Shown here one piece after another: positions 1-32,000 of a stretch of DNA of 32,000 nt. The notes below the pieces were generated by a model, which saw only the letters and a program-made list of their open reading frames with translations, made no database searches and was not told where the DNA came from. This DNA is from Chlamydiales bacterium. GTDB taxonomy: Bacteria > Chlamydiota > Chlamydiia > Chlamydiales > SM23-39. Each line of letters starts with the position of its first letter. Positions within the stretch are counted from its first letter, which is position 1. Position numbers and translations under genes: made by a program. The stretch covers positions 1,290,001 to 1,322,000 of the forward strand of contig OZ253438.1 of the NCBI GenBank assembly GCA_965261025.1, in the 5' to 3' direction.

Positions 1-585
1 GATCCAAATCGGTCTGTACATATTGCGCTTTTACATTATACGGATGGGGAAAAAAGGTATATTTTAGCTCCTCAAGGATTGAAAGTCGGAGAAAAAGTGA
101 TGACTTCTGAGGAGTCTCTTTTTAAAGTGGGTTGTTGTATGCGTCTTAGATCGATGCCTCTTGGTTCTGTAGTGCATAATGTGGAGCTTCATCCTGGTAG
201 AGGAGGGAAGTTGGTTCGTTCTGCAGGAATGTCCGCACAACTTTTAGCAAGAAGTGGTGGATATGCCACGGTGAAAATGCCTTCTGGAGAGGTTCGGTTA
301 GTCAATGAAAATTGTAGGGCTACGTTTGGAGCTCTATCGAATGCAGAGCATGTTCTTCGTTTGGATGCAAAAGCAGGGAGGACTAGATGGAAAGGATTTC
401 GTCCTACGGTGCGCGGAGTTGCTATGAATCCTGTTGACCATCCTCATGGAGGGGGAGAAGGAAAGGGGAAGGGGAACCATCCTCAAACACCTTGGGCTGA
501 ATATACGAAGGGAAGAAAAACAAGATCGAAGCGTAAATCTACTGAGTGGATTATCAAACCTCGTAAGAAAAAGAAGGATAAATAA
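1..585 (+). CDS. rplB: 50S ribosomal protein L2 (5' end cut by window edge)
   Basis: Frame 1 is open from nt 1 ([31 protein letters not shown]...), upstream of the ORF-track Met at 79. L2 motifs [11 protein letters not shown] and [14 protein letters not shown] are present. First gene of a canonical S10-operon order. Confidence 0.97.
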
Positions 586-588
586 AAT

Positions 589-885
589 ATGGCGCGCTCA
601 TTGAAGAAAGGACCTTTTGTGGATCACTCTCTTAGAAAAAAGGTGGAAAAAGCGATAGAAAGCTCTCAGAAAAAGCCGATAAAGACTTGGTCGAGAAGGT
701 CTATGATTACTCCTGAGATGGTAGGGATTGCTTTTCAAGTGCATAATGGAAAAAAATTTTTTGATCTCTTTGTTTCAGAGAACATGGTAGGGCATCGCCT
801 TGGGGAATTCGCTCCTACTCGTACTTTTAAAGGGCATCCAGAGAAAAAAGCGGCGTCTTCAGCAGACTCGAAGTCAAAAACGTAA
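589..885 (+). CDS. rpsS: 30S ribosomal protein S19
   Basis: [12 protein letters not shown]...[16 protein letters not shown]...HNGKKF...[18 protein letters not shown] matches S19. Lies between rplB and rplV. Confidence 0.97.
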
Positions 886-900
886 GGGGAATAAAGAGAT

Positions 901-1236
901 ATGAGACAGATGAGAGCGTTGACAAGATTTGTCCGGATTAGTCCTAGTAAGGCAAGGTTAGCTGCGGGGTTGATAAGGGGAAAAAAGGTAGAAGAAGCGT
1001 TTTTACAGTTGAGAAACTCTCCTTTAAAGGGGGCTCGACTTCTTTTAAAAACCTTGCAAAGTGCTTCTTCGAATGCGGAAAGAGTTTTGGAAGTTTCTAG
1101 GGAAAATTTGAAAGTAGCGCAGGTTTTTATAGATGGAGGACCTACCATGAAACGTTCCAAGTCCAAATCTAGAGGGGGGAGAGCCCCTATTTTAAAAAGA
1201 ACAAGTCATTTTACAGTGATCGTTGCAACGGAGTAG
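901..1236 (+). CDS. rplV: 50S ribosomal protein L22
   Basis: KARLAAGLIRGKKVEEA...NAE...KSKSRGGRAPILKRTSHFTVIV closely resembles chlamydial L22 as recalled. Operon position fits. Confidence 0.96.
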   Translation: MRQMRALTRFVRISPSKARLAAGLIRGKKVEEAFLQLRNSPLKGARLLLKTLQSASSNAERVLEVSRENLKVAQVFIDGGPTMKRSKSKSRGGRAPILKRTSHFTVIVATE

Positions 1237-1242
1237 TTAAGA

Positions 1243-1869
1243 ATGGGTCAGAAAACATCTCCAATAGGATTTCGCTTAGTGCGGAAAAAAAAGTGGTTGT
1301 CGAACTGGTTTGCCAGTAGCCAGGAATTCGGAAAGCTTTTGGAAGAGGATAGAAGGATTAGGCAGTATTTGATGAAAAAGTCTGTCTGTGTGGGTACAGC
1401 GCGTCTTTTTATAAAACGGATGAGCGATAAGATAGAGGTGGTGATTCATACAGCAAGGCCTGGTCTTGTGATTGGGAGAAAGGGAGCGGAAATTGAAGTT
1501 TTGAAGAAAGAGTTGAGAGTCTTGACTGGAAAAGAGGTGTGGATTGAAGTGGAGGAGATTAAAAGGCCGGATCTAGACCCGCAGCTTGTAGCTGATAATA
1601 TTGCCAAGCAGATAGAAAGAAGGATTCCTTTTAGAAGAGCCATGAAAAAAGCGCTTCAGACAAGTATGGATGCGGGCGCCTTGGGAATTAAGGTGCAGCT
1701 TTCTGGAAGGATTGGGGGAGCTGAGATTGCAAGGACGGAGTGGTATAAAGAAGGGAGAATTCCGCTACATACCATCAAAGCAGATATAGGTTATGCGATA
1801 TCTAGGGCAGAGACGACCTATGGATCTATTGGAGTAAAGGTCTGGATTAATCGTAGTGAAGAGTTTTAA
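1243..1869 (+). CDS. rpsC: 30S ribosomal protein S3
   Basis: MGQKTSPIGFRL..., a KH-domain region (LVIGRKGAEIE) and a C-terminal S3 domain. Operon position fits. Confidence 0.97.
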   Translation: MGQKTSPIGFRLVRKKKWLSNWFASSQEFGKLLEEDRRIRQYLMKKSVCVGTARLFIKRMSDKIEVVIHTARPGLVIGRKGAEIEVLKKELRVLTGKEVWIEVEEIKRPDLDPQLVADNIAKQIERRIPFRRAMKKALQTSMDAGALGIKVQLSGRIGGAEIARTEWYKEGRIPLHTIKADIGYAISRAETTYGSIGVKVWINRSEEF

Positions 1870-1883
1870 AGGAGAAGTGATTT

Positions 1884-2303
1884 ATGGCTTTAATGCCTTC
1901 TAAGACGAAGTATCGAAAGCAGCAAAAAGGAAGTTATAAGGGTTTGAGTAAGGGCGCTTGTTTTGTGGATATGGGCGACTACGGAATGCAAGCTTTGGAG
2001 CGTGGTTGGATTACAGGTCAACAAATCGAAGCATGTAGGGTTACAATTACTCGAACTTTTTCTAGAAAAGGAAAGGTTTTGATTCGTATTTTTCCTGATA
2101 AACCAGTTTCTAAAAAGCCTTTGGAGACTCGGATGGGAAAAGGAAAAGGAGGCGTGGATCGTTGGGTAGCTGTGGTAAGACCTGGGAGAGTTTTATTTGA
2201 AGTAAGTGGGGTTTCTAAGGAAGAGGCGCAACAAGCACTAAGACTTGCTGCAGCAAAACTTCCTGTTAAGACCCGTTTTGTGGAAAGGGTAGAGAGGGCT
2301 TAA
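1884..2303 (+). CDS. rplP: 50S ribosomal protein L16
   Basis: [13 protein letters not shown]...[24 protein letters not shown] matches L16. Confidence 0.97.
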
Positions 2304-2309
2304 AAGGAT

Positions 2310-2507
2310 ATGTTGAAGGCGAAAGATTTAAGGAATGAGGCTATAGAAGAGCTTCAGGCTATGGTACAAGAGATTAGTCGTGAGATTTACGAGCTGAGAA
2401 ATGAGCTTCGTATCAGTCGCAAACTAGAAAAGCCTCACCTTTTAGTGAGTAAAAAAAAGGACCGGGCTAGAATTTTAACCATTATCTCAGAAAAGAAGAG
2501 GACGTAG
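2310..2507 (+). CDS. rpmC: 50S ribosomal protein L29
   Basis: 65-aa helical protein (LRNEAIEELQAMVQEISREIYELRNE) between rplP and rpsQ. Confidence 0.93.
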   Translation: MLKAKDLRNEAIEELQAMVQEISREIYELRNELRISRKLEKPHLLVSKKKDRARILTIISEKKRT

Positions 2508-2765
2508 ATGGAAAAAGCGGAAAGAGTAGAGAGGAAGGTACTGCAGGGGGTAGTTTTATCGAATAAGATGAAGAAGACTCTGGTGGTTTCTTTTTCTGAG
2601 AAGGTGAGGCATCCAAAGTATGGGAAATTAGTAGAGCGTAGGAAAAAATGTTATGCCCACAATGAATCAGAGGCTGTGAAGGAAGGGGATGTAGTAGAGC
2701 TTATGCAGGTAAGGCCTCTTTCTAAGCTGAAGCGTTGGAGAGTGACAAAATTGGTGAAATCGTAA
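2508..2765 (+). CDS. rpsQ: 30S ribosomal protein S17
   Basis: RKVLQGVVLSNKMKKTLVVSFSEKVRHPKYGK...KCYAHNE matches S17. The start directly abuts the rpmC stop. Confidence 0.95.
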   Translation: MEKAERVERKVLQGVVLSNKMKKTLVVSFSEKVRHPKYGKLVERRKKCYAHNESEAVKEGDVVELMQVRPLSKLKRWRVTKLVKS

Positions 2766-2781
2766 GGGGCGGTAGAGGGAG

Positions 2782-3150
2782 ATGATTCAGCAAGAAACAG
2801 AGTTAGAAGTAGCCGATAATACAGGGGCAAAGAGGGTGAAGTGCTTCAAGGTATTGGGGGGGTCAAAGAGAAGATATGCGAGAGTAGGTGATATTATTGT
2901 TTGCTCTGTAAAAGAAGCGGATCCTAGGTCCTCTACAAAAAAAGGGGAAGTAGTAAAAGCGGTAATTGTAAGGACTAAAAGCGTGATAAAAAGAGCAGAT
3001 GGTTCTCAATTGAAGTTTTACGATAACAGTTGTGTAATTATTGACGATAAGAACAATCCCAAGGGGACTCGTATTTTTGGTCCTGTAGCAAGGGAAGTAA
3101 GAGAAGAGGGCTTTATAAAGATTAGTTCTTTGGCTCCAGAGGTTATTTAA
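2782..3150 (+). CDS. rplN: 50S ribosomal protein L14
   Basis: [40 protein letters not shown] matches L14. Confidence 0.97.
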
Positions 3151-3158
3151 GGGGACTT

Positions 3159-3476
3159 ATGAGCAAGTGGATTCGAAAAGAAGATGAAGTGATGGTTATA
3201 TCAGGTAATGATAAAGGAAAGGTAGGTAAGGTCCTTTTTCGAATAGGGGATCGCGTTTTAGTTCAGGGAGTAAATATCCGAAAAAGACACAGGAAGCGAA
3301 CTTCAGAGCAGGCAGCAGCACAGATTGAAAGTAGGGAAATGCCTATACACATTTCCAATGTACAGGTTGTAGGAAAAGAGAAAAAGCCAGTTCGATTGAA
3401 AGTAGCTAGGAAGAAAGGGGAAAAAGTTTTGGTATATTCTAGTCAAGGAAGTGAAATAGAATATCGCAAGGTTTAA
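3159..3476 (+). CDS. rplX: 50S ribosomal protein L24
   Basis: KOW motif [22 protein letters not shown]. Lies between rplN and rplE. Confidence 0.95.
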
Positions 3477-3494
3477 GGGTAAATAGGAAAACAG

Positions 3495-4043
3495 ATGTCT
3501 AGGTTACAACAAAGATACAAAAAAGAGATTCGTCCGAGCTTAAAAGAGCTTCACAAGGAAAGAAATATTCATGAGATCCCTGTTCTAAGGAAAATTGTGA
3601 TTTCTATGGGGCTTGCTGAGGCTTTAAAGGACAAAAATGCTTTGGAAAAGCACACGAAAGAGCTAATGCTTCTTTCAGGGCAGAAGCCGATTGTTACCAA
3701 ATCAAAGAAGGCGATTTCTAACTTCAAGCTGAGAGAAGGGCAAGACATAGGACTAAAGGTGACTCTCAGAGGAGAGAGGATGTATCACTTTTTTGAAAAA
3801 TTTTGCCATATCGTTTGCCCTAGGATTCCTGATTTTCGGGGTTTTTCTAGGAAATGTGATGGACGGGGAACTTATAATGTAGGGATACAAGATCAGCAAA
3901 TTTTTCCTGAGATTAATCTAGATGAGGTGAGTCGGTCTCAAGGAATGAATTTTGCTTTTGTAACCTCTGCGAAGACAGATGAAGATTGTGTAGAATTATT
4001 AATCCGGATGGGTTTTCCATTTAAGAGTAAGGAGAAAAAATAG
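3495..4043 (+). CDS. rplE: 50S ribosomal protein L5
   Basis: 182-aa L5-like sequence ([13 protein letters not shown]...[28 protein letters not shown]). Operon position fits. Confidence 0.96.
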
Positions 4044-4436
4044 ATGTCCGTAAACGATCCCATAGCTGACTTTTTAACACGAATTCGTAATGCAAAGAGA
4101 TCCAGACACCGTTATGTAGATATACCTTTGAGTAAGATGAAGCAAAGGATAGCCGAGATTTTAAAAGAAGAGGGTTTTTTGGAGAACTTTTTAGTAAATG
4201 CAGAGAAGAAAGTGTTGCGTCTTTTTCTTAAGTATAACGCTAAGAGGAACGCCGTTATTCAAGGGCTTTCTAGGGTTTCTAAACCGGGTTTGAGACGCTA
4301 TGCAGGATCAAAAGAGATTCCAAGGGTGCAAAATGGGATGGGTATTTCTGTTGTTTCTACTCCGAAGGGGATTCTGGAAGGTAAGAGCGCAAAAGAGCAG
4401 GGAGTAGGAGGAGAGATCCTCTGCTGTATTTGGTAA
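4044..4436 (+). CDS. rpsH: 30S ribosomal protein S8
   Basis: MSVNDPIADFLTRIRNA... matches S8. It begins immediately after the rplE stop, so no rpsN lies between them. Confidence 0.96.
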   Translation: MSVNDPIADFLTRIRNAKRSRHRYVDIPLSKMKQRIAEILKEEGFLENFLVNAEKKVLRLFLKYNAKRNAVIQGLSRVSKPGLRRYAGSKEIPRVQNGMGISVVSTPKGILEGKSAKEQGVGGEILCCIW

Positions 4437-4452
4437 GAGGGAAGGTAGTAGT

Positions 4453-4983
4453 ATGTCTAGATTAGCAAAACAAGCGATTACTTTACCTCAAGGGGTAGAG
4501 ATGAAAATAGAGGGACAAAAGGTTGAAATTAAGGGGCCGAAGGGAGTTTTGAAACATGTTATTCCTTCCGGTTTTTCTATTAAGAGAGAAGGCGAGGTTT
4601 TTTTTGTAGAGGCAAAGGAGTTTGTTTTAAAGAAAGATCATGGGCTTCATTATGCTCTTTTGAGAAATTTGGTATTAGGTGTGAGCAAGGGTTTTGAAAA
4701 AAAACTTCTTTTGATTGGGGTAGGATACAAGGCTGTTTTAGAAGGAAGTAAATTAGATTTACAAGTAGGTTATTCTCATCCTACTAAGTTGGATATCCCC
4801 TCTGATATTCGGGTGCAGGTAGAGAAGAATTTAGTGACCATAGCGGGCATAGATAAGCAGAAAGTGGGGCAATTTGCTGCTGTAGTGAGAGGAGTTAGAC
4901 CTCCGGAGCCCTACAAAGGTAAAGGGATTCGTTACCAAGAAGAGCATGTACGTAAAAAAGCAGGAAAAGCAAAAGGTAAATAG
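4453..4983 (+). CDS. rplF: 50S ribosomal protein L6
   Basis: MSRLAKQAITLPQGVEMKIEGQKVEIKGPKG...GVGYKA...PPEPYKGKGIRY matches L6. Confidence 0.96.
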   Translation: MSRLAKQAITLPQGVEMKIEGQKVEIKGPKGVLKHVIPSGFSIKREGEVFFVEAKEFVLKKDHGLHYALLRNLVLGVSKGFEKKLLLIGVGYKAVLEGSKLDLQVGYSHPTKLDIPSDIRVQVEKNLVTIAGIDKQKVGQFAAVVRGVRPPEPYKGKGIRYQEEHVRKKAGKAKGK

Positions 4984-4991
4984 GAAAGGCT

Positions 4992-5363
4992 ATGGAAAAT
5001 AGTTTAGCGCAAAAAAAGAGAAGAAGAGAAAAAAGAGTTTTTCGAGTTCGAAAGGCTTTGAAAGGAACTCTTTTAAGACCTAGAATGAGTGTTTTTAAGT
5101 CGAATTCCCATCTTTATGTACAGCTTATCGATGATGAAAAAGGGAAGACCTTACTAGGGCTTGGGACTTTGTCTAAGGATTTGAAAGGGACCTCTTTTGT
5201 AAAAAGGTCTAAAGAAGCTGCAGAGCATCTAGGGACTTTAATAGCAAAAAGAGCGAAAGAAAAAAAGATAGAGTCGGTTATTTTTGACCGAGGAAGATAT
5301 AAATACCATGGAATTATAGCAAAGCTTGCCGATTCTGCAAGGGAAGCGGGACTTCAGTTTTAA
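4992..5363 (+). CDS. rplR: 50S ribosomal protein L18
   Basis: L18-like sequence (RPRMSVFKSNSHLYVQLIDDEKGKTL...FDRGRYKYHGIIAKLADSAREAGLQF). Confidence 0.95.
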   Translation: MENSLAQKKRRREKRVFRVRKALKGTLLRPRMSVFKSNSHLYVQLIDDEKGKTLLGLGTLSKDLKGTSFVKRSKEAAEHLGTLIAKRAKEKKIESVIFDRGRYKYHGIIAKLADSAREAGLQF

Positions 5364-5375
5364 CGTAAGGCTTAT

Positions 5376-5855
5376 ATGAGTAAAGAAGAAGATCAATTGG
5401 AAGAGAAAGTACTACATATCAATCGCTGTTCAAAAGTGGTAAAAGGGGGAAGGAAGTTTAGTTTTTCTGCTCTTATTTTAGTCGGAGATGGACAAGGAAA
5501 AGTTGGCTATGGTTTTGCCAAGGCGAATGAGGTTTCTGATGCGATCAAAAAGGCTTCTGAACAGGCTAGAAAAGAGATGTTTTCGTTTGAAATAGAAAAT
5601 ACCACGATTCCTCATGAGGTGTTAGTAGACTGGGATGGAGTTCGGCTATTATTGAAGCCTGCTAGAGAGGGAACAGGGATTATAGCGGGGTCAAAGGTTC
5701 GCTCTGTTTTAGAATTAGGGGGAATAAAAGACGTGGTAGCTAAAAGTTTGGGATGTAGTAATCCTATTAACCAGGTTCGCGCTACGGTAAAGGCCTTAAG
5801 GGGTCTTAAGAACCGTAAACAGAGGATGAAAGAAAGAAGAGGGGAAGAGAGATGA
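5376..5855 (+). CDS. rpsE: 30S ribosomal protein S5
   Basis: INRCSKVVKGGRKFSFSALILVGDGQGKVGYGFAKANEV matches S5. Confidence 0.96.
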   Translation: MSKEEDQLEEKVLHINRCSKVVKGGRKFSFSALILVGDGQGKVGYGFAKANEVSDAIKKASEQARKEMFSFEIENTTIPHEVLVDWDGVRLLLKPAREGTGIIAGSKVRSVLELGGIKDVVAKSLGCSNPINQVRATVKALRGLKNRKQRMKERRGEER

Positions 5856-6310
5856 TCCGTTTACATAGCCTAGGGAATACACATCGTCCCAAAAAGAAGA
5901 TACAGAGAGTAGGCAGAGGCGTAGGTTCTGGAAGAGGAAAGACTTCAGGTAGGGGTCATAAAGGGGATGGATCTCGTTCTGGTTATTTACGCAGGCACAC
6001 TTATGAGGGGGGGCGCATGCGTCTTTTCATGAGACTCCCTATTCGGGGCTTCACTAGGGGGAGATTTTTTGAGGAGGATCTAGTTTTAAGCTTGGCTTCT
6101 TTAGATAAGATATATGAAGAAGGAGAGGTAGCAAACTTACAAACTCTTCGGGAAAAAGGGATTTTATCCAAGCAGGCTAAAGGAACTCTTCGTATTTTAT
6201 CTTCAGGGGAACTTACCAAGAAGATTTCCATTGAGGCACATCACTTCACGGAAAAAGCAAAGGAAAAATTAGAGGCAGCAAATATTTCTTACAAACTTTT
6301 GTCAGTATGA
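5852..6310 (+). CDS. rplO: 50S ribosomal protein L15
   Basis: [18 protein letters not shown] matches L15. ATGA overlap with the rpsE stop, so no rpmD lies between them. Confidence 0.95.
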
Positions 6311-7671
6311 TTCGTTCTATTATAAAAATTTGGGCTATTCCGGAGCTTAGAAAAAAAATTCGGTTTACTTTTTGGTTTTTGGTGATTTGTAGGATAGGAG
6401 CTTATGTACCGGTTCCTGGGATTAATGGGGAACTTACTGCTTCTGTCTTGAAGCAAGTGACAGGGGGAGCGCAAAATTTGTTTCAGCTGATGGATATTTT
6501 TTCAGGGGGAGCTTTTGCGAAGATGACTGTTTTGGCCCTAGGAGTGATGCCTTACATTTCTGCTTCGATCATCATGCAGCTTTTGGTTTCTGTGATTCCT
6601 TCTCTGCAAAGAGAGATCCGAGAAAATGTTGACCAGGGAAAGAAGAAGCTTTCTAAATGGACGAGGATTACGACTCTTTTTCTATCTCTTTTTCAGTCGG
6701 TGCTTTTAGCCCGTCATGTACTTCAGCTGAACTTTTCTACTCCGGGGATTATTCTAAGTAGCATAGCAGAGTTGCATTGGTTTGGGATGCCTATTCCTTT
6801 CTATTTAATCGCTATGATAACTATGACGACGGGAACGCTTCTTTTGATGTGGATAGGAGAGCAGATTTCTGAAAAGGGGATTGGCAATGGAATGAGTCTG
6901 ATTATTGTGACCGGCATTTTATCCTCTTTTCCTTCTACTTTTGGCTCGATTTTACAGCAGCTTAATTTAGGTTCTCAGACTGCAGGTCAGATGAGTTTTA
7001 CCTCTCTTTTTATTTTATTAGCGCTTTTTGTAGTGATCATTGTGGGTACTATTTTAGTGATACAAGGACAAAGAAAAATTCCTTTGCAGTATGCCAGAAG
7101 AGTAGTGGGTAGGCATGAGGTACAGGGAGGGAGTTCTTATATTCCCTTAAAATTGAATTATGCGGGAGTTATCCCTGTGATTTTTGCTTCTTCTTTCTTG
7201 ATGGTGCTTGCGACGATAGGGCAGTTTCTATCAAAGACGGGAAGTGGGATTTCCTGGCTTTCTCCAGGTAGTCTTGTGTATATGATAGTGTATGTCTCGT
7301 TAATTTTATTTTTTACCTATTTTTGGACAGCTACGCAGTTTCGTCCTGATCAGATAGCCTCTGACATGAAAAAAAGTGGGGCTTTTATCCCTGGGGTTCG
7401 TCAAGGGAAGCCCACTCAGGAATTTTTGGAGTCTGTTATGGGAAAAATTACTTTAGCCGGAGCTATTTTTTTGGCTTTGATAGCGATTTTACCGACCCTT
7501 ATAGGAAAATTTTTACGATTAGATCCTATGATTACGCAATTTTTTGGAGGGACTTCTCTTTTAATTTTGGTTGGGGTTGTTTTGGATACGATGAAGCAGA
7601 TAGAGTCTCACTTAATTATGAGAAAGTATGATGGGTTTATGACTAAGGCTCGATCTCGCTCTCGTCGATAA
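6307..7671 (+). CDS. secY: Preprotein translocase subunit SecY
   Basis: 454-aa polytopic membrane protein with SecY-like segments ([27 protein letters not shown]; [17 protein letters not shown]). Follows rplO with an ATGA overlap. Confidence 0.96.
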
Positions 7672-7756
7672 GATACTTTTAAAATTGTGGGATAAAGGCA
7701 GTTATGGTATCCTGTGCTGCAGCAAAACTTTTTAATTATCATGGAATGGGGAAAAT

Positions 7757-8125
7757 ATGCCACGGGTTATAGGAATAGATATACCGGATAAGAAGAGGCT
7801 AGTGATTAGTCTTACCTACATTTATGGAATTGGGGATAAAGTGGCAAGAGATTTGGTTGAAAAATTAGGTCTTGATCCGAATATGCCAGCGGGGAAACTT
7901 TCTCAAGAGGAAATAGCGAGAATAAACCATGTCTTGCAAAATGAGATTAAGGTGGAAGGGGATCTTCGCCGGGAAGTACAGGGAAATATCAAAAGGTTCA
8001 TAAATATTCACTGTCATGTAGGACAGAGACATCGATCTTCTTTACCTGTTCGGGGGCAGAGGACTCGGTCTAATGCTCGTACGAGAAAGGGAAAGAAAAA
8101 AACGGTAGCTAACAAGAAAATCTGA
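7757..8125 (+). CDS. rpsM: 30S ribosomal protein S13
   Basis: MPRVIGIDIPDKKRLVISLTYIYGIG matches S13. Confidence 0.96.
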   Translation: MPRVIGIDIPDKKRLVISLTYIYGIGDKVARDLVEKLGLDPNMPAGKLSQEEIARINHVLQNEIKVEGDLRREVQGNIKRFINIHCHVGQRHRSSLPVRGQRTRSNARTRKGKKKTVANKKI

Positions 8126-8135
8126 GGAGTGGGGT

Positions 8136-8561
8136 TTGTCTAAGGAAAATCAGAAAAAAGCGCAGTCAGTGCCTACCAAGAAGGTGCTTGTAAAAAAGAA
8201 GAGGGTGCATCGCACGATTCCGACTGGAATGGTTCATGTGACAGCCACTTATAACAATACGGTTGTAAGTATTACTGATCTGGTAGGGAATGTGATTGCA
8301 TGGTCTTCTGCGGGGAAGATGAAATTTTCTGGAGCTCGTAAGTCTTCTGCTTATGCAGCAACCGTTGCTGCGCAGGATGCGGCGAAGTTAGCTATGGGTA
8401 TGGGTATGAAAGAGTGTGAGATTAATTTGCGGGGTCCTGGAGCAGGGAGAGAATCTGCAGTTCGAGGGATAATTAGTGCGGGTTTAGCGGTTACTATAAT
8501 TCGGGATAAAACGCCGGTTCCTCATGGAGGATGCAGACCTAGGAAAAGAAGACGCGTTTAA
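8136..8561 (+). CDS. rpsK: 30S ribosomal protein S11 (TTG start in the ORF track)
   Basis: GMVHVTATYNNTVVSITD...SAGKMKFSGARKSSAYAA...TPVPHGGCRPRKRRRV matches S11, with a basic N-terminal extension. Confidence 0.95.
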   Translation: MSKENQKKAQSVPTKKVLVKKKRVHRTIPTGMVHVTATYNNTVVSITDLVGNVIAWSSAGKMKFSGARKSSAYAATVAAQDAAKLAMGMGMKECEINLRGPGAGRESAVRGIISAGLAVTIIRDKTPVPHGGCRPRKRRRV

Positions 8562-8582
8562 AAGATAGGAGTTTAAGTTTTT

Positions 8583-9680
8583 ATGACAGTCAAATATGGC
8601 AAATTTGAAATGCCAGAGAGAATTGAGATTGATGATGCTGGAAAGAGACCTAATTATGCCAGGTTTATTATAGCTCCTTTTTCTCGTGGTTTTGGTCATA
8701 CCATAGGGAATACTTTGCGAAGAATTATGTTAACCTCTTTAGAGGCTCCTGCCATTATTTCTCTTCGTATAGAGGGGGTTCCTCATGAGTATACAGCAAT
8801 TGAAGGGATTGTGGAAGATATGACCTCGATTGTTCTCAACTTGAAAGGAGCTCTTCTTCGAAAGCTCCCCCTTTCTGAGGACAAATACTCAAGAGAAAGA
8901 AGGATATTAGTAAAGGATCTAGAGGTTACAGCAGATCAAATCGAGCAAGGAGGCGGGGAGTATAGAGTTACTTTGGAAGATGTAGTATTAGGCTCTGACT
9001 TTGAGGTTATAAATAGAGAGCATCATCTTTTTACAGTAACCAAGCCTTTCCACAGAAAGATTACTTTAAAGATAGGGATAGGCAGGGGATATGTTCCTTC
9101 TGAAAAAATCCCTGATTTAGAAAGGCAGATTGATGAGATCATCTTAGATGCTTCTTTTAGTCCTGTGAGGCTTGTAAATTATTACGTAGAAAATACAAGA
9201 GTAGGTTCTAACACAGACTATGATCGTTTGATACTAGAAGTAGCCACAGATGGAAGAATTACGCCCAAGGAAGCGCTTGATTTTGCTTCTCAGGTGGCGG
9301 TTTTACATCTGGAGGTCTTCAAGAAGCTACAGACGCAAGAGCTTTCTTTTGATAAAGGGGAAGAAGAAGGAAATAAAGATCGGGATGAGATTTTAAAGAA
9401 GCTTGCTTTGAAAATTGATGAGATAGAGCTTTCGGTTCGCTCTACTAATTGTTTAGCTGGAGCGGATATTTCCACTATTGGAGAGTTGGTGGTGATGCCA
9501 GAATCAGAGATGCTTCGTTTCCGTAATTTTGGGAAAAAGTCTTTAACAGAGATCAAAGAAAAGTTAGAAGAGATGGGCTTAGGTTTGGGAATGGACTTAA
9601 GCAGGTATGGAATCAACCGGGACAATATTAAAACTATTATTAATTCATACTTAGAAGAGAAAGGGACTGGTGAAGCATGA
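8583..9680 (+). CDS. rpoA: DNA-directed RNA polymerase subunit alpha
   Basis: N-terminal domain (GHTIGNTLRRIMLTSLEAPAI) and C-terminal domain (IDEIELSVRSTNCLAGADISTIGELV). It follows rpsK directly, so no rpsD lies between them. Confidence 0.96.
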   Translation: MTVKYGKFEMPERIEIDDAGKRPNYARFIIAPFSRGFGHTIGNTLRRIMLTSLEAPAIISLRIEGVPHEYTAIEGIVEDMTSIVLNLKGALLRKLPLSEDKYSRERRILVKDLEVTADQIEQGGGEYRVTLEDVVLGSDFEVINREHHLFTVTKPFHRKITLKIGIGRGYVPSEKIPDLERQIDEIILDASFSPVRLVNYYVENTRVGSNTDYDRLILEVATDGRITPKEALDFASQVAVLHLEVFKKLQTQELSFDKGEEEGNKDRDEILKKLALKIDEIELSVRSTNCLAGADISTIGELVVMPESEMLRFRNFGKKSLTEIKEKLEEMGLGLGMDLSRYGINRDNIKTIINSYLEEKGTGEA

Positions 9681-10099
9681 GACACATAAAACACACCTTT
9701 AAGGTGGGCAGGACAGGTTCTCATAGAAGATGCATGTTAGCAAATATGTTAAAGTCTCTTATTTGGTATGAAAGGATAGAGACAACTCCTGTAAAGGCAA
9801 AAGAGCTTAGAAGATACGCAGATAGGATGGTGACCTTAGCGAAAAGAGGTACGGTGGATGCTAGGAGAAAAGCGATTTCTATGCTTCATATTCGCTACAA
9901 TCCAATGACTTCTAAAGAGAGGAGAAGATTCAAATCTCAGAAGGGGGATACCAGAAACTTAGACAGAAAGGTGGTTACCAAGCTTTTTGGTCCTGTTAAG
10001 GAAAGGTTTGTGGATCGCAAAGGGGGGTATACTCGCGTTCTTAAAAAGCAAGGGCGTATTGGGGATGCTGCTCCTGCGTGTCTCATTGAGTTTGTATAA
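9677..10099 (+). CDS. rplQ: 50S ribosomal protein L17
   Basis: MRHIKHTFKVGRTGSHRRCMLANMLKSLIWYERIETTPVKAKELRRYADRMVTLAK matches L17. ATGA overlap with rpoA. Confidence 0.96.
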   Translation: MRHIKHTFKVGRTGSHRRCMLANMLKSLIWYERIETTPVKAKELRRYADRMVTLAKRGTVDARRKAISMLHIRYNPMTSKERRRFKSQKGDTRNLDRKVVTKLFGPVKERFVDRKGGYTRVLKKQGRIGDAAPACLIEFV

Positions 10100-10106
10100 G
10101 GGTTTT

Positions 10107-10130
10107 CTTTTCTAAAAGAGAAGGCTTTTT
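10107..10130 (+). terminator. Candidate intrinsic terminator after rplQ
   Basis: cttttct (10107-10113) pairs with agagaag (10117-10123) across an aaa loop, with one G-U pair. A T-run follows at 10126-10130. The stem is weak and A/U-rich. Confidence 0.35.
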
Positions 10131-10221
10131 CCTGTCTTTTTTGCCTTCCTTTGTTTTTCACCATTCGGCTTTACTTTGATCTAAAATTTCTTTATGATGA
10201 GGAGAGTTTGGGAGGCTGGTT

Positions 10222-11232
10222 ATGCCGGTAAGACTTGCTATTAATGGGTTTGGAAGAATAGGGCGTTTAGTTTGTCGTATAGCTTGTAAAACCGAAGGGA
10301 TAGAACTGGTTGCTGTCAATGATTTAGCTGAGGTAGATCATCTGGCTTATTTACTTAAATATGATACTGTTCACGGGAGATTTGAGGGAGAGGTTTCCTA
10401 TGAAGAAAACTTTCTCATAGCAGGAGGGAAAAAAATAGCGGTTTATCAGGAGAAAGAACCAGAGAAGCTTCCTTGGAGGTCTTTGCAGGTAGATTACGTA
10501 GTTGAGTCTACGGGGAAATTTCGAAAAAAAGAAGAGCTAGAAAAGCATCTCAAGGCGGGAGCAAAAAGAGTGCTCCTTTCTGCTCCTGGAAAAGGCGAAG
10601 GGATTCCTACTTACGTAGTGGGAGTAAATCATAGAGAGTATGATGCTCAAAAAGAGCAGATCCTATGCAATGCTTCCTGTACCACAAATTGCTTAGCTCC
10701 TCTCGTTAAGGTTTTATGGGATCATTTTGGCATTGAAGAAGGGCTTATGACTACAGTTCACTCGCTTACGGCAAGTCAGCCTACTGTAGACGGGCCTTCG
10801 GAGAAAGATTGGAGGGGAGGAAGGGCTGCTGGGTATAACATTATACCTTCCTCTACGGGTGCTGCTAAGGCGGTGGTGGAGTGTCTTCCTGAAATGAAAG
10901 GCAAAATTACCGGTATGGCCTTTCGGGTTCCTTGTCTTGATGTTTCTGTGGTGGATTTGACAGTTCGGTTAAAAAAGAAAACTTCTTATGAGGAGATTTG
11001 TAAGGTGATAAGACAGGCCTCAGAAAAGGAAATGAAAGGAATCATAGAATATACAGAAGAGGAAGTAGTCTCTTCTGATTTTATAGGCAGTTCTAGCTCC
11101 TGTATTTTTGATAAAAAAGCAGGGATATCTCTTAACCCGTGCTTTTATAAGTTAGTGGCATGGTACGACAATGAAATGGCTTATGCGCATCGTTTGATTG
11201 ATCTGATATGTCACATGGCATCTAAAGAGTAA
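10222..11232 (+). CDS. gap: Glyceraldehyde-3-phosphate dehydrogenase
   Basis: NGFGRIGR Rossmann motif, active-site SCTTNCLAP, and WYDNEMAY near the C-terminus. Confidence 0.96.
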
Positions 11233-11254
11233 AACTAATAACTAGGGTATATGT

Positions 11255-11962
11255 GTGAATTTTACAAGAGAACCTATCATAGAAACGGTTATTACGCCAA
11301 GAGAAGGCTACCGTTTGATAATTCGAGCAACTAAGGTTGCTCAAGCGGAGGAATATTCCGTAGAAGCAGTTGAAATAGTCTCTTTTGGAGGCTCCATTTT
11401 TTATCGTTCTCTGGAAAGACCAGGGGCTTTTTTATTGCCTGTGGGAGACTACGAGGTAGTAGAAACCAGAGAAACCAAAGTGGCTTTAAAGAGCGCCCAT
11501 TTAGAGCGCTCCATCAAGATCACAGGTTCTAAAGAAGGAAGTGGGACTTCAGAGGCAAAACAGCAAACCAATGAAAATAAAAAGCATCACAGAAAAAAGT
11601 CGAGAAGAAAGAAAACAAGTCAGGAAATTCCGAGAAACAGAGAAGATGGAGTAGAAGAGTCTAATAAAGAAAACGCACAACCCGCTGTTTTCTCCAGGCT
11701 TTTCCCTCCTCCTCCTACTCTTATAAAAGAGACTTTAAATAGGAGCAAAGAAGCAGAAATTGTAGAGGCGAATCTTTTACCTGAGAAGGTAGAGGAAGAG
11801 GTTTCTCCGTTGCCAGAAGTATCTCATCAGGAAGTAGAAAAGGAGAAGCAGGTACCTCTTTCTGAGCCAGAGGTATTACCAGAGCCCATTTATAATCCTG
11901 ATTCTTTGGAGGAAAGTCCTGAAAAAGAAGAAAAAAATTTTTCTTCAGAAAATCAAGAATAA
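11255..11962 (+). CDS. Hypothetical protein: folded N-terminal ~100 aa, Lys/Arg-rich centre, acidic Pro/Glu-rich tail. Possible GrgA (CT504)-like transcription factor.
   Basis: GTG start in the ORF track. Central KKHHRKKSRRKK patch and C-terminal EEEVSPLPEVSHQEVEKEKQVPLSEPEVLPEP. It lies immediately downstream of gap, where I recall CT504 lying in C. trachomatis. The GrgA link rests on synteny and architecture only. Confidence 0.6.
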   Translation: MNFTREPIIETVITPREGYRLIIRATKVAQAEEYSVEAVEIVSFGGSIFYRSLERPGAFLLPVGDYEVVETRETKVALKSAHLERSIKITGSKEGSGTSEAKQQTNENKKHHRKKSRRKKTSQEIPRNREDGVEESNKENAQPAVFSRLFPPPPTLIKETLNRSKEAEIVEANLLPEKVEEEVSPLPEVSHQEVEKEKQVPLSEPEVLPEPIYNPDSLEESPEKEEKNFSSENQE

Positions 11963-11973
11963 AGAGTCTTAGT

Positions 11974-12018
11974 AAAGGGGCTTGTTTACAAAACGAATTT
12001 TTGTCGCAAGTTCCCTTT
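11974..12018 (+). terminator. Long imperfect stem-loop downstream of the 11255-11962 CDS
   Basis: aaaggg/cccttt (11974-79 with 12013-18), cttg/caag (11981-84 with 12007-10) and acaaaa/ttttgt (11988-93 with 11999-12004). No clear T-run follows. Confidence 0.3.
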
Positions 12019-12102
12019 ACACAAATTCTTGAGATAGGAACCTTTCCTTGCTTTTTACCTTTAGAAAAGAGTAAATTGTTGCCATTGCCCACTGTTTATT
12101 TT

Positions 12103-12185
12103 GCTCGAGTGGTGGAATGGTAGACACAAGGGACTTAAAATCCCTTGGGAGAAATCCCGTGCGGGTTCGAGTCCCGCCTCGAGCA
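12103..12185 (+). tRNA. tRNA-Leu (anticodon UAA), CCA not encoded
   Basis: Hand-folded cloverleaf: acceptor GCTCGAG/CTCGAGC; D stem GTG/CAC; anticodon stem AGGGA/TCCCT with loop CTTAAAA (anticodon TAA at 12136-12138); long variable arm GGGA/TCCC; T arm GCGGG-TTCGAGT-CCCGC; discriminator A. Confidence 0.93.
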
Positions 12186-12266
12186 ATCTTGTAAATCAAA
12201 AGTTAGGCAGATTCTAGGATTTATCCTGTGAGAAAGCCATTTTCAATTGTTATCAGGTAGGTAGTA

Positions 12267-13070
12267 ATGAATCATCAAAAACAATGGGTAAAGAGTGTAT
12301 TTGATGCAGCGGCCCCTAAGTATGGAAAAGAAGGAGCGGCCTTTTTTCCGTACTTCGGGAGAAGTTTGGTGGATTTTTCTCAAATTCCGCCAGGGGTTAC
12401 TGCGCTTGATGTAGCAACGGGAAAGGGGGCTGTATTGCTACCTTTAGCGAATCAGGTGGGAGCCCAAGGTTCAGTAGTGGGCATTGATATTAGTCCCAAT
12501 ATGGTTAATATGACGCAACAGCTCTTAAAGAAAAACGGAGTAGATTGGGCACATGTCAGAGAAATGGATGCGGAACAATTGAATTTTCAGGATAATACTT
12601 TTGATTTCGTCTTTTGTGGTTTTGCTCTTTTTTTCTTTCCTTTTCTTGATGAGGCGCTCAAAGAATTTAGGAGAGTGCTTAAGCCAAATGGCCGTCTTGT
12701 TGTTTCAGTTTGGGGTAAAAGACCTAAGTTGAATGCGTGGGTGATTGAAGAAGTTAAGAAGCTGGGGTTTAATAAGAGTTTGGCTACAACGGCTTTACAC
12801 AGCCCTGATGCTTTGAATAGCATTTTACTGCAATCTGGTTTTTGTAATCTCGAGTTCAAAGAGGAGTTTAAAACCTTTTGGCATCAATCCGGCTTAGCTT
12901 GGTGGGAAAGTTTATGGAGTCATGGGACGCGCTCTTTGTTAGAGAGTCTGTCGCAATTGGAGTTAGAGATTCTTCAAAAGCAGGCCATACGTAAAGCAGA
13001 AAAGAGCTGTTCCCTTAACGGAGTTCCCGAAGAAATGCATGCCATCTTTGGAATGGGAACAAAGCAGTAA
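12267..13070 (+). CDS. Class I SAM-dependent methyltransferase (UbiE/type-11-like)
   Basis: Motif I ALDVATGKGAVLLPLA, post-I VVGIDISPNM, FDFVFCGFALFFFP and LKPNGRLVVSVW. Confidence 0.8.
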   Translation: MNHQKQWVKSVFDAAAPKYGKEGAAFFPYFGRSLVDFSQIPPGVTALDVATGKGAVLLPLANQVGAQGSVVGIDISPNMVNMTQQLLKKNGVDWAHVREMDAEQLNFQDNTFDFVFCGFALFFFPFLDEALKEFRRVLKPNGRLVVSVWGKRPKLNAWVIEEVKKLGFNKSLATTALHSPDALNSILLQSGFCNLEFKEEFKTFWHQSGLAWWESLWSHGTRSLLESLSQLELEILQKQAIRKAEKSCSLNGVPEEMHAIFGMGTKQ

Positions 13071-13379
13071 GAAATACGATTATTGCTGCTGGGGTTCTGT
13101 TTTCGATACAGTAGATTAAATGCTAGCGGAGGGTCTTTTGGTAATTTCGTGTAGTAGAAATCGTTTTCAGGATTATGTGTCATGCCAAATTTTTCCCTAA
13201 GCTCCTTCTGAATCCTTTCAGCTAAAAAGTAGCCTTCTTTCTTTGAGAGAGCCGAAGGGAAACAGTAACGGAAGAATTTGCATTCGTCTTTGCAAATAGA
13301 GGTAGGTCCTCATCTTTTAGGTAAAATCCGATTGATCCAGGGATAATGCTTTATTCATACGGATTATTCTGACAAAGCC

Positions 13380-13519
13380 AGAGATCCATCTAAATATTAG
13401 TTTATTTTTTAATAAAGAGATTGTCTATTAAACTGTATTTATTTTATTAGAAGGAAAAGCTGTATTATTAAAAATATATATAATGAGAGTTTTTTGTAAT
13501 TTGGGAAATCTCAAAAACA
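13380..13519 (+). promoter_or_regulatory. A+T-rich upstream region of the giant autotransporter gene with candidate sigma70-type elements
   Basis: Perfect tataat at 13479-13484, 36 nt before the ATG. A ttgtct ... tattag pair lies further upstream. No strong SD precedes 13520. The promoter assignment is a guess. Confidence 0.25.
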
Positions 13520-13603
13520 ATGCCTTTACAATCCAAAAGCTATTTAAGATTTGGTTGTGTTTTTTTAGGGCTATTTTATGTTTTTTCCTTTCCTGTTCAT
13601 GCA
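13520..13603 (+). other. Sec signal peptide of the autotransporter (aa 1-28)
   Basis: Basic n-region (K6, R10), hydrophobic core FGCVFLGLFYVFSF, and a VHA|T cleavage-like site. Confidence 0.7.
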
Positions 13604-16600
13604 ACAGATTTTACCGTAACTAATACGAATGATTCTGGAGCAGGTTCTCTCAGAAATGCCATAGATTCTGCCAATAGTGCTTCTGGTGGGTCTCATCAGG
13701 TGTTATTTCAAGTGGATCTTTCTGGAACCATTACGCTTCAAAGCTCTCTTCCCACTATTACAACTAAGATAATAACTATAGCAGGACCTTCTTCGGGATC
13801 TATCATTATTGATGGGGATAGTACCCATCAGGGATTTTTTATAGAAGCAGATGTGGTTGTAGCAATTAGCAATTTAAGTTTACAAAACATGAGGGCCAAG
13901 GGAGGAAATGGAGGGCCTGGGAGAAGTGGTGGAGGAGGAGCTTTGGGAGCGGGGGGAGCTATTTTCGTAGAAAGTGGAGCCGATGTTTCTATTTCATCGG
14001 TTGCTTTTGGAAGTTGCAGTGCAGTCGGAGGAGATGGTGGAACAGCAAATACAGGAATTCGTTTTAGTGGAGGAGGAGGAGGAGGAGGAATGAGAAATGC
14101 CCCAGGAGGAGATGTAACACAATCTTTAGTAAGCAACATTGGAGGAGGGGGTGGTGGTGGACTAGAGGGTAGTGGAGGAAATGCCCAAAGTGGGGGATCA
14201 GGAGGAGGAGGAAAAAGCAATAGAGGGGGAGATTGTCTTTCTTTAGCATTGATTACGGACGTTGGAGGAGGAGGGGGTGGCGGTTCAGGAGAAAATCCAG
14301 GAGAAACTGGGGATATAATTCCTGGAGGAAACGGGGGAGATGGTTTTGAATCTTCCTCTGGTGGTCAAGGAGGAACAACAGCAGGACAGGATGGTGCTTT
14401 AGGTACGAGTGGAGGAGGGGGTGGTGGCGGTGCATCAAACATTGTAGGGGCTAGCGGCTCTGGAGGTTCTGGCTCAACTCCTGGGGGAGGAGGGGGAGGA
14501 GCCGGAACAACGTTATTATCAACAGGCTCGACAACCTCTGGTACTGGAGGAGGAGGAGGTAAGTATGGAGGAGGTGGAGGAGGGGGCGGAGCTCTTACAA
14601 GTATAAGCGCTTCTGTTACAGCGGGTAGTGGAGGAAATGGAGGATATGGAAGTGGAGGGGGCGGAGGCGGTGGAGCTCTTGTGGCTGCGGGTATTGGTAG
14701 TGCAACAGGAGGTTCTGGAGGAAATAGTACATTTGGAGGAGGCGGAGGAGGGGGAGGTATTGGATTTGGAGTTACCAGTGGAGGAAATGGAGGATTTGGA
14801 GGAGGAGGGGGTGGAAGTGGAGGTTCAACAGGTTTGGGAGGAACTGCAGGCTTTGGAGGAGGCAATGGAGGAAATAGTTCGAATAGAGGGGGAGGAGCTG
14901 GTGCAGGACTAGGAGGTGCTATTTTTATTGAGGGTAGTGGCTTAGTTACCTTTTCAGGAAGTGGGACGTTGTTTTCTTCCAATTCTACTACGGCAGGAAC
15001 AGGAAGTGATGGTGGAGCAGATGGGACTGCAAGTGGAGATGACTTATTTATTCAATCAGGGGCAGAGATTGTTTTTGCTGTTACCGATACCGTAACAATA
15101 GGCAGTGATATTGCAAGTAATCAATCATCAGGAGGAAGTTTTTCCAAATCAAACACGGGTACACTTAACTTAACAGGAAATAATACCTTTACAGGGAATA
15201 TTTCTGTATCAGGGGGGACTTTATCTATAATTAGTGATAATGCGTTAGGTGTTTCTACCAATGCGGTATCGATAAGTTCAGGAGCAGTACTAAATCTTTC
15301 TTCTGATATGAGCTCTTCTAGAGCTTTGACATTGGGATCTGGGGGAGGAGTTTTAAATATATCTCCTTCATTTACGACTACATGGTCTGGGAATATTTCC
15401 GAATCTGCTGTGGCAGGATTCACTAAAGATGGAACAGGAATTCTCACTTTATCAGGCACAAATACTTATAGTGGAGGAACCAATATCAATGCAGGAACAT
15501 TACGTATTGCAAATGATAATTTACTTGGGAGTGTAGGAGGAGGAGTTACTTTTGGAGGAGGGACTTTACATACTACAGCTACCCTTTCTACTGGAAGAAG
15601 TATTGCCCTATCAGGAAATGGCACTTTTGAGGTAGACACCTCTACGAGTCTAACCTGTAGTGGAGCTATTAGTGGTAGTGGGCTGTTAACAAAGTTGGGA
15701 AGTGGCAATCTCATCTTGACAGGCTCTAACAGCTATACAGGGGGAAATGTTGTTTCAGCAGGGGTTTTACAGGGAGATACAACTAATATCTTAGGAGATA
15801 TAGCCAATGCAGGATCAGTGGTATTTGATCAGGGAAGCACTGGAACGTTTTCAGGGGATATTTCCGGAGCGGGCTCTGTTACCAAACAAGGAGCAGGGAC
15901 ACTGATCCTTTCAGGAAGTAATAGCTATAGCGGGGGAACTACGATTTCAGCGGGAGCTTTACAAGGAGATACAACAAGCTTAACCGGAAATATTACTAAT
16001 AGTGGTTCCTTAGTGTTTGATCAGGAATCTCTCGGAACCTTTTCAGGAGATATTTCGGGGACAGGTTCTGTAAGAAAACAAGGAACGGGAATGTTAATTT
16101 TTTCAGGAAGCAATAGCTACAGTGGGGGATTTACCATTTCGGAAGGAGCTTTACAAGGAGATACAACAAGCTTAACCGGGAATATTACTACTAGTGGTTC
16201 CTTAGTGTTTGATCAAGGAAGTACTGGAACGTTCTCGGGGGATATTTCCGGGACAGGTTCTCTTACTAAGCAGGGAACAGGCGTTCTCATTTTATCAGGC
16301 ACAAATAGCTATAGCGGAGGAACCAATATCAATGCAGGAACATTATGTATTGCAAACGATAGTTTACTAGGGGATATAGGAGGAGGAATTACTTTTGGAG
16401 GCGGAAATTTAAATACTACAGCTACCCTTTCTACTGGAAGAAGTATTGCCTTATCAGGAAATGGCACTTTTGAGGTAGATACTTCTACGAGTCTAACCTG
16501 TAGTGGAGCTATTAGTGGTAGTGGACTGTTAACAAAGTTGGGAAGTGGGAATCTTATCTTGACAGGCTCTAACAGCTATACAGGGGGAAATGTTGTTTCA

Positions 16601-19600
16601 GCAGGGGTTTTACAAGGAGACACAGGTAGCATTTTAGGAAATATTGCAAATACAGGATCGGTAATCTTTAATCAAGGAACTACTGGAGCATTTTCGGGGG
16701 ATATTTCCGGAACAGGCTCCATTACGAAACAAGGAGCAGGGACACTGATCCTTTCAGGAAGTAATAGCTATAGCGGGGGAACTACGATTTCAGCGGGAGC
16801 CCTCCAAGGAGATACAACAAGCTTAACCGGGAATATTACTAATAGTAGTTCCTTAGTATTTGATCAGGAATCTCTCGGAACCTTTTCAGGAGATATTTCC
16901 GGAACGGGCTCCGTTACCAAACAAGGAGCAGGGACACTAATCCTTTCAGGAAGTAATAGCTATAGCGGGGGAACTACGATTTCGGTAGGGGCTTTACAAG
17001 GAAATACAACAAGCTTGACAGGAGATATAACCAATAATAGCTCTTTGGTTTTTAATCAAATTAGTACTGGGACTTTTTTGGGGGATATTTCCGGGACGGG
17101 TTCGGTTACTAAGCGAGGAACAGGCGTTCTCATTTTATCAGGCACAAATACTTATAGTGGAGGAACCAATATCAATGCAGGAACATTACGTATTGCAAAC
17201 GATAGTTTACTTGGGAGTGGAGAGGGGGGAGTTACTTTTGGAGGCGGAAATTTAAATACTACAGACACATTTTCTACTGCGAGAAATATTGCTTTATCAG
17301 GAAATGGGGCTTTTGAAGTAGATGCTTCTACAAGTCTAACCTGTAGTGGAGATATTGGTGGTAGTGGGTCGTTAACAAAACTGGGAAGCGGGAATCTTAT
17401 CTTGACAGGCTCTAACAGTTATACCGGGGGAAATATTGTTTCTGCAGGAATTTTACAGGGAGATGCAGGTAGTATTTCGGGGAATATAGCTAATGCAGGA
17501 TCTATTGTATTCAATCAAGAATCTCTCGGAACCTTTTCGGGAGATATTTCAGGGATAGGCTCTGTTACGAAACAAGGGGCGGGGACACTAATCCTTTCAG
17601 GAAGTAATAGCTACAGCGCGGGAACCACAATTTCAGCAGGGACTTTGCAAGGAGATACAACGAGCTTGACAGGAGATATAACCGATAATGCTTCTTTGGT
17701 TTTTACACAAAGTAGTACTGGGACTTTTTTGGGGGATATTTCCGGGACAGGCTCTGTTACCAAACAAGGAGCAGGGACATTAATCCTTTCAGGAAGTAAT
17801 AGCTATAGCGCGGGAACTACGATTTCAGCAGGAGCTCTCCAGGGAAATACAGCAAGCTTAGTAGGAAATATTACCAATAATAGCTCTTTAATATTTGATC
17901 AAGGAACTACCGGAACCTTTTCGGGGGATATTTCCGGGACAGGTTCCGTTACAAAGCAGGGAACAGGCGTTCTCATTTTATCAGGCACAAATACTTATAG
18001 TGGAGGAACCAATATCAATGCGGGAGTGTTGCGTATTGCAAATGATAATTTACTGGGGGATATAGGAGGAGGAGTTACTTTTGGAGGAGGGACTTTACAT
18101 ACTACAGCTACCCTTTCTACTGGAAGAAGTATTGCCTTATCAGGAAATGGCACTTTTGAGGTAAATACCTCTACGAGTTTAACCTGTAGTGGAGCTATTA
18201 GTGGTAGTGGACTGTTAACAAAACTGGGAAGTGGCAATCTCATCTTGACAGGCTCTAACAGCTATACGGGAGGAAATGTTGTTTCAGCAGGAGTTTTGCA
18301 AGGAGATACAAATAGTATCTTAGGAGATATAGCCAATGCAGGATCGGTGGTATTTGATCAGGGAAGCAGTGGGACTTTCTCGGGAGATATTTCCGGAACG
18401 GGTTCCGTTACCAAGCAAGGAGCAGGGACATTAATCCTTTCAGGAAGTAATAGCTATAGCGCGGGAACTACGATTTCAGCGGGGGCTTTGCAAGGAAATG
18501 CAAACAGTATAGTGGGAAATATCACTAACAATAGCTCTTTAATATTTGATCAGGGAACTACCGGAACCTTTTCAGGAAATATCTCCGGGACAGGCTCTGT
18601 CACCAAGCAAGGAGTGGGAACCTTAACTTTTTCAGGAAGTAATAGTTATAGCGGAGGAACTACCATTTCAGGGGGAGCCCTGCAAGGGAATACAGGTACC
18701 ATAGCAGGAAATATTACCAACAATAGCTCTTTAATATTTGATCAGGGAAGCAATGGGACGTTTTCAGGGGATATTTCCGGAACGGGTTCCGTTACCAAGC
18801 AAGGAGCAGGGACATTAATCCTTTCAGGAAGTAATAGCTATAGCGGAGGAACTACCATTTCAGGGGGAGCCCTACAAGGGAATACAGGTACCATAGCGGG
18901 AAATATTACCAACAATAGCTCTTTAATATTTGATCAGGGAACTACCGGAACGTTTTCAGGGGATATTTCCGGGACAGGCTCTGTTACGAAACAAGGAGCA
19001 GGAAGACTTATTTTAGGAGGCAGCAGCAGCTACACCGGGGGGACATCCCTAAATGCTGGAATTTTACAGGTATTCAGTGGGAGCGCTCTAGGAAATAGCA
19101 TAGGAGAAATTGATTTTGCAGGGGGATCTTTGAACACGACTGGAACTTTTACCTTACCACATAATGTTTCGTTATCTTCTGAGGGGATATTTGAAGTGGA
19201 CACTTCGACAACTTTAACCTGTAGCGGTGTTATCAGTGGTAATGGATCTTTGACAAAGCTTGGAAATGGCAGCTTGGTTCTGACTGGATCTAATACTTAT
19301 TTGGGTGGAGCTTCTGTTTCACAAGGGGTTTTGGAAGGTAATACGACAAGTCTTTTCGGTAATACTGTGAATAATGCCGTGCTACGTTTTAACCAGAATT
19401 TTTCAGGATCTTATGGAGGGATTGTTACAGGAACAGGGACGTTAGTTAAAACAGGTTCCGGAAAAAGTATTTTTTCAGGAAATCTTACGCAGAATTTGTT
19501 TTCTGTAGAAGCAGGGACAATGACTGTGAATGGGCAAGTTACAGGTCCAGTTCAAATAGCCTCTTCCGCAGTTTTAGAAGGAAACGGTAGAATAGTAGGT

Positions 19601-21055
19601 AACGTAAACAATAACGGAATCATAGCAGCAGGGAACTCCACTACTTTGGATATACAAGGAGATCTTTCTATGGAAACCGGAAGCTCTTTGAATGTAGTAG
19701 CAGCACCTGATAGTCCCACTCTTCTTGCAGTTACAGGAGAAACATCCATAGGTGATGATACTTCTTTAGTCATATCCTTAGCAGATGCAGATTATAACGC
19801 AGATACTTCTGTTCCCATTTTACAATCAGATGGGGGAATTATTGGTAAATTTAGTGAAGAACTCAATAATATGCCCCTTTTGGGTTTATCGGTTTTATAT
19901 TCACCTACATCTATGGCTTTAGCTTTTTCTCCTGAGGATTTTTCCTCCGTAGCAGAAGGAGAAGATGCAGTAGTATTGGCCAATTATCTAGATGAAATTC
20001 CTTCTAGTGAAATAAATAGTGACTTGCAGCGAGTTATTAATCAGTTATATTCTCTGCCAAGCAGTGCAGAACTGTCTTCTGCTTTGGATCAATTGCAGCC
20101 AGTACAGTTTAGTGGTTTTTCTCTGGCCCAAGAGGAAATTTCTGTAGCTTTATCCCAAAATATTTTTCGTCGAATAGAAGAATTAGTAAACCAACGGGCA
20201 TGTGGACATTTTTGTTCAGGTAAAAGATTTCTTTGGGAAAATTTATTTTATGTGGGCTCTAAACAGAAGAAAGTCTCTGAACACGTTCCTTTCACCACAG
20301 ATACAGAAGGGGTAATTCTTGGAGGAAATGGAACTATTTCGGAGGAGATCATCTTAGGACTTGGCTCTGCTTTTTCTAATACGAATATCGCTTGGAAAGA
20401 AGATAGAGGTAAAGGACAAACTTTGACCGGATATTTATTTATTTATGGGACAGGGTCTTTTTCTCCTGGCTTTATTCGGTGGAATTTTATGGGTGAGTTG
20501 AGTCATTTTCAGGCAAGGAGACGTATTCAGTTTGCTACTATTCACCGTCAAGCAAATCATTCTAATAACGGTCATGGATTTTCTGGATATATAGACTTTG
20601 GCATCTTGGGAAGAAAACACAGAGCTTTTGCAGTGAACCCTTTTGCTAGTATCAATTCTGCCTGGTTTTGGGAAAATTCATACCAAGAAGAGGAGGCAGA
20701 AAGTATAAGTTTATCGGTTCGCAAAAGGAGATTAAATCTTTGGAGATTTGAGGTGGGTTTAGAGCTCTCCGGCTGTTTTGAAACAAAAAAGGCTACTATT
20801 TCTCCGAACTGTAAAGTATTTTGTGCTAAAGAAGTAAGAACTCTTGGAAAAACCTTTACGGCTAGATTTACTTCCGTAGAGCCCTCTTTTAGGGTAACTG
20901 GATTTAATCCCAACAGAGATTATCTCGGTTTTGAGACATATCTAGACGCGTGTTTATTAGATAAATTATTATCGATTCGTTTAGGAGTAAATGGTCAGTT
21001 TGCTAAAAAATACCAACAATATGGTGGAGAACTAAACATAGGACATCATTTTTAA
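13520..21055 (+). CDS. Giant autotransporter adhesin (2511 aa): signal peptide, beta-helix cap, Gly-rich region, PATR-type repeat array, C-terminal beta-barrel
   Basis: Signal peptide MPLQSKSYLRFGCVFLGLFYVFSFPVHA|TD. N-terminal VTNTNDSGAGSLRNAI cap motif. GGAIFV/GGAIFI motifs plus FSSN. Dozens of G.G.L.LSG.N.Y.GGT.I..G.L repeats. ALDQLQP linker. The C-terminal ~290 aa have alternating beta-strand character and end in ...NIGHHF (terminal Phe). Confidence 0.9.
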   Translation: MPLQSKSYLRFGCVFLGLFYVFSFPVHATDFTVTNTNDSGAGSLRNAIDSANSASGGSHQVLFQVDLSGTITLQSSLPTITTKIITIAGPSSGSIIIDGDSTHQGFFIEADVVVAISNLSLQNMRAKGGNGGPGRSGGGGALGAGGAIFVESGADVSISSVAFGSCSAVGGDGGTANTGIRFSGGGGGGGMRNAPGGDVTQSLVSNIGGGGGGGLEGSGGNAQSGGSGGGGKSNRGGDCLSLALITDVGGGGGGGSGENPGETGDIIPGGNGGDGFESSSGGQGGTTAGQDGALGTSGGGGGGGASNIVGASGSGGSGSTPGGGGGGAGTTLLSTGSTTSGTGGGGGKYGGGGGGGGALTSISASVTAGSGGNGGYGSGGGGGGGALVAAGIGSATGGSGGNSTFGGGGGGGGIGFGVTSGGNGGFGGGGGGSGGSTGLGGTAGFGGGNGGNSSNRGGGAGAGLGGAIFIEGSGLVTFSGSGTLFSSNSTTAGTGSDGGADGTASGDDLFIQSGAEIVFAVTDTVTIGSDIASNQSSGGSFSKSNTGTLNLTGNNTFTGNISVSGGTLSIISDNALGVSTNAVSISSGAVLNLSSDMSSSRALTLGSGGGVLNISPSFTTTWSGNISESAVAGFTKDGTGILTLSGTNTYSGGTNINAGTLRIANDNLLGSVGGGVTFGGGTLHTTATLSTGRSIALSGNGTFEVDTSTSLTCSGAISGSGLLTKLGSGNLILTGSNSYTGGNVVSAGVLQGDTTNILGDIANAGSVVFDQGSTGTFSGDISGAGSVTKQGAGTLILSGSNSYSGGTTISAGALQGDTTSLTGNITNSGSLVFDQESLGTFSGDISGTGSVRKQGTGMLIFSGSNSYSGGFTISEGALQGDTTSLTGNITTSGSLVFDQGSTGTFSGDISGTGSLTKQGTGVLILSGTNSYSGGTNINAGTLCIANDSLLGDIGGGITFGGGNLNTTATLSTGRSIALSGNGTFEVDTSTSLTCSGAISGSGLLTKLGSGNLILTGSNSYTGGNVVSAGVLQGDTGSILGNIANTGSVIFNQGTTGAFSGDISGTGSITKQGAGTLILSGSNSYSGGTTISAGALQGDTTSLTGNITNSSSLVFDQESLGTFSGDISGTGSVTKQGAGTLILSGSNSYSGGTTISVGALQGNTTSLTGDITNNSSLVFNQISTGTFLGDISGTGSVTKRGTGVLILSGTNTYSGGTNINAGTLRIANDSLLGSGEGGVTFGGGNLNTTDTFSTARNIALSGNGAFEVDASTSLTCSGDIGGSGSLTKLGSGNLILTGSNSYTGGNIVSAGILQGDAGSISGNIANAGSIVFNQESLGTFSGDISGIGSVTKQGAGTLILSGSNSYSAGTTISAGTLQGDTTSLTGDITDNASLVFTQSSTGTFLGDISGTGSVTKQGAGTLILSGSNSYSAGTTISAGALQGNTASLVGNITNNSSLIFDQGTTGTFSGDISGTGSVTKQGTGVLILSGTNTYSGGTNINAGVLRIANDNLLGDIGGGVTFGGGTLHTTATLSTGRSIALSGNGTFEVNTSTSLTCSGAISGSGLLTKLGSGNLILTGSNSYTGGNVVSAGVLQGDTNSILGDIANAGSVVFDQGSSGTFSGDISGTGSVTKQGAGTLILSGSNSYSAGTTISAGALQGNANSIVGNITNNSSLIFDQGTTGTFSGNISGTGSVTKQGVGTLTFSGSNSYSGGTTISGGALQGNTGTIAGNITNNSSLIFDQGSNGTFSGDISGTGSVTKQGAGTLILSGSNSYSGGTTISGGALQGNTGTIAGNITNNSSLIFDQGTTGTFSGDISGTGSVTKQGAGRLILGGSSSYTGGTSLNAGILQVFSGSALGNSIGEIDFAGGSLNTTGTFTLPHNVSLSSEGIFEVDTSTTLTCSGVISGNGSLTKLGNGSLVLTGSNTYLGGASVSQGVLEGNTTSLFGNTVNNAVLRFNQNFSGSYGGIVTGTGTLVKTGSGKSIFSGNLTQNLFSVEAGTMTVNGQVTGPVQIASSAVLEGNGRIVGNVNNNGIIAAGNSTTLDIQGDLSMETGSSLNVVAAPDSPTLLAVTGETSIGDDTSLVISLADADYNADTSVPILQSDGGIIGKFSEELNNMPLLGLSVLYSPTSMALAFSPEDFSSVAEGEDAVVLANYLDEIPSSEINSDLQRVINQLYSLPSSAELSSALDQLQPVQFSGFSLAQEEISVALSQNIFRRIEELVNQRACGHFCSGKRFLWENLFYVGSKQKKVSEHVPFTTDTEGVILGGNGTISEEIILGLGSAFSNTNIAWKEDRGKGQTLTGYLFIYGTGSFSPGFIRWNFMGELSHFQARRRIQFATIHRQANHSNNGHGFSGYIDFGILGRKHRAFAVNPFASINSAWFWENSYQEEEAESISLSVRKRRLNLWRFEVGLELSGCFETKKATISPNCKVFCAKEVRTLGKTFTARFTSVEPSFRVTGFNPNRDYLGFETYLDACLLDKLLSIRLGVNGQFAKKYQQYGGELNIGHHF
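13900..14920 (+). repeat. Low-complexity GGN-codon (poly-Gly/PGRS-like) region within the autotransporter
   Basis: About 340 codons dominated by Gly runs (GGGGGGG, GGNGG, GGSGG) separated by short variable segments. Includes (GGA)7 at 14069-14089. Bounded by the two GGAIF(V/I) motifs. Boundaries are approximate. Confidence 0.9.
15140..19550 (+). repeat. Array of ~32-aa autotransporter-associated beta-strand (PATR-like) repeats organised as 192-nt (64-aa) double units
   Basis: 192-nt spacing measured twice: 15872 vs 16064 (GSVTKQG / GSVRKQG) and 18651 vs 18843 (gcggaggaac). Consensus is G(T/A)G.LILSGSNSYSGGTTISAGALQG......G.I.N..SL.F.Q...GTFSGDISG. Outer boundaries are approximate. Confidence 0.85.
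15431..18802 (+). repeat. Four tandem in-frame copies of an 843-nt (281-aa) super-repeat
   Basis: The string ggaggaaccaatatcaatgc recurs at 15473, 16316, 17159 and 18002, exactly 843 nt apart. ggaacag unit starts lie at 15431 and 16274. Confidence 0.93.
20000..21052 (+). other. Linker plus autotransporter beta-barrel translocator domain (approximate)
   Basis: SAELSSALDQLQPVQFSGFSLAQEE helix/linker motif, then amphipathic strand-like segments. C-terminal ...GGELNIGHHF ends in an aromatic residue, typical of BAM substrates. Confidence 0.75.
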
Positions 21056-21059
21056 GATT

Positions 21060-22328
21060 TTAAAAAGCTTTTTTAGTCGTTTGAAGTATGTACAGACCCA
21101 GAAAAAGAAATAAAGCGGAAATAGGATAAAATGTATAGATACTGATAGCTCCTGTAAGGGCTCCTAAAATAGGAACTAAGAAAAGCCCTAAGGAGAACAT
21201 GGATTGCGCTATACCCATGGCTTTTCCTTGTACATTAGCAGCAGAGGAAATGGAGATTAAATTAAACGTGGAGCTTAAAGAAACAGCTCCCACAATGGCT
21301 GAGATGGCATAGGTAAAAATAAAAGAGGAAAAATTAGGCATGAAAGCCGCAGCCGTAAGTAATAGGGCGGTTAACAAGTAGGAGAGCTTTGCAATGGACC
21401 AAGTATTCATAAGCCTTAATAAAATAGGATTGACTAAAGAGCCTCCTAAAGCCCATCCAGTTCCTTGAATCATTAGTCCTAAAGTGCTGGTTTTTTGAGA
21501 AATCCCAAAATGTTTTATTACATAGGCTCCATACCAGGTAATAGAGTACCCCCAACCAAGAGTCCATAGCAAAAGCAGGAAAAAGAAGCGTCTCGTATCC
21601 CGCATACGAAGGGCTTCAATAATGTTATGTATTCCCTTGGAAAGATCAATTTTTGTTTTCCCCTCTGCCCTTTGGTAGGTTTCTGAAAAAAAGACTGCTA
21701 AACTAACAAGACTTAACGTAGTAAGAATCCCCGCCACGTAAAAAGGTAAGGAAGGATTGAACCACTTAGAAAGAGAAGGGTCAGAGAGAAATCCTCCTAG
21801 TATTAGAGCAATAGGAAAGCTGACTCCCCATACCACAGTCAAAATGCCGTAATTTCTAGCTCTTTGTTTTTCATTAGGGCTCAAATCAGCAATAGAGGCG
21901 TTACAAAGCCCTTGATTGCCTGAAAACAGACCCGTCAGAAATCGAGCAACGAAAAGCAGGAAAATGCTTTTAACCATCAAAACAAGCCCTGTGAGGAAGT
22001 AGGCTCCGATTACTAAGATAATAGAAACAAAAAAAATCTTTTTTCTCCCATAGCGGTCTGCTAACTCCCCCATGATGGGTGCGCCTATCAATTGCGCTAT
22101 GGGAAAGGCCGCATAGAGAGTGCCTATAGCAAGAAGTTTTGTTGTCAAACTAGGATCTTGTCGTAAAAATCCATAATCTGGATTAAGCAATAAAGAGGGA
22201 AAAAGAACAAAGACCATGGCATAACCACAATTGTCAACAGCTGCAATAAAATAGACAGTAAACAAAGATTTTATTCGGGAGACAGATTTCATTTCTCTTG
22301 TATAGCAAAGGAATGAATAAAAAGTCAA
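21060..22328 (-). CDS. MFS transporter (DHA1/drug:H+ antiporter-like)
   Basis: Twelve-TM-like hydrophobicity. MFS motif A GELADRYGRKK between TM2 and TM3. The ORF-track start at 22328 is TTG; the ATG at 22292 (MKSVSRIKS...) is the more likely start. Confidence 0.85.
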   Translation of the reverse strand: MTFYSFLCYTREMKSVSRIKSLFTVYFIAAVDNCGYAMVFVLFPSLLLNPDYGFLRQDPSLTTKLLAIGTLYAAFPIAQLIGAPIMGELADRYGRKKIFFVSIILVIGAYFLTGLVLMVKSIFLLFVARFLTGLFSGNQGLCNASIADLSPNEKQRARNYGILTVVWGVSFPIALILGGFLSDPSLSKWFNPSLPFYVAGILTTLSLVSLAVFFSETYQRAEGKTKIDLSKGIHNIIEALRMRDTRRFFFLLLLWTLGWGYSITWYGAYVIKHFGISQKTSTLGLMIQGTGWALGGSLVNPILLRLMNTWSIAKLSYLLTALLLTAAAFMPNFSSFIFTYAISAIVGAVSLSSTFNLISISSAANVQGKAMGIAQSMFSLGLFLVPILGALTGAISIYTFYPISALFLFLGLYILQTTKKAF

Positions 22329-22341
22329 AAAAGCGTTTTTT

Positions 22342-23757
22342 TTAACAGATAGTCTTATTATCTCGAACTGCTTTCTTAAAAGAGTTTCCTAAGAAAAGAG
22401 CCACAATGAACCATAGAACCAAAAGAGGGGCACATAAAATAAGACTTAAGGTTAAATAATAAGATCTACCTACAAGCATACCAAAAGTGTTTTGTAGAGG
22501 ACTTAAAGACATATTGAAGATAGAGCCTGCCTGCTTGGAAGATCGGGATCCAAAAGTTTCTATCCAGGCTTGTGCTTTAAATTTTACGTCTGGAGTAGTC
22601 GGGATGTAGAGCTGCTTTAAGGCAGGGCCGTTTAAAGCATAGTTGATTGCCTTAGACCCAACCATCAAACCAAAAAGGAAAGAAAGAGAATCCAAGGTCA
22701 CAAAACCAAAAAGCGCAAAACCTACAATAATAGGCATTAAGGATAAAGCCGTTTTTATACCTAGAAAACGGGTAATATTACTAATCCCTAAAAGCAGACA
22801 CGACAAAGATATGACATTTACAATAGACCCGTAAATGCTTAGGTAATTGCTCAAGGCAACTCCTGAATAGACCGATCCAGCAGCTAGTTTAAAATTAAAA
22901 TCGAATATAGTAACTGCCACTTCATAAATAAAATTGGAAGCAAAAATACACAAAAGATATCGATTCTTTACAAGAAGTTTTAATCCTTCCAAAAAACCGG
23001 GTTCTTGTTTTTTTTCTACTGTTTTTTCATTCCCTCCATGGAAGGCCTGAAGAAGATCTTTAGGAGTTTTTTTTAAAAAGTAGCGGATCATAGGGATAAT
23101 ACAAAGAATGAAAAGGCCCAGGAGAAATATAGAAAGAGAGTCGGTAAGTAGTTTCAATCTGTGAGGGAGCCCCCCTATTCCATAAGGGAAAAGAATGCCT
23201 CCTATTTGTCCAATAGCTACCACCAAGGGAAATCCTCTTTTTGCATGGGAGGGTTCTGTAGTATCCGCTGCAAAAGCCCAAAATAAAGCTACCATCAAAG
23301 AACCAAAGCTTTCCACAAAGAGATACCAAAAATAGCCAATCGCTTGCGTACTCAAAGATCCTAAAAAAGATCCTCTAGCAAGCTGTTCAGAAGAAGCTTG
23401 GAGGAAAAACATTAAAAGACTCATCAGTAAAATGGCAATGCCATAAAAACAAGGTAAGATAATAAGCATCTTCTCTCTGGAAGTTTTTTCTATGAGTTTA
23501 GTGTAAAACATAACCAGAGGTAGAAGAGCTATAACGGAAATAGTTTTAGCAAAGGGGAGTTGGTATTTACCCACGAGATGTATAAAAATAGAGTCCTTCA
23601 AAGGGCGAAGAGTCCAGTAAGCCCCTATGATCAGAGCAAAAATGAGGCCCATTCTTAGAAATTTCTTAAACTCTTCTCTCTCAAAGGTTCCAAAATTAAA
23701 ACGGCAAACCCATTGAAAAAAATCCAGAAGACCTTTTTTTTGTTTCACGAAAACCAT
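22342..23757 (-). CDS. Nucleotide transporter of the NTT/TLC (ATP:ADP antiporter, Npt) family
   Basis: Colinear with recalled chlamydial Npt1: [12 protein letters not shown] vs [53 protein letters not shown] vs [80 protein letters not shown] vs [41 protein letters not shown]. Substrate is unknown. Confidence 0.85.
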   Translation of the reverse strand: [471 protein letters not shown]

Positions 23758-23778
23758 TCCTTTTATTGAATTAAGTCA

Positions 23779-23798
23779 GTTTTTTTAATTAAAAAAAC
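23779..23798. promoter_or_regulatory. Perfect 20-nt A/T palindrome between the GT90 gene stop and the NTT gene start
   Basis: gtttttttaattaaaaaaac is self-complementary over its full length. It could be a weak terminator or an operator; function is unknown. Confidence 0.3.
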
Positions 23799-23865
23799 AT
23801 CTTTTTATAATTAAACAACTAACTTATTTTAGAAATAGTTTTCAAGTTAAAATAAAATTAAACAG

Positions 23866-25047
23866 TCATTTTTGAATCTTTTTAGGGTTTTTCTTAAGTC
23901 TTTCTAGTTTTTTTTGTAGTTTAGACTCTCTCTTTTCTGTCTTGACCCGGATCTCTCCTGGAGGAAGAGTAGGGGTAAATTTTTGTAAAGAGGCATATTT
24001 TTTTAAGACTTTGTAACAATAAAGGCAGCAGTGTTCAGGCAAAAGACTCTCCTGAGCAAGCTTCCTTCCCTGCATAGCAATTTTTTTTGCTTCTGCATCA
24101 TTTTGTTTGCACCATTCGATTTTTTCTATGAGATCACTTAGATCCTCCTCTATAGGGACATAGTGAACCCAGGGCTTTAGAGGATAAAAGTACCACATTT
24201 TATTTTTAGATTTCTGCTTTAAAACAGTACAATTAGACAAAAGCCTCCACTGAAGACCTGGGTATGTGGCAGTATGCCCGTCTACATTCACTTGATACTT
24301 AAATCTTAAGTGTTCCCTGACAGATAAAAAGGGCTTATGAGGATCAAATCCTGTGTTACGAATAATCCTTTGCACAGAAGTTTCAAGCCAATTAGTCCCT
24401 GCATTAAGGTGATGAGGATATACGCTAGATAAATAACATAACTTTCCTCTAGGGGTTTCAAAAAATCCCCTTGGAGAGTAGTCATACTGGTAGCCTTGAA
24501 GGCCTCCCCGCCATATAGCAGTAGGAATTTTGCTTTCCCAAGGAAGCTCTTTACTGGTCTGCTCCACTAAGATAGAGTTGTAAGTCCAGTCATAGGCTTC
24601 GGAGCAGTGCTCCGGATCTGTCCGAGTAGGGTCAAAGTTCCAATCTGCAAAATAGATGACATGGGTAAAATCTTCGTGTTTCGTGCTGGCTAATACGGGT
24701 CCATCTACAGTAGGGGGATTTCTTTCTCCTCTGGGGCCTCGAACAAAACCATCTTCCACCAAATAAAGAAACTCCACATCGGGTATCGTGTATTTTCGGC
24801 AAAGAACTGACAAAAGGTTATGAGTTTTTCCTGAGGGTCCATAGACTTTATTATCAATGATCTTAAAGCGAACATAACGGTGCCATTGGGGAGAGGCTTT
24901 CTCTATCATCTCCAGAGTAATCCCAGAAGAAAAGGGGGAGAAATCTTTTTCGATTGCCTCGTCCATCCAATCGTTAGGGCCGGCCCAGGACAAAGAGCAG
25001 AAAAAAAGAAAGAAAGAAAAAAAACAGCGCTTCATGAAAAACCTCAA
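23866..25047 (-). CDS. GT90/CAP10-domain glycosyltransferase, POGLUT1 (Rumi)-like protein O-glucosyltransferase homologue with an N-terminal signal peptide
   Basis: Colinear with recalled human POGLUT1 (392 aa): [17 protein letters not shown] vs [29 protein letters not shown] vs [34 protein letters not shown] vs [39 protein letters not shown] vs VKANDDVAQEIAERGSQ. The ORF-track start is TTG at 25047 (TTGA overlap with the upstream stop). The ATG at 25035 has gagg 6 nt upstream and gives [19 protein letters not shown]. Confidence 0.85.
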   Translation of the reverse strand: [393 protein letters not shown]

Positions 25048-25835
25048 GAATTTAATTTGTCATATAATTTATAGAAAACAGGCTTGCCTTTTCCTCCATT
25101 TCCATGGAAGATACTCGGATAAGTATTCGTTTCTTTTAGGCGAACTTCCCCTTTTTTTACTTTTAATTCCTTGAGATCTACATCAAATAGACTGCAAAAT
25201 ATCTCGCAGGAGGTATCCAGATAAATCAGGTCTGAGTGGTTTACATAATAAGTTTGATATAGAGCTTGATCACTGTGCATGCCAGGAAGAATTTCGGAGA
25301 TAACTTCTTCTAACATAGCCTTTAAAGCGCCTGCATACCCTATGAATCCTCCTGCATTCAAATACTTAAAAGAAGTACGGGCCTTTTGAAAGTAGGGTTT
25401 TAAATGGGTTTGGGGATAGCAATTTCTTTCTGTGGAGAAGACAATAGGAGCTTTCTTTTCCAAGAATTTCTCAACAATCTTTTTCTGTCCTGCACAAAAA
25501 AAGACATCACAGGCATCCACGCAGACAACAATATCTTCGTCAGGAAGAGTCTTGATAAATTCATAAAACCAAATCGGTTTGGTAACATTTCCTCCCCAAG
25601 AAGTAGCTTCCTTTCCTATGTGGGTAAGGGAGATTCCGTGTTTTTCAGCAGAGTCAAAAAGACGAGACATGTAGGTATAAGGATCTTTACCGGGATAACA
25701 TCCTACAGTGCAGAAGTGAGCTTTTCCCTTTTTTTCTTTCCAGATATTCTTCTGTCTTATCAAGGAGGTATTATTGTGCGCAAAGAGAGAGGGGAAAAAA
25801 AACCCTAAAATAAGAACAAAACGGTACCATTTCAT
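25044..25835 (-). CDS. Lysyl hydroxylase 3 (PLOD)-type N-terminal glycosyltransferase-domain homologue, signal-anchored, with no hydroxylase domain
   Basis: Matches to the recalled LH3 GT domain: DEDIVVCVDACDVFF vs REDMIIMFVDSYDVIL (DxxD conserved); IVFSTERNCYPQ vs LLFSAESFCWPE; FKYLNAGGFIGYAG vs KRFLNSGGFIGFAT; SDQALYQTYY vs DDQLFYTRLY; YPSIFHGNGG vs LPIVVHGNG. The ATG at 25835 forms an ATGA overlap with the upstream stop, with ggggga SD-like sequence upstream. The ORF track begins at TTG 25850. N-terminus MKWYRFVLILGFFFPSLFA. Confidence 0.8.
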   Translation of the reverse strand: MKWYRFVLILGFFFPSLFAHNNTSLIRQKNIWKEKKGKAHFCTVGCYPGKDPYTYMSRLFDSAEKHGISLTHIGKEATSWGGNVTKPIWFYEFIKTLPDEDIVVCVDACDVFFCAGQKKIVEKFLEKKAPIVFSTERNCYPQTHLKPYFQKARTSFKYLNAGGFIGYAGALKAMLEEVISEILPGMHSDQALYQTYYVNHSDLIYLDTSCEIFCSLFDVDLKELKVKKGEVRLKETNTYPSIFHGNGGKGKPVFYKLYDKLNS

Positions 25836-26680
25836 GAATCTTTCCCCCAATTTTTTCCATCTAAATGAGTCACAAAAGGCCCCTCTCCATAAGATCCGTA
25901 CAAGAAGACCCCAAACTCTTTGTATTTATTAGGGTCTTTTACACAAGCATTTCGGATGGGGTGTGCTAGCTCCCATTCCATAGCAATGGGTCTATTTCCC
26001 ACTCGAGGGAAGACAAAAGTCTCGTAGTACTTTTTAGAGGTTAGGTGTTCATGGTCAGACCAGTTATAAGAGATACAAAGAGGAATATGAGAAGGACCTT
26101 CATAAGGAATGGCTGCTACTTGCGCTGTTCCATAAGGTATATTTTTTGCGCGAGTAAAGTGAACGTATTGGATAAAGGGGTTTCTTTCCATAGAGCTCAT
26201 AACTCCTTCTAGGTCCAAAGGTTTTTCCAAAACAAAATCATGTTGATGGACAAAGATAAAAGGAGTCTTTACAAAAGAAAGAGCCTCCCTTAAAGCCCCT
26301 GTTAAGTGGCCATGCTCTTTCAAAAAAACCAGCAAAGTATTCTTAAAATAGGGGCTCTCTTCTATAAGTTTTCTGCACCCTTTCTTATACCCCTCGTAAG
26401 CCGTTTTTAAGAAAACTCCCTTTCTCATTTCTAATGAGTAGAACTTTTTAGGTGGCTCATCAAAAACAATAATCTTTGGCATACTCTCAAAGCCAGGCTG
26501 CTGATACCAACTTTTAAAGGAGGTTTCTAAAAGCTCTGTACTAGGATGGCCAGGAACGGCGCTAGTATTGGTAATAAACGTGATTCGAGAAGAAGAAGAG
26601 TCTAGAGTGCCGTAAGTTTCTACGTTAATAGAAAACCCCGTAGAGAACCCTAAAAAGAATAAAAAAAGAAAAAACTTCAT
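25832..26680 (-). CDS. Secreted/anchored protein of unknown family, possibly a GT-A-fold (GT2-like) glycosyltransferase with a non-canonical QHD in place of DxD
   Basis: Signal peptide MKFFLFLFFLGFSTGFS. The layout resembles a GT-A fold: ITFITNTSAVPGHPSTELLETSFKS (beta1/alpha1), PKIIVFDEPP, HGHLTGALREALSFVKTPFIFVHQHDFVL (equivalent to N.G...ARN.G...A.G.YI.FLD.DD). GGAG SD lies 5 nt (catt-a spacing) upstream of the ATG. Family assignment is weak. Confidence 0.4.
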   Translation of the reverse strand: MKFFLFLFFLGFSTGFSINVETYGTLDSSSSRITFITNTSAVPGHPSTELLETSFKSWYQQPGFESMPKIIVFDEPPKKFYSLEMRKGVFLKTAYEGYKKGCRKLIEESPYFKNTLLVFLKEHGHLTGALREALSFVKTPFIFVHQHDFVLEKPLDLEGVMSSMERNPFIQYVHFTRAKNIPYGTAQVAAIPYEGPSHIPLCISYNWSDHEHLTSKKYYETFVFPRVGNRPIAMEWELAHPIRNACVKDPNKYKEFGVFLYGSYGEGPFVTHLDGKNWGKDS

Positions 26681-26901
26681 AATGCTCCGAATTTTTTTTT
26701 GCAGAGGTTGTATTTCTTTTTTCCTTTTTCAGTCAATTCTTTTTTACCTGGTAAATAGGAAGTTCTTTTCAATGAATCGGATTAAAGTAATGAGGAAAAA
26801 AAGCAGAAAACCAGTAAATAACTTCGTTTTCCCTTTTTTCAAAGAGGGGGGAGTTGACTTTTTTTTCAGAAAAAGTCTTTTTAAGAAAAAAGGATAGAAA
26901 A

Positions 26902-27762
26902 ATGGAGGAAGAAACCCCTATTCGGGGAGTAGTTTATGGTATCTTTATGGCCTTGGCTTATTCCCTCATGGCAATCTTTGTAAAACTTACCAAAGACACT
27001 CCGAATCAAGTTATCGTATTTTATCGCAGTATGATAGCTCTTTTTTTTATCTCTCCTTGGCTTTATAGGAAGAAAAACGAATTAGGAGGAAGGAAAAAGT
27101 ACCTTTACTGGATAAGAAGTTTATCAGCACTTTTTGCTGTATATTGCTATTTCTATAGCCTAAAGCACCTTTCTTTGTTAAACAGTATCCTCTTAGCTAA
27201 CACCGCACCTCTTTTTGTACCTTTAGTTATTTGGCTTTGGCTAAAAAAAAGAATTGCTACAAAAAGGATTCTTTCGATTTGTATAGGATTTCTGGGGGTA
27301 GTTCTCCTTTTGCAGCCCACTTCAAAAGGATGGGGCTTAGCTACCCTTATAGGGTTGGGGACAGGCCTTTTTTCCGCTATTGCCCTTGTAGGGGTAAGGC
27401 AATTAACCAAAACAGAAAAACCTCTTTCGATATTGTTTTATTTCTTTCTCCTTTCTGCTTTTCTCTCTTTTTTCCCCTTCGTGATAGGAGGGGAGCTTTT
27501 CCCGGAGAAGGGAGAAAGGCTCTACGTCTTAGCTACTGGCCTTATGTCAATAATCTATCAGTTTTTTATTACAAAGACCTATACCTCCCTCCCTCCCTCC
27601 AAGGCAGCGGGCTTTTTGTATCTTAGCCTAGTTTTTGGAGGCTTTTTCGACTGGATTTTATGGGGTAAGTTATTCACCTACAGTACATTGCTTGGGGTTA
27701 TTTTTGTAGCTGTGGGAGGATTTTTGACTCTTTATGAAAAGCCTAAGATATTTTTCAAATAA
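26902..27762 (+). CDS. EamA/DMT-superfamily transporter (10-TM, two EamA repeats)
   Basis: MEEETPIRGVVYGIFMALAYSLMAIFVKL..., typical EamA helices and the NTAPLFVPLVIWLWLKKR mid-protein junction. The ORF track starts at TTG 26854; the ATG at 26902 is preferred. Transcribed divergently from the GT operon. Confidence 0.8.
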   Translation: MEEETPIRGVVYGIFMALAYSLMAIFVKLTKDTPNQVIVFYRSMIALFFISPWLYRKKNELGGRKKYLYWIRSLSALFAVYCYFYSLKHLSLLNSILLANTAPLFVPLVIWLWLKKRIATKRILSICIGFLGVVLLLQPTSKGWGLATLIGLGTGLFSAIALVGVRQLTKTEKPLSILFYFFLLSAFLSFFPFVIGGELFPEKGERLYVLATGLMSIIYQFFITKTYTSLPPSKAAGFLYLSLVFGGFFDWILWGKLFTYSTLLGVIFVAVGGFLTLYEKPKIFFK

Positions 27763-27887
27763 TTTTTATATATTAATATAATATTAAAATAATTATTATA
27801 TATTTATATTTAATAAAATAGTTTATTTTTAATTAAATTTTTATTATAATATTTCTTGTTATAGAAAATTATAAACAAGGAAATTTT
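27763..27887 (+). promoter_or_regulatory. Extreme A+T tract plus an imperfect palindrome overlapping the SD of the downstream gene
   Basis: nt 27763-27854 contain a single G and no C by my reading. cttgtt (27855-60) pairs with aacaag (74-79) around an A/T loop. The aagga SD at 27877-81 overlaps the right arm. ATG is at 27888. Confidence 0.45.
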
Positions 27888-28430
27888 ATGTCTAACCAAT
27901 TAGAAATAGCAAATCAAGTGGCTCCAAGCTATTTGGAGAGAGCTTCTTGGGGTCTTACAAGTGGGGCATGCCGAGCGGGATATACGCTTTTACCTGAAGT
28001 AAGAGAAGGAGTTTCTTATAAAAATATAGCAAAGGTAGCTGTATTAGGATACACTACTCTCCAGCTTGTTGCTATAGCTGCCATCGCTTTAAAATATGCC
28101 GCCTTAGTTGGGGCTTTTTATCTAGTTATGAACTCTTATCAAAAACAAAGTGCAACCAATCGTGTAATTCAAGACGTACAGGGTCATTCCCAAGAGCTTG
28201 TAGGAAATATAAACAAAATCATAGAACTACTAACTGTGAGGTTTGGTCTCATAGCTGTCTCACCTGCTCTTCAAGCTATCCAAGAACAATCAGAAAAGGT
28301 AATAGAAGAAAAAGAAAAACTAGAAGAAGAAAACGAAAAGTTAAAACAACAAATAAAAGAATTTGAAAATAGAATCTCCCAACAAAGAGACCTTTCTAAG
28401 ATTCTTTCTGCCGGATTTTTTGTTCAATAA
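27888..28430 (+). CDS. Hypothetical membrane protein with a bilobed hydrophobic domain and C-terminal coiled coil (Inc-like)
   Basis: VAVLGYTTLQLVAIAAIALKYAALVGAFYLVMNSY forms two hydrophobic lobes split by a short turn. The C-terminus EKVIEEKEKLEEENEKLKQQIKEFENRISQQ is heptad-like. This architecture is typical of chlamydial inclusion-membrane proteins; no sequence homologue was recognised. Confidence 0.45.
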   Translation: MSNQLEIANQVAPSYLERASWGLTSGACRAGYTLLPEVREGVSYKNIAKVAVLGYTTLQLVAIAAIALKYAALVGAFYLVMNSYQKQSATNRVIQDVQGHSQELVGNINKIIELLTVRFGLIAVSPALQAIQEQSEKVIEEKEKLEEENEKLKQQIKEFENRISQQRDLSKILSAGFFVQ

Positions 28431-28441
28431 GAGTAAAAAAG

Positions 28442-29479
28442 TCAAACTAGAGATTCAAGAAGAAGAGAAAAATCTCCTTTTTTCTCTTCTTTTTTTTGTG
28501 TTCCTAAAAAAAGAATTTTTTCTGAAAGAGTTTCCAGGCCCTCTTCCTTTTCTGCGGAGATAGGATAAAGGGAAAGAGTTGGGTATTTCTCGAAAAAGAG
28601 TTTTTCCCAAGACTTGGATTCCGGAAGATCGATTTTGTTTAATGCTACCAAAAGGGGTTTTTTTAGCACCTCTGGATTATAATGAGAGATTTCCTTCTTT
28701 AATTTCTCAAAGTCCTCTAAAGGGGATCTTCCTTCTCTTGCTGAGATGTCCAAGACAAACACCAAGGCAGAAGTTCTTTCTATATGCTTTAAGAAAGAAA
28801 GTCCCAAACCTCTATTTTCATGAGCTCCTTCAATAATTCCCGGAATATCTGCTAATAAAACCTTTTGATATCCCTTTTGATAAAAGCCTAAGTTGGGAGT
28901 TAAGGTAGTGAAGGGATAAGGAGCAATCTTTACCGGAATGTGGGTCAACTTTGACAAAAGGGTAGATTTTCCCGCATTAGGCATCCCCACAAACCCCACG
29001 TCTGCAATAAGCTTAAGCTCAATTTCTATCTCAAGAGATTCCCCATCAGTTCCTTCCGTGCAAAAATCAGGAGACCTTCTTTGGGCATTTTTGAAGAAAG
29101 CATTCCCTTTGCCCCCTTTTCCTCCCTGGCAAAGAAGGTATTCTTGCCCTTCTTGCGTAAAATCAAAAAGCAACGTCTTGGAATAGGCTTCCCTGACGAC
29201 TGAGCCTATAGGAAGAAGAAGACACAAATCCCGGCCAGATTTCCCCTGCTGAAGGGAAGGTCCCCCTTGAGATCCTTTTTCTGCTTGAATCACCCGGGTA
29301 TTTCGAAACTCTTCTAAAGAATAGACCTGAGAAGAGGCCTTTAGCAGAATAGAAGCTCCTTTGCCTCCATTTCCTCCAGATGGGCCTCCTTTGGGAATGT
29401 ATTTTTCCCTCCGCCAGGCAACGGTACCATTTCCTCCCTTTCCTGCGAAAAGCTTTAGTTTGATCTGATCGACAAACAT
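28442..29479 (-). CDS. obg: GTPase Obg/CgtA
   Basis: Obg fold MFVDQIKLKLFAGKGGNGTVAWRREKYIPKGGPSGGNGGKGASI. G1 GMPNAGKST, G3 DIPGIIEGA, G4 NKID. Confidence 0.95.
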   Translation of the reverse strand: MFVDQIKLKLFAGKGGNGTVAWRREKYIPKGGPSGGNGGKGASILLKASSQVYSLEEFRNTRVIQAEKGSQGGPSLQQGKSGRDLCLLLPIGSVVREAYSKTLLFDFTQEGQEYLLCQGGKGGKGNAFFKNAQRRSPDFCTEGTDGESLEIEIELKLIADVGFVGMPNAGKSTLLSKLTHIPVKIAPYPFTTLTPNLGFYQKGYQKVLLADIPGIIEGAHENRGLGLSFLKHIERTSALVFVLDISAREGRSPLEDFEKLKKEISHYNPEVLKKPLLVALNKIDLPESKSWEKLFFEKYPTLSLYPISAEKEEGLETLSEKILFLGTQKKEEKKGDFSLLLESLV

Positions 29480-29497
29480 ACCTTTCGCCTCAAAAGA

Positions 29498-29755
29498 TCA
29501 CGCTTTTTCAGAGGGGAGAACTGATACCAAAGTCTTTTTTTTCTTTTCAAAGTGAACCTTTCCATCAATTTTTGCAAAGATAGAAAAATCCCTACCCAAT
29601 CCTACATTTTGAGCAGGATGCCATTTGGTGCCAGTTTGTCTTACAATAATACTTCCCACCGTGACAAACTCTCCTTCTGAGGCCTTGATTCCATGCCTTT
29701 TAGAGTGAGAATCTCTTCCGTTTTTCGTCGAGCCCTGTCCTTTCTTATGTGCCAT
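29498..29755 (-). CDS. rpmA: 50S ribosomal protein L27
   Basis: [24 protein letters not shown]...[28 protein letters not shown] matches L27. Confidence 0.96.
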
Positions 29756-29759
29756 TTAT

Positions 29760-30071
29760 CTAACCTTCTTGGATTTCTGTAATTTGAACACGCAAATACT
29801 TTTGTCTATGTCCCACTTTTCTTCGATAGTTTTTTCTTTTTTTGTACTTGTAGGTGATCTCCTTGGGTCCTTTTGTCTGTTGTAAGATTTTTCCTTCTAC
29901 CTTCACGTGGGAAAGGTAAGGCTGGCCTATTTGCGTTCCTTTATCGCTATGCAAGAAAAGAACTTCTTTGAAAGAGATAGTGCCTTCTGTCTTTTCCATG
30001 AGATCAATATCTATGATATCGTTTTTAACTACGCGGTGCTGCTTGCTGCCCGATTTGATGATTGCGTACAT
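29760..30071 (-). CDS. rplU: 50S ribosomal protein L21
   Basis: MYAIIKSGSKQHRV...YKYKKRKNYRRKVGHRQKYLRVQI matches L21. Lies directly upstream of rpmA. Confidence 0.95.
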   Translation of the reverse strand: MYAIIKSGSKQHRVVKNDIIDIDLMEKTEGTISFKEVLFLHSDKGTQIGQPYLSHVKVEGKILQQTKGPKEITYKYKKRKNYRRKVGHRQKYLRVQITEIQEG

Positions 30072-30123
30072 TGCCTGCCTCCCATTAGAGGCCCTCCATG
30101 ATAGCGAAAAGTCTTTGCTAAAG

Positions 30124-30951
30124 TCAATAAGGCTCTCTTTTTCTTTCTATAAACTTTTTTTTACCTAATAGGACAGTAAGATAAAAAAAAGAGCAGACAA
30201 GAGCAATGGTTGCTCCCACGGGAAGATCGAGATAGAAAGAAAAAACTAGGCCCAAAAAAGAAAAAGCCATAGAAAAAAGAGAGGAAAGTCCCATCATAGT
30301 AGGAAGTTTTTTGGTAAAAAAAGAAGCCGTCATGGGAGGGAGTGTTAAAAGAGCCATCACTAAAATAATCCCTATAATCTGAATTAAGATTACGATGGAT
30401 AAAGCCACTAAAGTTAGCAAAAAAAGAGAAAGGCTTTTTACAGGAATTTTTTGTAGTTTTGCTTCTTCTTCATCGAGAGAAAGAAGGAGAAAAGGACTAT
30501 AGAAAAGGCTTATCGAGAAGAGAAGAAAAACATCTAAAAAAAAAAGTTGCCATAAGTCTTTAGAAGAGATCCATAAAATGTTGCCAAATAAAAAGTGGCT
30601 CAACTCTACATTGTATCCAGGAGTGAGCGAGATAAAAATTACCCCTATGGCCATACCAGTAGACCAGATAGAGGCTATAATGGCGTCTTTTCTTTGCTTG
30701 TATTTCAAGTGTATCCATCCCATCAAAAGAGCCGATAAAATAGCCGCTAAAAAAGCCCCATAAATAGGCTCTAAAAAGGAAAAAGAAAAAGTTCTGGAAA
30801 GATACAAAAAAAGCCCCATCCCACCCAAAACAGAGTGAGCTATACTTCCACTTAAAAAAGCCATTCTTTTAATCACAACATAAGAGCCTAAAACTCCACT
30901 TGCTAGAGAGGCTAAAACAGAGGCTAAAAAGGTTACAAGAAATACACTCAT
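30124..30951 (-). CDS. Metal (Zn/Mn/Fe-type) ABC transporter permease, ABC-3 family
   Basis: 275-aa polytopic protein with ZnuB/MntB/TroC-like segments (GSIAHSVLGG; ILVMALLTLPPMTA). 4-nt overlap with the upstream ATPase gene. Confidence 0.85.
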   Translation of the reverse strand: MSVFLVTFLASVLASLASGVLGSYVVIKRMAFLSGSIAHSVLGGMGLFLYLSRTFSFSFLEPIYGAFLAAILSALLMGWIHLKYKQRKDAIIASIWSTGMAIGVIFISLTPGYNVELSHFLFGNILWISSKDLWQLFFLDVFLLFSISLFYSPFLLLSLDEEEAKLQKIPVKSLSLFLLTLVALSIVILIQIIGIILVMALLTLPPMTASFFTKKLPTMMGLSSLFSMAFSFLGLVFSFYLDLPVGATIALVCSFFYLTVLLGKKKFIERKREPY

Positions 30952-31646
30952 TTTCCCTTATCTCCTAAAGGGTGATACAGCCCTAAAGTAAAATGTTTGC
31001 ATAAACTTTCTTTAGAAAGGGAGGTAACTTTTTTATTTATACACAAAAAAGTCTCTAGGTAATCTATTGCTGTTTTCCAGTCATGAGTGATAACTAAGAT
31101 GGTCTTTTTCCCCTTGAGGCTTTCTAAGAGTTGGAAGATTTCTTTTTTTGCAGAAAAGTCAACATTGGCAGTAGGTTCATCGAGTAAGAGGATGTCAGGA
31201 TCAGCAAGTAGAGCTCTTGCCAAAAGAGCCTTTTGAAATACTCCCCCAGATAAAGAGCCTAAAAGGTGGTTTTCGTAATCTCCTAATTGCAGGATACGTA
31301 AGAGCTCTTTTGCTCTTTTCTTTATAAAGAGAGGATATCTACCAAACCATTTTGAGAGAAAAGTGGCTCCCGTTAAAATAAAATCAAAAGTAGTAATAGG
31401 AAAATCCTTATCCAAACGCAGATTTTGAGGAACATAGCCTACTTTTAAAGAGGGGGGTAAAAAAAAATCTCCTGAAGAAGGAGATAAAAGTTGGGCTATT
31501 AAACGGAGAAAAGTAGTTTTTCCTCCTCCGTTGGGACCTATAACTCCTATGAAAGAGCCTTTTTCTACCTTTAGGTTAACCTCTTCTAGGGCAGGAGGGT
31601 TATTTTCATAAGAATAAAAAACTTGATGGAAGGAAAAGGCACTCAT
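30948..31646 (-). CDS. Metal ABC transporter ATP-binding protein (ZnuC/MntA-like)
   Basis: Walker A GPNGGGKTT, signature LSGGVFQKALLARAL, Walker B ILLLDEPTANVD, H-loop ITHD. Confidence 0.92.
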   Translation of the reverse strand: MSAFSFHQVFYSYENNPPALEEVNLKVEKGSFIGVIGPNGGGKTTFLRLIAQLLSPSSGDFFLPPSLKVGYVPQNLRLDKDFPITTFDFILTGATFLSKWFGRYPLFIKKRAKELLRILQLGDYENHLLGSLSGGVFQKALLARALLADPDILLLDEPTANVDFSAKKEIFQLLESLKGKKTILVITHDWKTAIDYLETFLCINKKVTSLSKESLCKHFTLGLYHPLGDKGK

Positions 31647-32000
31647 AGTTTGCTCAAAGTTTTACTAAAATCTTCCATCATTTCTAGATAGTTTTCACTA
31701 TAAGGATTGATTTCCTCTATAGGAATTTCCAGCTTTTGAGCAATGTAAAGAGCTCCCTTACTGGGGTGTTGCGGCATAGTCACTACCAAAGCGGGCTTTT
31801 CTTGTTTTAATTTGGATAAAAGGGTAATTATTTGTTTTAAAGAAAGCTCCTTTCCTTCCCATTCCAAGGAAAGCTGTAAAAAATGATAGTCGTGACAAAA
31901 ATAGCCAAGAGCAGGATGGGAAGCTAAAAGCACTCTTCGAGAAATAAAAGACGTTCTCTCCCGAATTTTTTGATCCAACTTTTCTAATTTTAGTAACAGA
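31643..32000 (-). CDS. Periplasmic metal-binding protein, cluster A-I (ZnuA/TroA-like). C-terminal part only; the gene continues beyond the window.
   Basis: The reading frame stays open from 31978 to nt 32000 (LLLKLEKLDQKIRERT...). HPALGYFCHDY and VVTMPQHPSKGALYIAQKLEIPIEEINP resemble the second lobe of TroA/ZnuA-family proteins. 4-nt overlap with the ATPase gene. Confidence 0.8.
   Translation of the reverse strand, partial: LLLKLEKLDQKIRERTSFISRRVLLASHPALGYFCHDYHFLQLSLEWEGKELSLKQIITLLSKLKQEKPALVVTMPQHPSKGALYIAQKLEIPIEEINPYSENYLEMMEDFSKTLSKL

Follow-up and report, generated by a model that had tools for sequence, protein, structure and literature searches.

Positions 13520..21055 of the window (the whole 32,000-nucleotide stretch of Chlamydiales DNA that was analysed) carry a gene that we judge, with good probability, to encode, in a chlamydia-like bacterium, a classical type Va autotransporter whose passenger serves most likely in adhesion or oligomerisation. 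The 2511-residue protein belongs to a known protein class, in which it is large and divergent, rather than to a new kind of system, and is composed, from the N- to the C-terminus, of a signal peptide, a cap, a Gly-rich region, a PATR array, a helical linker and a barrel. An earlier sequence-only reading of this DNA had proposed a 2511-residue autotransporter with a PATR passenger, and this was borne out by the intact frame and by profile matches for both the repeats (PF12951 and TIGR02601) and the translocator (PF03797 and TIGR01414).

Gene integrity and N-terminal modules

The gene lies on the forward strand as a complete, uninterrupted frame of 2511 codons plus stop (ATG start, TAA stop) and is, as had been read from the letters, the largest in the window; a stop-free run of 2511 codons would be expected by chance with p about 1e-79 at this base composition. 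Four 843-nt super-repeats and thirteen 192-nt units make the gene highly repetitive, and its length might on that account be an assembly artefact in which repeats were collapsed or expanded, or the gene might be a pseudogene. We consider this extremely improbable, as identity between the repeat copies is only 62-92%, no exact internal repeat exceeds 76 nt, which is shorter than a standard read, the frame stays open throughout with all domains in the right order, and a 100% identical public protein (P0002) is carried on a 1,422,118-bp contig. The AT-rich intergenic region upstream (13071..13519, forward strand, 449 bp) presumably bears the promoter; it contains only weak sigma-70-like matches (9/12), and a search of the region found neither a terminator nor a credible ORF.

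Residues 1-28 (MPLQSKSYLRFGCVFLGLFYVFSFPVHA, followed by TD; 13520..13603, forward strand) are predicted by inspection to form a Sec-type signal peptide, having a basic n-region, a hydrophobic core and a VHA-T cleavage motif. The N-terminal beta-helix cap that follows (aa 29-135, 13604..13924, forward strand) includes VTNTNDSGAGSLRNAI and had no match among the Pfam and NCBIfam models. Homologous caps at 36-49% identity, covering about 90%, are found in Planctomycetes, Methylobacterium and elsewhere among proteins that bear the name autotransporter, and homologous caps are also N-terminal in the family members P0117, P0091, P0081 and P0004. As two of the cap homologues, P0232 and P0196, have a free-living and non-chlamydial context, we regard the cap as a generic module.

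The PATR array, a presumed stalk

The PATR array, presumed to be a beta-helical stalk, spans 15140..19555 (forward strand) and comprises 20 canonical units and one degenerate unit. In full-length scans the PATR model PF12951 scored 617 bits (cut-off 27, E=1.3e-190) and TIGR02601 scored 579 bits (cut-off 19.85), each over 20 stretches. The sequence-only reading had described several dozen PATR repeats of ~32 residues; their PATR identity and the 32-residue length of the PATR unit were upheld, whereas their number was overestimated and the period is 64 residues, made up of the 32-residue PATR and a 32-residue non-PATR spacer, and widens to 89 or 93 residues at the super-repeat joints. Self-comparison of the DNA and protein places the four tandem super-repeats, of 281 residues each, at 15422..18793 (forward strand), with 81-92% identity between them at the DNA level (86-92% when the later copies are compared with the first) and 80-87% at the protein level; each holds one Cys, in the motif SLTCSG.

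The C-terminal end of the beta-helix (aa 2013-2140, 19556..19939, forward strand) is predicted to be autochaperone-like, being modelled by AlphaFold as strands throughout at a pLDDT of 80-95. A family profile searched against the PDB matched the end of the Ssp passenger (8e7f) in addition to barrels, with E=2.4e-32 for the passenger match.

Linker and translocator barrel

The AlphaFold model of residues 1960-2511 (mean pLDDT 86, pTM 0.70) passes from beta-helix through helices into a 12-strand barrel. The modelled linker (aa 2148-2227, 19961..20200, forward strand) consists of three short helices (H189-200, H208-218 and H223-232 in model numbering) and one 34-residue helix (H235-268) predicted to lie inside the barrel pore. 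The 12-stranded translocator barrel (aa 2236-2511, 20225..21052, forward strand) was delimited with PF03797, AlphaFold and Foldseek. When the last 512 residues (aa 2000-2511) were scanned alone, PF03797 scored 97.1 bits against a cut-off of 26, and TIGR01414 scored 36.2 bits against a cut-off of 16 on the C-terminus. The full-length Pfam scan did not report PF03797, which indicates that the protein is divergent and compositionally biased.

The top Foldseek matches of the C-terminal model were all type Va translocators, with EstA at E=4.7e-35 and AaaA, NalP, Hbp, EspP, AIDA-I and BrkA also matched (NalP at a TM-score of 0.85, normalised to the target). In the family-profile search of the PDB, the EstA barrel was matched at E=2.7e-18 and the EspP barrel was matched as well; single-sequence PDB searches with the N- and C-terminal regions gave no match. 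The protein ends in NIGHHF, with a terminal Phe that agrees with an aromatic BAM signal. Profile and predicted fold thus support the canonical barrel ending in Phe that had been claimed. Six Cys fall within the last 330 residues, which include the barrel; the clade of closest relatives has a mean of 5.3, and the median among PATR autotransporters of proteobacteria is 0.

The Gly-rich module and the relationship to Pmps

The Gly-rich module, recognised by composition (aa 131-470, 340 residues, 46% Gly; 13910..14929, forward strand), contains twelve runs of at least four Gly, eight of these with 6-8 Gly, and is found in the same position in about 26 of the best 150 homologues. AlphaFold without an alignment gave no confident structure for it (pLDDT about 28); the longer segment of residues 25-640 (616 residues), modelled in the same way at a pLDDT of 38, was left out of the fold search. 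The only slippage-type repeat of the gene, an in-frame (GGA)7 at 14069, is within the module. Phase variation by homopolymer slippage, as occurs in some pmp genes, was considered and rejected, the longest G run being 6 nt.

The module is flanked, as the sequence-only reading had it, by GGAIFV at residue 145 and GGAIFI at residue 465, and the FSSN (residue 485) and FNQN (residue 1957) that it listed are also present. The first of these Pmp-like rungs (GGALGAGGAIFVESGADVSISSVAFGSCSA, 13934..14044, forward strand), identified by its motif, has equivalents preceding the Gly-rich module in P0091, P0053, P0008 and P0085. The second (GGAIFIEGSGLVTFSGSGTLFSSN, 14900..15019, forward strand), likewise identified by motif, is the sole canonical GGAI-x16-FxxN doublet of the protein and was not matched by the Pfam Chlam_PMP model.

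Chlamydiaceae Pmps function as adhesins and average 11-14 FxxN motifs per protein (PMC2997323). Like the protein described here, they are type Va autotransporters, and both come from one phylum; the passenger is in each case presumed to be beta-helical, the last residue is Phe and adhesion is the likely role (PMC2997323). One or two rungs here are of the GGAI...FxxN type. [quoted passage not shown] We think this unlikely. Neither Chlam_PMP (PF02415) nor ChlamPMP_M (PF07548) matched the full-length protein at E<=1, or the isolated N-terminal, Gly-rich, post-Gly and linker segments even at E<=10. FxxN is at chance frequency, with nine occurrences in 2511 residues against 7.1 expected from composition, whereas Pmps hold their 11-14 in much shorter proteins (PMC2997323), and five of the seven GGA[ILV] occurrences are inside the Gly-rich region. 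Moreover, the same GGAIF rungs are present in family members of unassigned taxonomy, and the cap is found in Planctomycetes and Alphaproteobacteria as well. Unlike a Pmp passenger, this one is built from PATR units. The earlier assignment to a non-Pmp type is therefore sustained by the missing Pmp profile matches and the FxxN count, and the profile searches it had proposed found the PATR and Autotransporter models and not the Chlamydia PMP models.

Relatives and known systems

With the C-terminal 552 residues, 361 cluster representatives were matched at E<1e-30, of which the closest public relatives are 26-33% identical and none exceeds 33%. These form a large clade of Cys-rich metagenomic and genomic autotransporters of low-GC-type composition (e.g., P0090, 2312 residues; P0096, 2221 residues; P0091, P0100, P0008 and P0053) that have conserved Cys like the protein here. 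The cap/Gly-rich/PATR design is common to many clade members, which share the order of cap, GGAIF rung, Gly-rich module, GGAIF rung, PATR array and barrel. At this low identity, and with no organism assigned to the relatives, no function can be transferred from a characterised orthologue. Some clade members are carried on contigs of 1.9-2.0 Mb, and a few source labels in the clade read "fibronectin-binding autotransporter adhesin" or "autotransporter-associated beta strand protein". A word-index homology search with the C-terminus gave one weak match, and the same kind of search with the family alignment returned mostly proteobacterial PATR autotransporters, the query's own relatives being missing; one word-index match, P0157, sits in a Burkholderiales-like context.

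Among characterised autotransporters, the protein is like ShdA, MisL, Ssp and fusolisin in having a signal peptide, a beta-helical passenger (PF12951/TIGR02601) with a 60-100-residue period, a helical linker, a 12-strand PF03797 barrel and a terminal Phe. It differs from these in its additional 340-residue, 46%-Gly module, its Cys-rich barrel and its chlamydial rather than proteobacterial host. Scores against models of individual proteins remained far below their cut-offs: 406 bits against an equivalog cut-off of 2249 for ShdA/MisL (NF011847), over the repeat region only, and 159 against 999 bits for fusolisin (NF033865) and 134 against 1700 bits for EprS (NF051851), both over the PATR and barrel parts only. 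No peptidase domain was found when the protein was checked as a serine-protease autotransporter, and Pfam and NCBIfam scans of the protein gave no catalytic domain.

In chlamydia-related bacteria, "Pmp-like" autotransporters are known in one or a few copies and are poor in GGA/FxxN motifs (PMC6490308, PMC2878342). Waddlia wcw_0271, Protochlamydia pc0303 and Rhabdochlamydia RhT_00552 share with our protein a signal peptide, a beta-helical passenger and an autotransporter barrel (PMC2878342, PMC6490308); in this comparison, made by description only, none is reported to be of 2.5 kaa, PATR-bearing or Gly-rich. A literature search returned no report of PATR autotransporters in Chlamydiota.

Proposed export and function

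In the mechanism that we propose, the 28-residue signal peptide would take the protein through Sec, after which BAM would insert the C-terminal 12-stranded barrel (residues about 2236-2511, with the terminal Phe), leaving the long linker helix in the pore. The passenger would then be threaded out, its folding starting at the C-terminal end and producing a long right-handed beta-helix of 20-21 PATR-containing 64-residue units. If each rung takes about 24 residues and adds 0.48 nm, the PATR region would by itself be roughly 30 nm long, and the Gly-rich module and N-terminal cap would form the tip of the helix.

A passenger with no enzyme domain most likely mediates host-cell adhesion or oligomerisation on the bacterial surface, a role that would make the protein a functional counterpart of the Pmps without being one of them. 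Family membership likewise suggests that the long stalk of repeats is most likely a surface-displayed adhesin, and it is from such membership that the role of major surface adhesin proposed in the earlier reading would follow. The regular spacing of Cys along the stalk, together with the six Cys of the barrel region, suggests that disulfides may cross-link the protein into the outer-membrane complex of chlamydiae.

Little is known of chlamydial adhesins outside the Chlamydiaceae, where published accounts extend only to single "Pmp-like" autotransporters. At least one chlamydial lineage uses a generic PATR autotransporter design and not Pmp repeats. A PATR-stalk protein of about 2.5 kaa with a disulfide-capable barrel is a candidate for host attachment, for serology and as a lineage marker. 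The understanding of autotransporters in general is unchanged by it.

Genomic context and origin

The chlamydial background assumed in the sequence-only reading was supported, since a GrgA-family gene (GrgA N-domain, E=7.6e-32) adjoins gapA, the genes from SecY to L17, GapA and GrgA follow the order of a Chlamydiia MAG with identities of 52-66%, and a TLC/NTT-like transporter is present. The autotransporter gene is convergent with the neighbouring gene string, as had been described, the stop of the convergent MFS gene being 4 nt beyond its own (21055 vs 21060).

PATR autotransporters are typical of Proteobacteria, a tRNA-Leu(TAA) is located at 12102-12186, 1.3 kb upstream, and the flanking methyltransferase, transporter and glycosyltransferase genes look accessory, features that would suit a gene gained recently by horizontal transfer from a proteobacterium or verrucomicrobium, on an island adjoining the tRNA. 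However, the GC content of the gene (0.38-0.44, the Gly-codon-rich stretch excluded) and its GC skew match those of neighbouring housekeeping genes. The cysteines are missing from proteobacterial PATR autotransporters, which are only 20-25% identical C-terminally, while the closest clade, at 26-33%, shares with this protein its Cys-richness and low-GC type. We therefore think such an acquisition unlikely. A mobile island at tRNA-Leu was rejected, there being no second copy of the tRNA 3' end and no integrase in the window.

Neighbouring glycosyltransferases

One neighbouring gene encodes a GT90 that resembles the protein O-glucosyltransferases POGLUT2 (2e-28), POGLUT1 and Rumi, and the product of the gene next to it is similar to LH3, in its collagen glycosyltransferase domain, and to mimivirus R699. 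Both products, and that of a third neighbour, have signal-peptide-like N-termini, so that the enzymes would meet the passenger outside the cytoplasm, and NTT-like, MFS and EamA transporters adjoin the glycosyltransferase genes. With neighbours that both resemble eukaryotic protein glycosyltransferases and are furnished with such N-termini, the idea, which goes back to the sequence-only reading, that these GT90 and PLOD-type enzymes glycosylate the passenger, especially its Gly/Ser/Thr-rich parts, is not absurd. Nevertheless we hold it to be improbable: the genes converge and are not transcribed together, the autotransporter is without the POGLUT acceptor motif C-x-S-x-[PA]-C, the Gly-rich module has only two Lys, and the enzymes could equally modify LPS or host proteins. 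Metagenome scans with the family alignment and with the GT90 were both without a match, and hence gave no conserved co-occurrence. The known glycosylation of autotransporters is by cytoplasmic heptosyltransferases or HMW1C-type enzymes and not by GT90, which also counts against it.

A still more far-reaching proposal would combine two ideas, namely that the clade with Cys-rich barrel, cap, Gly-rich module and PATR stalk is lineage-specific and replaces Pmps as the main adhesin of non-Chlamydiaceae chlamydiae, and that the Gly/Ser/Thr-rich passenger of the protein described here is modified outside the cytoplasm by the adjacent POGLUT-like GT90 and LH3-like glycosyltransferase, for which nucleotide sugars might come through the neighbouring NTT-like or DMT transporters or from the host compartment. 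That the two hold together we regard as less probable again than glycosylation of the passenger by itself. The sole parts with possible novelty are the conserved Gly-rich module and possibly these neighbouring glycosyltransferases, which are eukaryote-like and predicted to be exported.

Open Reading Frame and Its Integrity

The PATR, barrel and Pmp scans and the gene context agree with the sequence-only reading that a non-Pmp, PATR-type autotransporter is encoded in a chlamydial genome. Its gene, a single open reading frame of 2511 codons from an ATG start to a TAA stop, occupies nucleotides 13520–21055 on the forward strand and is fivefold larger than any other in the window. At the base composition of the window, the computed probability of 2511 consecutive sense codons arising by chance is ~1e-79, and a public protein (P0002) located on one NCBI/ENA contig of 1,422,118 bp has 100% identity to the product over 2511 residues. 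The 192-nt units of the gene have mutual identities of 62–91% and its four 843-nt super-repeats have DNA identities of 81–92%. Because the copies have diverged and the longest exact repeat inside the gene is only 76 nt, collapse of the repeats during assembly is unlikely. The stop codon of the convergent Tet-like MFS gene (21060–22328, reverse strand) lies 4 nt from that of the autotransporter, and our ORF calls thus bear out the earlier description of the window's largest gene as convergent with, and 4 nt from, a string of transporter and glycosyltransferase genes.

Domain Architecture of the Autotransporter

Residues 1–28 (MPLQSKSYLRFGCVFLGLFYVFSFPVHA, followed by TD) look like a Sec-type signal peptide, as judged from reading the sequence by eye. 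The N-terminal cap that follows (residues 29–135, containing VTNTNDSGAGSLRNAI) matched no Pfam or NCBIfam model. Homologs with 36–49% identity and ~90% coverage were found at the starts of proteins labeled as autotransporters in Planctomycetes and Methylobacterium and of unnamed proteins from other phyla. Several members of the autotransporter's own clade (its best C-terminal homologs) also start with a homologous cap, and two homologs are in free-living, non-chlamydial contexts. Given this distribution, the cap is a generic beta-helix cap.

Downstream of the cap is a glycine-rich module (residues 131–470, 46% Gly) with 12 glycine runs of at least four residues, eight of which are 6–8 residues long. 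The glycine content and runs account for the base composition of this stretch, in which GC is 0.53 and GC skew is 0.54. Two Pmp-like rungs, GGAIFV...FGSC at residue 145 and GGAIFI-x14-FSSN at residue 465, flank the module, as had been read from the sequence. The same layout of a rung, a glycine-rich insert of ~200–320 residues and a second rung was found by local phmmer in eight clade proteins (P0091, P0053, P0008, P0085, P0042, P0035, P0096, and P0090), and ~26 of the 150 best homologs contain a 100-residue segment in which 50 or more residues are Gly. The module is therefore a conserved design element rather than random low complexity. AlphaFold without an alignment gave a pLDDT of ~28 across it. 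Nucleotides 14069–14089, within the module, form a perfect (GGA)7 trinucleotide repeat that could permit in-frame variation in length. No homopolymer longer than 6 nt was found in the gene, and hence there is no obvious frameshift switch.

The PATR array spans residues ~541–2012 and was matched in 20 stretches by each of the two family profiles, PF12951 (617 bits, Pfam scan) and TIGR02601 (579 bits), whose use the sequence-only reading had proposed. The units start at residues 547, 640, 729, 793, and so on to 1917, with a degenerate 21st unit at residue 1981; their period is 64 residues, or 89–93 at the joints of super-repeats, and each 64-residue unit comprises a 32-residue PATR and a 32-residue non-PATR spacer. 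The earlier count of several dozen 32-residue repeats was therefore right as to their PATR type, but about twofold too high. The units are nested within four 281-residue super-repeats with protein identities of 80–87%, each of which has one cysteine, always within the sequence SLTCSG, and a partial repeat after the fourth holds a fifth copy of this motif. The five cysteine codons (nucleotides 15656, 16499, 17342, 18185, and 19220, forward strand) correspond to C713, C994, C1275, C1556, and C1901, a regular spacing that suggests intermolecular disulfides. Six more cysteines are in the C-terminal 330 residues.

The AlphaFold model of residues 1960–2511, produced with a small alignment, had a pLDDT of 86 and a pTM of 0.70. 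In it, approximately seven rungs of beta-helix lead into three short helices and then a helix of 34 residues, which is followed by twelve long strands. The top Foldseek matches of this model in the PDB were all type Va translocators, including EstA (4.7e-35), AaaA, NalP (target-normalized TM-score 0.85), Hbp, EspP, AIDA-I, and BrkA, and a family profile matched the Ssp passenger end (8e7f, 2.4e-32) and the EstA (2.7e-18) and EspP barrels. The barrel search that had been called for was positive, with PF03797 scoring 97 bits on the isolated C-terminal 512 residues, although an hmmscan of the full 2511-residue protein at E ≤ 1 did not report this model. Automated annotation of compositionally biased giant proteins may consequently overlook the barrel.

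Relationship to Pmps and Other Autotransporters

The Chlam_PMP repeat and the ChlamPMP_M middle domain had no match in any scan, including those of isolated segments with the threshold relaxed to E ≤ 10. The FxxN motif occurs nine times, versus 7.1 expected from composition, while Pmps average 11–14 in proteins less than half the size (PMC2997323). Five of the seven GGA[ILV] motifs are within the glycine-rich module, where the abundance of glycine alone inflates their number. The autotransporter thus lacks the defining Pmp features that we looked for, in agreement with its initial classification as non-Pmp. Likeness to ShdA, fusolisin, and EprS is confined to the PATR and barrel parts, and the protein scores far below the equivalog cut-offs for all three.

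When the last 552 residues were used as the query of an exhaustive HMMER search, 3109 of 1.84 billion cluster representatives matched at E ≤ 1e-3, and 361 of these at E ≤ 1e-30; the best, apart from the autotransporter itself, had 33% identity. The clade relatives have a low-GC type of amino-acid composition and conserved cysteines (a mean of 5.3, and at least two in all, in the last 330 residues, compared with six in the autotransporter). By contrast, the proteobacterial PATR autotransporters found by a word-index search have a median of zero cysteines, a high-GC-type composition and only 20–25% identity. That search returned neither the autotransporter nor its clade relatives, even though the protein is in the 15-billion-protein collection, and its negatives weigh little. 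A cysteine-rich outer-membrane barrel would fit the disulfide cross-linked chlamydial envelope (PMC2878342). The protein is a divergent addition to a well-known class. Public data contain many unnamed proteins of a similar kind, and Pmp-unlike autotransporters are already known from chlamydia-related bacteria (PMC2878342, PMC6490308). The features of most promise are the conserved glycine-rich module, the cysteine-rich clade and the adjacent, putatively exported eukaryote-like glycosyltransferases.

Proposed Mechanism

The standard type Va pathway is the best-supported reading, its steps being deduced from the domain architecture and predicted fold. The protein would be exported via Sec and its barrel inserted by BAM, with the terminal Phe as the signal; the linker helix would then lie in the barrel pore, and the passenger would fold into a beta-helix starting at its C-terminal end and proceeding outwards. 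At ~24 residues (from the AlphaFold model) and 0.48 nm per rung, the PATR region of 1470 residues would form a stalk of ~30 nm, bearing the glycine-rich module and cap at its tip. The regular stalk cysteines and those of the barrel suggest that disulfide cross-linking may occur. As the protein has no enzyme domain, its function is likely to be adhesion or self-association, by analogy with PATR adhesins and Pmps (PMC9289746, PMC2997323).

Genomic Context

The ORF directly after gapA (11255–11962, 235 residues) matched the N-terminal domain of the GrgA transcription factor family (NF045799, E = 7.6e-32). Its residues 1–94 align to positions 1–94 of the profile and precede a tail rich in Lys, Glu and Pro. 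Its score of 110 bits, versus the full-length cut-off of 350, marks it as a divergent GrgA. GrgA is not known outside Chlamydia, and in C. trachomatis its gene adjoins gapA. In the sole chlamydial locus compared (L001, from a "Chlamydiia bacterium" MAG), a homolog of this ORF is in the same position, and SecY, S13, S11, RpoA, L17, GapA, and GrgA are collinear with the window at 52–66% identity, consistent with a distance of roughly family or order level. Together with a divergent TLC/NTT-type transporter gene, these data make a chlamydial origin of the window well supported, as the first reading had it. The rplQ–gapA spacing is ~2.3 kb in the MAG (L001 7695–10000) versus 122 nt in the window (10100–10221).

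Upstream of the autotransporter, a tRNA-Leu(TAA) gene (12102–12186) is located between grgA and a class I SAM methyltransferase gene (12267–13070), at the start of a possibly accessory stretch. Apart from the glycine-codon stretch, the autotransporter gene matches the neighboring housekeeping genes in both GC content and GC skew, and neither a second, att-like copy of the tRNA-Leu 3′ end nor an integrase was found within the window; hence, nothing in these features points to recent transfer of the gene.

Beyond the MFS gene are genes for the divergent TLC/NTT-like transporter (22342–23757); a GT90 protein (23866–25047, reverse strand) related to the eukaryotic protein O-glucosyltransferases POGLUT2 (2e-28), POGLUT1, and Rumi; a PLOD/LH3-type glycosyltransferase (25044–25850, reverse strand) related to the human LH3 collagen glycosyltransferase domain and mimivirus R699; a 282-residue protein without a family match (25832–26680, reverse strand); and an EamA/DMT transporter (26854–27762). 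It had been suggested that the adjacent enzymes glycosylate the autotransporter; we consider this improbable, as their genes are convergent to its gene, the protein has no POGLUT acceptor motif and its glycine-rich part has almost no lysine. The enzymes might target host proteins, LPS or surface proteins. Protein glycosyltransferases of an ER-lumen type are unusual in a chlamydial genome and of interest in themselves. All three of the GT90, PLOD/LH3-type, and 282-residue proteins have signal-peptide-like N-termini and are apparently exported, and they form a cluster beside the NTT-like, MFS, and EamA transporters (21060–27762).

Follow-up and report, generated by a model that had tools for sequence, protein, structure and literature searches.

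What would a chlamydia-like bacterium do with adjacent genes for glycosyltransferases that belong to ER/Golgi-like families and seem to bear export signals? The question is raised by three genes, here called g1, g2, and g3, in the window, i.e., the whole 32,000-nucleotide stretch of DNA that was analyzed (Table 1). The answer that we consider most likely, at somewhat better than even confidence, is that the three genes form a conserved operon in an uncultured, deep-branching chlamydia-like bacterium, that they encode three nucleotide-sugar (Leloir) glycosyltransferases with predicted Sec signal peptides, and that these would form an extracytoplasmic, host-UDP-sugar-dependent pathway building a short Glc-initiated glycan. 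No three-gene module of such composition was found described in the searchable literature, in agreement with an earlier note on this DNA.

Table 1. Coordinates of the operon, its motifs, and flanking genes in the window
Feature	Positions	Strand	Basis
g1, 282-aa GT-A-fold glycosyltransferase, predicted exported	25832..26680	-	ORF, AF2 model, Foldseek
g1 predicted signal peptide, about aa 1-18, MKFFLFLFFLGFSTGFS/I	26627..26680	-	Heuristic: 16 uncharged residues after K2
g1 His147-Asp148 (QHD), at position of GT-A DxD metal/nucleotide motif	26237..26242	-	Conservation and profile search
g1 stop/g2 start ATGA overlap	25832..25835	-	ORF calls and sequence
g2, 263 aa from ATG, GT_PLOD glycosyltransferase, catalytic domain only, predicted exported	25044..25835	-	Pfam, PDB matches
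g2 predicted signal peptide, about aa 1-19, MKWYRFVLILGFFFPSLFA/H	25779..25835	-	Heuristic: 14 uncharged residues after K2, R5
g2 DxxD (D107-A-C-D110) Mn2+/UDP motif	25506..25517	-	Aligned to R699 DTYD, LH3 DSYD
g2 stop and 8-nt spacer ahead of g3 ATG	25036..25046	-	Sequence
g3, 389 aa from ATG, GT90 (POGLUT-like, GT-B), basic C-terminal tail, predicted exported	23866..25035	-	Pfam, AF2
g3 predicted signal peptide, about aa 1-18	24982..25035	-	Heuristic: 17 uncharged residues after K2, R3; mature N-terminus acidic
g3 Asp95, catalytic base equivalent (Asp133 of POGLUT1/Asp238 of POGLUT2)	24751..24753	-	Alignment, POGLUT2 'GDWP' mapping
EamA/DMT-family transporter, divergently transcribed; context only	26902..27762	+	Pfam EamA 2.3e-28
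TLC/NTT-family nucleotide transporter, highly divergent; context only	22342..23757	-	Pfam TLC 8.9e-24

Organization, conservation, and origin of the operon

The three ORFs are translationally coupled, as the earlier note had stated: the stop codon of g1 overlaps the start codon of g2, and the g2 stop codon (25046-25044) is followed by the g3 ATG at 25035 behind a Shine-Dalgarno-like GAGG. The identical 4-nt g1/g2 overlap occurs in the related MAG GCA_964351495.1 and on contig L060, and g2 and g3 are spaced by 3 to 6 nt in three other lineages. The order g1-g2-g3 or g2-g3 was found again in three other uncultured lineages, with the full trio on L060 and in the MAG (where g2 is duplicated) and g2-g3 only on L061/L062; counting the present one, the pair is kept in four lineages and the trio in three. 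Such conservation in independent contigs indicates that the arrangement is not due to chance. The EamA/DMT transporter is syntenic in the related MAG (64% identical to its neighbor there). The TLC/NTT gene, which scores 69.8 bits against TIGR00769 (cutoff, 387), lies 108 nt downstream of g3 on the same strand, with no terminator-like site found between the two, and it directly follows g3 in the MAG too, but not in L060 or L061. A suggested link to a neighboring autotransporter gained no support from synteny; the related MAG has no such neighbor.

All named relatives are chlamydial (Simkaniaceae, Rhabdochlamydia, and "Chlamydiales bacterium"), confirming the assignment of the DNA to a chlamydial genome. 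GC3 ranged from 0.35 to 0.385 for g1 to g3 versus 0.31 to 0.44 for ribosomal and other housekeeping genes of the window, and the overall GC of the three genes was also native. In the g2 tree the chlamydial clade was monophyletic, with a poorly settled deeper placement. Considering the native base composition and this tree, a transfer, if there was one, did not happen recently; the genes may or may not have come from a host or a giant virus, as the earlier note proposed.

Identity of the three glycosyltransferases

Alignments and structural modeling identify g3 as a POGLUT-type GT90 enzyme that keeps the catalytic Asp and UDP-binding Arg/His. It matched Pfam Glyco_transf_90 (PF05686) at 3.7e-42 (145 bits; cutoff, 24) over nearly its full length and, in the PDB, POGLUT2 (2e-28), POGLUT1 (1e-15), and Rumi (1e-12), so that the initial description as POGLUT1/Rumi-like GT90 stands for the family, while the closer kin are POGLUT2/3 (KDELC1/2). 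The AF2 model (pLDDT 92.9) shares the POGLUT fold (Foldseek, POGLUT1, TM 0.70/0.76, E = 1e-22), the next fold following at E = 1e-5 and TM 0.34. The catalytic Asp, the WRG Arg, Arg196 (= R316), and the uracil-contacting His are all retained; across 51 sequences of short prokaryote-type homologues and animal POGLUT2/3, R176, R196, and H291 do not vary, and 50 of the sequences have D95. POGLUTs produce Glc-beta-O-Ser, and the roles of their catalytic Asp have been described (PMC5543122, PMC13084666). Unlike in POGLUT2, two of the three diphosphate-binding Arg residues are out of register in g3 (R310 to G178 and R376 to P259), the latter loss apparently compensated by R264 and G178 having no evident substitute. 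Also unlike the POGLUTs, g3 is encoded in a bacterial operon, is only 22 to 30% identical to them, and has no partner for a C153-C454-type disulfide; the filamin domain and KDEL of POGLUT2/3 are missing. Its nearest relatives are about 50 short prokaryote-type proteins, followed by animal POGLUT2/3; the GT90 proteins of this short type form a large, old, and paralogue-rich family whose named members are chlamydial.

g2 is, judging from its conserved residues, an LH3/R699-type retaining glucosyltransferase domain with Mn/UDP- and sugar-binding residues kept, which bears out the LH3-type assignment made earlier. It matched Pfam GT_PLOD (PF25342) at 8.8e-31 (107 bits; cutoff, 27), mimivirus R699 at 3.4e-18, and human LH3 (PLOD3) at 1.2e-13, the latter two being collagen galactosylhydroxylysyl glucosyltransferases. 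Residues invariant with R699/LH3 are D107, D110, E136, N160, D189, Q190, H244, and N246, comprising the DxxD, the acceptor Glu, the Asn, the Asp-Gln, and the HGNG His/Asn, for which roles are known (PMC12279948); K86 aligns with LH3 alone, as that position lies outside the R699 fragment, and Trp118 and Asp162 of R699 are replaced by Tyr and Ser. Unlike LH3, g2 is a single domain without accessory or hydroxylase domains. Since no lysyl hydroxylase, GT25, or collagen-like gene was found in the window, Gal-Hyl is an unlikely acceptor. Cytoplasmic homologues of g2, ~30% identical to it, occur in Bacteroidota, Acidobacteria, and Actinobacteria and likewise in giant viruses.

g1 had been described as a divergent GT-A enzyme, and the model agrees (pLDDT 91.7, pTM 0.88; GT-A core from near residue 31). 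No Pfam or NCBIfam family was matched, the best Pfam hit being a sub-threshold GT2 match (E = 0.29). The best Foldseek matches were POMGNT1, B4GALNT1, SpsA, RmlT, TarP, and LH3, at TM of about 0.45 to 0.5 and 10 to 14% identity for the GT-A folds, and the alignment profile weakly matched the GT-A-like N-terminal region of TagF and B4GALNT1. With 738 representatives at E ≤ 1e-3, the family carries the motif T(I/V)ITTSP(I/V)PSHPST ... QHD ... HLDG, and D74, H147, D148, E235, and H272 are near-invariant in 100 homologues; in the profile search, QHD aligned with the DxD region of GT-A chains. As modeled, g1 is thus a divergent GT-A enzyme with Asp...His-Asp...His hallmarks from an unmodelled family. 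The "eukaryote-type" label given earlier to the set fits g3 well, g2 less so (bacterial and giant-virus homologues), and g1 not specifically. Animals employ enzymes of the g3 and g2 kinds, a Notch-type O-glucosyltransferase and a collagen-type glucosyltransferase, within the ER.

Predicted export and the surface-glycan alternative

Signal peptides were called by hydrophobicity and a (-3,-1) heuristic. By this measure all three N-termini are signal-peptide-like, as first noted, with one or two K/R, an uncharged stretch of 16, 14, and 17 residues in g1, g2, and g3, and small residues at -3/-1 of the predicted sites (GFS/I, LFA/H, and SWA/G). In g1, the segment is a low-pLDDT helix ahead of the GT-A core, also present in its closest homologues. 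The g2 signal peptide is kept in all four chlamydial orthologues with a complete N-terminus, whereas the same heuristic called none in 41 viral, Bacteroidota, Actinobacteria, and Acidobacteria GT_PLOD homologues, the viral ones often being GT25-GT_PLOD fusions; this suggests that the protein was relocated in this lineage and that a signal peptide is no general feature of the family. g3 resembles the ER-lumen POGLUTs in its predicted signal peptide, and 29 of 49 prokaryote-type GT90 homologues passed the same strict heuristic; at one Rhabdochlamydia porcellionis locus, the g3 paralogues P0192 and P0198 (31% matches) have no signal peptide and the third GT90 gene has one.

Alternatively, the operon could be an ordinary surface-glycan locus (LOS outer core, O-antigen, or capsule) whose products, held by uncleaved inner-membrane anchors, would draw on bacterial nucleotide sugars to modify lipid-linked acceptors on the cytoplasmic side. 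Tandem glycosyltransferase genes are indeed typical of LOS/LPS loci (Waa, GT25 Lic2A/LgtB type), and g1/g3 relatives sit beside GT25, GT2, GT11, and sugar-nucleotide genes, some g3 relatives in ordinary O-antigen-like clusters: P0163 (41% identical) accompanies an ABC transporter, epimerase, GT1, GT2, DegT, and methyltransferases, a sugar-phosphate nucleotidyltransferase gene follows the operon in L060, and GT25, a classical LOS glycosyltransferase family, adjoins GT90 in R. porcellionis. Moreover, residues 28 to 39 of g2, soon after its hydrophobic segment, are Lys-rich, which would suit a cytoplasmic orientation and could hinder export or favor an N-out topology. However, h-regions of 14 to 17 residues do not have the length that a stable membrane anchor needs, and the positive N-flanks predict N-in/C-out. 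Enzymes of classical LOS pathways stay in the cytoplasm and have no signal peptide; in cluster L056, typical cytoplasmic enzymes lack such N-termini, whereas GT90, GT11, and DUF1796 have them. No lpx, waa, or kdt (lipid A/Kdo) genes were found near the operon, and no NCBIfam LPS-core model matched g1, g2, or g3. We regard a surface-glycan locus as quite unlikely.

A proposed extracytoplasmic pathway

We infer instead that g1 to g3 are active beyond the bacterial cytoplasm, either in the periplasm or in the inclusion lumen, with host UDP-sugars, assumed to be present in that space, as donors. Such sugars could reach it in an energy parasite, whose inner-membrane nucleotide transporters already require that host nucleotides get through the outer membrane. 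UDP-Glc occurs in the Chlamydia trachomatis inclusion lumen (PMC4829429), a precedent for UDP-glucose outside the bacterium, and the pathway would resemble the extracytoplasmic glycogen metabolism described there as a chlamydial Leloir-type transfer fed by host UDP-glucose. That system uses housekeeping glycogen enzymes, type III secretion, and UDP-glucose imported into the inclusion (PMC4829429), unlike g1 to g3, with their ER/Golgi-like families, Sec signal peptides, and no glycogen link. From the operon structure alone, we infer that the enzymes serve a single acceptor one after the other: g3 would attach beta-linked Glc (or Xyl) to a Ser of an exported protein, g2 would elongate this with alpha-1,2-Glc, by analogy with R699, which forms Glc-alpha1,2-Glc (kojibiose) from UDP-Glc and a glucose acceptor (PMC12279948), and g1 would contribute one more sugar. 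This would yield a short O-glycan comparable to the Xyl-Xyl-Glc-O-Ser trisaccharide of animals.

The acceptor might instead be no protein at all, the exported enzymes making or remodeling free or polymeric carbohydrate (kojibiose-type alpha-1,2-glucosides or glucan) in the periplasm or inclusion. Fungal GT90 enzymes such as Cryptococcus Cxt1 use glycans, not proteins, as acceptors, and an exported GH81 glucanase (signal-peptide call) is found in the related cluster L063. R699 makes free kojibiose (PMC12279948). Nevertheless, the closest characterized relatives of g3 are protein O-glucosyltransferases, and the operon contains no polymerase, flippase, or glycan-export gene; we consider this outcome very improbable.

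The site of action could also lie farther out, if g1 to g3 were effectors that, once exported by Sec, left the cell through type II secretion or in vesicles and added sugars to host proteins or glycans of the cytosol or secretory pathway, mimicking host ER enzymes such as POGLUT and LH3. Signal peptides and intact active sites fit this equally, the closest non-chlamydial g3 relatives are animal POGLUT2/3, UDP-sugars are available in host compartments, and C. trachomatis sends sugar-metabolizing enzymes beyond its envelope (PMC4829429). On related contigs (L063, L004, L003, and L056), g1/g3 relatives lie among glycosyltransferases, sulfotransferases, methyltransferases, and a P4H-like oxygenase, most with signal peptides, and the exported members use PAPS, SAM, and 2-oxoglutarate, host-cell metabolites as well. 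Against an effector role, no secretion signal other than Sec and no sign of outer-membrane passage can be recognized in the sequences, and g3 lacks the KDEL and filamin domain of POGLUT2/3; we consider this role unlikely.

For the extracytoplasmic pathway that we favor, the wider setting is this: export signals on bacterial enzymes needing nucleotide sugars are very unusual, and nucleotide sugars are not known from the periplasm of any free-living bacterium. The clusters on L063, L004, L003, and L056, with their mostly signal-peptide-bearing enzymes, fit this pathway as well. One related contig holds about 16 genes for Golgi-like enzymes, 13 of them clearly signal-peptide-like at the N-terminus, suggesting that the phenomenon is wider than this operon.

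Organization and surroundings of the operon

ORF calling recovered three consecutive minus-strand genes, designated g1, g2, and g3, where the earlier note had placed them by reading the DNA alone. These genes are coupled in an operon, in which the g1 stop and the g2 start overlap as ATGA at 25835-25832 and the g2 stop (25046-25044) is followed by 8 nt and then by the g3 ATG, while Shine-Dalgarno-like purine-rich motifs (GGAG, GGGGGAAAG, and GAGG) lie 5' of the three ATGs. Promoter and terminator scans gave no signal exceeding background, with no terminator above background within or just 3' of the cluster in a consensus scan, and a tRNA was the sole match in the Rfam search.

Features of the operon and its surroundings in the window
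Feature	Coordinates	Strand	Description
PATR-repeat autotransporter	13520-21055	+	2511 aa; 20 PATR repeats
TLC/NTT-family transporter	22342-23757	-	very divergent; 69.8 bits, below the threshold of 387 (NTP/NDP exchanger model)
g3	25035-23866	-	ORF, 389 aa counted from ATG
g2	25835-25044	-	ORF, 263 aa counted from ATG
g1	26680-25832	-	ORF, 282 aa
EamA/DMT transporter	26902-27762	+	flanks the operon
180-aa protein	27888-28430	+	no family match; Glu/Lys-rich C-terminal half

The operon lies among ribosomal, Obg, Znu, EamA, TLC, and MFS genes. It is flanked by the TLC and EamA transporter genes, both syntenic in a related MAG (GCA_964351495.1), and the TLC-family gene starts 108 nt past g3 on the same strand. 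An EamA gene is also found two genes away from a GT90 gene on another contig (L057). Eukaryotic nucleotide-sugar transporters are among the members of the DMT superfamily. At the position of the gene for the 180-aa protein, the related MAG has an unannotated 160-aa ORF. The giant autotransporter gene, which had been proposed as a source of substrate for the operon, contains 192-bp tandem DNA repeats (78-83% matches) and a region encoding a Gly-rich N-terminal part with local GC of up to 0.53 and a GC skew of 0.54. Its link to the operon was not supported, as no PATR-repeat protein gene stands beside the operon in the MAG.

Identity of the three glycosyltransferases

The profile match of g3 to Pfam Glyco_transf_90 (145.1 bits, with a curated threshold of 24; E = 3.7e-42 over residues 27-369) identifies it as a GT90 member, and its best solved chains were POGLUT2 (2e-28), POGLUT1 (1e-15), and Rumi (1e-12). 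AlphaFold2, given 51 homologues, produced a model (pLDDT 92.9) with a predicted POGLUT-type GT-B fold; in Foldseek this model matched POGLUT1 (TM 0.70/0.76), POGLUT2 (0.69), and Rumi (0.70) at E of about 1e-22, with the next PDB match beyond these three at E = 1e-5 and TM 0.34. PDB chain numbering was mapped onto published POGLUT residues to establish equivalences. The catalytic base of these enzymes is D133 of POGLUT1, or D238 of POGLUT2, in the 'GDWP/RDYP' motif (PMC5543122, PMC13084666); Asp95 of g3 aligns with it and, of 51 aligned sequences from prokaryote-type and animal proteins, 50 keep it. Moreover, R176 (WRG), R196 (equivalent to POGLUT2 R316), and the uracil-contacting H291 do not vary in the alignment. 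POGLUT2 binds the diphosphate through three arginines, R310, R316, and R376; of these, R310 and R376 are out of register in g3, standing opposite G178 and P259. The GT90 family carries a basic residue either at 264 ('PGxxW[RK]') or at 260 ('[ST]RxxW[QE]'), and the two are mutually exclusive and covarying, suggesting that the diphosphate charge has been relocated and that this residue may substitute for POGLUT2 R376. At residues ~357-389 (23866-23964, minus strand), g3 has a strongly basic, predicted helical tail that is missing from the MAG orthologue, while similar Lys/Arg-rich tails occur in the proteins P0159, P0168, and P0175. The tail ends in -KKIQK, and its reading as a KKXX or KDEL signal was rejected.

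Similarly, g2 is assigned to the GT_PLOD family by its Pfam match (107.4 bits, with a curated threshold of 27; E = 8.8e-31), and among solved structures it lay nearest to R699, the collagen glucosyltransferase of mimivirus (3.4e-18), and to human LH3 (1.2e-13). Mutagenesis of R699 has shown the importance of its sugar-binding residues (K62, E114, W118, N138, D162/D163/Q164, H216, and N218) and of a DxxD/His metal site (PMC12279948). Identical residues in g2 are D107/D110 (DxxD), E136 (E114), N160 (N138), D189-Q190 (D163-Q164), H244 (H216), and N246 (N218), with K86 lying within a conserved GGxxxK motif; the substitutions are Tyr140 for W118 and Ser188 for D162. The related MAG carries two tandem g2 copies (L001:9098-10792), 65% and 68% identical to that of the window and both with signal peptides according to our heuristic.

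No Pfam family matched g1 above threshold, the best being Glycos_transf_2 with 11.5 bits against 23.3, and no NCBIfam model matched it. An exhaustive HMMER search nevertheless returned 738 cluster representatives at E<=1e-3, so that g1 belongs to a sizeable family lacking a Pfam or NCBIfam model; 16 of 100 homologues match GT2 (counting a match anywhere in the protein). Conserved in this family are an N-terminal T(I/V)ITTSP(I/V)PSHPST strand, D74, E235, and H272 in an HLDG motif, and a QHD motif (H147-D148) occupies the DxD position, with D74, H147-D148, and H272 being nearly invariant. The structure model built on 100 homologues (pLDDT 91.7) has a GT-A fold. It gave 329 PDB matches at E<=1e-3, and all 50 of the matches listed were GT-A-fold enzymes, mostly glycosyltransferases. 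Structural neighbours at TM of about 0.45-0.5 and 10-14% identity included POMGNT1, B4GALNT1, SpsA, RmlT, TarP, and LH3, while the best matches in a viral structure set were mostly generic GT2-like or GT-A-type proteins. The model thus predicts a Rossmann-like GT-A enzyme with a putative nucleotide-binding Asp after beta-2, an acidic motif at the DxD position after beta-4, and a C-terminal His, and the fold and its remote neighbours bear out the first reading of g1 as a divergent GT-A enzyme.

Measured against their animal counterparts, all three proteins fall short of a complete equivalence. POGLUT2/3 have a filamin domain, KDEL, and an EGF acceptor, whereas g3, with 389 aa against about 500 aa, lacks the filamin domain (PF00630) and a C-terminal KDEL. 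Unlike the collagen glucosyltransferases, g2 consists of the catalytic domain alone, with neither a hydroxylase nor an accessory domain, and has no collagen context, as no collagen-like, lysyl-hydroxylase, or GT25 gene was found within the window.

Predicted export signals

All three proteins begin with one or two Lys/Arg residues followed by an uncharged stretch of 16 (g1), 14 (g2), or 17 (g3) residues, with small residues at -3/-1 (GFS|I, LFA|H, and SWA|G, respectively). By a heuristic for Sec signals (positive n-region, h-region of 7-17 residues, and small -3/-1 residues), each is predicted to carry one, and the length of the stretch fits a predicted cleavable Sec signal peptide, not a membrane anchor. 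These N-termini are kept in the orthologues. In a strict test of this kind, signal peptides were found in all four chlamydial GT_PLOD proteins with complete N-termini and in 0 of 41 relatives belonging to giant viruses, Bacteroidota, Acidobacteria, and Actinobacteria. The same test was passed by 29 of 49 prokaryote-type GT90 homologues and, in the g1 family, by 12 of the 20 nearest relatives versus 42 of 131 more distant ones. The trait thus appears to be lineage-specific, and export of g1, g2, and g3 is strongly suggested, with a Lys-rich segment at residues 28-39 of g2 as a minor caveat.

These features bear on the idea that the operon is a conventional LOS or surface-glycan locus working at the cytoplasmic face, with the hydrophobic N-termini serving as anchors. 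Some relatives do occur in glycan clusters, and one contig (L060) has a nucleotidyltransferase gene; however, the h-regions are short, the N-flanks are positive, and both LPS genes and LPS model matches are absent, so we regard this idea as quite improbable. In LPS/LOS core loci, cytoplasmic Waa/Lgt-type glycosyltransferases stand beside lipid A/Kdo genes, whereas the operon lacks these and has signal peptides instead (heuristic). A standard LPS-core locus, which the earlier note had named as fatal to its reading, does not describe a region with no NCBIfam match, with signal peptides, and without lipid A/Kdo neighbours. Alternatively, g1-g3 may be secreted effectors directed at the host, which we consider unlikely.

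Conservation and origin of the module

The window comes from a genome contig of 1,422,118 bp. Each conserved protein tested from its ribosomal protein, SecY, and RpoA genes (window positions 2782-9680) formed a one-member cluster at 90% identity in a set of about 15 billion sequences, indicating a lineage without a close sequenced relative. The sole close relative was MAG GCA_964351495.1, in which the order ZnuA-ZnuC-ZnuB-L21-L27-Obg-unknown-EamA-[g1-g2-g2'-g3]-TLC is syntenic with the window except for the duplication of g2. Two further lineages have the module on short contigs, namely L060 (partial g1, 53% identity; g2, 52%; g3, 64%) and L061/L062 (g2, 59%; g3, 61%), and all copies of the module have a 4-nt g1/g2 overlap and a g2-g3 gap of 3-8 nt. 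The metagenome scan gave no additional copy of the operon, suggesting that the module is rare. Directly 3' of the GT90 gene in L060 (2212-2766) is a sugar-phosphate nucleotidyltransferase gene (NTP_transferase, 1.4e-12) without a signal peptide, a putative link between the module and nucleotide-sugar supply.

The named relatives of g1 and g3 are chlamydial without exception. For g3 these were a 'Chlamydiales bacterium' (37%), a 'Simkaniaceae bacterium' (32%), and two paralogues of Candidatus Rhabdochlamydia porcellionis (31%); after about 50 prokaryote-type homologues came animal POGLUT2/3, with about 30% identity and E of about 1e-30. For g1 it was a protein of a Simkaniaceae MAG (36%), on a contig that also encodes the chlamydial UPF0137 family. 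The relatives of g2 at similar distance (25-36% identity) came from giant-virus contigs, from Bacteroidota, Acidobacteria, and Actinobacteria, and from animals. In the other bacterial GT_PLOD loci (Bacteroidota, Acidobacteria, and Actinobacteria), neither g1 nor GT90 was a neighbour.

Acquisition from a eukaryotic host or a giant virus had been proposed. As a recent event this is not supported, since the GC3 of g1-g3 (0.35-0.385) does not depart from that of ribosomal and other housekeeping genes in the window (0.31-0.44) and GC is likewise native; exchange with eukaryotes or giant viruses in the distant past may plausibly have taken place. In a neighbor-joining tree of g2 with 100 bootstraps, the chlamydial clade received 100% and its sister grouping only 15-23%. 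Scans of viral contigs found no viral GT90 relatives, and one giant-virus MAG (L043) has a 25%-identical GT90 fragment 4 kb from a GT_PLOD gene.

Many viral GT_PLOD homologues in IMG/VR contigs (L017-L039, e.g., L019:~9340-11170) have about 610-640 aa and an N-terminus with the GT25-type 'MKKIVISLKRRQDRK' signature; they look like GT25-GT_PLOD fusions that would mirror two consecutive steps of collagen glycosylation, and none has a signal peptide by our heuristic. Among bacteria, a cytoplasmic GT_PLOD homologue of Chitinophaga eiseniae (L009:9953-11789) lies between a 1986-aa ORF and a 284-aa ORF, while that of Dyadobacter soli (L011:9995-13254) lies directly 5' of, and slightly overlaps, an 833-aa ORF with ABC-transporter motifs recognized by eye, a possible peptide-glycosylation context.

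Clusters of putatively exported enzymes in related contigs

Relatives of the operon genes also occur in larger clusters. An 18.6-kb cluster of about 16 genes (L063:664-18238, Logan SRR34706595; L064 is a shorter copy) encodes a GH81 glucanase, CitMHS, a P4H-like 2OG-Fe(II) oxygenase, three sulfotransferases, two methyltransferases, and a GT2, together with two tandem g1-like genes and five GT90 paralogues. By hydrophobicity, 13 of the 16 genes pass the threshold set for a signal-peptide-like N-terminus and the remaining three, which are GT90 paralogues, fall just short of it; the cluster looks like an exported 'Golgi-like' enzyme island. In two further Logan contigs (L003:51-11005 and L004:697-10825), a g1 homologue (38%) lies amid GT11, GT25, RXYLT1_C-like, Methyltransf_24, DUF1796, and several unknown genes, most with signal-peptide-like N-termini. 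Such N-termini are present in L056 on GT90, GT11, and DUF1796 and absent from the adjacent epimerase, GT2, DegT, and methyltransferases. Candidatus Rhabdochlamydia porcellionis (CP075585.1, L059:1611-6302) has a GT90-GT25-Methyltransf_24-GT90 cluster, in which a signal peptide (heuristic) is found on the methyltransferase and on the second GT90 and is lacking from the first GT90. These enzymes need cytosolic cosubstrates yet are systematically exported, implying that they act where host metabolites are available. A few kilobases from the operon in the related MAG (L001:1714-2556) is a DUF6492 protein with a signal-peptide-like N-terminus, which may be another exported enzyme.

A proposed host-fuelled glycosylation pathway

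The identities of the enzymes, their intact active sites, and the coupling and conservation of the operon are established. To our knowledge, bacteria almost never export soluble nucleotide-sugar glycosyltransferases, because the periplasm has no donors. The best explanation, which we consider somewhat probable, is that the operon encodes an extracytoplasmic glycosylation pathway dependent on host UDP-sugars. In an energy parasite, NTT-type transporters of the inner membrane can be supplied only if host nucleotides already pass the outer membrane, and a highly divergent transporter of this type is encoded just downstream of the operon; UDP-sugars, being of similar size, would plausibly reach the periplasm as well. 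UDP-glucose is present in the inclusion lumen of C. trachomatis (PMC4829429). The GT90 enzyme (g3) would make Glc-beta-O-Ser, the POGLUT activity (PMC5543122, PMC13084666), the R699-type enzyme (g2) would extend this product, given that such an enzyme is able to glucosylate glucose at O2 (PMC12279948), and g1 would add a further residue. The invariant pairing of g2 with g3 fits this chemical order of GT90 followed by an R699-type enzyme. That the enzymes instead synthesize a free periplasmic saccharide is very improbable.

A broader reading, which we offer tentatively and think doubtful, is that some chlamydia-like bacteria possess, in the periplasm or vacuole, a modification pathway of their own that resembles the ER/Golgi one and is fuelled by host UDP-sugars, PAPS, SAM, and 2-oxoglutarate. 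Its Sec-exported Leloir glycosyltransferases would be GT90, LH3-type, new GT-A, GT11, GT25, and GT2 enzymes, joined in related genomes by sulfotransferases, SAM methyltransferases, and an oxygenase of prolyl-hydroxylase-like type that are likewise exported, and the cosubstrates would either diffuse in or enter through the two flanking transporters, the DMT/EamA protein and the divergent NTT-type one. If true, this way of glycosylating bacterial proteins and glycans would differ from the lipid-linked route (PglB/PglL) as well as from the cytoplasmic one (HMW1C/NGT).

The enzyme kinds (GT90, GT_PLOD, and GT-A) are known, and it is their export, combination, and lineage that are new; a literature search found no paper on chlamydial GT90 or PLOD-type enzymes or on an exported Leloir glycosyltransferase operon. 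The enzymology of GT90/POGLUT and LH3/R699 is extended to bacteria, and g1 defines a GT-A family, so far without a model, that comprises about 740 cluster representatives. Much larger groups of exported Golgi-like enzymes on related contigs suggest that the window shows a single case of something more widespread and as yet undescribed. A conserved operon of three such enzymes with signal peptides in an obligate intracellular lineage points to a host-fuelled extracytoplasmic pathway or to a new class of secreted, host-mimicking effectors, and its genes are clonable candidates for asking if envelope or host proteins are glycosylated by chlamydiae, and by what means. If true, the ER/Golgi-like reading could account for old reports of glycosylated chlamydial envelope proteins.

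Follow-up and report, generated by a model that had tools for sequence, protein, structure and literature searches.

Gene content of the locus

A minus-strand open reading frame at exactly 23866–25047 of the 32,000-nucleotide stretch of DNA analysed here (hereafter, the window) encodes a glycosyltransferase of the GT90 (CAP10/POGLUT) family, referred to below simply as GT90. An alternative TTG at 25047 would give a product of 393 aa; the in-frame ATG at 25035, which has GAGG ~8 nt upstream, is most likely the start codon, and the corresponding 389-aa product is identical to a deposited protein (P0001; NCBI/ENA, 1,422,118-bp contig). The gene is intact and native-like in composition, and GC and GC3 of the three glycosyltransferase (GT) genes at the locus are like those of their neighbours, so that there is no sign of recent horizontal transfer. 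The genes considered here are the following.

22342–23757, minus strand: highly divergent TLC/NTT-family transporter (PF03219, E = 9e-24), directly downstream of GT90
23866–25035, minus strand: GT90 (CAP10/POGLUT-family) glycosyltransferase, 389 aa from the ATG at 25035
25044–25835, minus strand: PLOD/LH3-type GT-A glycosyltransferase (PLOD-GT), 263 aa, with signal peptide (PF25342, E = 9e-31)
25832–26680, minus strand: putative GT2-like GT-A glycosyltransferase, 282 aa, with signal peptide (fold search)
26902–27762, plus strand: EamA/DMT-superfamily transporter (PF00892, E = 3e-28), divergent from the three-GT unit

The three GT genes are arranged in the order GT-A, PLOD-GT, GT90, with GT90 last, and each product carries a signal peptide. 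The 3' end of the 282-aa GT-A gene overlaps the start of the PLOD-GT gene, 9 nt separate the PLOD-GT stop codon from the GT90 ATG, and there is no terminator between the genes; co-transcription as a single unit is the best reading. A PLOD-GT::GT90 fusion protein also exists (P0090). The same gene order is kept in three genomes, namely, the source genome and those of the related loci L001 (73% identity) and L012 (64%), L001 being the sole relative returned by the scan of genome contigs.

The PLOD-GT product, which is identical to P0367, scored 107 bits against PF25342 (cut-off 27), and its best PDB matches were the mimivirus R699 collagen glucosyltransferase (E = 3e-18) and human LH3 (E = 1e-13). 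Residues D107-x-x-D110, E136, N160, D189-Q190 and H244 correspond to D83/D86, E114, N138, D163-Q164 and H216 of R699; as judged from this alignment, the active site of PLOD-GT is intact. The 282-aa protein had no match in Pfam, NCBIfam or PDB sequence searches. It has 738 representative homologues, and its AF2 model (pLDDT 90.5) matched POMGnT1, SpsA, RmlT and TarP in Foldseek at E~1e-7 with TM 0.45–0.51; D74 and Q146-H147-D148 are nearly invariant in 70 homologues. Classified by fold search alone, this neighbour is a putative GT-A fold protein with an Asp-containing DxD-type motif, and it fell into no CAZy family.

The TLC/NTT-like transporter scored 70 bits against TIGR00769 (cut-off 387). 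It is found at the same position in L001 and not in L012, where a sugar nucleotidyltransferase, cytoplasmic and without a signal peptide, lies directly downstream of GT90; because of this replacement, the transporter was ruled out as a conserved component. The arrangement of the EamA transporter, a member of the superfamily that includes the eukaryotic nucleotide-sugar transporters, is likewise the same in L001. Roles for the TLC/NTT-like and the EamA transporter in the three-GT system are hypothetical.

The GT90 gene is bacterial (Chlamydiota), neither viral nor eukaryotic. SecY is ~70% identical to its counterparts in Chlamydiia/Chlamydiales MAGs, and an Inc-like protein is encoded at 27888–28430. 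A viral origin was considered and ruled out, the flanks (ribosomal operon, secY, obg and others) being Chlamydiota-type; the scan of viral contigs yielded no relative, and BFVD contained distant GT90 folds only, in NCLDVs and phages. A literature search returned no paper connecting Chlamydiae with GT90 or protein O-glucosyltransferases.

Family, fold and phylogenetic placement of GT90

GT90 matched Pfam PF05686 (Glyco_transf_90) at E = 3.9e-42 (145 bits; gathering cut-off 24), and the match spans residues 31–373, i.e. profile positions 12–345 of 396. When the AF2 model (pLDDT 92.7, pTM 0.89) was used as a Foldseek query, the top matches were POGLUT2 (9w47; E = 1.5e-22, TMq 0.70), POGLUT1 and Rumi (5l0t, TMq 0.72/TMt 0.78; 5f84, TMq 0.70), followed by generic GT-B enzymes at TM<0.4. 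GT90 is a full-length member of the GT90/CAP10 family, and its modelled GT-B fold is superimposable on the solved structures of the family. The original prediction of a near full-length enzyme homologous to the POGLUTs was correct, with the homology extending across the whole catalytic domain; the N-terminal and C-terminal blocks that it quoted all occur in GT90 and, in the HMMER comparison, line up with human POGLUT1, whose third block reads NDDVAQEIAERG.

The label 'POGLUT1/Rumi-like' given in that prediction did not hold, POGLUT2/3 being closer both by sequence and in the tree. HMMER searches against PDB sequences gave E = 2e-28 for POGLUT2, 1e-15 for POGLUT1 and 1e-12 for Rumi; POGLUT3 homologues matched at E~1e-26, with ~31% identity over ~86–90% of the query, and a Rumi homologue matched at E = 1e-9. 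In a neighbor-joining (NJ) tree, built without support values from a sample consisting of matches to the GT90 query alone, GT90 belongs to a monophyletic bacterial clade beside POGLUT2/3, with POGLUT1/Rumi outside. Thus, an orthologue of POGLUT1/Rumi was ruled out, and the best reading of the sequence comparisons is that the GT90 clade, bacterial and mostly Chlamydiota, and the animal POGLUT2/3 catalytic domain are sister groups.

Substitutions in the GT90 active site

Three segments of the gene cover the residues of interest.

24751–24753, minus strand: codon of D95, which equals the catalytic base POGLUT2 D238 / POGLUT1 D133 in alignments
24448–24510, minus strand: W-R176-G177 ... R196, with R176 equal to POGLUT2 R308 and R196 to R316 (diphosphate region)
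24244–24261, minus strand: Y258-P259-G260 ... W263-R264, with Pro replacing a eukaryote-invariant Arg

Columns were counted in an alignment of 36 bacterial clade sequences with 16 eukaryotic sequences. Asp occupies the D95 column in 35 of the 36 bacterial and all 16 eukaryotic sequences, and D95, R176, G177, R196 and H291 are invariant, or nearly so, across bacterial and eukaryotic members. The roles of active-site residues in the family have been set by mutagenesis and structures (PMC13084666, PMC5543122); in POGLUT2, R310, R316 and R376 bind the diphosphate and are each essential by mutagenesis (PMC13084666). Only R316 of this triad (R196) is kept in GT90. The R310 column is occupied by G178, and a clade-specific insertion of 12–14 aa follows WRG in the segment that contains R176 and R196; in POGLUT1, the R310 column holds Ser, with Arg one position later. 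At the P259 column (POGLUT2 R376; the 'SFR' Arg of POGLUT1), 33/36 bacterial sequences have Pro compared to Arg in 16/16 eukaryotic sequences. Five residues downstream, at the R264 column, Arg or Lys is present in 32/36 bacterial sequences vs. Leu in 16/16 eukaryotic ones. Alignment of the active site, the check proposed with the original prediction, thus gave a mixed outcome: the catalytic Asp and two Arg are conserved, whereas two of the three POGLUT2-essential Arg (R310, R376) are not. Given the absence of R310 and R376, donor binding must differ, or could be impaired.

Termini of GT90 and predicted export

Both termini of GT90 have distinct features.

24979–25035, minus strand: signal-peptide-like N-terminus, residues 1–19, with a basic n-region, a hydrophobic core and no acidic residue
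23869–23958, minus strand: Lys-rich C-terminal extension, ~residues 360–389, missing in the two closest orthologues

The N-terminus starts with two basic residues (MKR-), followed by a core with KD ~2.5 (2.48) and by S-W-A before the break, which is the form of a Sec-type signal peptide, as originally predicted. The same kind of N-terminus is present in the GT90 orthologues of L001 and L012, and all nine orthologous GTs of the three loci have signal-peptide-like N-termini, as called with simple rules rather than a trained predictor. GT90 contains 10 Cys, and the GT90 and PLOD-GT orthologues contain 8–13.

A KDEL-like tail is absent, as had been claimed, and the C-terminus reads ...KKIQK. The Lys-rich tail pointed out at the same time is present, but, as a feature, it is a lineage-specific extension of 30 codons: in the DNA alignment, the GT90 genes of L001 and L012 stop directly after ...LQxFxPxL, which ruled out a conserved targeting signal for the GT90 orthologue group. 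In the AF2 model, the extension is a helix (pLDDT 70–82). Basic tails recur in some distant clade members (P0008, P0020).

Search for acceptors

No C-x-S-x-(P/A)-C or POGLUT2/3-type motif was found in the real genes of the window. The sole match in the motif scan (7161–7178) falls in a 50-codon out-of-frame segment inside secY, in agreement with the original statement that the window encodes no EGF-like acceptor. Likewise, the real genes of 11 related loci contain no EGF-type acceptor motifs, neither the window nor L001 contains a collagen-like or EGF-like gene, and no lysyl hydroxylase is encoded in the window. A 2511-aa PATR autotransporter was considered as a collagen-like candidate due to a loose G-x-x match and was rejected, the Gly-rich stretch being poly-Gly. 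A collagen-like protein beside GT90 was observed in a single case, L008, which belongs to a distant subclade; there, three GT90 paralogues in the same Obg-L27-L21-ABC3 neighbourhood adjoin a collagen-like protein with a signal peptide.

A candidate extracytoplasmic pathway and its alternatives

The export signals, together with the operon shared with two exported sugar-transferases, point to the assembly of a short sugar chain outside the cytoplasm as the probable task of GT90. We assign a probability of about one half to the reading that GT90 is an active, Sec-exported, inverting GT-B enzyme in a pathway of three enzymes whose product is a short O-linked glycan. The three enzymes would act outside the cytoplasm, in the periplasm or possibly in the inclusion lumen, with nucleotide sugars, most simply UDP-Glc or UDP-Xyl, as donors. 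D95 of GT90 would deprotonate the acceptor hydroxyl, which would then attack C1 of the donor to yield a beta-linked sugar, while the diphosphate would be held by R176, R196 and, probably, the clade-specific R264. The PLOD-like retaining enzyme would then add alpha-1,2-glucose to the sugar made by GT90, similarly to the action of R699/LH3 on Gal/Glc-hydroxylysine; R699 makes Glc-alpha1,2-Glc/Gal. The 282-aa GT-A enzyme could extend the chain by another residue or, instead, begin it. The acceptor would most likely be a secreted or surface bacterial protein, e.g. collagen-like or repeat-rich, rather than an EGF repeat. Counting against an exported pathway, the bacterial periplasm has no obvious nucleotide-sugar supply for Leloir glycosyltransferases; the nucleotidyltransferase of L012, which ties the unit to nucleotide sugars, is cytoplasmic. 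A precedent for extracytoplasmic UDP-Glc comes from chlamydiae, in which this nucleotide sugar enters the inclusion lumen by import and serves as substrate for a bacterial enzyme secreted into it (PMC4829429).

It is conceivable, although we consider it somewhat unlikely, that GT90 modifies a glycan or glycolipid, such as the lipooligosaccharide (LOS) core, a capsule-like polymer or a periplasmic glucan, rather than a protein. Modification of glycans is performed by, or presumed of, fungal GT90 xylosyltransferases and the Xanthomonas pisi GT90 apiosyltransferase. The latter (XpApiT) adjoins a GT2 enzyme in a sugar operon and presumably decorates a glycan (PMC6193724). Among the distant clade members, L005 and L011 are clusters of polysaccharide type that contain GT4, GT2, GT17, WcbI, methyltransferases and sugar-nucleotide enzymes, suggestive of glycan acceptors for at least some members of the clade; in L002, tandem GT90 genes lie near other glycan GTs, and in the P0014 contig, the GT90 gene is a few kb from lpxB. 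However, the closest characterised relatives of GT90, by both sequence and fold, are protein O-glucosyltransferases, and in its operon it is partnered with a homologue of a protein (collagen) glucosyltransferase. Furthermore, the assembly of LOS and capsule from nucleotide sugars normally takes place on the cytoplasmic face, yet the three enzymes carry signal peptides, and the chlamydial LOS biosynthesis genes are absent from the GT90 locus.

Another reading, which we regard as unlikely, is 'ER-lumen-like' protein O-glycosylation in the bacterial extracytoplasmic space. Under this scenario, three Sec-exported Leloir GTs (one GT90 and two GT-A) would produce a glycan initiated with Glc or Xyl and extended with alpha-1,2-glucose on a surface or collagen-like protein, with the nucleotide sugar provided by the TLC-like or EamA/DMT transporter, or by the host. 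The phosphate site would be rewired, with Pro259 in place of the canonical Arg and R264 as the substitute.

A secreted mimic of POGLUT1/2/3 that O-glucosylates EGF-like repeats, either of the host or of a bacterial protein encoded elsewhere, is the reading implied by the original prediction. It would fit the homology to POGLUT1/2 and the common fold, which extend across the entire catalytic domain, as well as the conserved catalytic Asp, the signal peptide and the eukaryotic host of chlamydiae. We find this improbable: EGF-type acceptor motifs are lacking in the window and the related loci, the GT90 donor site is rewired, the filamin domain that stabilises POGLUT2/3 is missing, and a Sec signal alone gives no delivery to the ER lumen of the host, the site of EGF-repeat folding. 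In addition, F338 of POGLUT2 packs against the hydrophobic patch of EGF (PMC13084666), and the corresponding position is not conserved in the clade, with the alignment being uncertain there.

The chances are similarly slim that the hydrophobic N-termini are uncleaved anchors and the three enzymes face the cytoplasm as ordinary GTs using the nucleotide sugars of the bacterium itself, an arrangement that would solve the problem of donor supply and is consistent with the cytoplasmic sugar-nucleotide enzymes encoded beside GT90 in L012 and L011. The basic residues that precede the hydrophobic core place the C-terminal domain outside under the positive-inside rule; the cores, short at ~13–15 residues, lead into small residues like those of typical cleavage sites; and the Cys content of the GT90 and PLOD-GT orthologues resembles that of their ER-luminal, disulfide-bonded relatives.

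Finally, a catalytically dead GT90, i.e. a pseudo-enzyme or sugar-nucleotide-binding protein, could be suspected from Pro259 and Gly178 at the positions of POGLUT2 R376 and R310, given that R376A and R310A retain <5% activity (PMC13084666), but is very improbable because the Pro, common to 33 of the 36 sequences of a diverse clade and paired with the clade-specific Arg/Lys264, looks like a conserved alternative architecture rather than decay, the R310 column lacks Arg in POGLUT1 as well, conservation remains strong for the catalytic Asp and the other active-site motifs, and the gene is intact.

With the exported three-enzyme pathway as the preferred reading, the locus represents a compact, testable system in an obligate intracellular bacterium: it combines an exported GT90, the donor site of which is naturally altered, with two genetically coupled partners, a homologue of a collagen glucosyltransferase and a third transferase. 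Should the enzymes work outside the cytoplasm, nucleotide-sugar-dependent glycosylation would be possible in the bacterial periplasm or the pathogen vacuole, and chlamydiae would be expected to have a new class of surface or secreted glycoproteins. Exchange between eukaryotes and bacteria as the origin of the POGLUT2/3 catalytic domain would also become open to study. If the acceptor is a glycan, the gene is simply one more uncharacterised bacterial GT90.

Comparison with known systems

To our knowledge, GT90 enzymes are understood only in animals (O-glucosylation of Notch and fibrillin) and fungi (capsule xylosylation), and the bacterial members are essentially uncharacterised. Among solved structures, POGLUT2/POGLUT3 (KDELC1/KDELC2; 9w47) are the best match to GT90 both by sequence and by Foldseek. 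D238, R308-G309 and R316 of POGLUT2 correspond to D95, R176-G177 and R196, and the C-terminal LxPWxHYxP...DLSDL...W...D.EA..IA motifs are shared with POGLUT2/3. The differences from POGLUT2 are the replacement of R310 by Gly and of R376 by Pro, the 12–14-aa insertion after WRG and the unconserved F338 position. Unlike GT90, POGLUT2/3 have an N-terminal filamin domain (GT90 has no PF00630 match) and KDEL, and the ~150 N-terminal residues of the eukaryotic proteins have no counterpart in GT90, whereas GT90 is bacterial, has a Sec signal peptide and is encoded in an operon with two GT-A enzymes.

POGLUT1/Rumi (5l0r, 5f84) resemble GT90 in being single-domain GT-B enzymes of similar length (TMt 0.75–0.78) with a catalytic Asp (D133), and the N-terminal I-E-x-D-[LF]-x-P-F..GI block and the C-terminal blocks align. 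GT90 differs from them in the replacement of the 'SFR' Arg by Pro, the absence of an ER-retention tail and its separate placement in the NJ tree. XpApiT, the sole biochemically studied bacterial GT90 (PMC6193724) and compared here by description, is similarly a bacterial GT90/CAP10 enzyme encoded in an operon with a GT-A (GT2-type) transferase; unlike GT90, it is CAP10-like in its C-terminal ~200 aa only, has low similarity to PF05686 and has a UDP-apiose synthase in its operon (PMC6193724).

PLOD-GT shares PF25342 and the DxxD Mn site with mimivirus R699 and the GT domain of human LH3 (PLOD3), and the residues that contact the donor and the first sugar (E, N, DQ, H) are kept. In contrast to R699 and LH3, which have a second (accessory) Rossmann domain, PLOD-GT has one domain only, of 263 aa, along with a signal peptide, and at the positions of W118 and D162 it has Tyr and Ser, respectively.

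The GT90 gene and its product

23866..25047, minus strand: GT90 ORF, 393 codons counted from TTG
25035-23866, minus strand: GT90 gene from the preferred ATG start, 389 aa

The minus-strand ORF of the original prediction exists and matches the GT90 family (PF05686, Glyco_transf_90) over residues 31-373 (Pfam, E = 3.9e-42; 145 bits, cut-off 24). The blocks previously aligned by eye with human POGLUT1 are reproduced by HMMER, the N-terminus is shaped like a Sec signal peptide and the C-terminus is Lys-rich without KDEL, as had been claimed. The ATG at 25035 is more likely than the TTG to be the translation start because inspection places GAGG ~8 nt 5' of it and the 389-aa product is identical to a deposited NCBI/ENA protein (P0001, carried on a 1,422,118-bp contig); residue numbers refer to this 389-aa form. 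The closest orthologues, in a MAG locus (L001) and on a contig (L012), end right after ...LQxFxPxL, and the window ORF runs 30 A-rich codons further, which argues that the Lys-rich tail is a lineage-specific extension. Neutral read-through could explain the tail, as could a local adaptation, e.g. binding to anionic surfaces; a function is possible because short basic tails also occur in some distant members of the GT90 clade.

The AlphaFold2 model of GT90, made from 52 homologues, is confident (pLDDT 92.7, pTM 0.89). When compared with PDB structures, it matched human POGLUT2 (9w47; E = 1.5e-22, TMq 0.70), human POGLUT1 (5l0t; TMq 0.72, TMt 0.78) and Drosophila Rumi (5f84; TMq 0.70), with TM<0.4 for the remaining GT-B enzymes. 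By sequence, GT90 is nearer to POGLUT2/3 than to POGLUT1, and the label "POGLUT1/Rumi-like" originally given to it is not supported: PDB sequence matches were E = 2e-28 for POGLUT2, 1e-15 for POGLUT1 and 1e-12 for Rumi, and in the protein search POGLUT3 homologues scored ~1e-26 and a Rumi homologue 1e-9. A neighbour-joining tree (313 well-occupied columns, no support values, sampled from hits to the window GT90 only) joins the bacterial GT90s in one clade adjoining the animal POGLUT2/3 clade, with POGLUT1/Rumi-type sequences outside. Unlike POGLUT2/3, which carry a filamin domain and a KDEL signal, the window GT90 has neither. The ~40 nearest matches (31-73% identity) are unnamed metagenomic or chlamydial proteins, including 'MAG Chlamydiales' and Candidatus Rhabdochlamydia porcellionis ('glycosyl transferase family 90'); GT90 folds are also found in large DNA viruses and phages.

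A conserved three-gene glycosyltransferase unit

GT90 is the final gene of a tight minus-strand unit of three genes, which overlap or sit 9 nt apart, with no terminator-like site found between them.

26680-25832, minus strand: 282-aa GT-A-fold protein (AlphaFold2 model and fold matches), signal peptide
25835-25044, minus strand: 263-aa PLOD/LH3-type glycosyltransferase (PLOD-GT), signal peptide, PLOD GT domain PF25342, E = 9e-31
22342-23757, minus strand: downstream of the unit, a highly divergent transporter of the TLC/NTP-NDP exchange superfamily (Pfam 85 bits; TIGR00769 70 bits, cut-off 387)
21060-22328, minus strand: Tet-like MFS transporter, next after the TLC-like gene

Sequence searches of Pfam, NCBIfam and PDB gave no match to the 282-aa protein; its model, which is confident (pLDDT 90.5), has a predicted GT-A fold resembling POMGnT1, SpsA, RmlT and TarP in the fold search. 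At E<=1e-3 its family, likewise without a Pfam model, numbers 738 cluster representatives, and some members are fusions with GT2, GT47 or TPR domains; D74 and Q146-H147-D148 are almost invariant in the family. The best solved relatives of PLOD-GT are human LH3 and mimivirus R699 (E = 3e-18); the latter, a galactosyl-hydroxylysyl glucosyltransferase of collagen, produces kojibiose as well (PMC12279948). The Mn-binding D83/D86 of R699 correspond to the DxxD residues D107 and D110 of PLOD-GT, and its E114, N138, D163-Q164 and H216 to E136, N160, D189-Q190 and H244.

The three-gene order is kept in L001 (GT90 73% identical, PLOD-GT in two copies) and L012 (GT90 64% identical). The window and L001 share a very divergent TLC-like transporter downstream; upstream, both have an EamA transporter gene that is transcribed divergently. 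The TLC-like position is kept only in this closest genome, and in L012 a sugar nucleotidyltransferase (2212-2766; PF00483, E = 1e-12) follows GT90 instead. In a 575-aa fusion (P0090; L006/L007 1088-2815, two ~3-kb metagenomic contigs), an Ala/Gly-rich linker connects a PLOD-type GT domain with a distant GT90 domain. The glycosyltransferase genes match their neighbours in GC and GC3 and so show no sign of having been acquired recently.

Host genome and wider gene contexts

13520-21055, plus strand: autotransporter-type protein, 2511 aa, signal peptide, 20 PATR repeats (PF12951, E = 1e-190)
27888-28430, plus strand: Inc-like protein, 180 aa, ~40-residue bilobed hydrophobic segment, then Glu/Lys-rich coiled coil

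The window opens with a ribosomal-protein/secY/rpoA block, whose SecY shares ~70% identity with proteins from MAGs of Chlamydiia, Chlamydiales and Parachlamydiales and 89% with that of one uncultured relative only. The 180-aa protein has no Pfam family, and its predicted architecture is typical of chlamydial inclusion-membrane (Inc) proteins. Given SecY identity, the TLC/NTT-type transporter, the PATR autotransporter and the Inc-like protein, the genome is that of an uncultured member of Chlamydiota, not of a virus or eukaryote. In L001, a 162-aa ORF without a Pfam match (5863-6351) occupies the position of the 180-aa protein.

The autotransporter, a possible surface glycoprotein candidate, has PATR repeats in near-identical ~200-aa super-repeats and a beta-domain-like C-terminal region; its poly-Gly/Ser-rich N-terminal ~450 residues raise local GC to 0.53 and GC skew to 0.54. 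Its adjacency to the glycosyltransferase operon is not kept in L001. GC skew is strongly positive, 0.16-0.41, over 1-20000, with 0.54 in the Gly-rich stretch at 14-15 kb and nearly all genes on the plus strand, and about zero from 21 kb (21000-32000), where gene orientation changes.

Among other GT90-related loci, L002 has tandem GT90 genes and other glycosyltransferases nearby, L004 (Rhabdochlamydia) a lone gene near ankyrin proteins, and L005 and L011 have GT90 within polysaccharide-type clusters. Such polysaccharide-type contexts, together with the precedent of XpApiT (PMC6193724), would suit a glycan or lipooligosaccharide as the GT90 acceptor, a tentative reading to which we give about half the weight of our own. 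On a related chlamydial contig (L008 5329-10396), three GT90 paralogues, two in tandem across an assembly gap, are followed by a small ABM-like protein and a collagen-like protein (234 aa, signal peptide, PF01391, BclA-like layout) containing GPKGPRGPQGVQG... and GPKGPRGPQGVQGVPGQQG...; the Obg-L27-L21-ABC3 neighbourhood of these genes is shared with the window. This collagen neighbour fits the PLOD-GT homologue, as a single case from a subclade without a PLOD-GT neighbour. It is the one exception: neither the window nor L001 nor any other locus searched yielded a collagen-like or EGF-like gene, in line with the earlier statement that the window encodes no EGF-like acceptor.

The GT90 active site

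The catalytic base is D238 in POGLUT2, whose R310, R316 and R376 contact the diphosphate (PMC13084666), and D133 in POGLUT1 (PMC5543122). These residues were mapped onto the alignments via PDB chain numbering.

Active-site columns in 36 bacterial-clade and 16 eukaryotic sequences (POGLUT residue; window GT90; occurrence)
POGLUT2 D238 / POGLUT1 D133, catalytic base; D95; Asp 35/36 bacterial, 16/16 eukaryotic
POGLUT2 R308-G309; R176-G177; bacterial R 35/36, G 36/36, eukaryotes invariant
POGLUT2 R316; R196; invariant in both
POGLUT2 R310; G178; bacterial clade variable, POGLUT2/3 Arg, POGLUT1 Ser, then Arg
POGLUT2 R376 (Arg of POGLUT1 'SFR'); P259; Pro 33/36 bacterial, Arg 16/16 eukaryotic
Eukaryotic Leu; R264; Arg/Lys 32/36 bacterial, Leu 16/16 eukaryotic

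The likeness to POGLUTs thus extends to part of the active site: D95, R176-G177 and R196 are kept, whereas G178 and P259 replace R310 and R376. A 12-14-residue insertion after W-R-G is confined to the bacterial clade. That GT90 is a true EGF-directed POGLUT mimic with host proteins as targets is improbable, as the acceptor motif was not found in the window or the related loci and acceptor-site and donor-site residues are not conserved. Signal-peptide-like N-termini occur in all nine glycosyltransferases of the window, L001 and L012 (9/9); a membrane-anchored enzyme facing the cytoplasm appears equally doubtful. A dead enzyme is very unlikely: the intact base and consistent clade-wide Pro/Arg swap have the look of a donor site built differently, not of one in decay.

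Proposed pathway

The GT90 family assignment is already present in public annotation of related genomes; in the literature, we found no paper linking Chlamydiae with GT90 or protein O-glucosyltransferases. Beyond annotation, the analysis adds placement by POGLUT2/3 rather than POGLUT1, replacement of an essential Arg across the bacterial clade, a conserved three-gene signal-peptide glycosyltransferase unit including a collagen-glucosyltransferase homologue, and a collagen-like neighbour of GT90 in one relative.

We favour, with a probability of about one half for the model as a whole, an exported GT90, PLOD-GT and the GT-A enzyme building a glycan together; the core, a predicted active, exported GT90 in an operon of three glycosyltransferases, stands on much firmer ground than the donor, step order and acceptor. 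GT90 would be an exported, inverting transferase in which D95 activates the acceptor hydroxyl and R176, R196 and probably R264 hold the nucleotide diphosphate. The beta-linked sugar would be extended by the PLOD-like enzyme, by homology a retaining alpha-1,2-glucosyltransferase, and the GT-A enzyme would add a further, or possibly the first, residue. Speculatively, the neighbouring TLC-like or EamA transporter may also supply the donor.

Nucleotide sugars outside the cytoplasm are unusual in bacteria. A precedent exists in chlamydiae: a co-opted host transporter brings UDP-Glc into the lumen of the inclusion, where secreted GlgA uses it (PMC4829429). The proposed arrangement parallels the known two-step system of collagen Hyl-Gal-Glc, as well as the two-step extension of EGF O-Glc, which is carried out by two GT-A xylosyltransferases, and differs from both in pairing GT90 with PLOD-GT.

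What the first reader, a model, noticed from the sequence alone, without database searches (positions are those of the whole stretch)
25044..25850. Stand-alone homologue of the collagen lysyl-hydroxylase-3 glycosyltransferase domain with the DxxD metal/UDP motif conserved
Blocks CVDACDVFF, FSTERNCYP, YLNAGGFIGY and FHGNGG occur in the same order and with similar spacing as FVDSYDVIL, FSAESFCWP, FLNSGGFIGF and VHGNG of the LH3 N-terminal GT domain. That domain has Gal-Hyl glucosyltransferase activity.

The 2-oxoglutarate/Fe(II) hydroxylase domain that accompanies this GT domain in animals and in mimivirus L230 is absent here and from the rest of the window. So the enzyme either acts on a non-hydroxylysine acceptor or depends on a hydroxylase encoded elsewhere.

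The nearby autotransporter is extremely Gly-rich, but it is not a G-X-Y collagen-like sequence. A direct collagen-type substrate link is therefore not supported by the sequence.
Basis: partly seen in the sequence, partly recalled or inferred. Interest (0 to 1): 0.72.

Follow-up and report, generated by a model that had tools for sequence, protein, structure and literature searches.

The report
Exported PLOD-type glycosyltransferase in bacterial operon
This gene does encode a single-domain relative of the sugar-adding domain of the animal collagen enzyme LH3, but such stand-alone relatives are common in bacteria and giant viruses, and this one sits in a three-gene sugar-transferase operon unrelated to collagen.

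Summary
It encodes a 263-aa protein that matches Pfam PF25342 (PLOD GT domain) at E 9e-31. A high-confidence model superposes on human LH3 and mimivirus R699. The DxxD...H metal triad and nearly all sugar-contacting residues are kept.

The stand-alone form is not unusual. There are about 3,450 representative clusters, 29 bacterial species loci and 170 viral loci. A lysyl-hydroxylase domain lies next to the GT in 29 of 80 viral loci but only 1 of 29 bacterial loci. The window has no hydroxylase and no collagen-like ORF.

- The gene is the middle of a tightly coupled operon: a probable GT-A protein, this GT, then a POGLUT-like GT90.
- All three proteins have Sec-type N-termini.
- The host is probably a chlamydia-like intracellular bacterium.
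- The uracil-stacking Tyr of DxxD, and a second uracil contact, are both Cys in this clade.

Best reading: an exported, hydroxylase-independent, Mn2+/UDP-hexose retaining transferase that extends a sugar laid down by its operon partners. It is a new member of a known kind, of moderate interest.

The parts
25044..25835 (-). CDS of the 263-aa PLOD-family (PF25342) single-domain GT-A glycosyltransferase.
   Evidence: ORF. Pfam E 9.3e-31. Identical to P0001, 263 aa. AF2 pLDDT 93.3. Foldseek to LH3 and R699 at E about 1e-19. Start context.
25779..25835 (-). N-terminal Sec-type signal peptide or anchor, MKWYRFVLILGFFFPSLFA (aa 1-19). Possible cleavage after LFA.
   Evidence: Hydrophobicity and charge analysis; coordinates checked. 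No dedicated signal-peptide predictor was available. The sister copies continue with acidic residues (LFA/EN, LFA/ED).
25506..25517 (-). DxxD metal-binding motif D107-A-C109-D110, equivalent to LH3 D112-S-Y114-D115. The uracil-stacking Tyr is replaced by Cys.
   Evidence: Alignments. Column counts: D 253/253 and D 252/253; the position is aromatic in 235/253 domains and Cys only in the four sequences of this clade. Coordinates checked.
25095..25106 (-). H244-G-N246-G motif, equivalent to LH3 H253 (third Mn2+ ligand), N255 and G256.
   Evidence: Residue roles from PMC6082870 and PMC12279948.
25832..26680 (-). Upstream operon gene ORF282, 282 aa, with a signal-like N-terminus. Probable GT-A glycosyltransferase with HQHD in place of DxD. 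Its stop overlaps the GT start as ATGA.
   Evidence: Weak GT2 hits over the same model region in ORF282 (E 0.29) and in its 38% relative P0157 (E 0.0027). P0157 lies in a GT-rich locus. Weak similarity to a GT2-like ORF downstream of GT_PLOD in L025 and L026. The structure model was poor.
23866..25035 (-). Downstream operon gene: GT90 / POGLUT-like glycosyltransferase with a signal peptide. Its ATG lies 8 nt after the GT stop and is preceded by GAGG.
   Evidence: PF05686 E 3.9e-42. Human POGLUT2 2.1e-28, POGLUT1 1e-15, Rumi 1e-12. Junction.
22342..23757 (-). Divergent TLC-family nucleotide transporter on the same strand, 108 nt downstream of GT90. Possibly co-transcribed.
   Evidence: PF03219 E 8.9e-24. 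85% identical and syntenic in the sister MAG. No terminator-like site in the gap.
21060..22328 (-). MFS transporter on the same strand, 13 nt after the TLC gene. It is not conserved at this position in the sister MAG.
   Evidence: PF07690 E 4.9e-42. Sister locus gene list.
26854..27762 (+). Divergently transcribed EamA/DMT transporter. The adjacency is conserved in the sister MAG.
   Evidence: PF00892 E 2.9e-28..

Best explanation
The gene encodes a 263-aa, single-domain, retaining GT-A glycosyltransferase of the PLOD/LH3 GT family.

Shown by sequence and model:
- The fold is that of the LH3 and R699 GT domains.
- D107, D110 and H244 form the Mn2+ site.
- K86, N160, D189-Q190, E136, N246 and K251 match the residues that hold the donor glucose, the acceptor sugar and the UDP phosphates in R699 and LH3.
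- The gene is the middle member of a translationally coupled operon: ORF282 (probable GT-A), then this GT, then a POGLUT-like GT90.
- All three products start with Sec-type signal sequences.

Inferred:
- The protein is exported to the periplasm or beyond. The host is probably a chlamydia-like intracellular bacterium.
- It uses a UDP-hexose, most likely UDP-glucose.
- It adds an alpha-linked hexose to a sugar already attached by a partner enzyme, for example a beta-hexose that the GT90 places on a Ser/Thr of a secreted or surface protein. This would build a short O-glycan.
- It does not need hydroxylysine or collagen.
For: Family and fold:
- Pfam E 9.3e-31.
- The family profile hits the LH3 GT domain at 5.5e-46.
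- AF2 pLDDT 93.3.
- Foldseek gives LH3 and R699 at E about 1e-19 with TM 0.70-0.79, while the next fold, GT6, scores 3e-8.

Catalytic residues: they are conserved here and in 229-253 of 253 family domains. Their roles are taken from PMC6082870 and PMC12279948. R699 accepts glucose as well as Gal-Hyl and makes Glc-alpha1,2-Glc, so the acceptor pocket is a sugar pocket and not a collagen pocket.

Operon: ATGA overlap and an 8-nt gap with GAGG. The order is conserved in the sister MAG, which carries two tandem GT copies. The GT90 hits POGLUT2 at 2e-28.

No hydroxylase link: an LH-like domain sits next to the GT in 29 of 80 viral loci but only 1 of 29 bacterial loci, and in neither the window nor the sister locus.

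Export:
- All three proteins have hydrophobic N-termini of signal-peptide type.
- Chlamydial homologues share them, whereas Bacteroidota and Acetobacteraceae homologues start directly at strand beta1.
- The mature GT has 8 Cys (3.0%) and the GT90 has 10.

Other Chlamydiae MAGs place this GT among other eukaryote-like GTs: GT2-TPR, Anp1-like and TcdA-like genes. A GT90 lies within 1 kb of a GT_PLOD gene in two giant-virus contigs.
Against: - No enzymatic data exist for any bacterial member.
- Two LH3 uracil contacts are Cys here (Y114 to C109, T46 to C46), and Y114A nearly abolishes LH3 activity. UDP binding may therefore be weakened, or the nucleotide may differ.
- The flexible 'glycoloop' is 8 residues shorter than in LH3.
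- Leloir transferases outside the cytoplasm need a nucleotide-sugar supply there, which is unusual for bacteria.
- The segment after the hydrophobic stretch is Lys-rich (net +2 in the next 15 residues), so an uncleaved anchor cannot be excluded.
- GT90 and ORF282 are not linked to this GT in the other bacterial loci examined, so the partnership rests on one lineage plus two viral contigs.
- ORF282's fold is unresolved.
- The organism's identity is inferred, not shown.
Confidence: 0.55

Rival explanations
1. It is a membrane-anchored cytoplasmic enzyme. The N-terminal hydrophobic segment is an uncleaved anchor, the catalytic domain faces the cytoplasm, and the operon builds a lipid-linked or lipooligosaccharide/polysaccharide glycan in the ordinary bacterial way.
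For: Free-living bacterial relatives sit in polysaccharide-type clusters with GT2, GT4, sulfotransferase and methyltransferase genes and lack signal peptides. Seven stand-alone representatives have a TM segment followed by a strongly positive flank, which suggests a C-in anchor. The window protein has a Lys-rich stretch, RQKNIWKEKKGK, soon after the hydrophobic segment. Nucleotide sugars are cytoplasmic in bacteria (general knowledge).
Against: The GT90 and ORF282 N-termini are classical signal peptides followed by acidic residues (net -3 and -2). The sister GT copies have LFA/EN and LFA/ED, which look like cleavage sites. The high Cys content fits an oxidising compartment. No Wzx, Wzy, polyprenyl-phosphate transferase or LPS-core gene lies in the window.
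Confidence: 0.2
2. It is a host-directed effector. The exported enzymes leave the bacterium (by type II secretion or vesicles) and glycosylate host proteins, using host UDP-sugars in the vacuole lumen, cytosol or secretory pathway.
For: Both named partners are close to animal ER-lumen enzymes: POGLUT2 at 2e-28 and LH3. Exported forms are typical of Chlamydiae homologues. A Parachlamydiaceae MAG has 7 tandem paralogues, a pattern typical of host-interaction families. A neighbouring ORF, 27888..28430, looks like an inclusion-membrane protein.
Against: There is no evidence of secretion beyond the periplasm and no known host target. Known bacterial glycosylating effectors belong to other GT families (own knowledge). 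The operon is in a core chromosomal region with unremarkable GC content.
Confidence: 0.15
3. It is a true collagen-type galactosyl-hydroxylysine glucosyltransferase. The lysyl hydroxylase, the galactosyltransferase and a collagen-like substrate are encoded elsewhere in the 1.42-Mb genome.
For: The acceptor- and donor-sugar residues of R699 and LH3 are conserved (E136, N160, D189, Q190, H244, N246). Collagen-like proteins occur in some bacteria (PMC9546862). One Chitinophaga relative is adjacent to a JmjC/Cupin_8 oxygenase.
Against: No LH, P4H or JmjC domain and no G-X-Y ORF is present in the window, and tblastn with the LH3 AC and LH domains found nothing in the 20-kb sister locus, whose called genes also carry no oxygenase or collagen Pfam family. 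Only 1 of 29 bacterial loci carries an LH domain. The operon partners are a POGLUT-like GT90 and an unrelated GT-A, not a GT25 galactosyltransferase. The AC domain, which contributes a lysine (K438) to the R699 UDP-binding triad, is absent.
Confidence: 0.05
4. It is an altered-donor or non-catalytic variant. Replacement of both uracil contacts by Cys changes the nucleotide specificity or removes transferase activity, leaving a binding or scaffold role.
For: Y114 to Cys occurs only in the 4 sequences of this clade out of 253 family domains. T46 is Cys in the window and both sister copies, whereas the fourth clade member P0004 keeps Ser. Y114A is almost inactive in LH3. The sister genome keeps two diverged copies.
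Against: The metal triad and all sugar-contacting residues are invariant across the clade at 49-68% identity, which indicates selection for catalysis. Trp80, the second stacking residue, is kept. The F112-F113 pair after DxxD might compensate (inference).
Confidence: 0.05

Closest known systems
Human LH3/PLOD3 N-terminal GT domain (PDB 6fxk, 6wfv, 6teu)
   Same: Same Pfam family. The GT-A fold superposes at TM 0.70-0.79. Shared features are the DxxD + His Mn2+ site, the Lys89, Glu141, Asn165, Asp191-Gln192, Asn255 and Lys259 equivalents, and an N-terminal signal sequence.
   Different: This protein has no AC domain and no 2OG lysyl-hydroxylase domain. Its glycoloop is 8 residues shorter. It carries the substitutions Y114 to C, T46 to C, W145 to Y and D190 to S. 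It is bacterial, sits in an operon with other GTs, and has no collagen context.
Acanthamoeba polyphaga mimivirus R699 (PDB 9dyt, 9dzs, 9e92), a collagen Gal-Hyl glucosyltransferase and kojibiose synthase
   Same: It is the best sequence hit in PDB (3.4e-18) and lacks a hydroxylase domain. The residues that contact the kojibiose product are conserved, except W118 to Y and D162 to S.
   Different: R699 has an AC domain. It dimerises through a GT-AC linker loop and uses K438 of the AC domain in its UDP-binding triad. All of that is absent here. R699 belongs to a virus that encodes collagens and the hydroxylase L230.
Uncharacterised stand-alone 'PLOD1-3-like GT domain-containing proteins' of bacteria and giant viruses (e.g. 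Gluconobacter/Gluconacetobacter, Chitinophaga, Parachlamydiaceae MAGs, Iridovirus LCIVAC01, Yasminevirus)
   Same: Same single-domain architecture of about 250 aa and the same catalytic motifs. Identity is 30-39%. The chlamydial members share the exported-type N-terminus.
   Different: The window clade is a separate long branch: the window protein, two sister-MAG copies and one metagenome protein at 49% identity. It has the Cys substitutions and the GT90/ORF282 operon context, which is not seen in the other bacterial loci.
Animal protein O-glucosyltransferases POGLUT1/Rumi and POGLUT2/3 (GT90), for the neighbouring gene
   Same: The adjacent gene is a GT90 with strong similarity to POGLUT2 (2e-28). 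It has the WRG and (F/H)KYQxNxDG motifs and a signal peptide.
   Different: No EGF-repeat substrate is known in this organism. The pairing of a GT90 with a PLOD-type GT is not a known pathway.

Membership tests
PLOD/LH3-type GT domain (Pfam PF25342 GT_PLOD) | Score above the curated Pfam gathering threshold over most of the model | tested here: met
   107.3 bits against a cut-off of 27, E 9.3e-31, model positions 19-224 of 246. The relatives P0002-P0004 also match.
PLOD/LH3-type GT domain (Pfam PF25342 GT_PLOD) | GT-A fold that superposes on the solved LH3 and R699 GT domains better than on other GT-A families | tested here: met
   AF2 pLDDT 93.3. Foldseek gives LH3 at 1.5e-19 and R699 at 6e-19, with TM 0.70-0.79. 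The next family, GT6, scores 3e-8 with TM about 0.5.
PLOD/LH3-type GT domain (Pfam PF25342 GT_PLOD) | Non-canonical DxxD motif plus a C-terminal His as Mn2+ ligands (LH3 D112, D115, H253) | tested here: met
   D107, D110 and H244 align in pairwise, profile and multiple alignments.
PLOD/LH3-type GT domain (Pfam PF25342 GT_PLOD) | Uracil sandwich Trp75/Tyr114 and the Thr46 hydrogen bond | tested here: not met
   The Trp is present (W80), but Tyr114 is Cys109 and Thr46 is Cys46. The Tyr position is aromatic in 235 of 253 family domains.
PLOD/LH3-type GT domain (Pfam PF25342 GT_PLOD) | Sugar- and phosphate-contact residues (LH3 K89, E141, W145, N165, D190, D191, Q192, N255, K259; R699 K62, E114, W118, N138, D162, D163, Q164, N218, K222) | tested here: met
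   K86, E136, N160, D189, Q190, N246 and K251 are conserved. W145 is Y140 and D190 is S188; both variants are common in the family (Y in 67 and S in 61 of 253 domains).
Collagen Gal-Hyl glucosyltransferase (LH3/PLOD2b/R699 type enzyme) | Accessory (AC) GT-like domain following the GT domain | tested here: not met
   The protein ends 12 residues after K251. tblastn with the LH3 AC domain finds nothing in the window.
Collagen Gal-Hyl glucosyltransferase (LH3/PLOD2b/R699 type enzyme) | Associated 2OG/Fe(II) lysyl hydroxylase, either fused or encoded in the same genome | tested here: not met
   None was found in the window or in the sister locus. The rest of the genome could not be searched with these tools.
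Collagen Gal-Hyl glucosyltransferase (LH3/PLOD2b/R699 type enzyme) | Collagen-like G-X-Y substrate protein | tested here: not met
   Every run of six or more G-X-Y triplets in the six frames lies in the poly-Gly region of the PATR protein. The rest of the genome was not testable.
Collagen Gal-Hyl glucosyltransferase (LH3/PLOD2b/R699 type enzyme) | UDP-Glc:Gal-Hyl alpha-1,2-glucosyltransferase activity | not testable with these tools
   This needs an enzyme assay.
GT90 / protein O-glucosyltransferase family (neighbouring gene 23866..25035) | Pfam PF05686 above threshold and similarity to solved POGLUT structures | tested here: met
   145 bits against a cut-off of 24. POGLUT2 2.1e-28, POGLUT1 1e-15, Rumi 1e-12.
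GT-A glycosyltransferase (upstream gene ORF282) | Recognisable GT-A/GT2 profile match or fold | tested here: inconclusive
   There are only sub-threshold GT2 hits: E 0.29 and E 0.0027 for the homologue P0157. E is about 1e-4 to a GT2-like ORF in L025 and L026. The AF2 model is poor, at pLDDT 50. There were no fold or profile hits.

The most novel reading that the evidence does not exclude
Chlamydia-like bacteria may run an ER-like, Leloir-type protein O-glycosylation pathway outside their cytoplasm. In this reading a Sec-exported POGLUT-like GT90 starts a glycan, and an exported PLOD-type GT and a third GT-A extend it. The target would be a bacterial surface protein or a host protein. The enzymes would be fed by host-derived UDP-sugars that reach the periplasm or vacuole lumen, possibly with help from the adjacent divergent TLC and DMT transporters. 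The Cys-for-Tyr/Thr changes in the uracil pocket would be an adaptation of this clade, either a disulfide or a changed donor.
Probability: 0.2. Interest if true: 0.75.

Novelty: new member of a known kind. Interest (0 to 1): 0.4.

Why it matters
The PLOD-type GT domain is studied almost only as a collagen-modifying activity of animals and mimivirus. No bacterial member has a known substrate.

This locus gives a compact, testable case: three small exported enzymes in one operon, two of them close to animal ER enzymes. If they build an O-glycan outside the cytoplasm, that would be an unusual mode of bacterial glycosylation and a new aspect of chlamydial envelope or host-interaction biology. Small, soluble stand-alone enzymes of this family could also be useful alpha-1,2-glucosylating catalysts, as R699 is for kojibiose.

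If it is only one more cytoplasmic glycan-cluster GT, it is ordinary.

Tried and rejected
1. **Organism.** The window's genome is not among the GTDB species representatives scanned. Exact-sequence look-ups of three window proteins found nothing. A plasmid search, a GAPDH search of PDB, and Rfam/tRNA scans were uninformative. A literature search for the sister MAG's study code found nothing. The chlamydial assignment rests on four things: the nearest named homologues, TLC transporters, an Inc-like ORF, and a secY-rpsM-rpsK-rpoA-rplQ-gapA order that I recall from Chlamydia trachomatis (own knowledge).
2. **ORF282 fold.** The AF2 model built from 3 sequences was poor (pLDDT 50). Foldseek, hhalign against the GT_PLOD family and a PDB profile search gave nothing.
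3. **Phylogeny.** An NJ tree of 253 domains left the window clade on a long branch in an unresolved radiation. No statement on eukaryotic, viral or bacterial origin is justified.
4. **Conserved linkage of GT90 and ORF282 to GT_PLOD in other bacteria.** It was not found within 6 kb in 26 other bacterial loci. It appears only in the sister MAG, in two viral contigs for GT90, and weakly in two Bacteroidota MAGs for an ORF282-like GT.
5. **AFDB fold library.** It was not available.
6. **Collagen link to the Gly-rich PATR protein.** Rejected, because it has poly-Gly and not G-X-Y.
7. **Literature.** Two full-text searches, one for LH3-type glucosyltransferase with 'bacterial homolog' and one for Chlamydiae with GT90, returned no paper on a bacterial PLOD-type GT or a chlamydial GT90.

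Full report
**1. Observation**

The ORF listing gives an ORF at 25044..25850 on the minus strand (268 aa from a TTG). The minus-strand sequence around 25835 reads ...GAT TCA TGA AAT GG.... The ATG of MKWYR... (25835-25833) overlaps the TGA stop of the upstream ORF (25834-25832) and follows a GGGGGAAAG purine tract. The 263-aa product from that ATG is identical to a public protein, P0001, which lies on a 1,422,118-bp contig.

- Pfam PF25342 'PLOD GT domain' scores 107.3 bits (cut-off 27), E 9.3e-31.
- phmmer against PDB sequences gives mimivirus R699 at 3.4e-18 and human LH3 at about 1e-13.
- A profile of 32 stand-alone relatives hits the isolated LH3 GT domain (6wfv) at 5.5e-46 over the full domain. 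It aligns DAYDV/DSYDV, SAExxCxP/SAESFCWP, YLNSG/FLNSG, sDQ/DDQ and HGNG/HGNG.

An AlphaFold2 model (mean pLDDT 93.3, pTM 0.88) finds LH3 and R699 first (E 1.5e-19 to 1e-17, TM 0.70-0.79, rmsd 2.6-4.2 A). The next fold, GT6 alpha-1,3-galactosyltransferase, scores only 3e-8.

**2. Active site**

Residue roles come from the LH3 paper (PMC6082870) and the R699 paper (PMC12279948). I counted each position in an alignment of 253 family domains.

| LH3 residue | Window residue | Family count (of 253) |
|---|---|---|
| D112 | D107 | D in 253 |
| D115 | D110 | D in 252 |
| H253 | H244 | H in 229 |
| K89 | K86 | K in 232 |
| E141 | E136 | E in 241 |
| N165 | N160 | N in 247 |
| D191 | D189 | D in 232 |
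| Q192 | Q190 | Q in 251 |
| N255 | N246 | N in 211 |
| K259 | K251 | K in 91 |
| W145 | Y140 | Y in 67 |
| D190 | S188 | S in 61 |
| Y114 | C109 | aromatic in 235; Cys in 4 |
| T46 | C46 | T or S in 195 |

The first ten positions are conserved in the window protein. The W145 and D190 substitutions are common variants.

Two differences are specific to the window's small clade. The uracil-stacking Tyr114 inside DxxD is Cys109; Cys occurs only in this clade's 4 sequences. The uracil-bonding Thr46 is Cys46 in the window and both sister copies, while P0004 keeps Ser. Y114A nearly inactivates LH3.

The Trp75 equivalent (W80) is present, but the flexible Gly72-Gly87 loop is 8 residues shorter. So 'DxxD conserved' is true for the two Asp but not for the functionally important middle residue. 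The donor nucleotide is therefore less certain than the fold.

**3. How unusual is a stand-alone form?**

An exhaustive profile search found 3,454 representative clusters at E <= 1e-3 and 1,367 at <= 1e-10. Many are proteins of about 250 aa.

A scan of one genome per prokaryotic species found 29 loci. They include:
- six Chlamydiae/Parachlamydiales MAGs
- a Coxiella-like MAG
- Rickettsiales MAGs
- many Bacteroidota
- Methylophilaceae
- Gluconacetobacter

A scan of viral contigs found 170 loci, many of them giant-virus MAGs.

Public names include 'glycosyltransferase domain-containing protein' and 'PLOD1-3-like GT domain-containing protein'. The homology is therefore already captured by automatic annotation. 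The single-domain architecture is common.

I ran tblastn with the LH3 AC and LH domains. Results:
- An LH-type 2OG domain lies directly after the GT in 29 of 80 viral loci (L230-like).
- An AC-like domain is present in 11 of 80 viral loci.
- Only 1 of 29 bacterial loci has an LH-type domain, on a 3.9-kb Bacteroidia MAG contig.
- Nothing was found in the window or in the sister locus.

Bacterial members are thus, as a rule, not coupled to a lysyl hydroxylase.

**4. Context in the window**

The window is core chromosome. It carries a ribosomal-protein operon, secY, rpoA and gap, then a 2511-aa protein with 20 PATR repeats. The cluster of interest follows, and then obg and ABC transporter genes.

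The cluster runs on the minus strand in this order:
- ORF282 (25832..26680)
- the GT (25044..25835)
- a GT90 (23866..25035), whose ATG lies 8 nt after the GT stop behind a GAGG
- a 108-nt gap with no terminator-like site
- a divergent TLC-family transporter
- an MFS transporter

An EamA transporter is transcribed divergently upstream.

The GT90 is close to animal protein O-glucosyltransferases: POGLUT2 2.1e-28, POGLUT1 1e-15, Rumi 1e-12.

ORF282 has only two detectable relatives. The more distant one (38% identity) lies among GT11, GT25 and RXYLT1-like genes. ORF282 and that relative both give sub-threshold GT2 hits over the DxD region (E 0.29 and 0.0027). A GT2-like ORF downstream of GT_PLOD in two Bacteroidota MAGs matches the ORF282 profile at about 1e-4, aligning TPYIMSHDDDLVL with TPFIFVHQHDFVL. 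I call ORF282 a probable GT-A, no more. Its structure model failed.

The only close genome, GCA_964351495.1, keeps the order EamA | ORF280 | GT | GT | GT90 | TLC, with the GT duplicated in tandem.

**5. Export**

All three operon products begin with a short basic stretch, 12-15 hydrophobic residues and a small-residue site:
- GT: MKWYR-FVLILGFFFPSLFA|HN
- GT90: [20 protein letters not shown]
- ORF282: MK-FFLFLFFLGFSTGFS|IN

Among named homologues, the Chlamydiae copies carry such N-termini and the Coxiella-like copies carry a TM anchor. Bacteroidota, Acetobacteraceae and Actinomycetota copies start directly at strand beta1. Of 104 stand-alone representatives, 60 have a hydrophobic N-terminus and 44 do not. 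The mature GT has 8 Cys (3.0%) and the GT90 has 10 (2.6%), against 0-1.5% for most neighbours.

No dedicated predictor was available, so export is inferred. A Lys-rich stretch follows the GT's hydrophobic segment, so an anchor is not excluded.

**6. Organism**

The organism is not identified directly. Four observations support a chlamydia-like intracellular bacterium:
- The nearest named homologues are Parachlamydiaceae paralogues at 38-39% identity.
- TLC-type transporters are present.
- An ORF at 27888..28430 has a bilobed hydrophobic segment plus a coiled coil, as in inclusion-membrane proteins.
- The gene order secY-rpsM-rpsK-rpoA-rplQ-gapA matches Chlamydia trachomatis CT510-CT505 (own knowledge).

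**7. Mechanism proposed**

Shown: the fold, the metal and sugar sites, the operon structure, and the absence of LH, AC and collagen features.

Inferred by homology: a Mn2+-dependent retaining transfer of a hexose from a UDP-sugar, with UDP-Glc as the default. R699 transfers glucose to Gal-Hyl and also to free glucose, making Glc-alpha1,2-Glc. It uses residues that are conserved here. The acceptor site therefore recognises a sugar and not collagen.

With a POGLUT-like enzyme translated from the same message, the simplest pathway has three steps:
- The GT90 places a beta-hexose on a protein Ser/Thr.
- This GT caps or extends it.
- ORF282 adds or precedes a further step.

For exported enzymes the donor must be available outside the cytoplasm. 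In a vacuole-dwelling bacterium, host UDP-sugars are a conceivable source, and the adjacent transporters might contribute. That step is speculative.

**8. Rivals**

- A cytoplasm-facing anchored GT in ordinary glycan synthesis (0.2). This is supported by the contexts of free-living relatives, which sit among GT2, GT4, sulfotransferase and methyltransferase genes.
- A host-directed effector (0.15). A Parachlamydiaceae MAG carries seven tandem paralogues, and other Chlamydiae MAGs fuse or cluster this GT with GT2-TPR, Anp1-like and TcdA-like GTs.
- A true collagen enzyme with partners encoded elsewhere (0.05).
- A variant with changed donor or lost activity (0.05).

**9. Verdict**

The feature is a new member of a known, widely distributed and already auto-annotated family, not a rare architecture. 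Its operon partners, its apparent export and the clade-specific change in the uracil pocket make it a reasonable experimental lead. Interest is 0.4.

Noticed in passing
L008:4425-9764 (Parachlamydiaceae MAG CAWDEQ010000003.1): Seven tandem GT_PLOD paralogues (33-36% identical to the window protein), each with a signal-like N-terminus. They are flanked by Anp1/AC-like GT genes and a BMT/GH130-like gene.
   Followed up: partly
L005:3508-7101 (Chlamydiae MAG JAJFLX010000001.1): A 1197-aa secreted-type protein that fuses GT2, TPR, a GT2_4/Anp1 (AC-like) domain and a C-terminal GT_PLOD domain. The gene before it is a similar GT2-TPR protein.
   Followed up: partly
window 25506..25517 and codon 46 (25698..25700): Of the two LH3 uracil-contact positions, Y114 is Cys in all four sequences of the window's clade and T46 is Cys in the window and both sister copies (P0004 keeps Ser). 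Five of the eight Cys in the mature protein are clade-specific. A C46-C109 disulfide or a changed nucleotide specificity is possible but could not be checked without model coordinates.
   Followed up: partly
window 13520..21055 (+): A 2511-aa protein with 20 PATR repeats and a region of about 400 residues that is 29-49% Gly with long poly-G runs (local GC 0.53). Ser plus Thr make up 25% of the protein. No Pfam autotransporter beta-barrel hit was reported.
   Followed up: partly
window 27888..28430 (+): A 180-aa ORF with no Pfam hit. It has a bilobed hydrophobic segment of about 45 residues followed by a coiled-coil-like acidic/Lys-rich tail, which resembles chlamydial inclusion-membrane (Inc) proteins. 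It is only 32% identical to its counterpart in the sister MAG.
   Followed up: no
window 22342..23757 (-): The TLC-family transporter is very divergent from the Pfam model (84.6 bits) and also matches MFS_1 weakly. Yet it is the best-conserved gene of the cluster, at 85% identity to the sister MAG. Its substrate is unknown.
   Followed up: no
L017:78-7789 (Chitinophaga eiseniae): The GT_PLOD homologue lies between a 1952-aa GH94-supersandwich/glucoamylase-type protein and a Cupin_8/JmjC 2OG-type oxygenase. This is a different kind of hydroxylase neighbour from LH.
   Followed up: no
L021:3952-11003 and L018 (Flavobacteriia): The order Methyltransf_24, GT2, GT_PLOD and an unknown 284-aa ORF is followed on the opposite strand by a HlyD-type gene and a 736-aa ORF. 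This may be a secreted glycosylated product cluster.
   Followed up: no
L078:2597-4207 and L073:4001-5593 (giant-virus contigs): A GT90 homologue (28-31% identical to the window GT90) lies within about 1 kb of the GT_PLOD gene, repeating the pairing seen in the window.
   Followed up: partly
L032-L034 (Logan metagenome contigs): The only distant homologue of ORF282 sits in a dense cluster of GT11, GT25, RXYLT1_C-like and Methyltransf_24 genes. The source organism is unknown.
   Followed up: no
window 6307..11232 (+): The gene order is secY, two short ORFs (presumably rpsM and rpsK), rpoA, a short ORF (presumably rplQ) and gap, with no adk, map, infA or rpsD between them. As I recall, this matches Chlamydia trachomatis CT510-CT505.
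   Followed up: no
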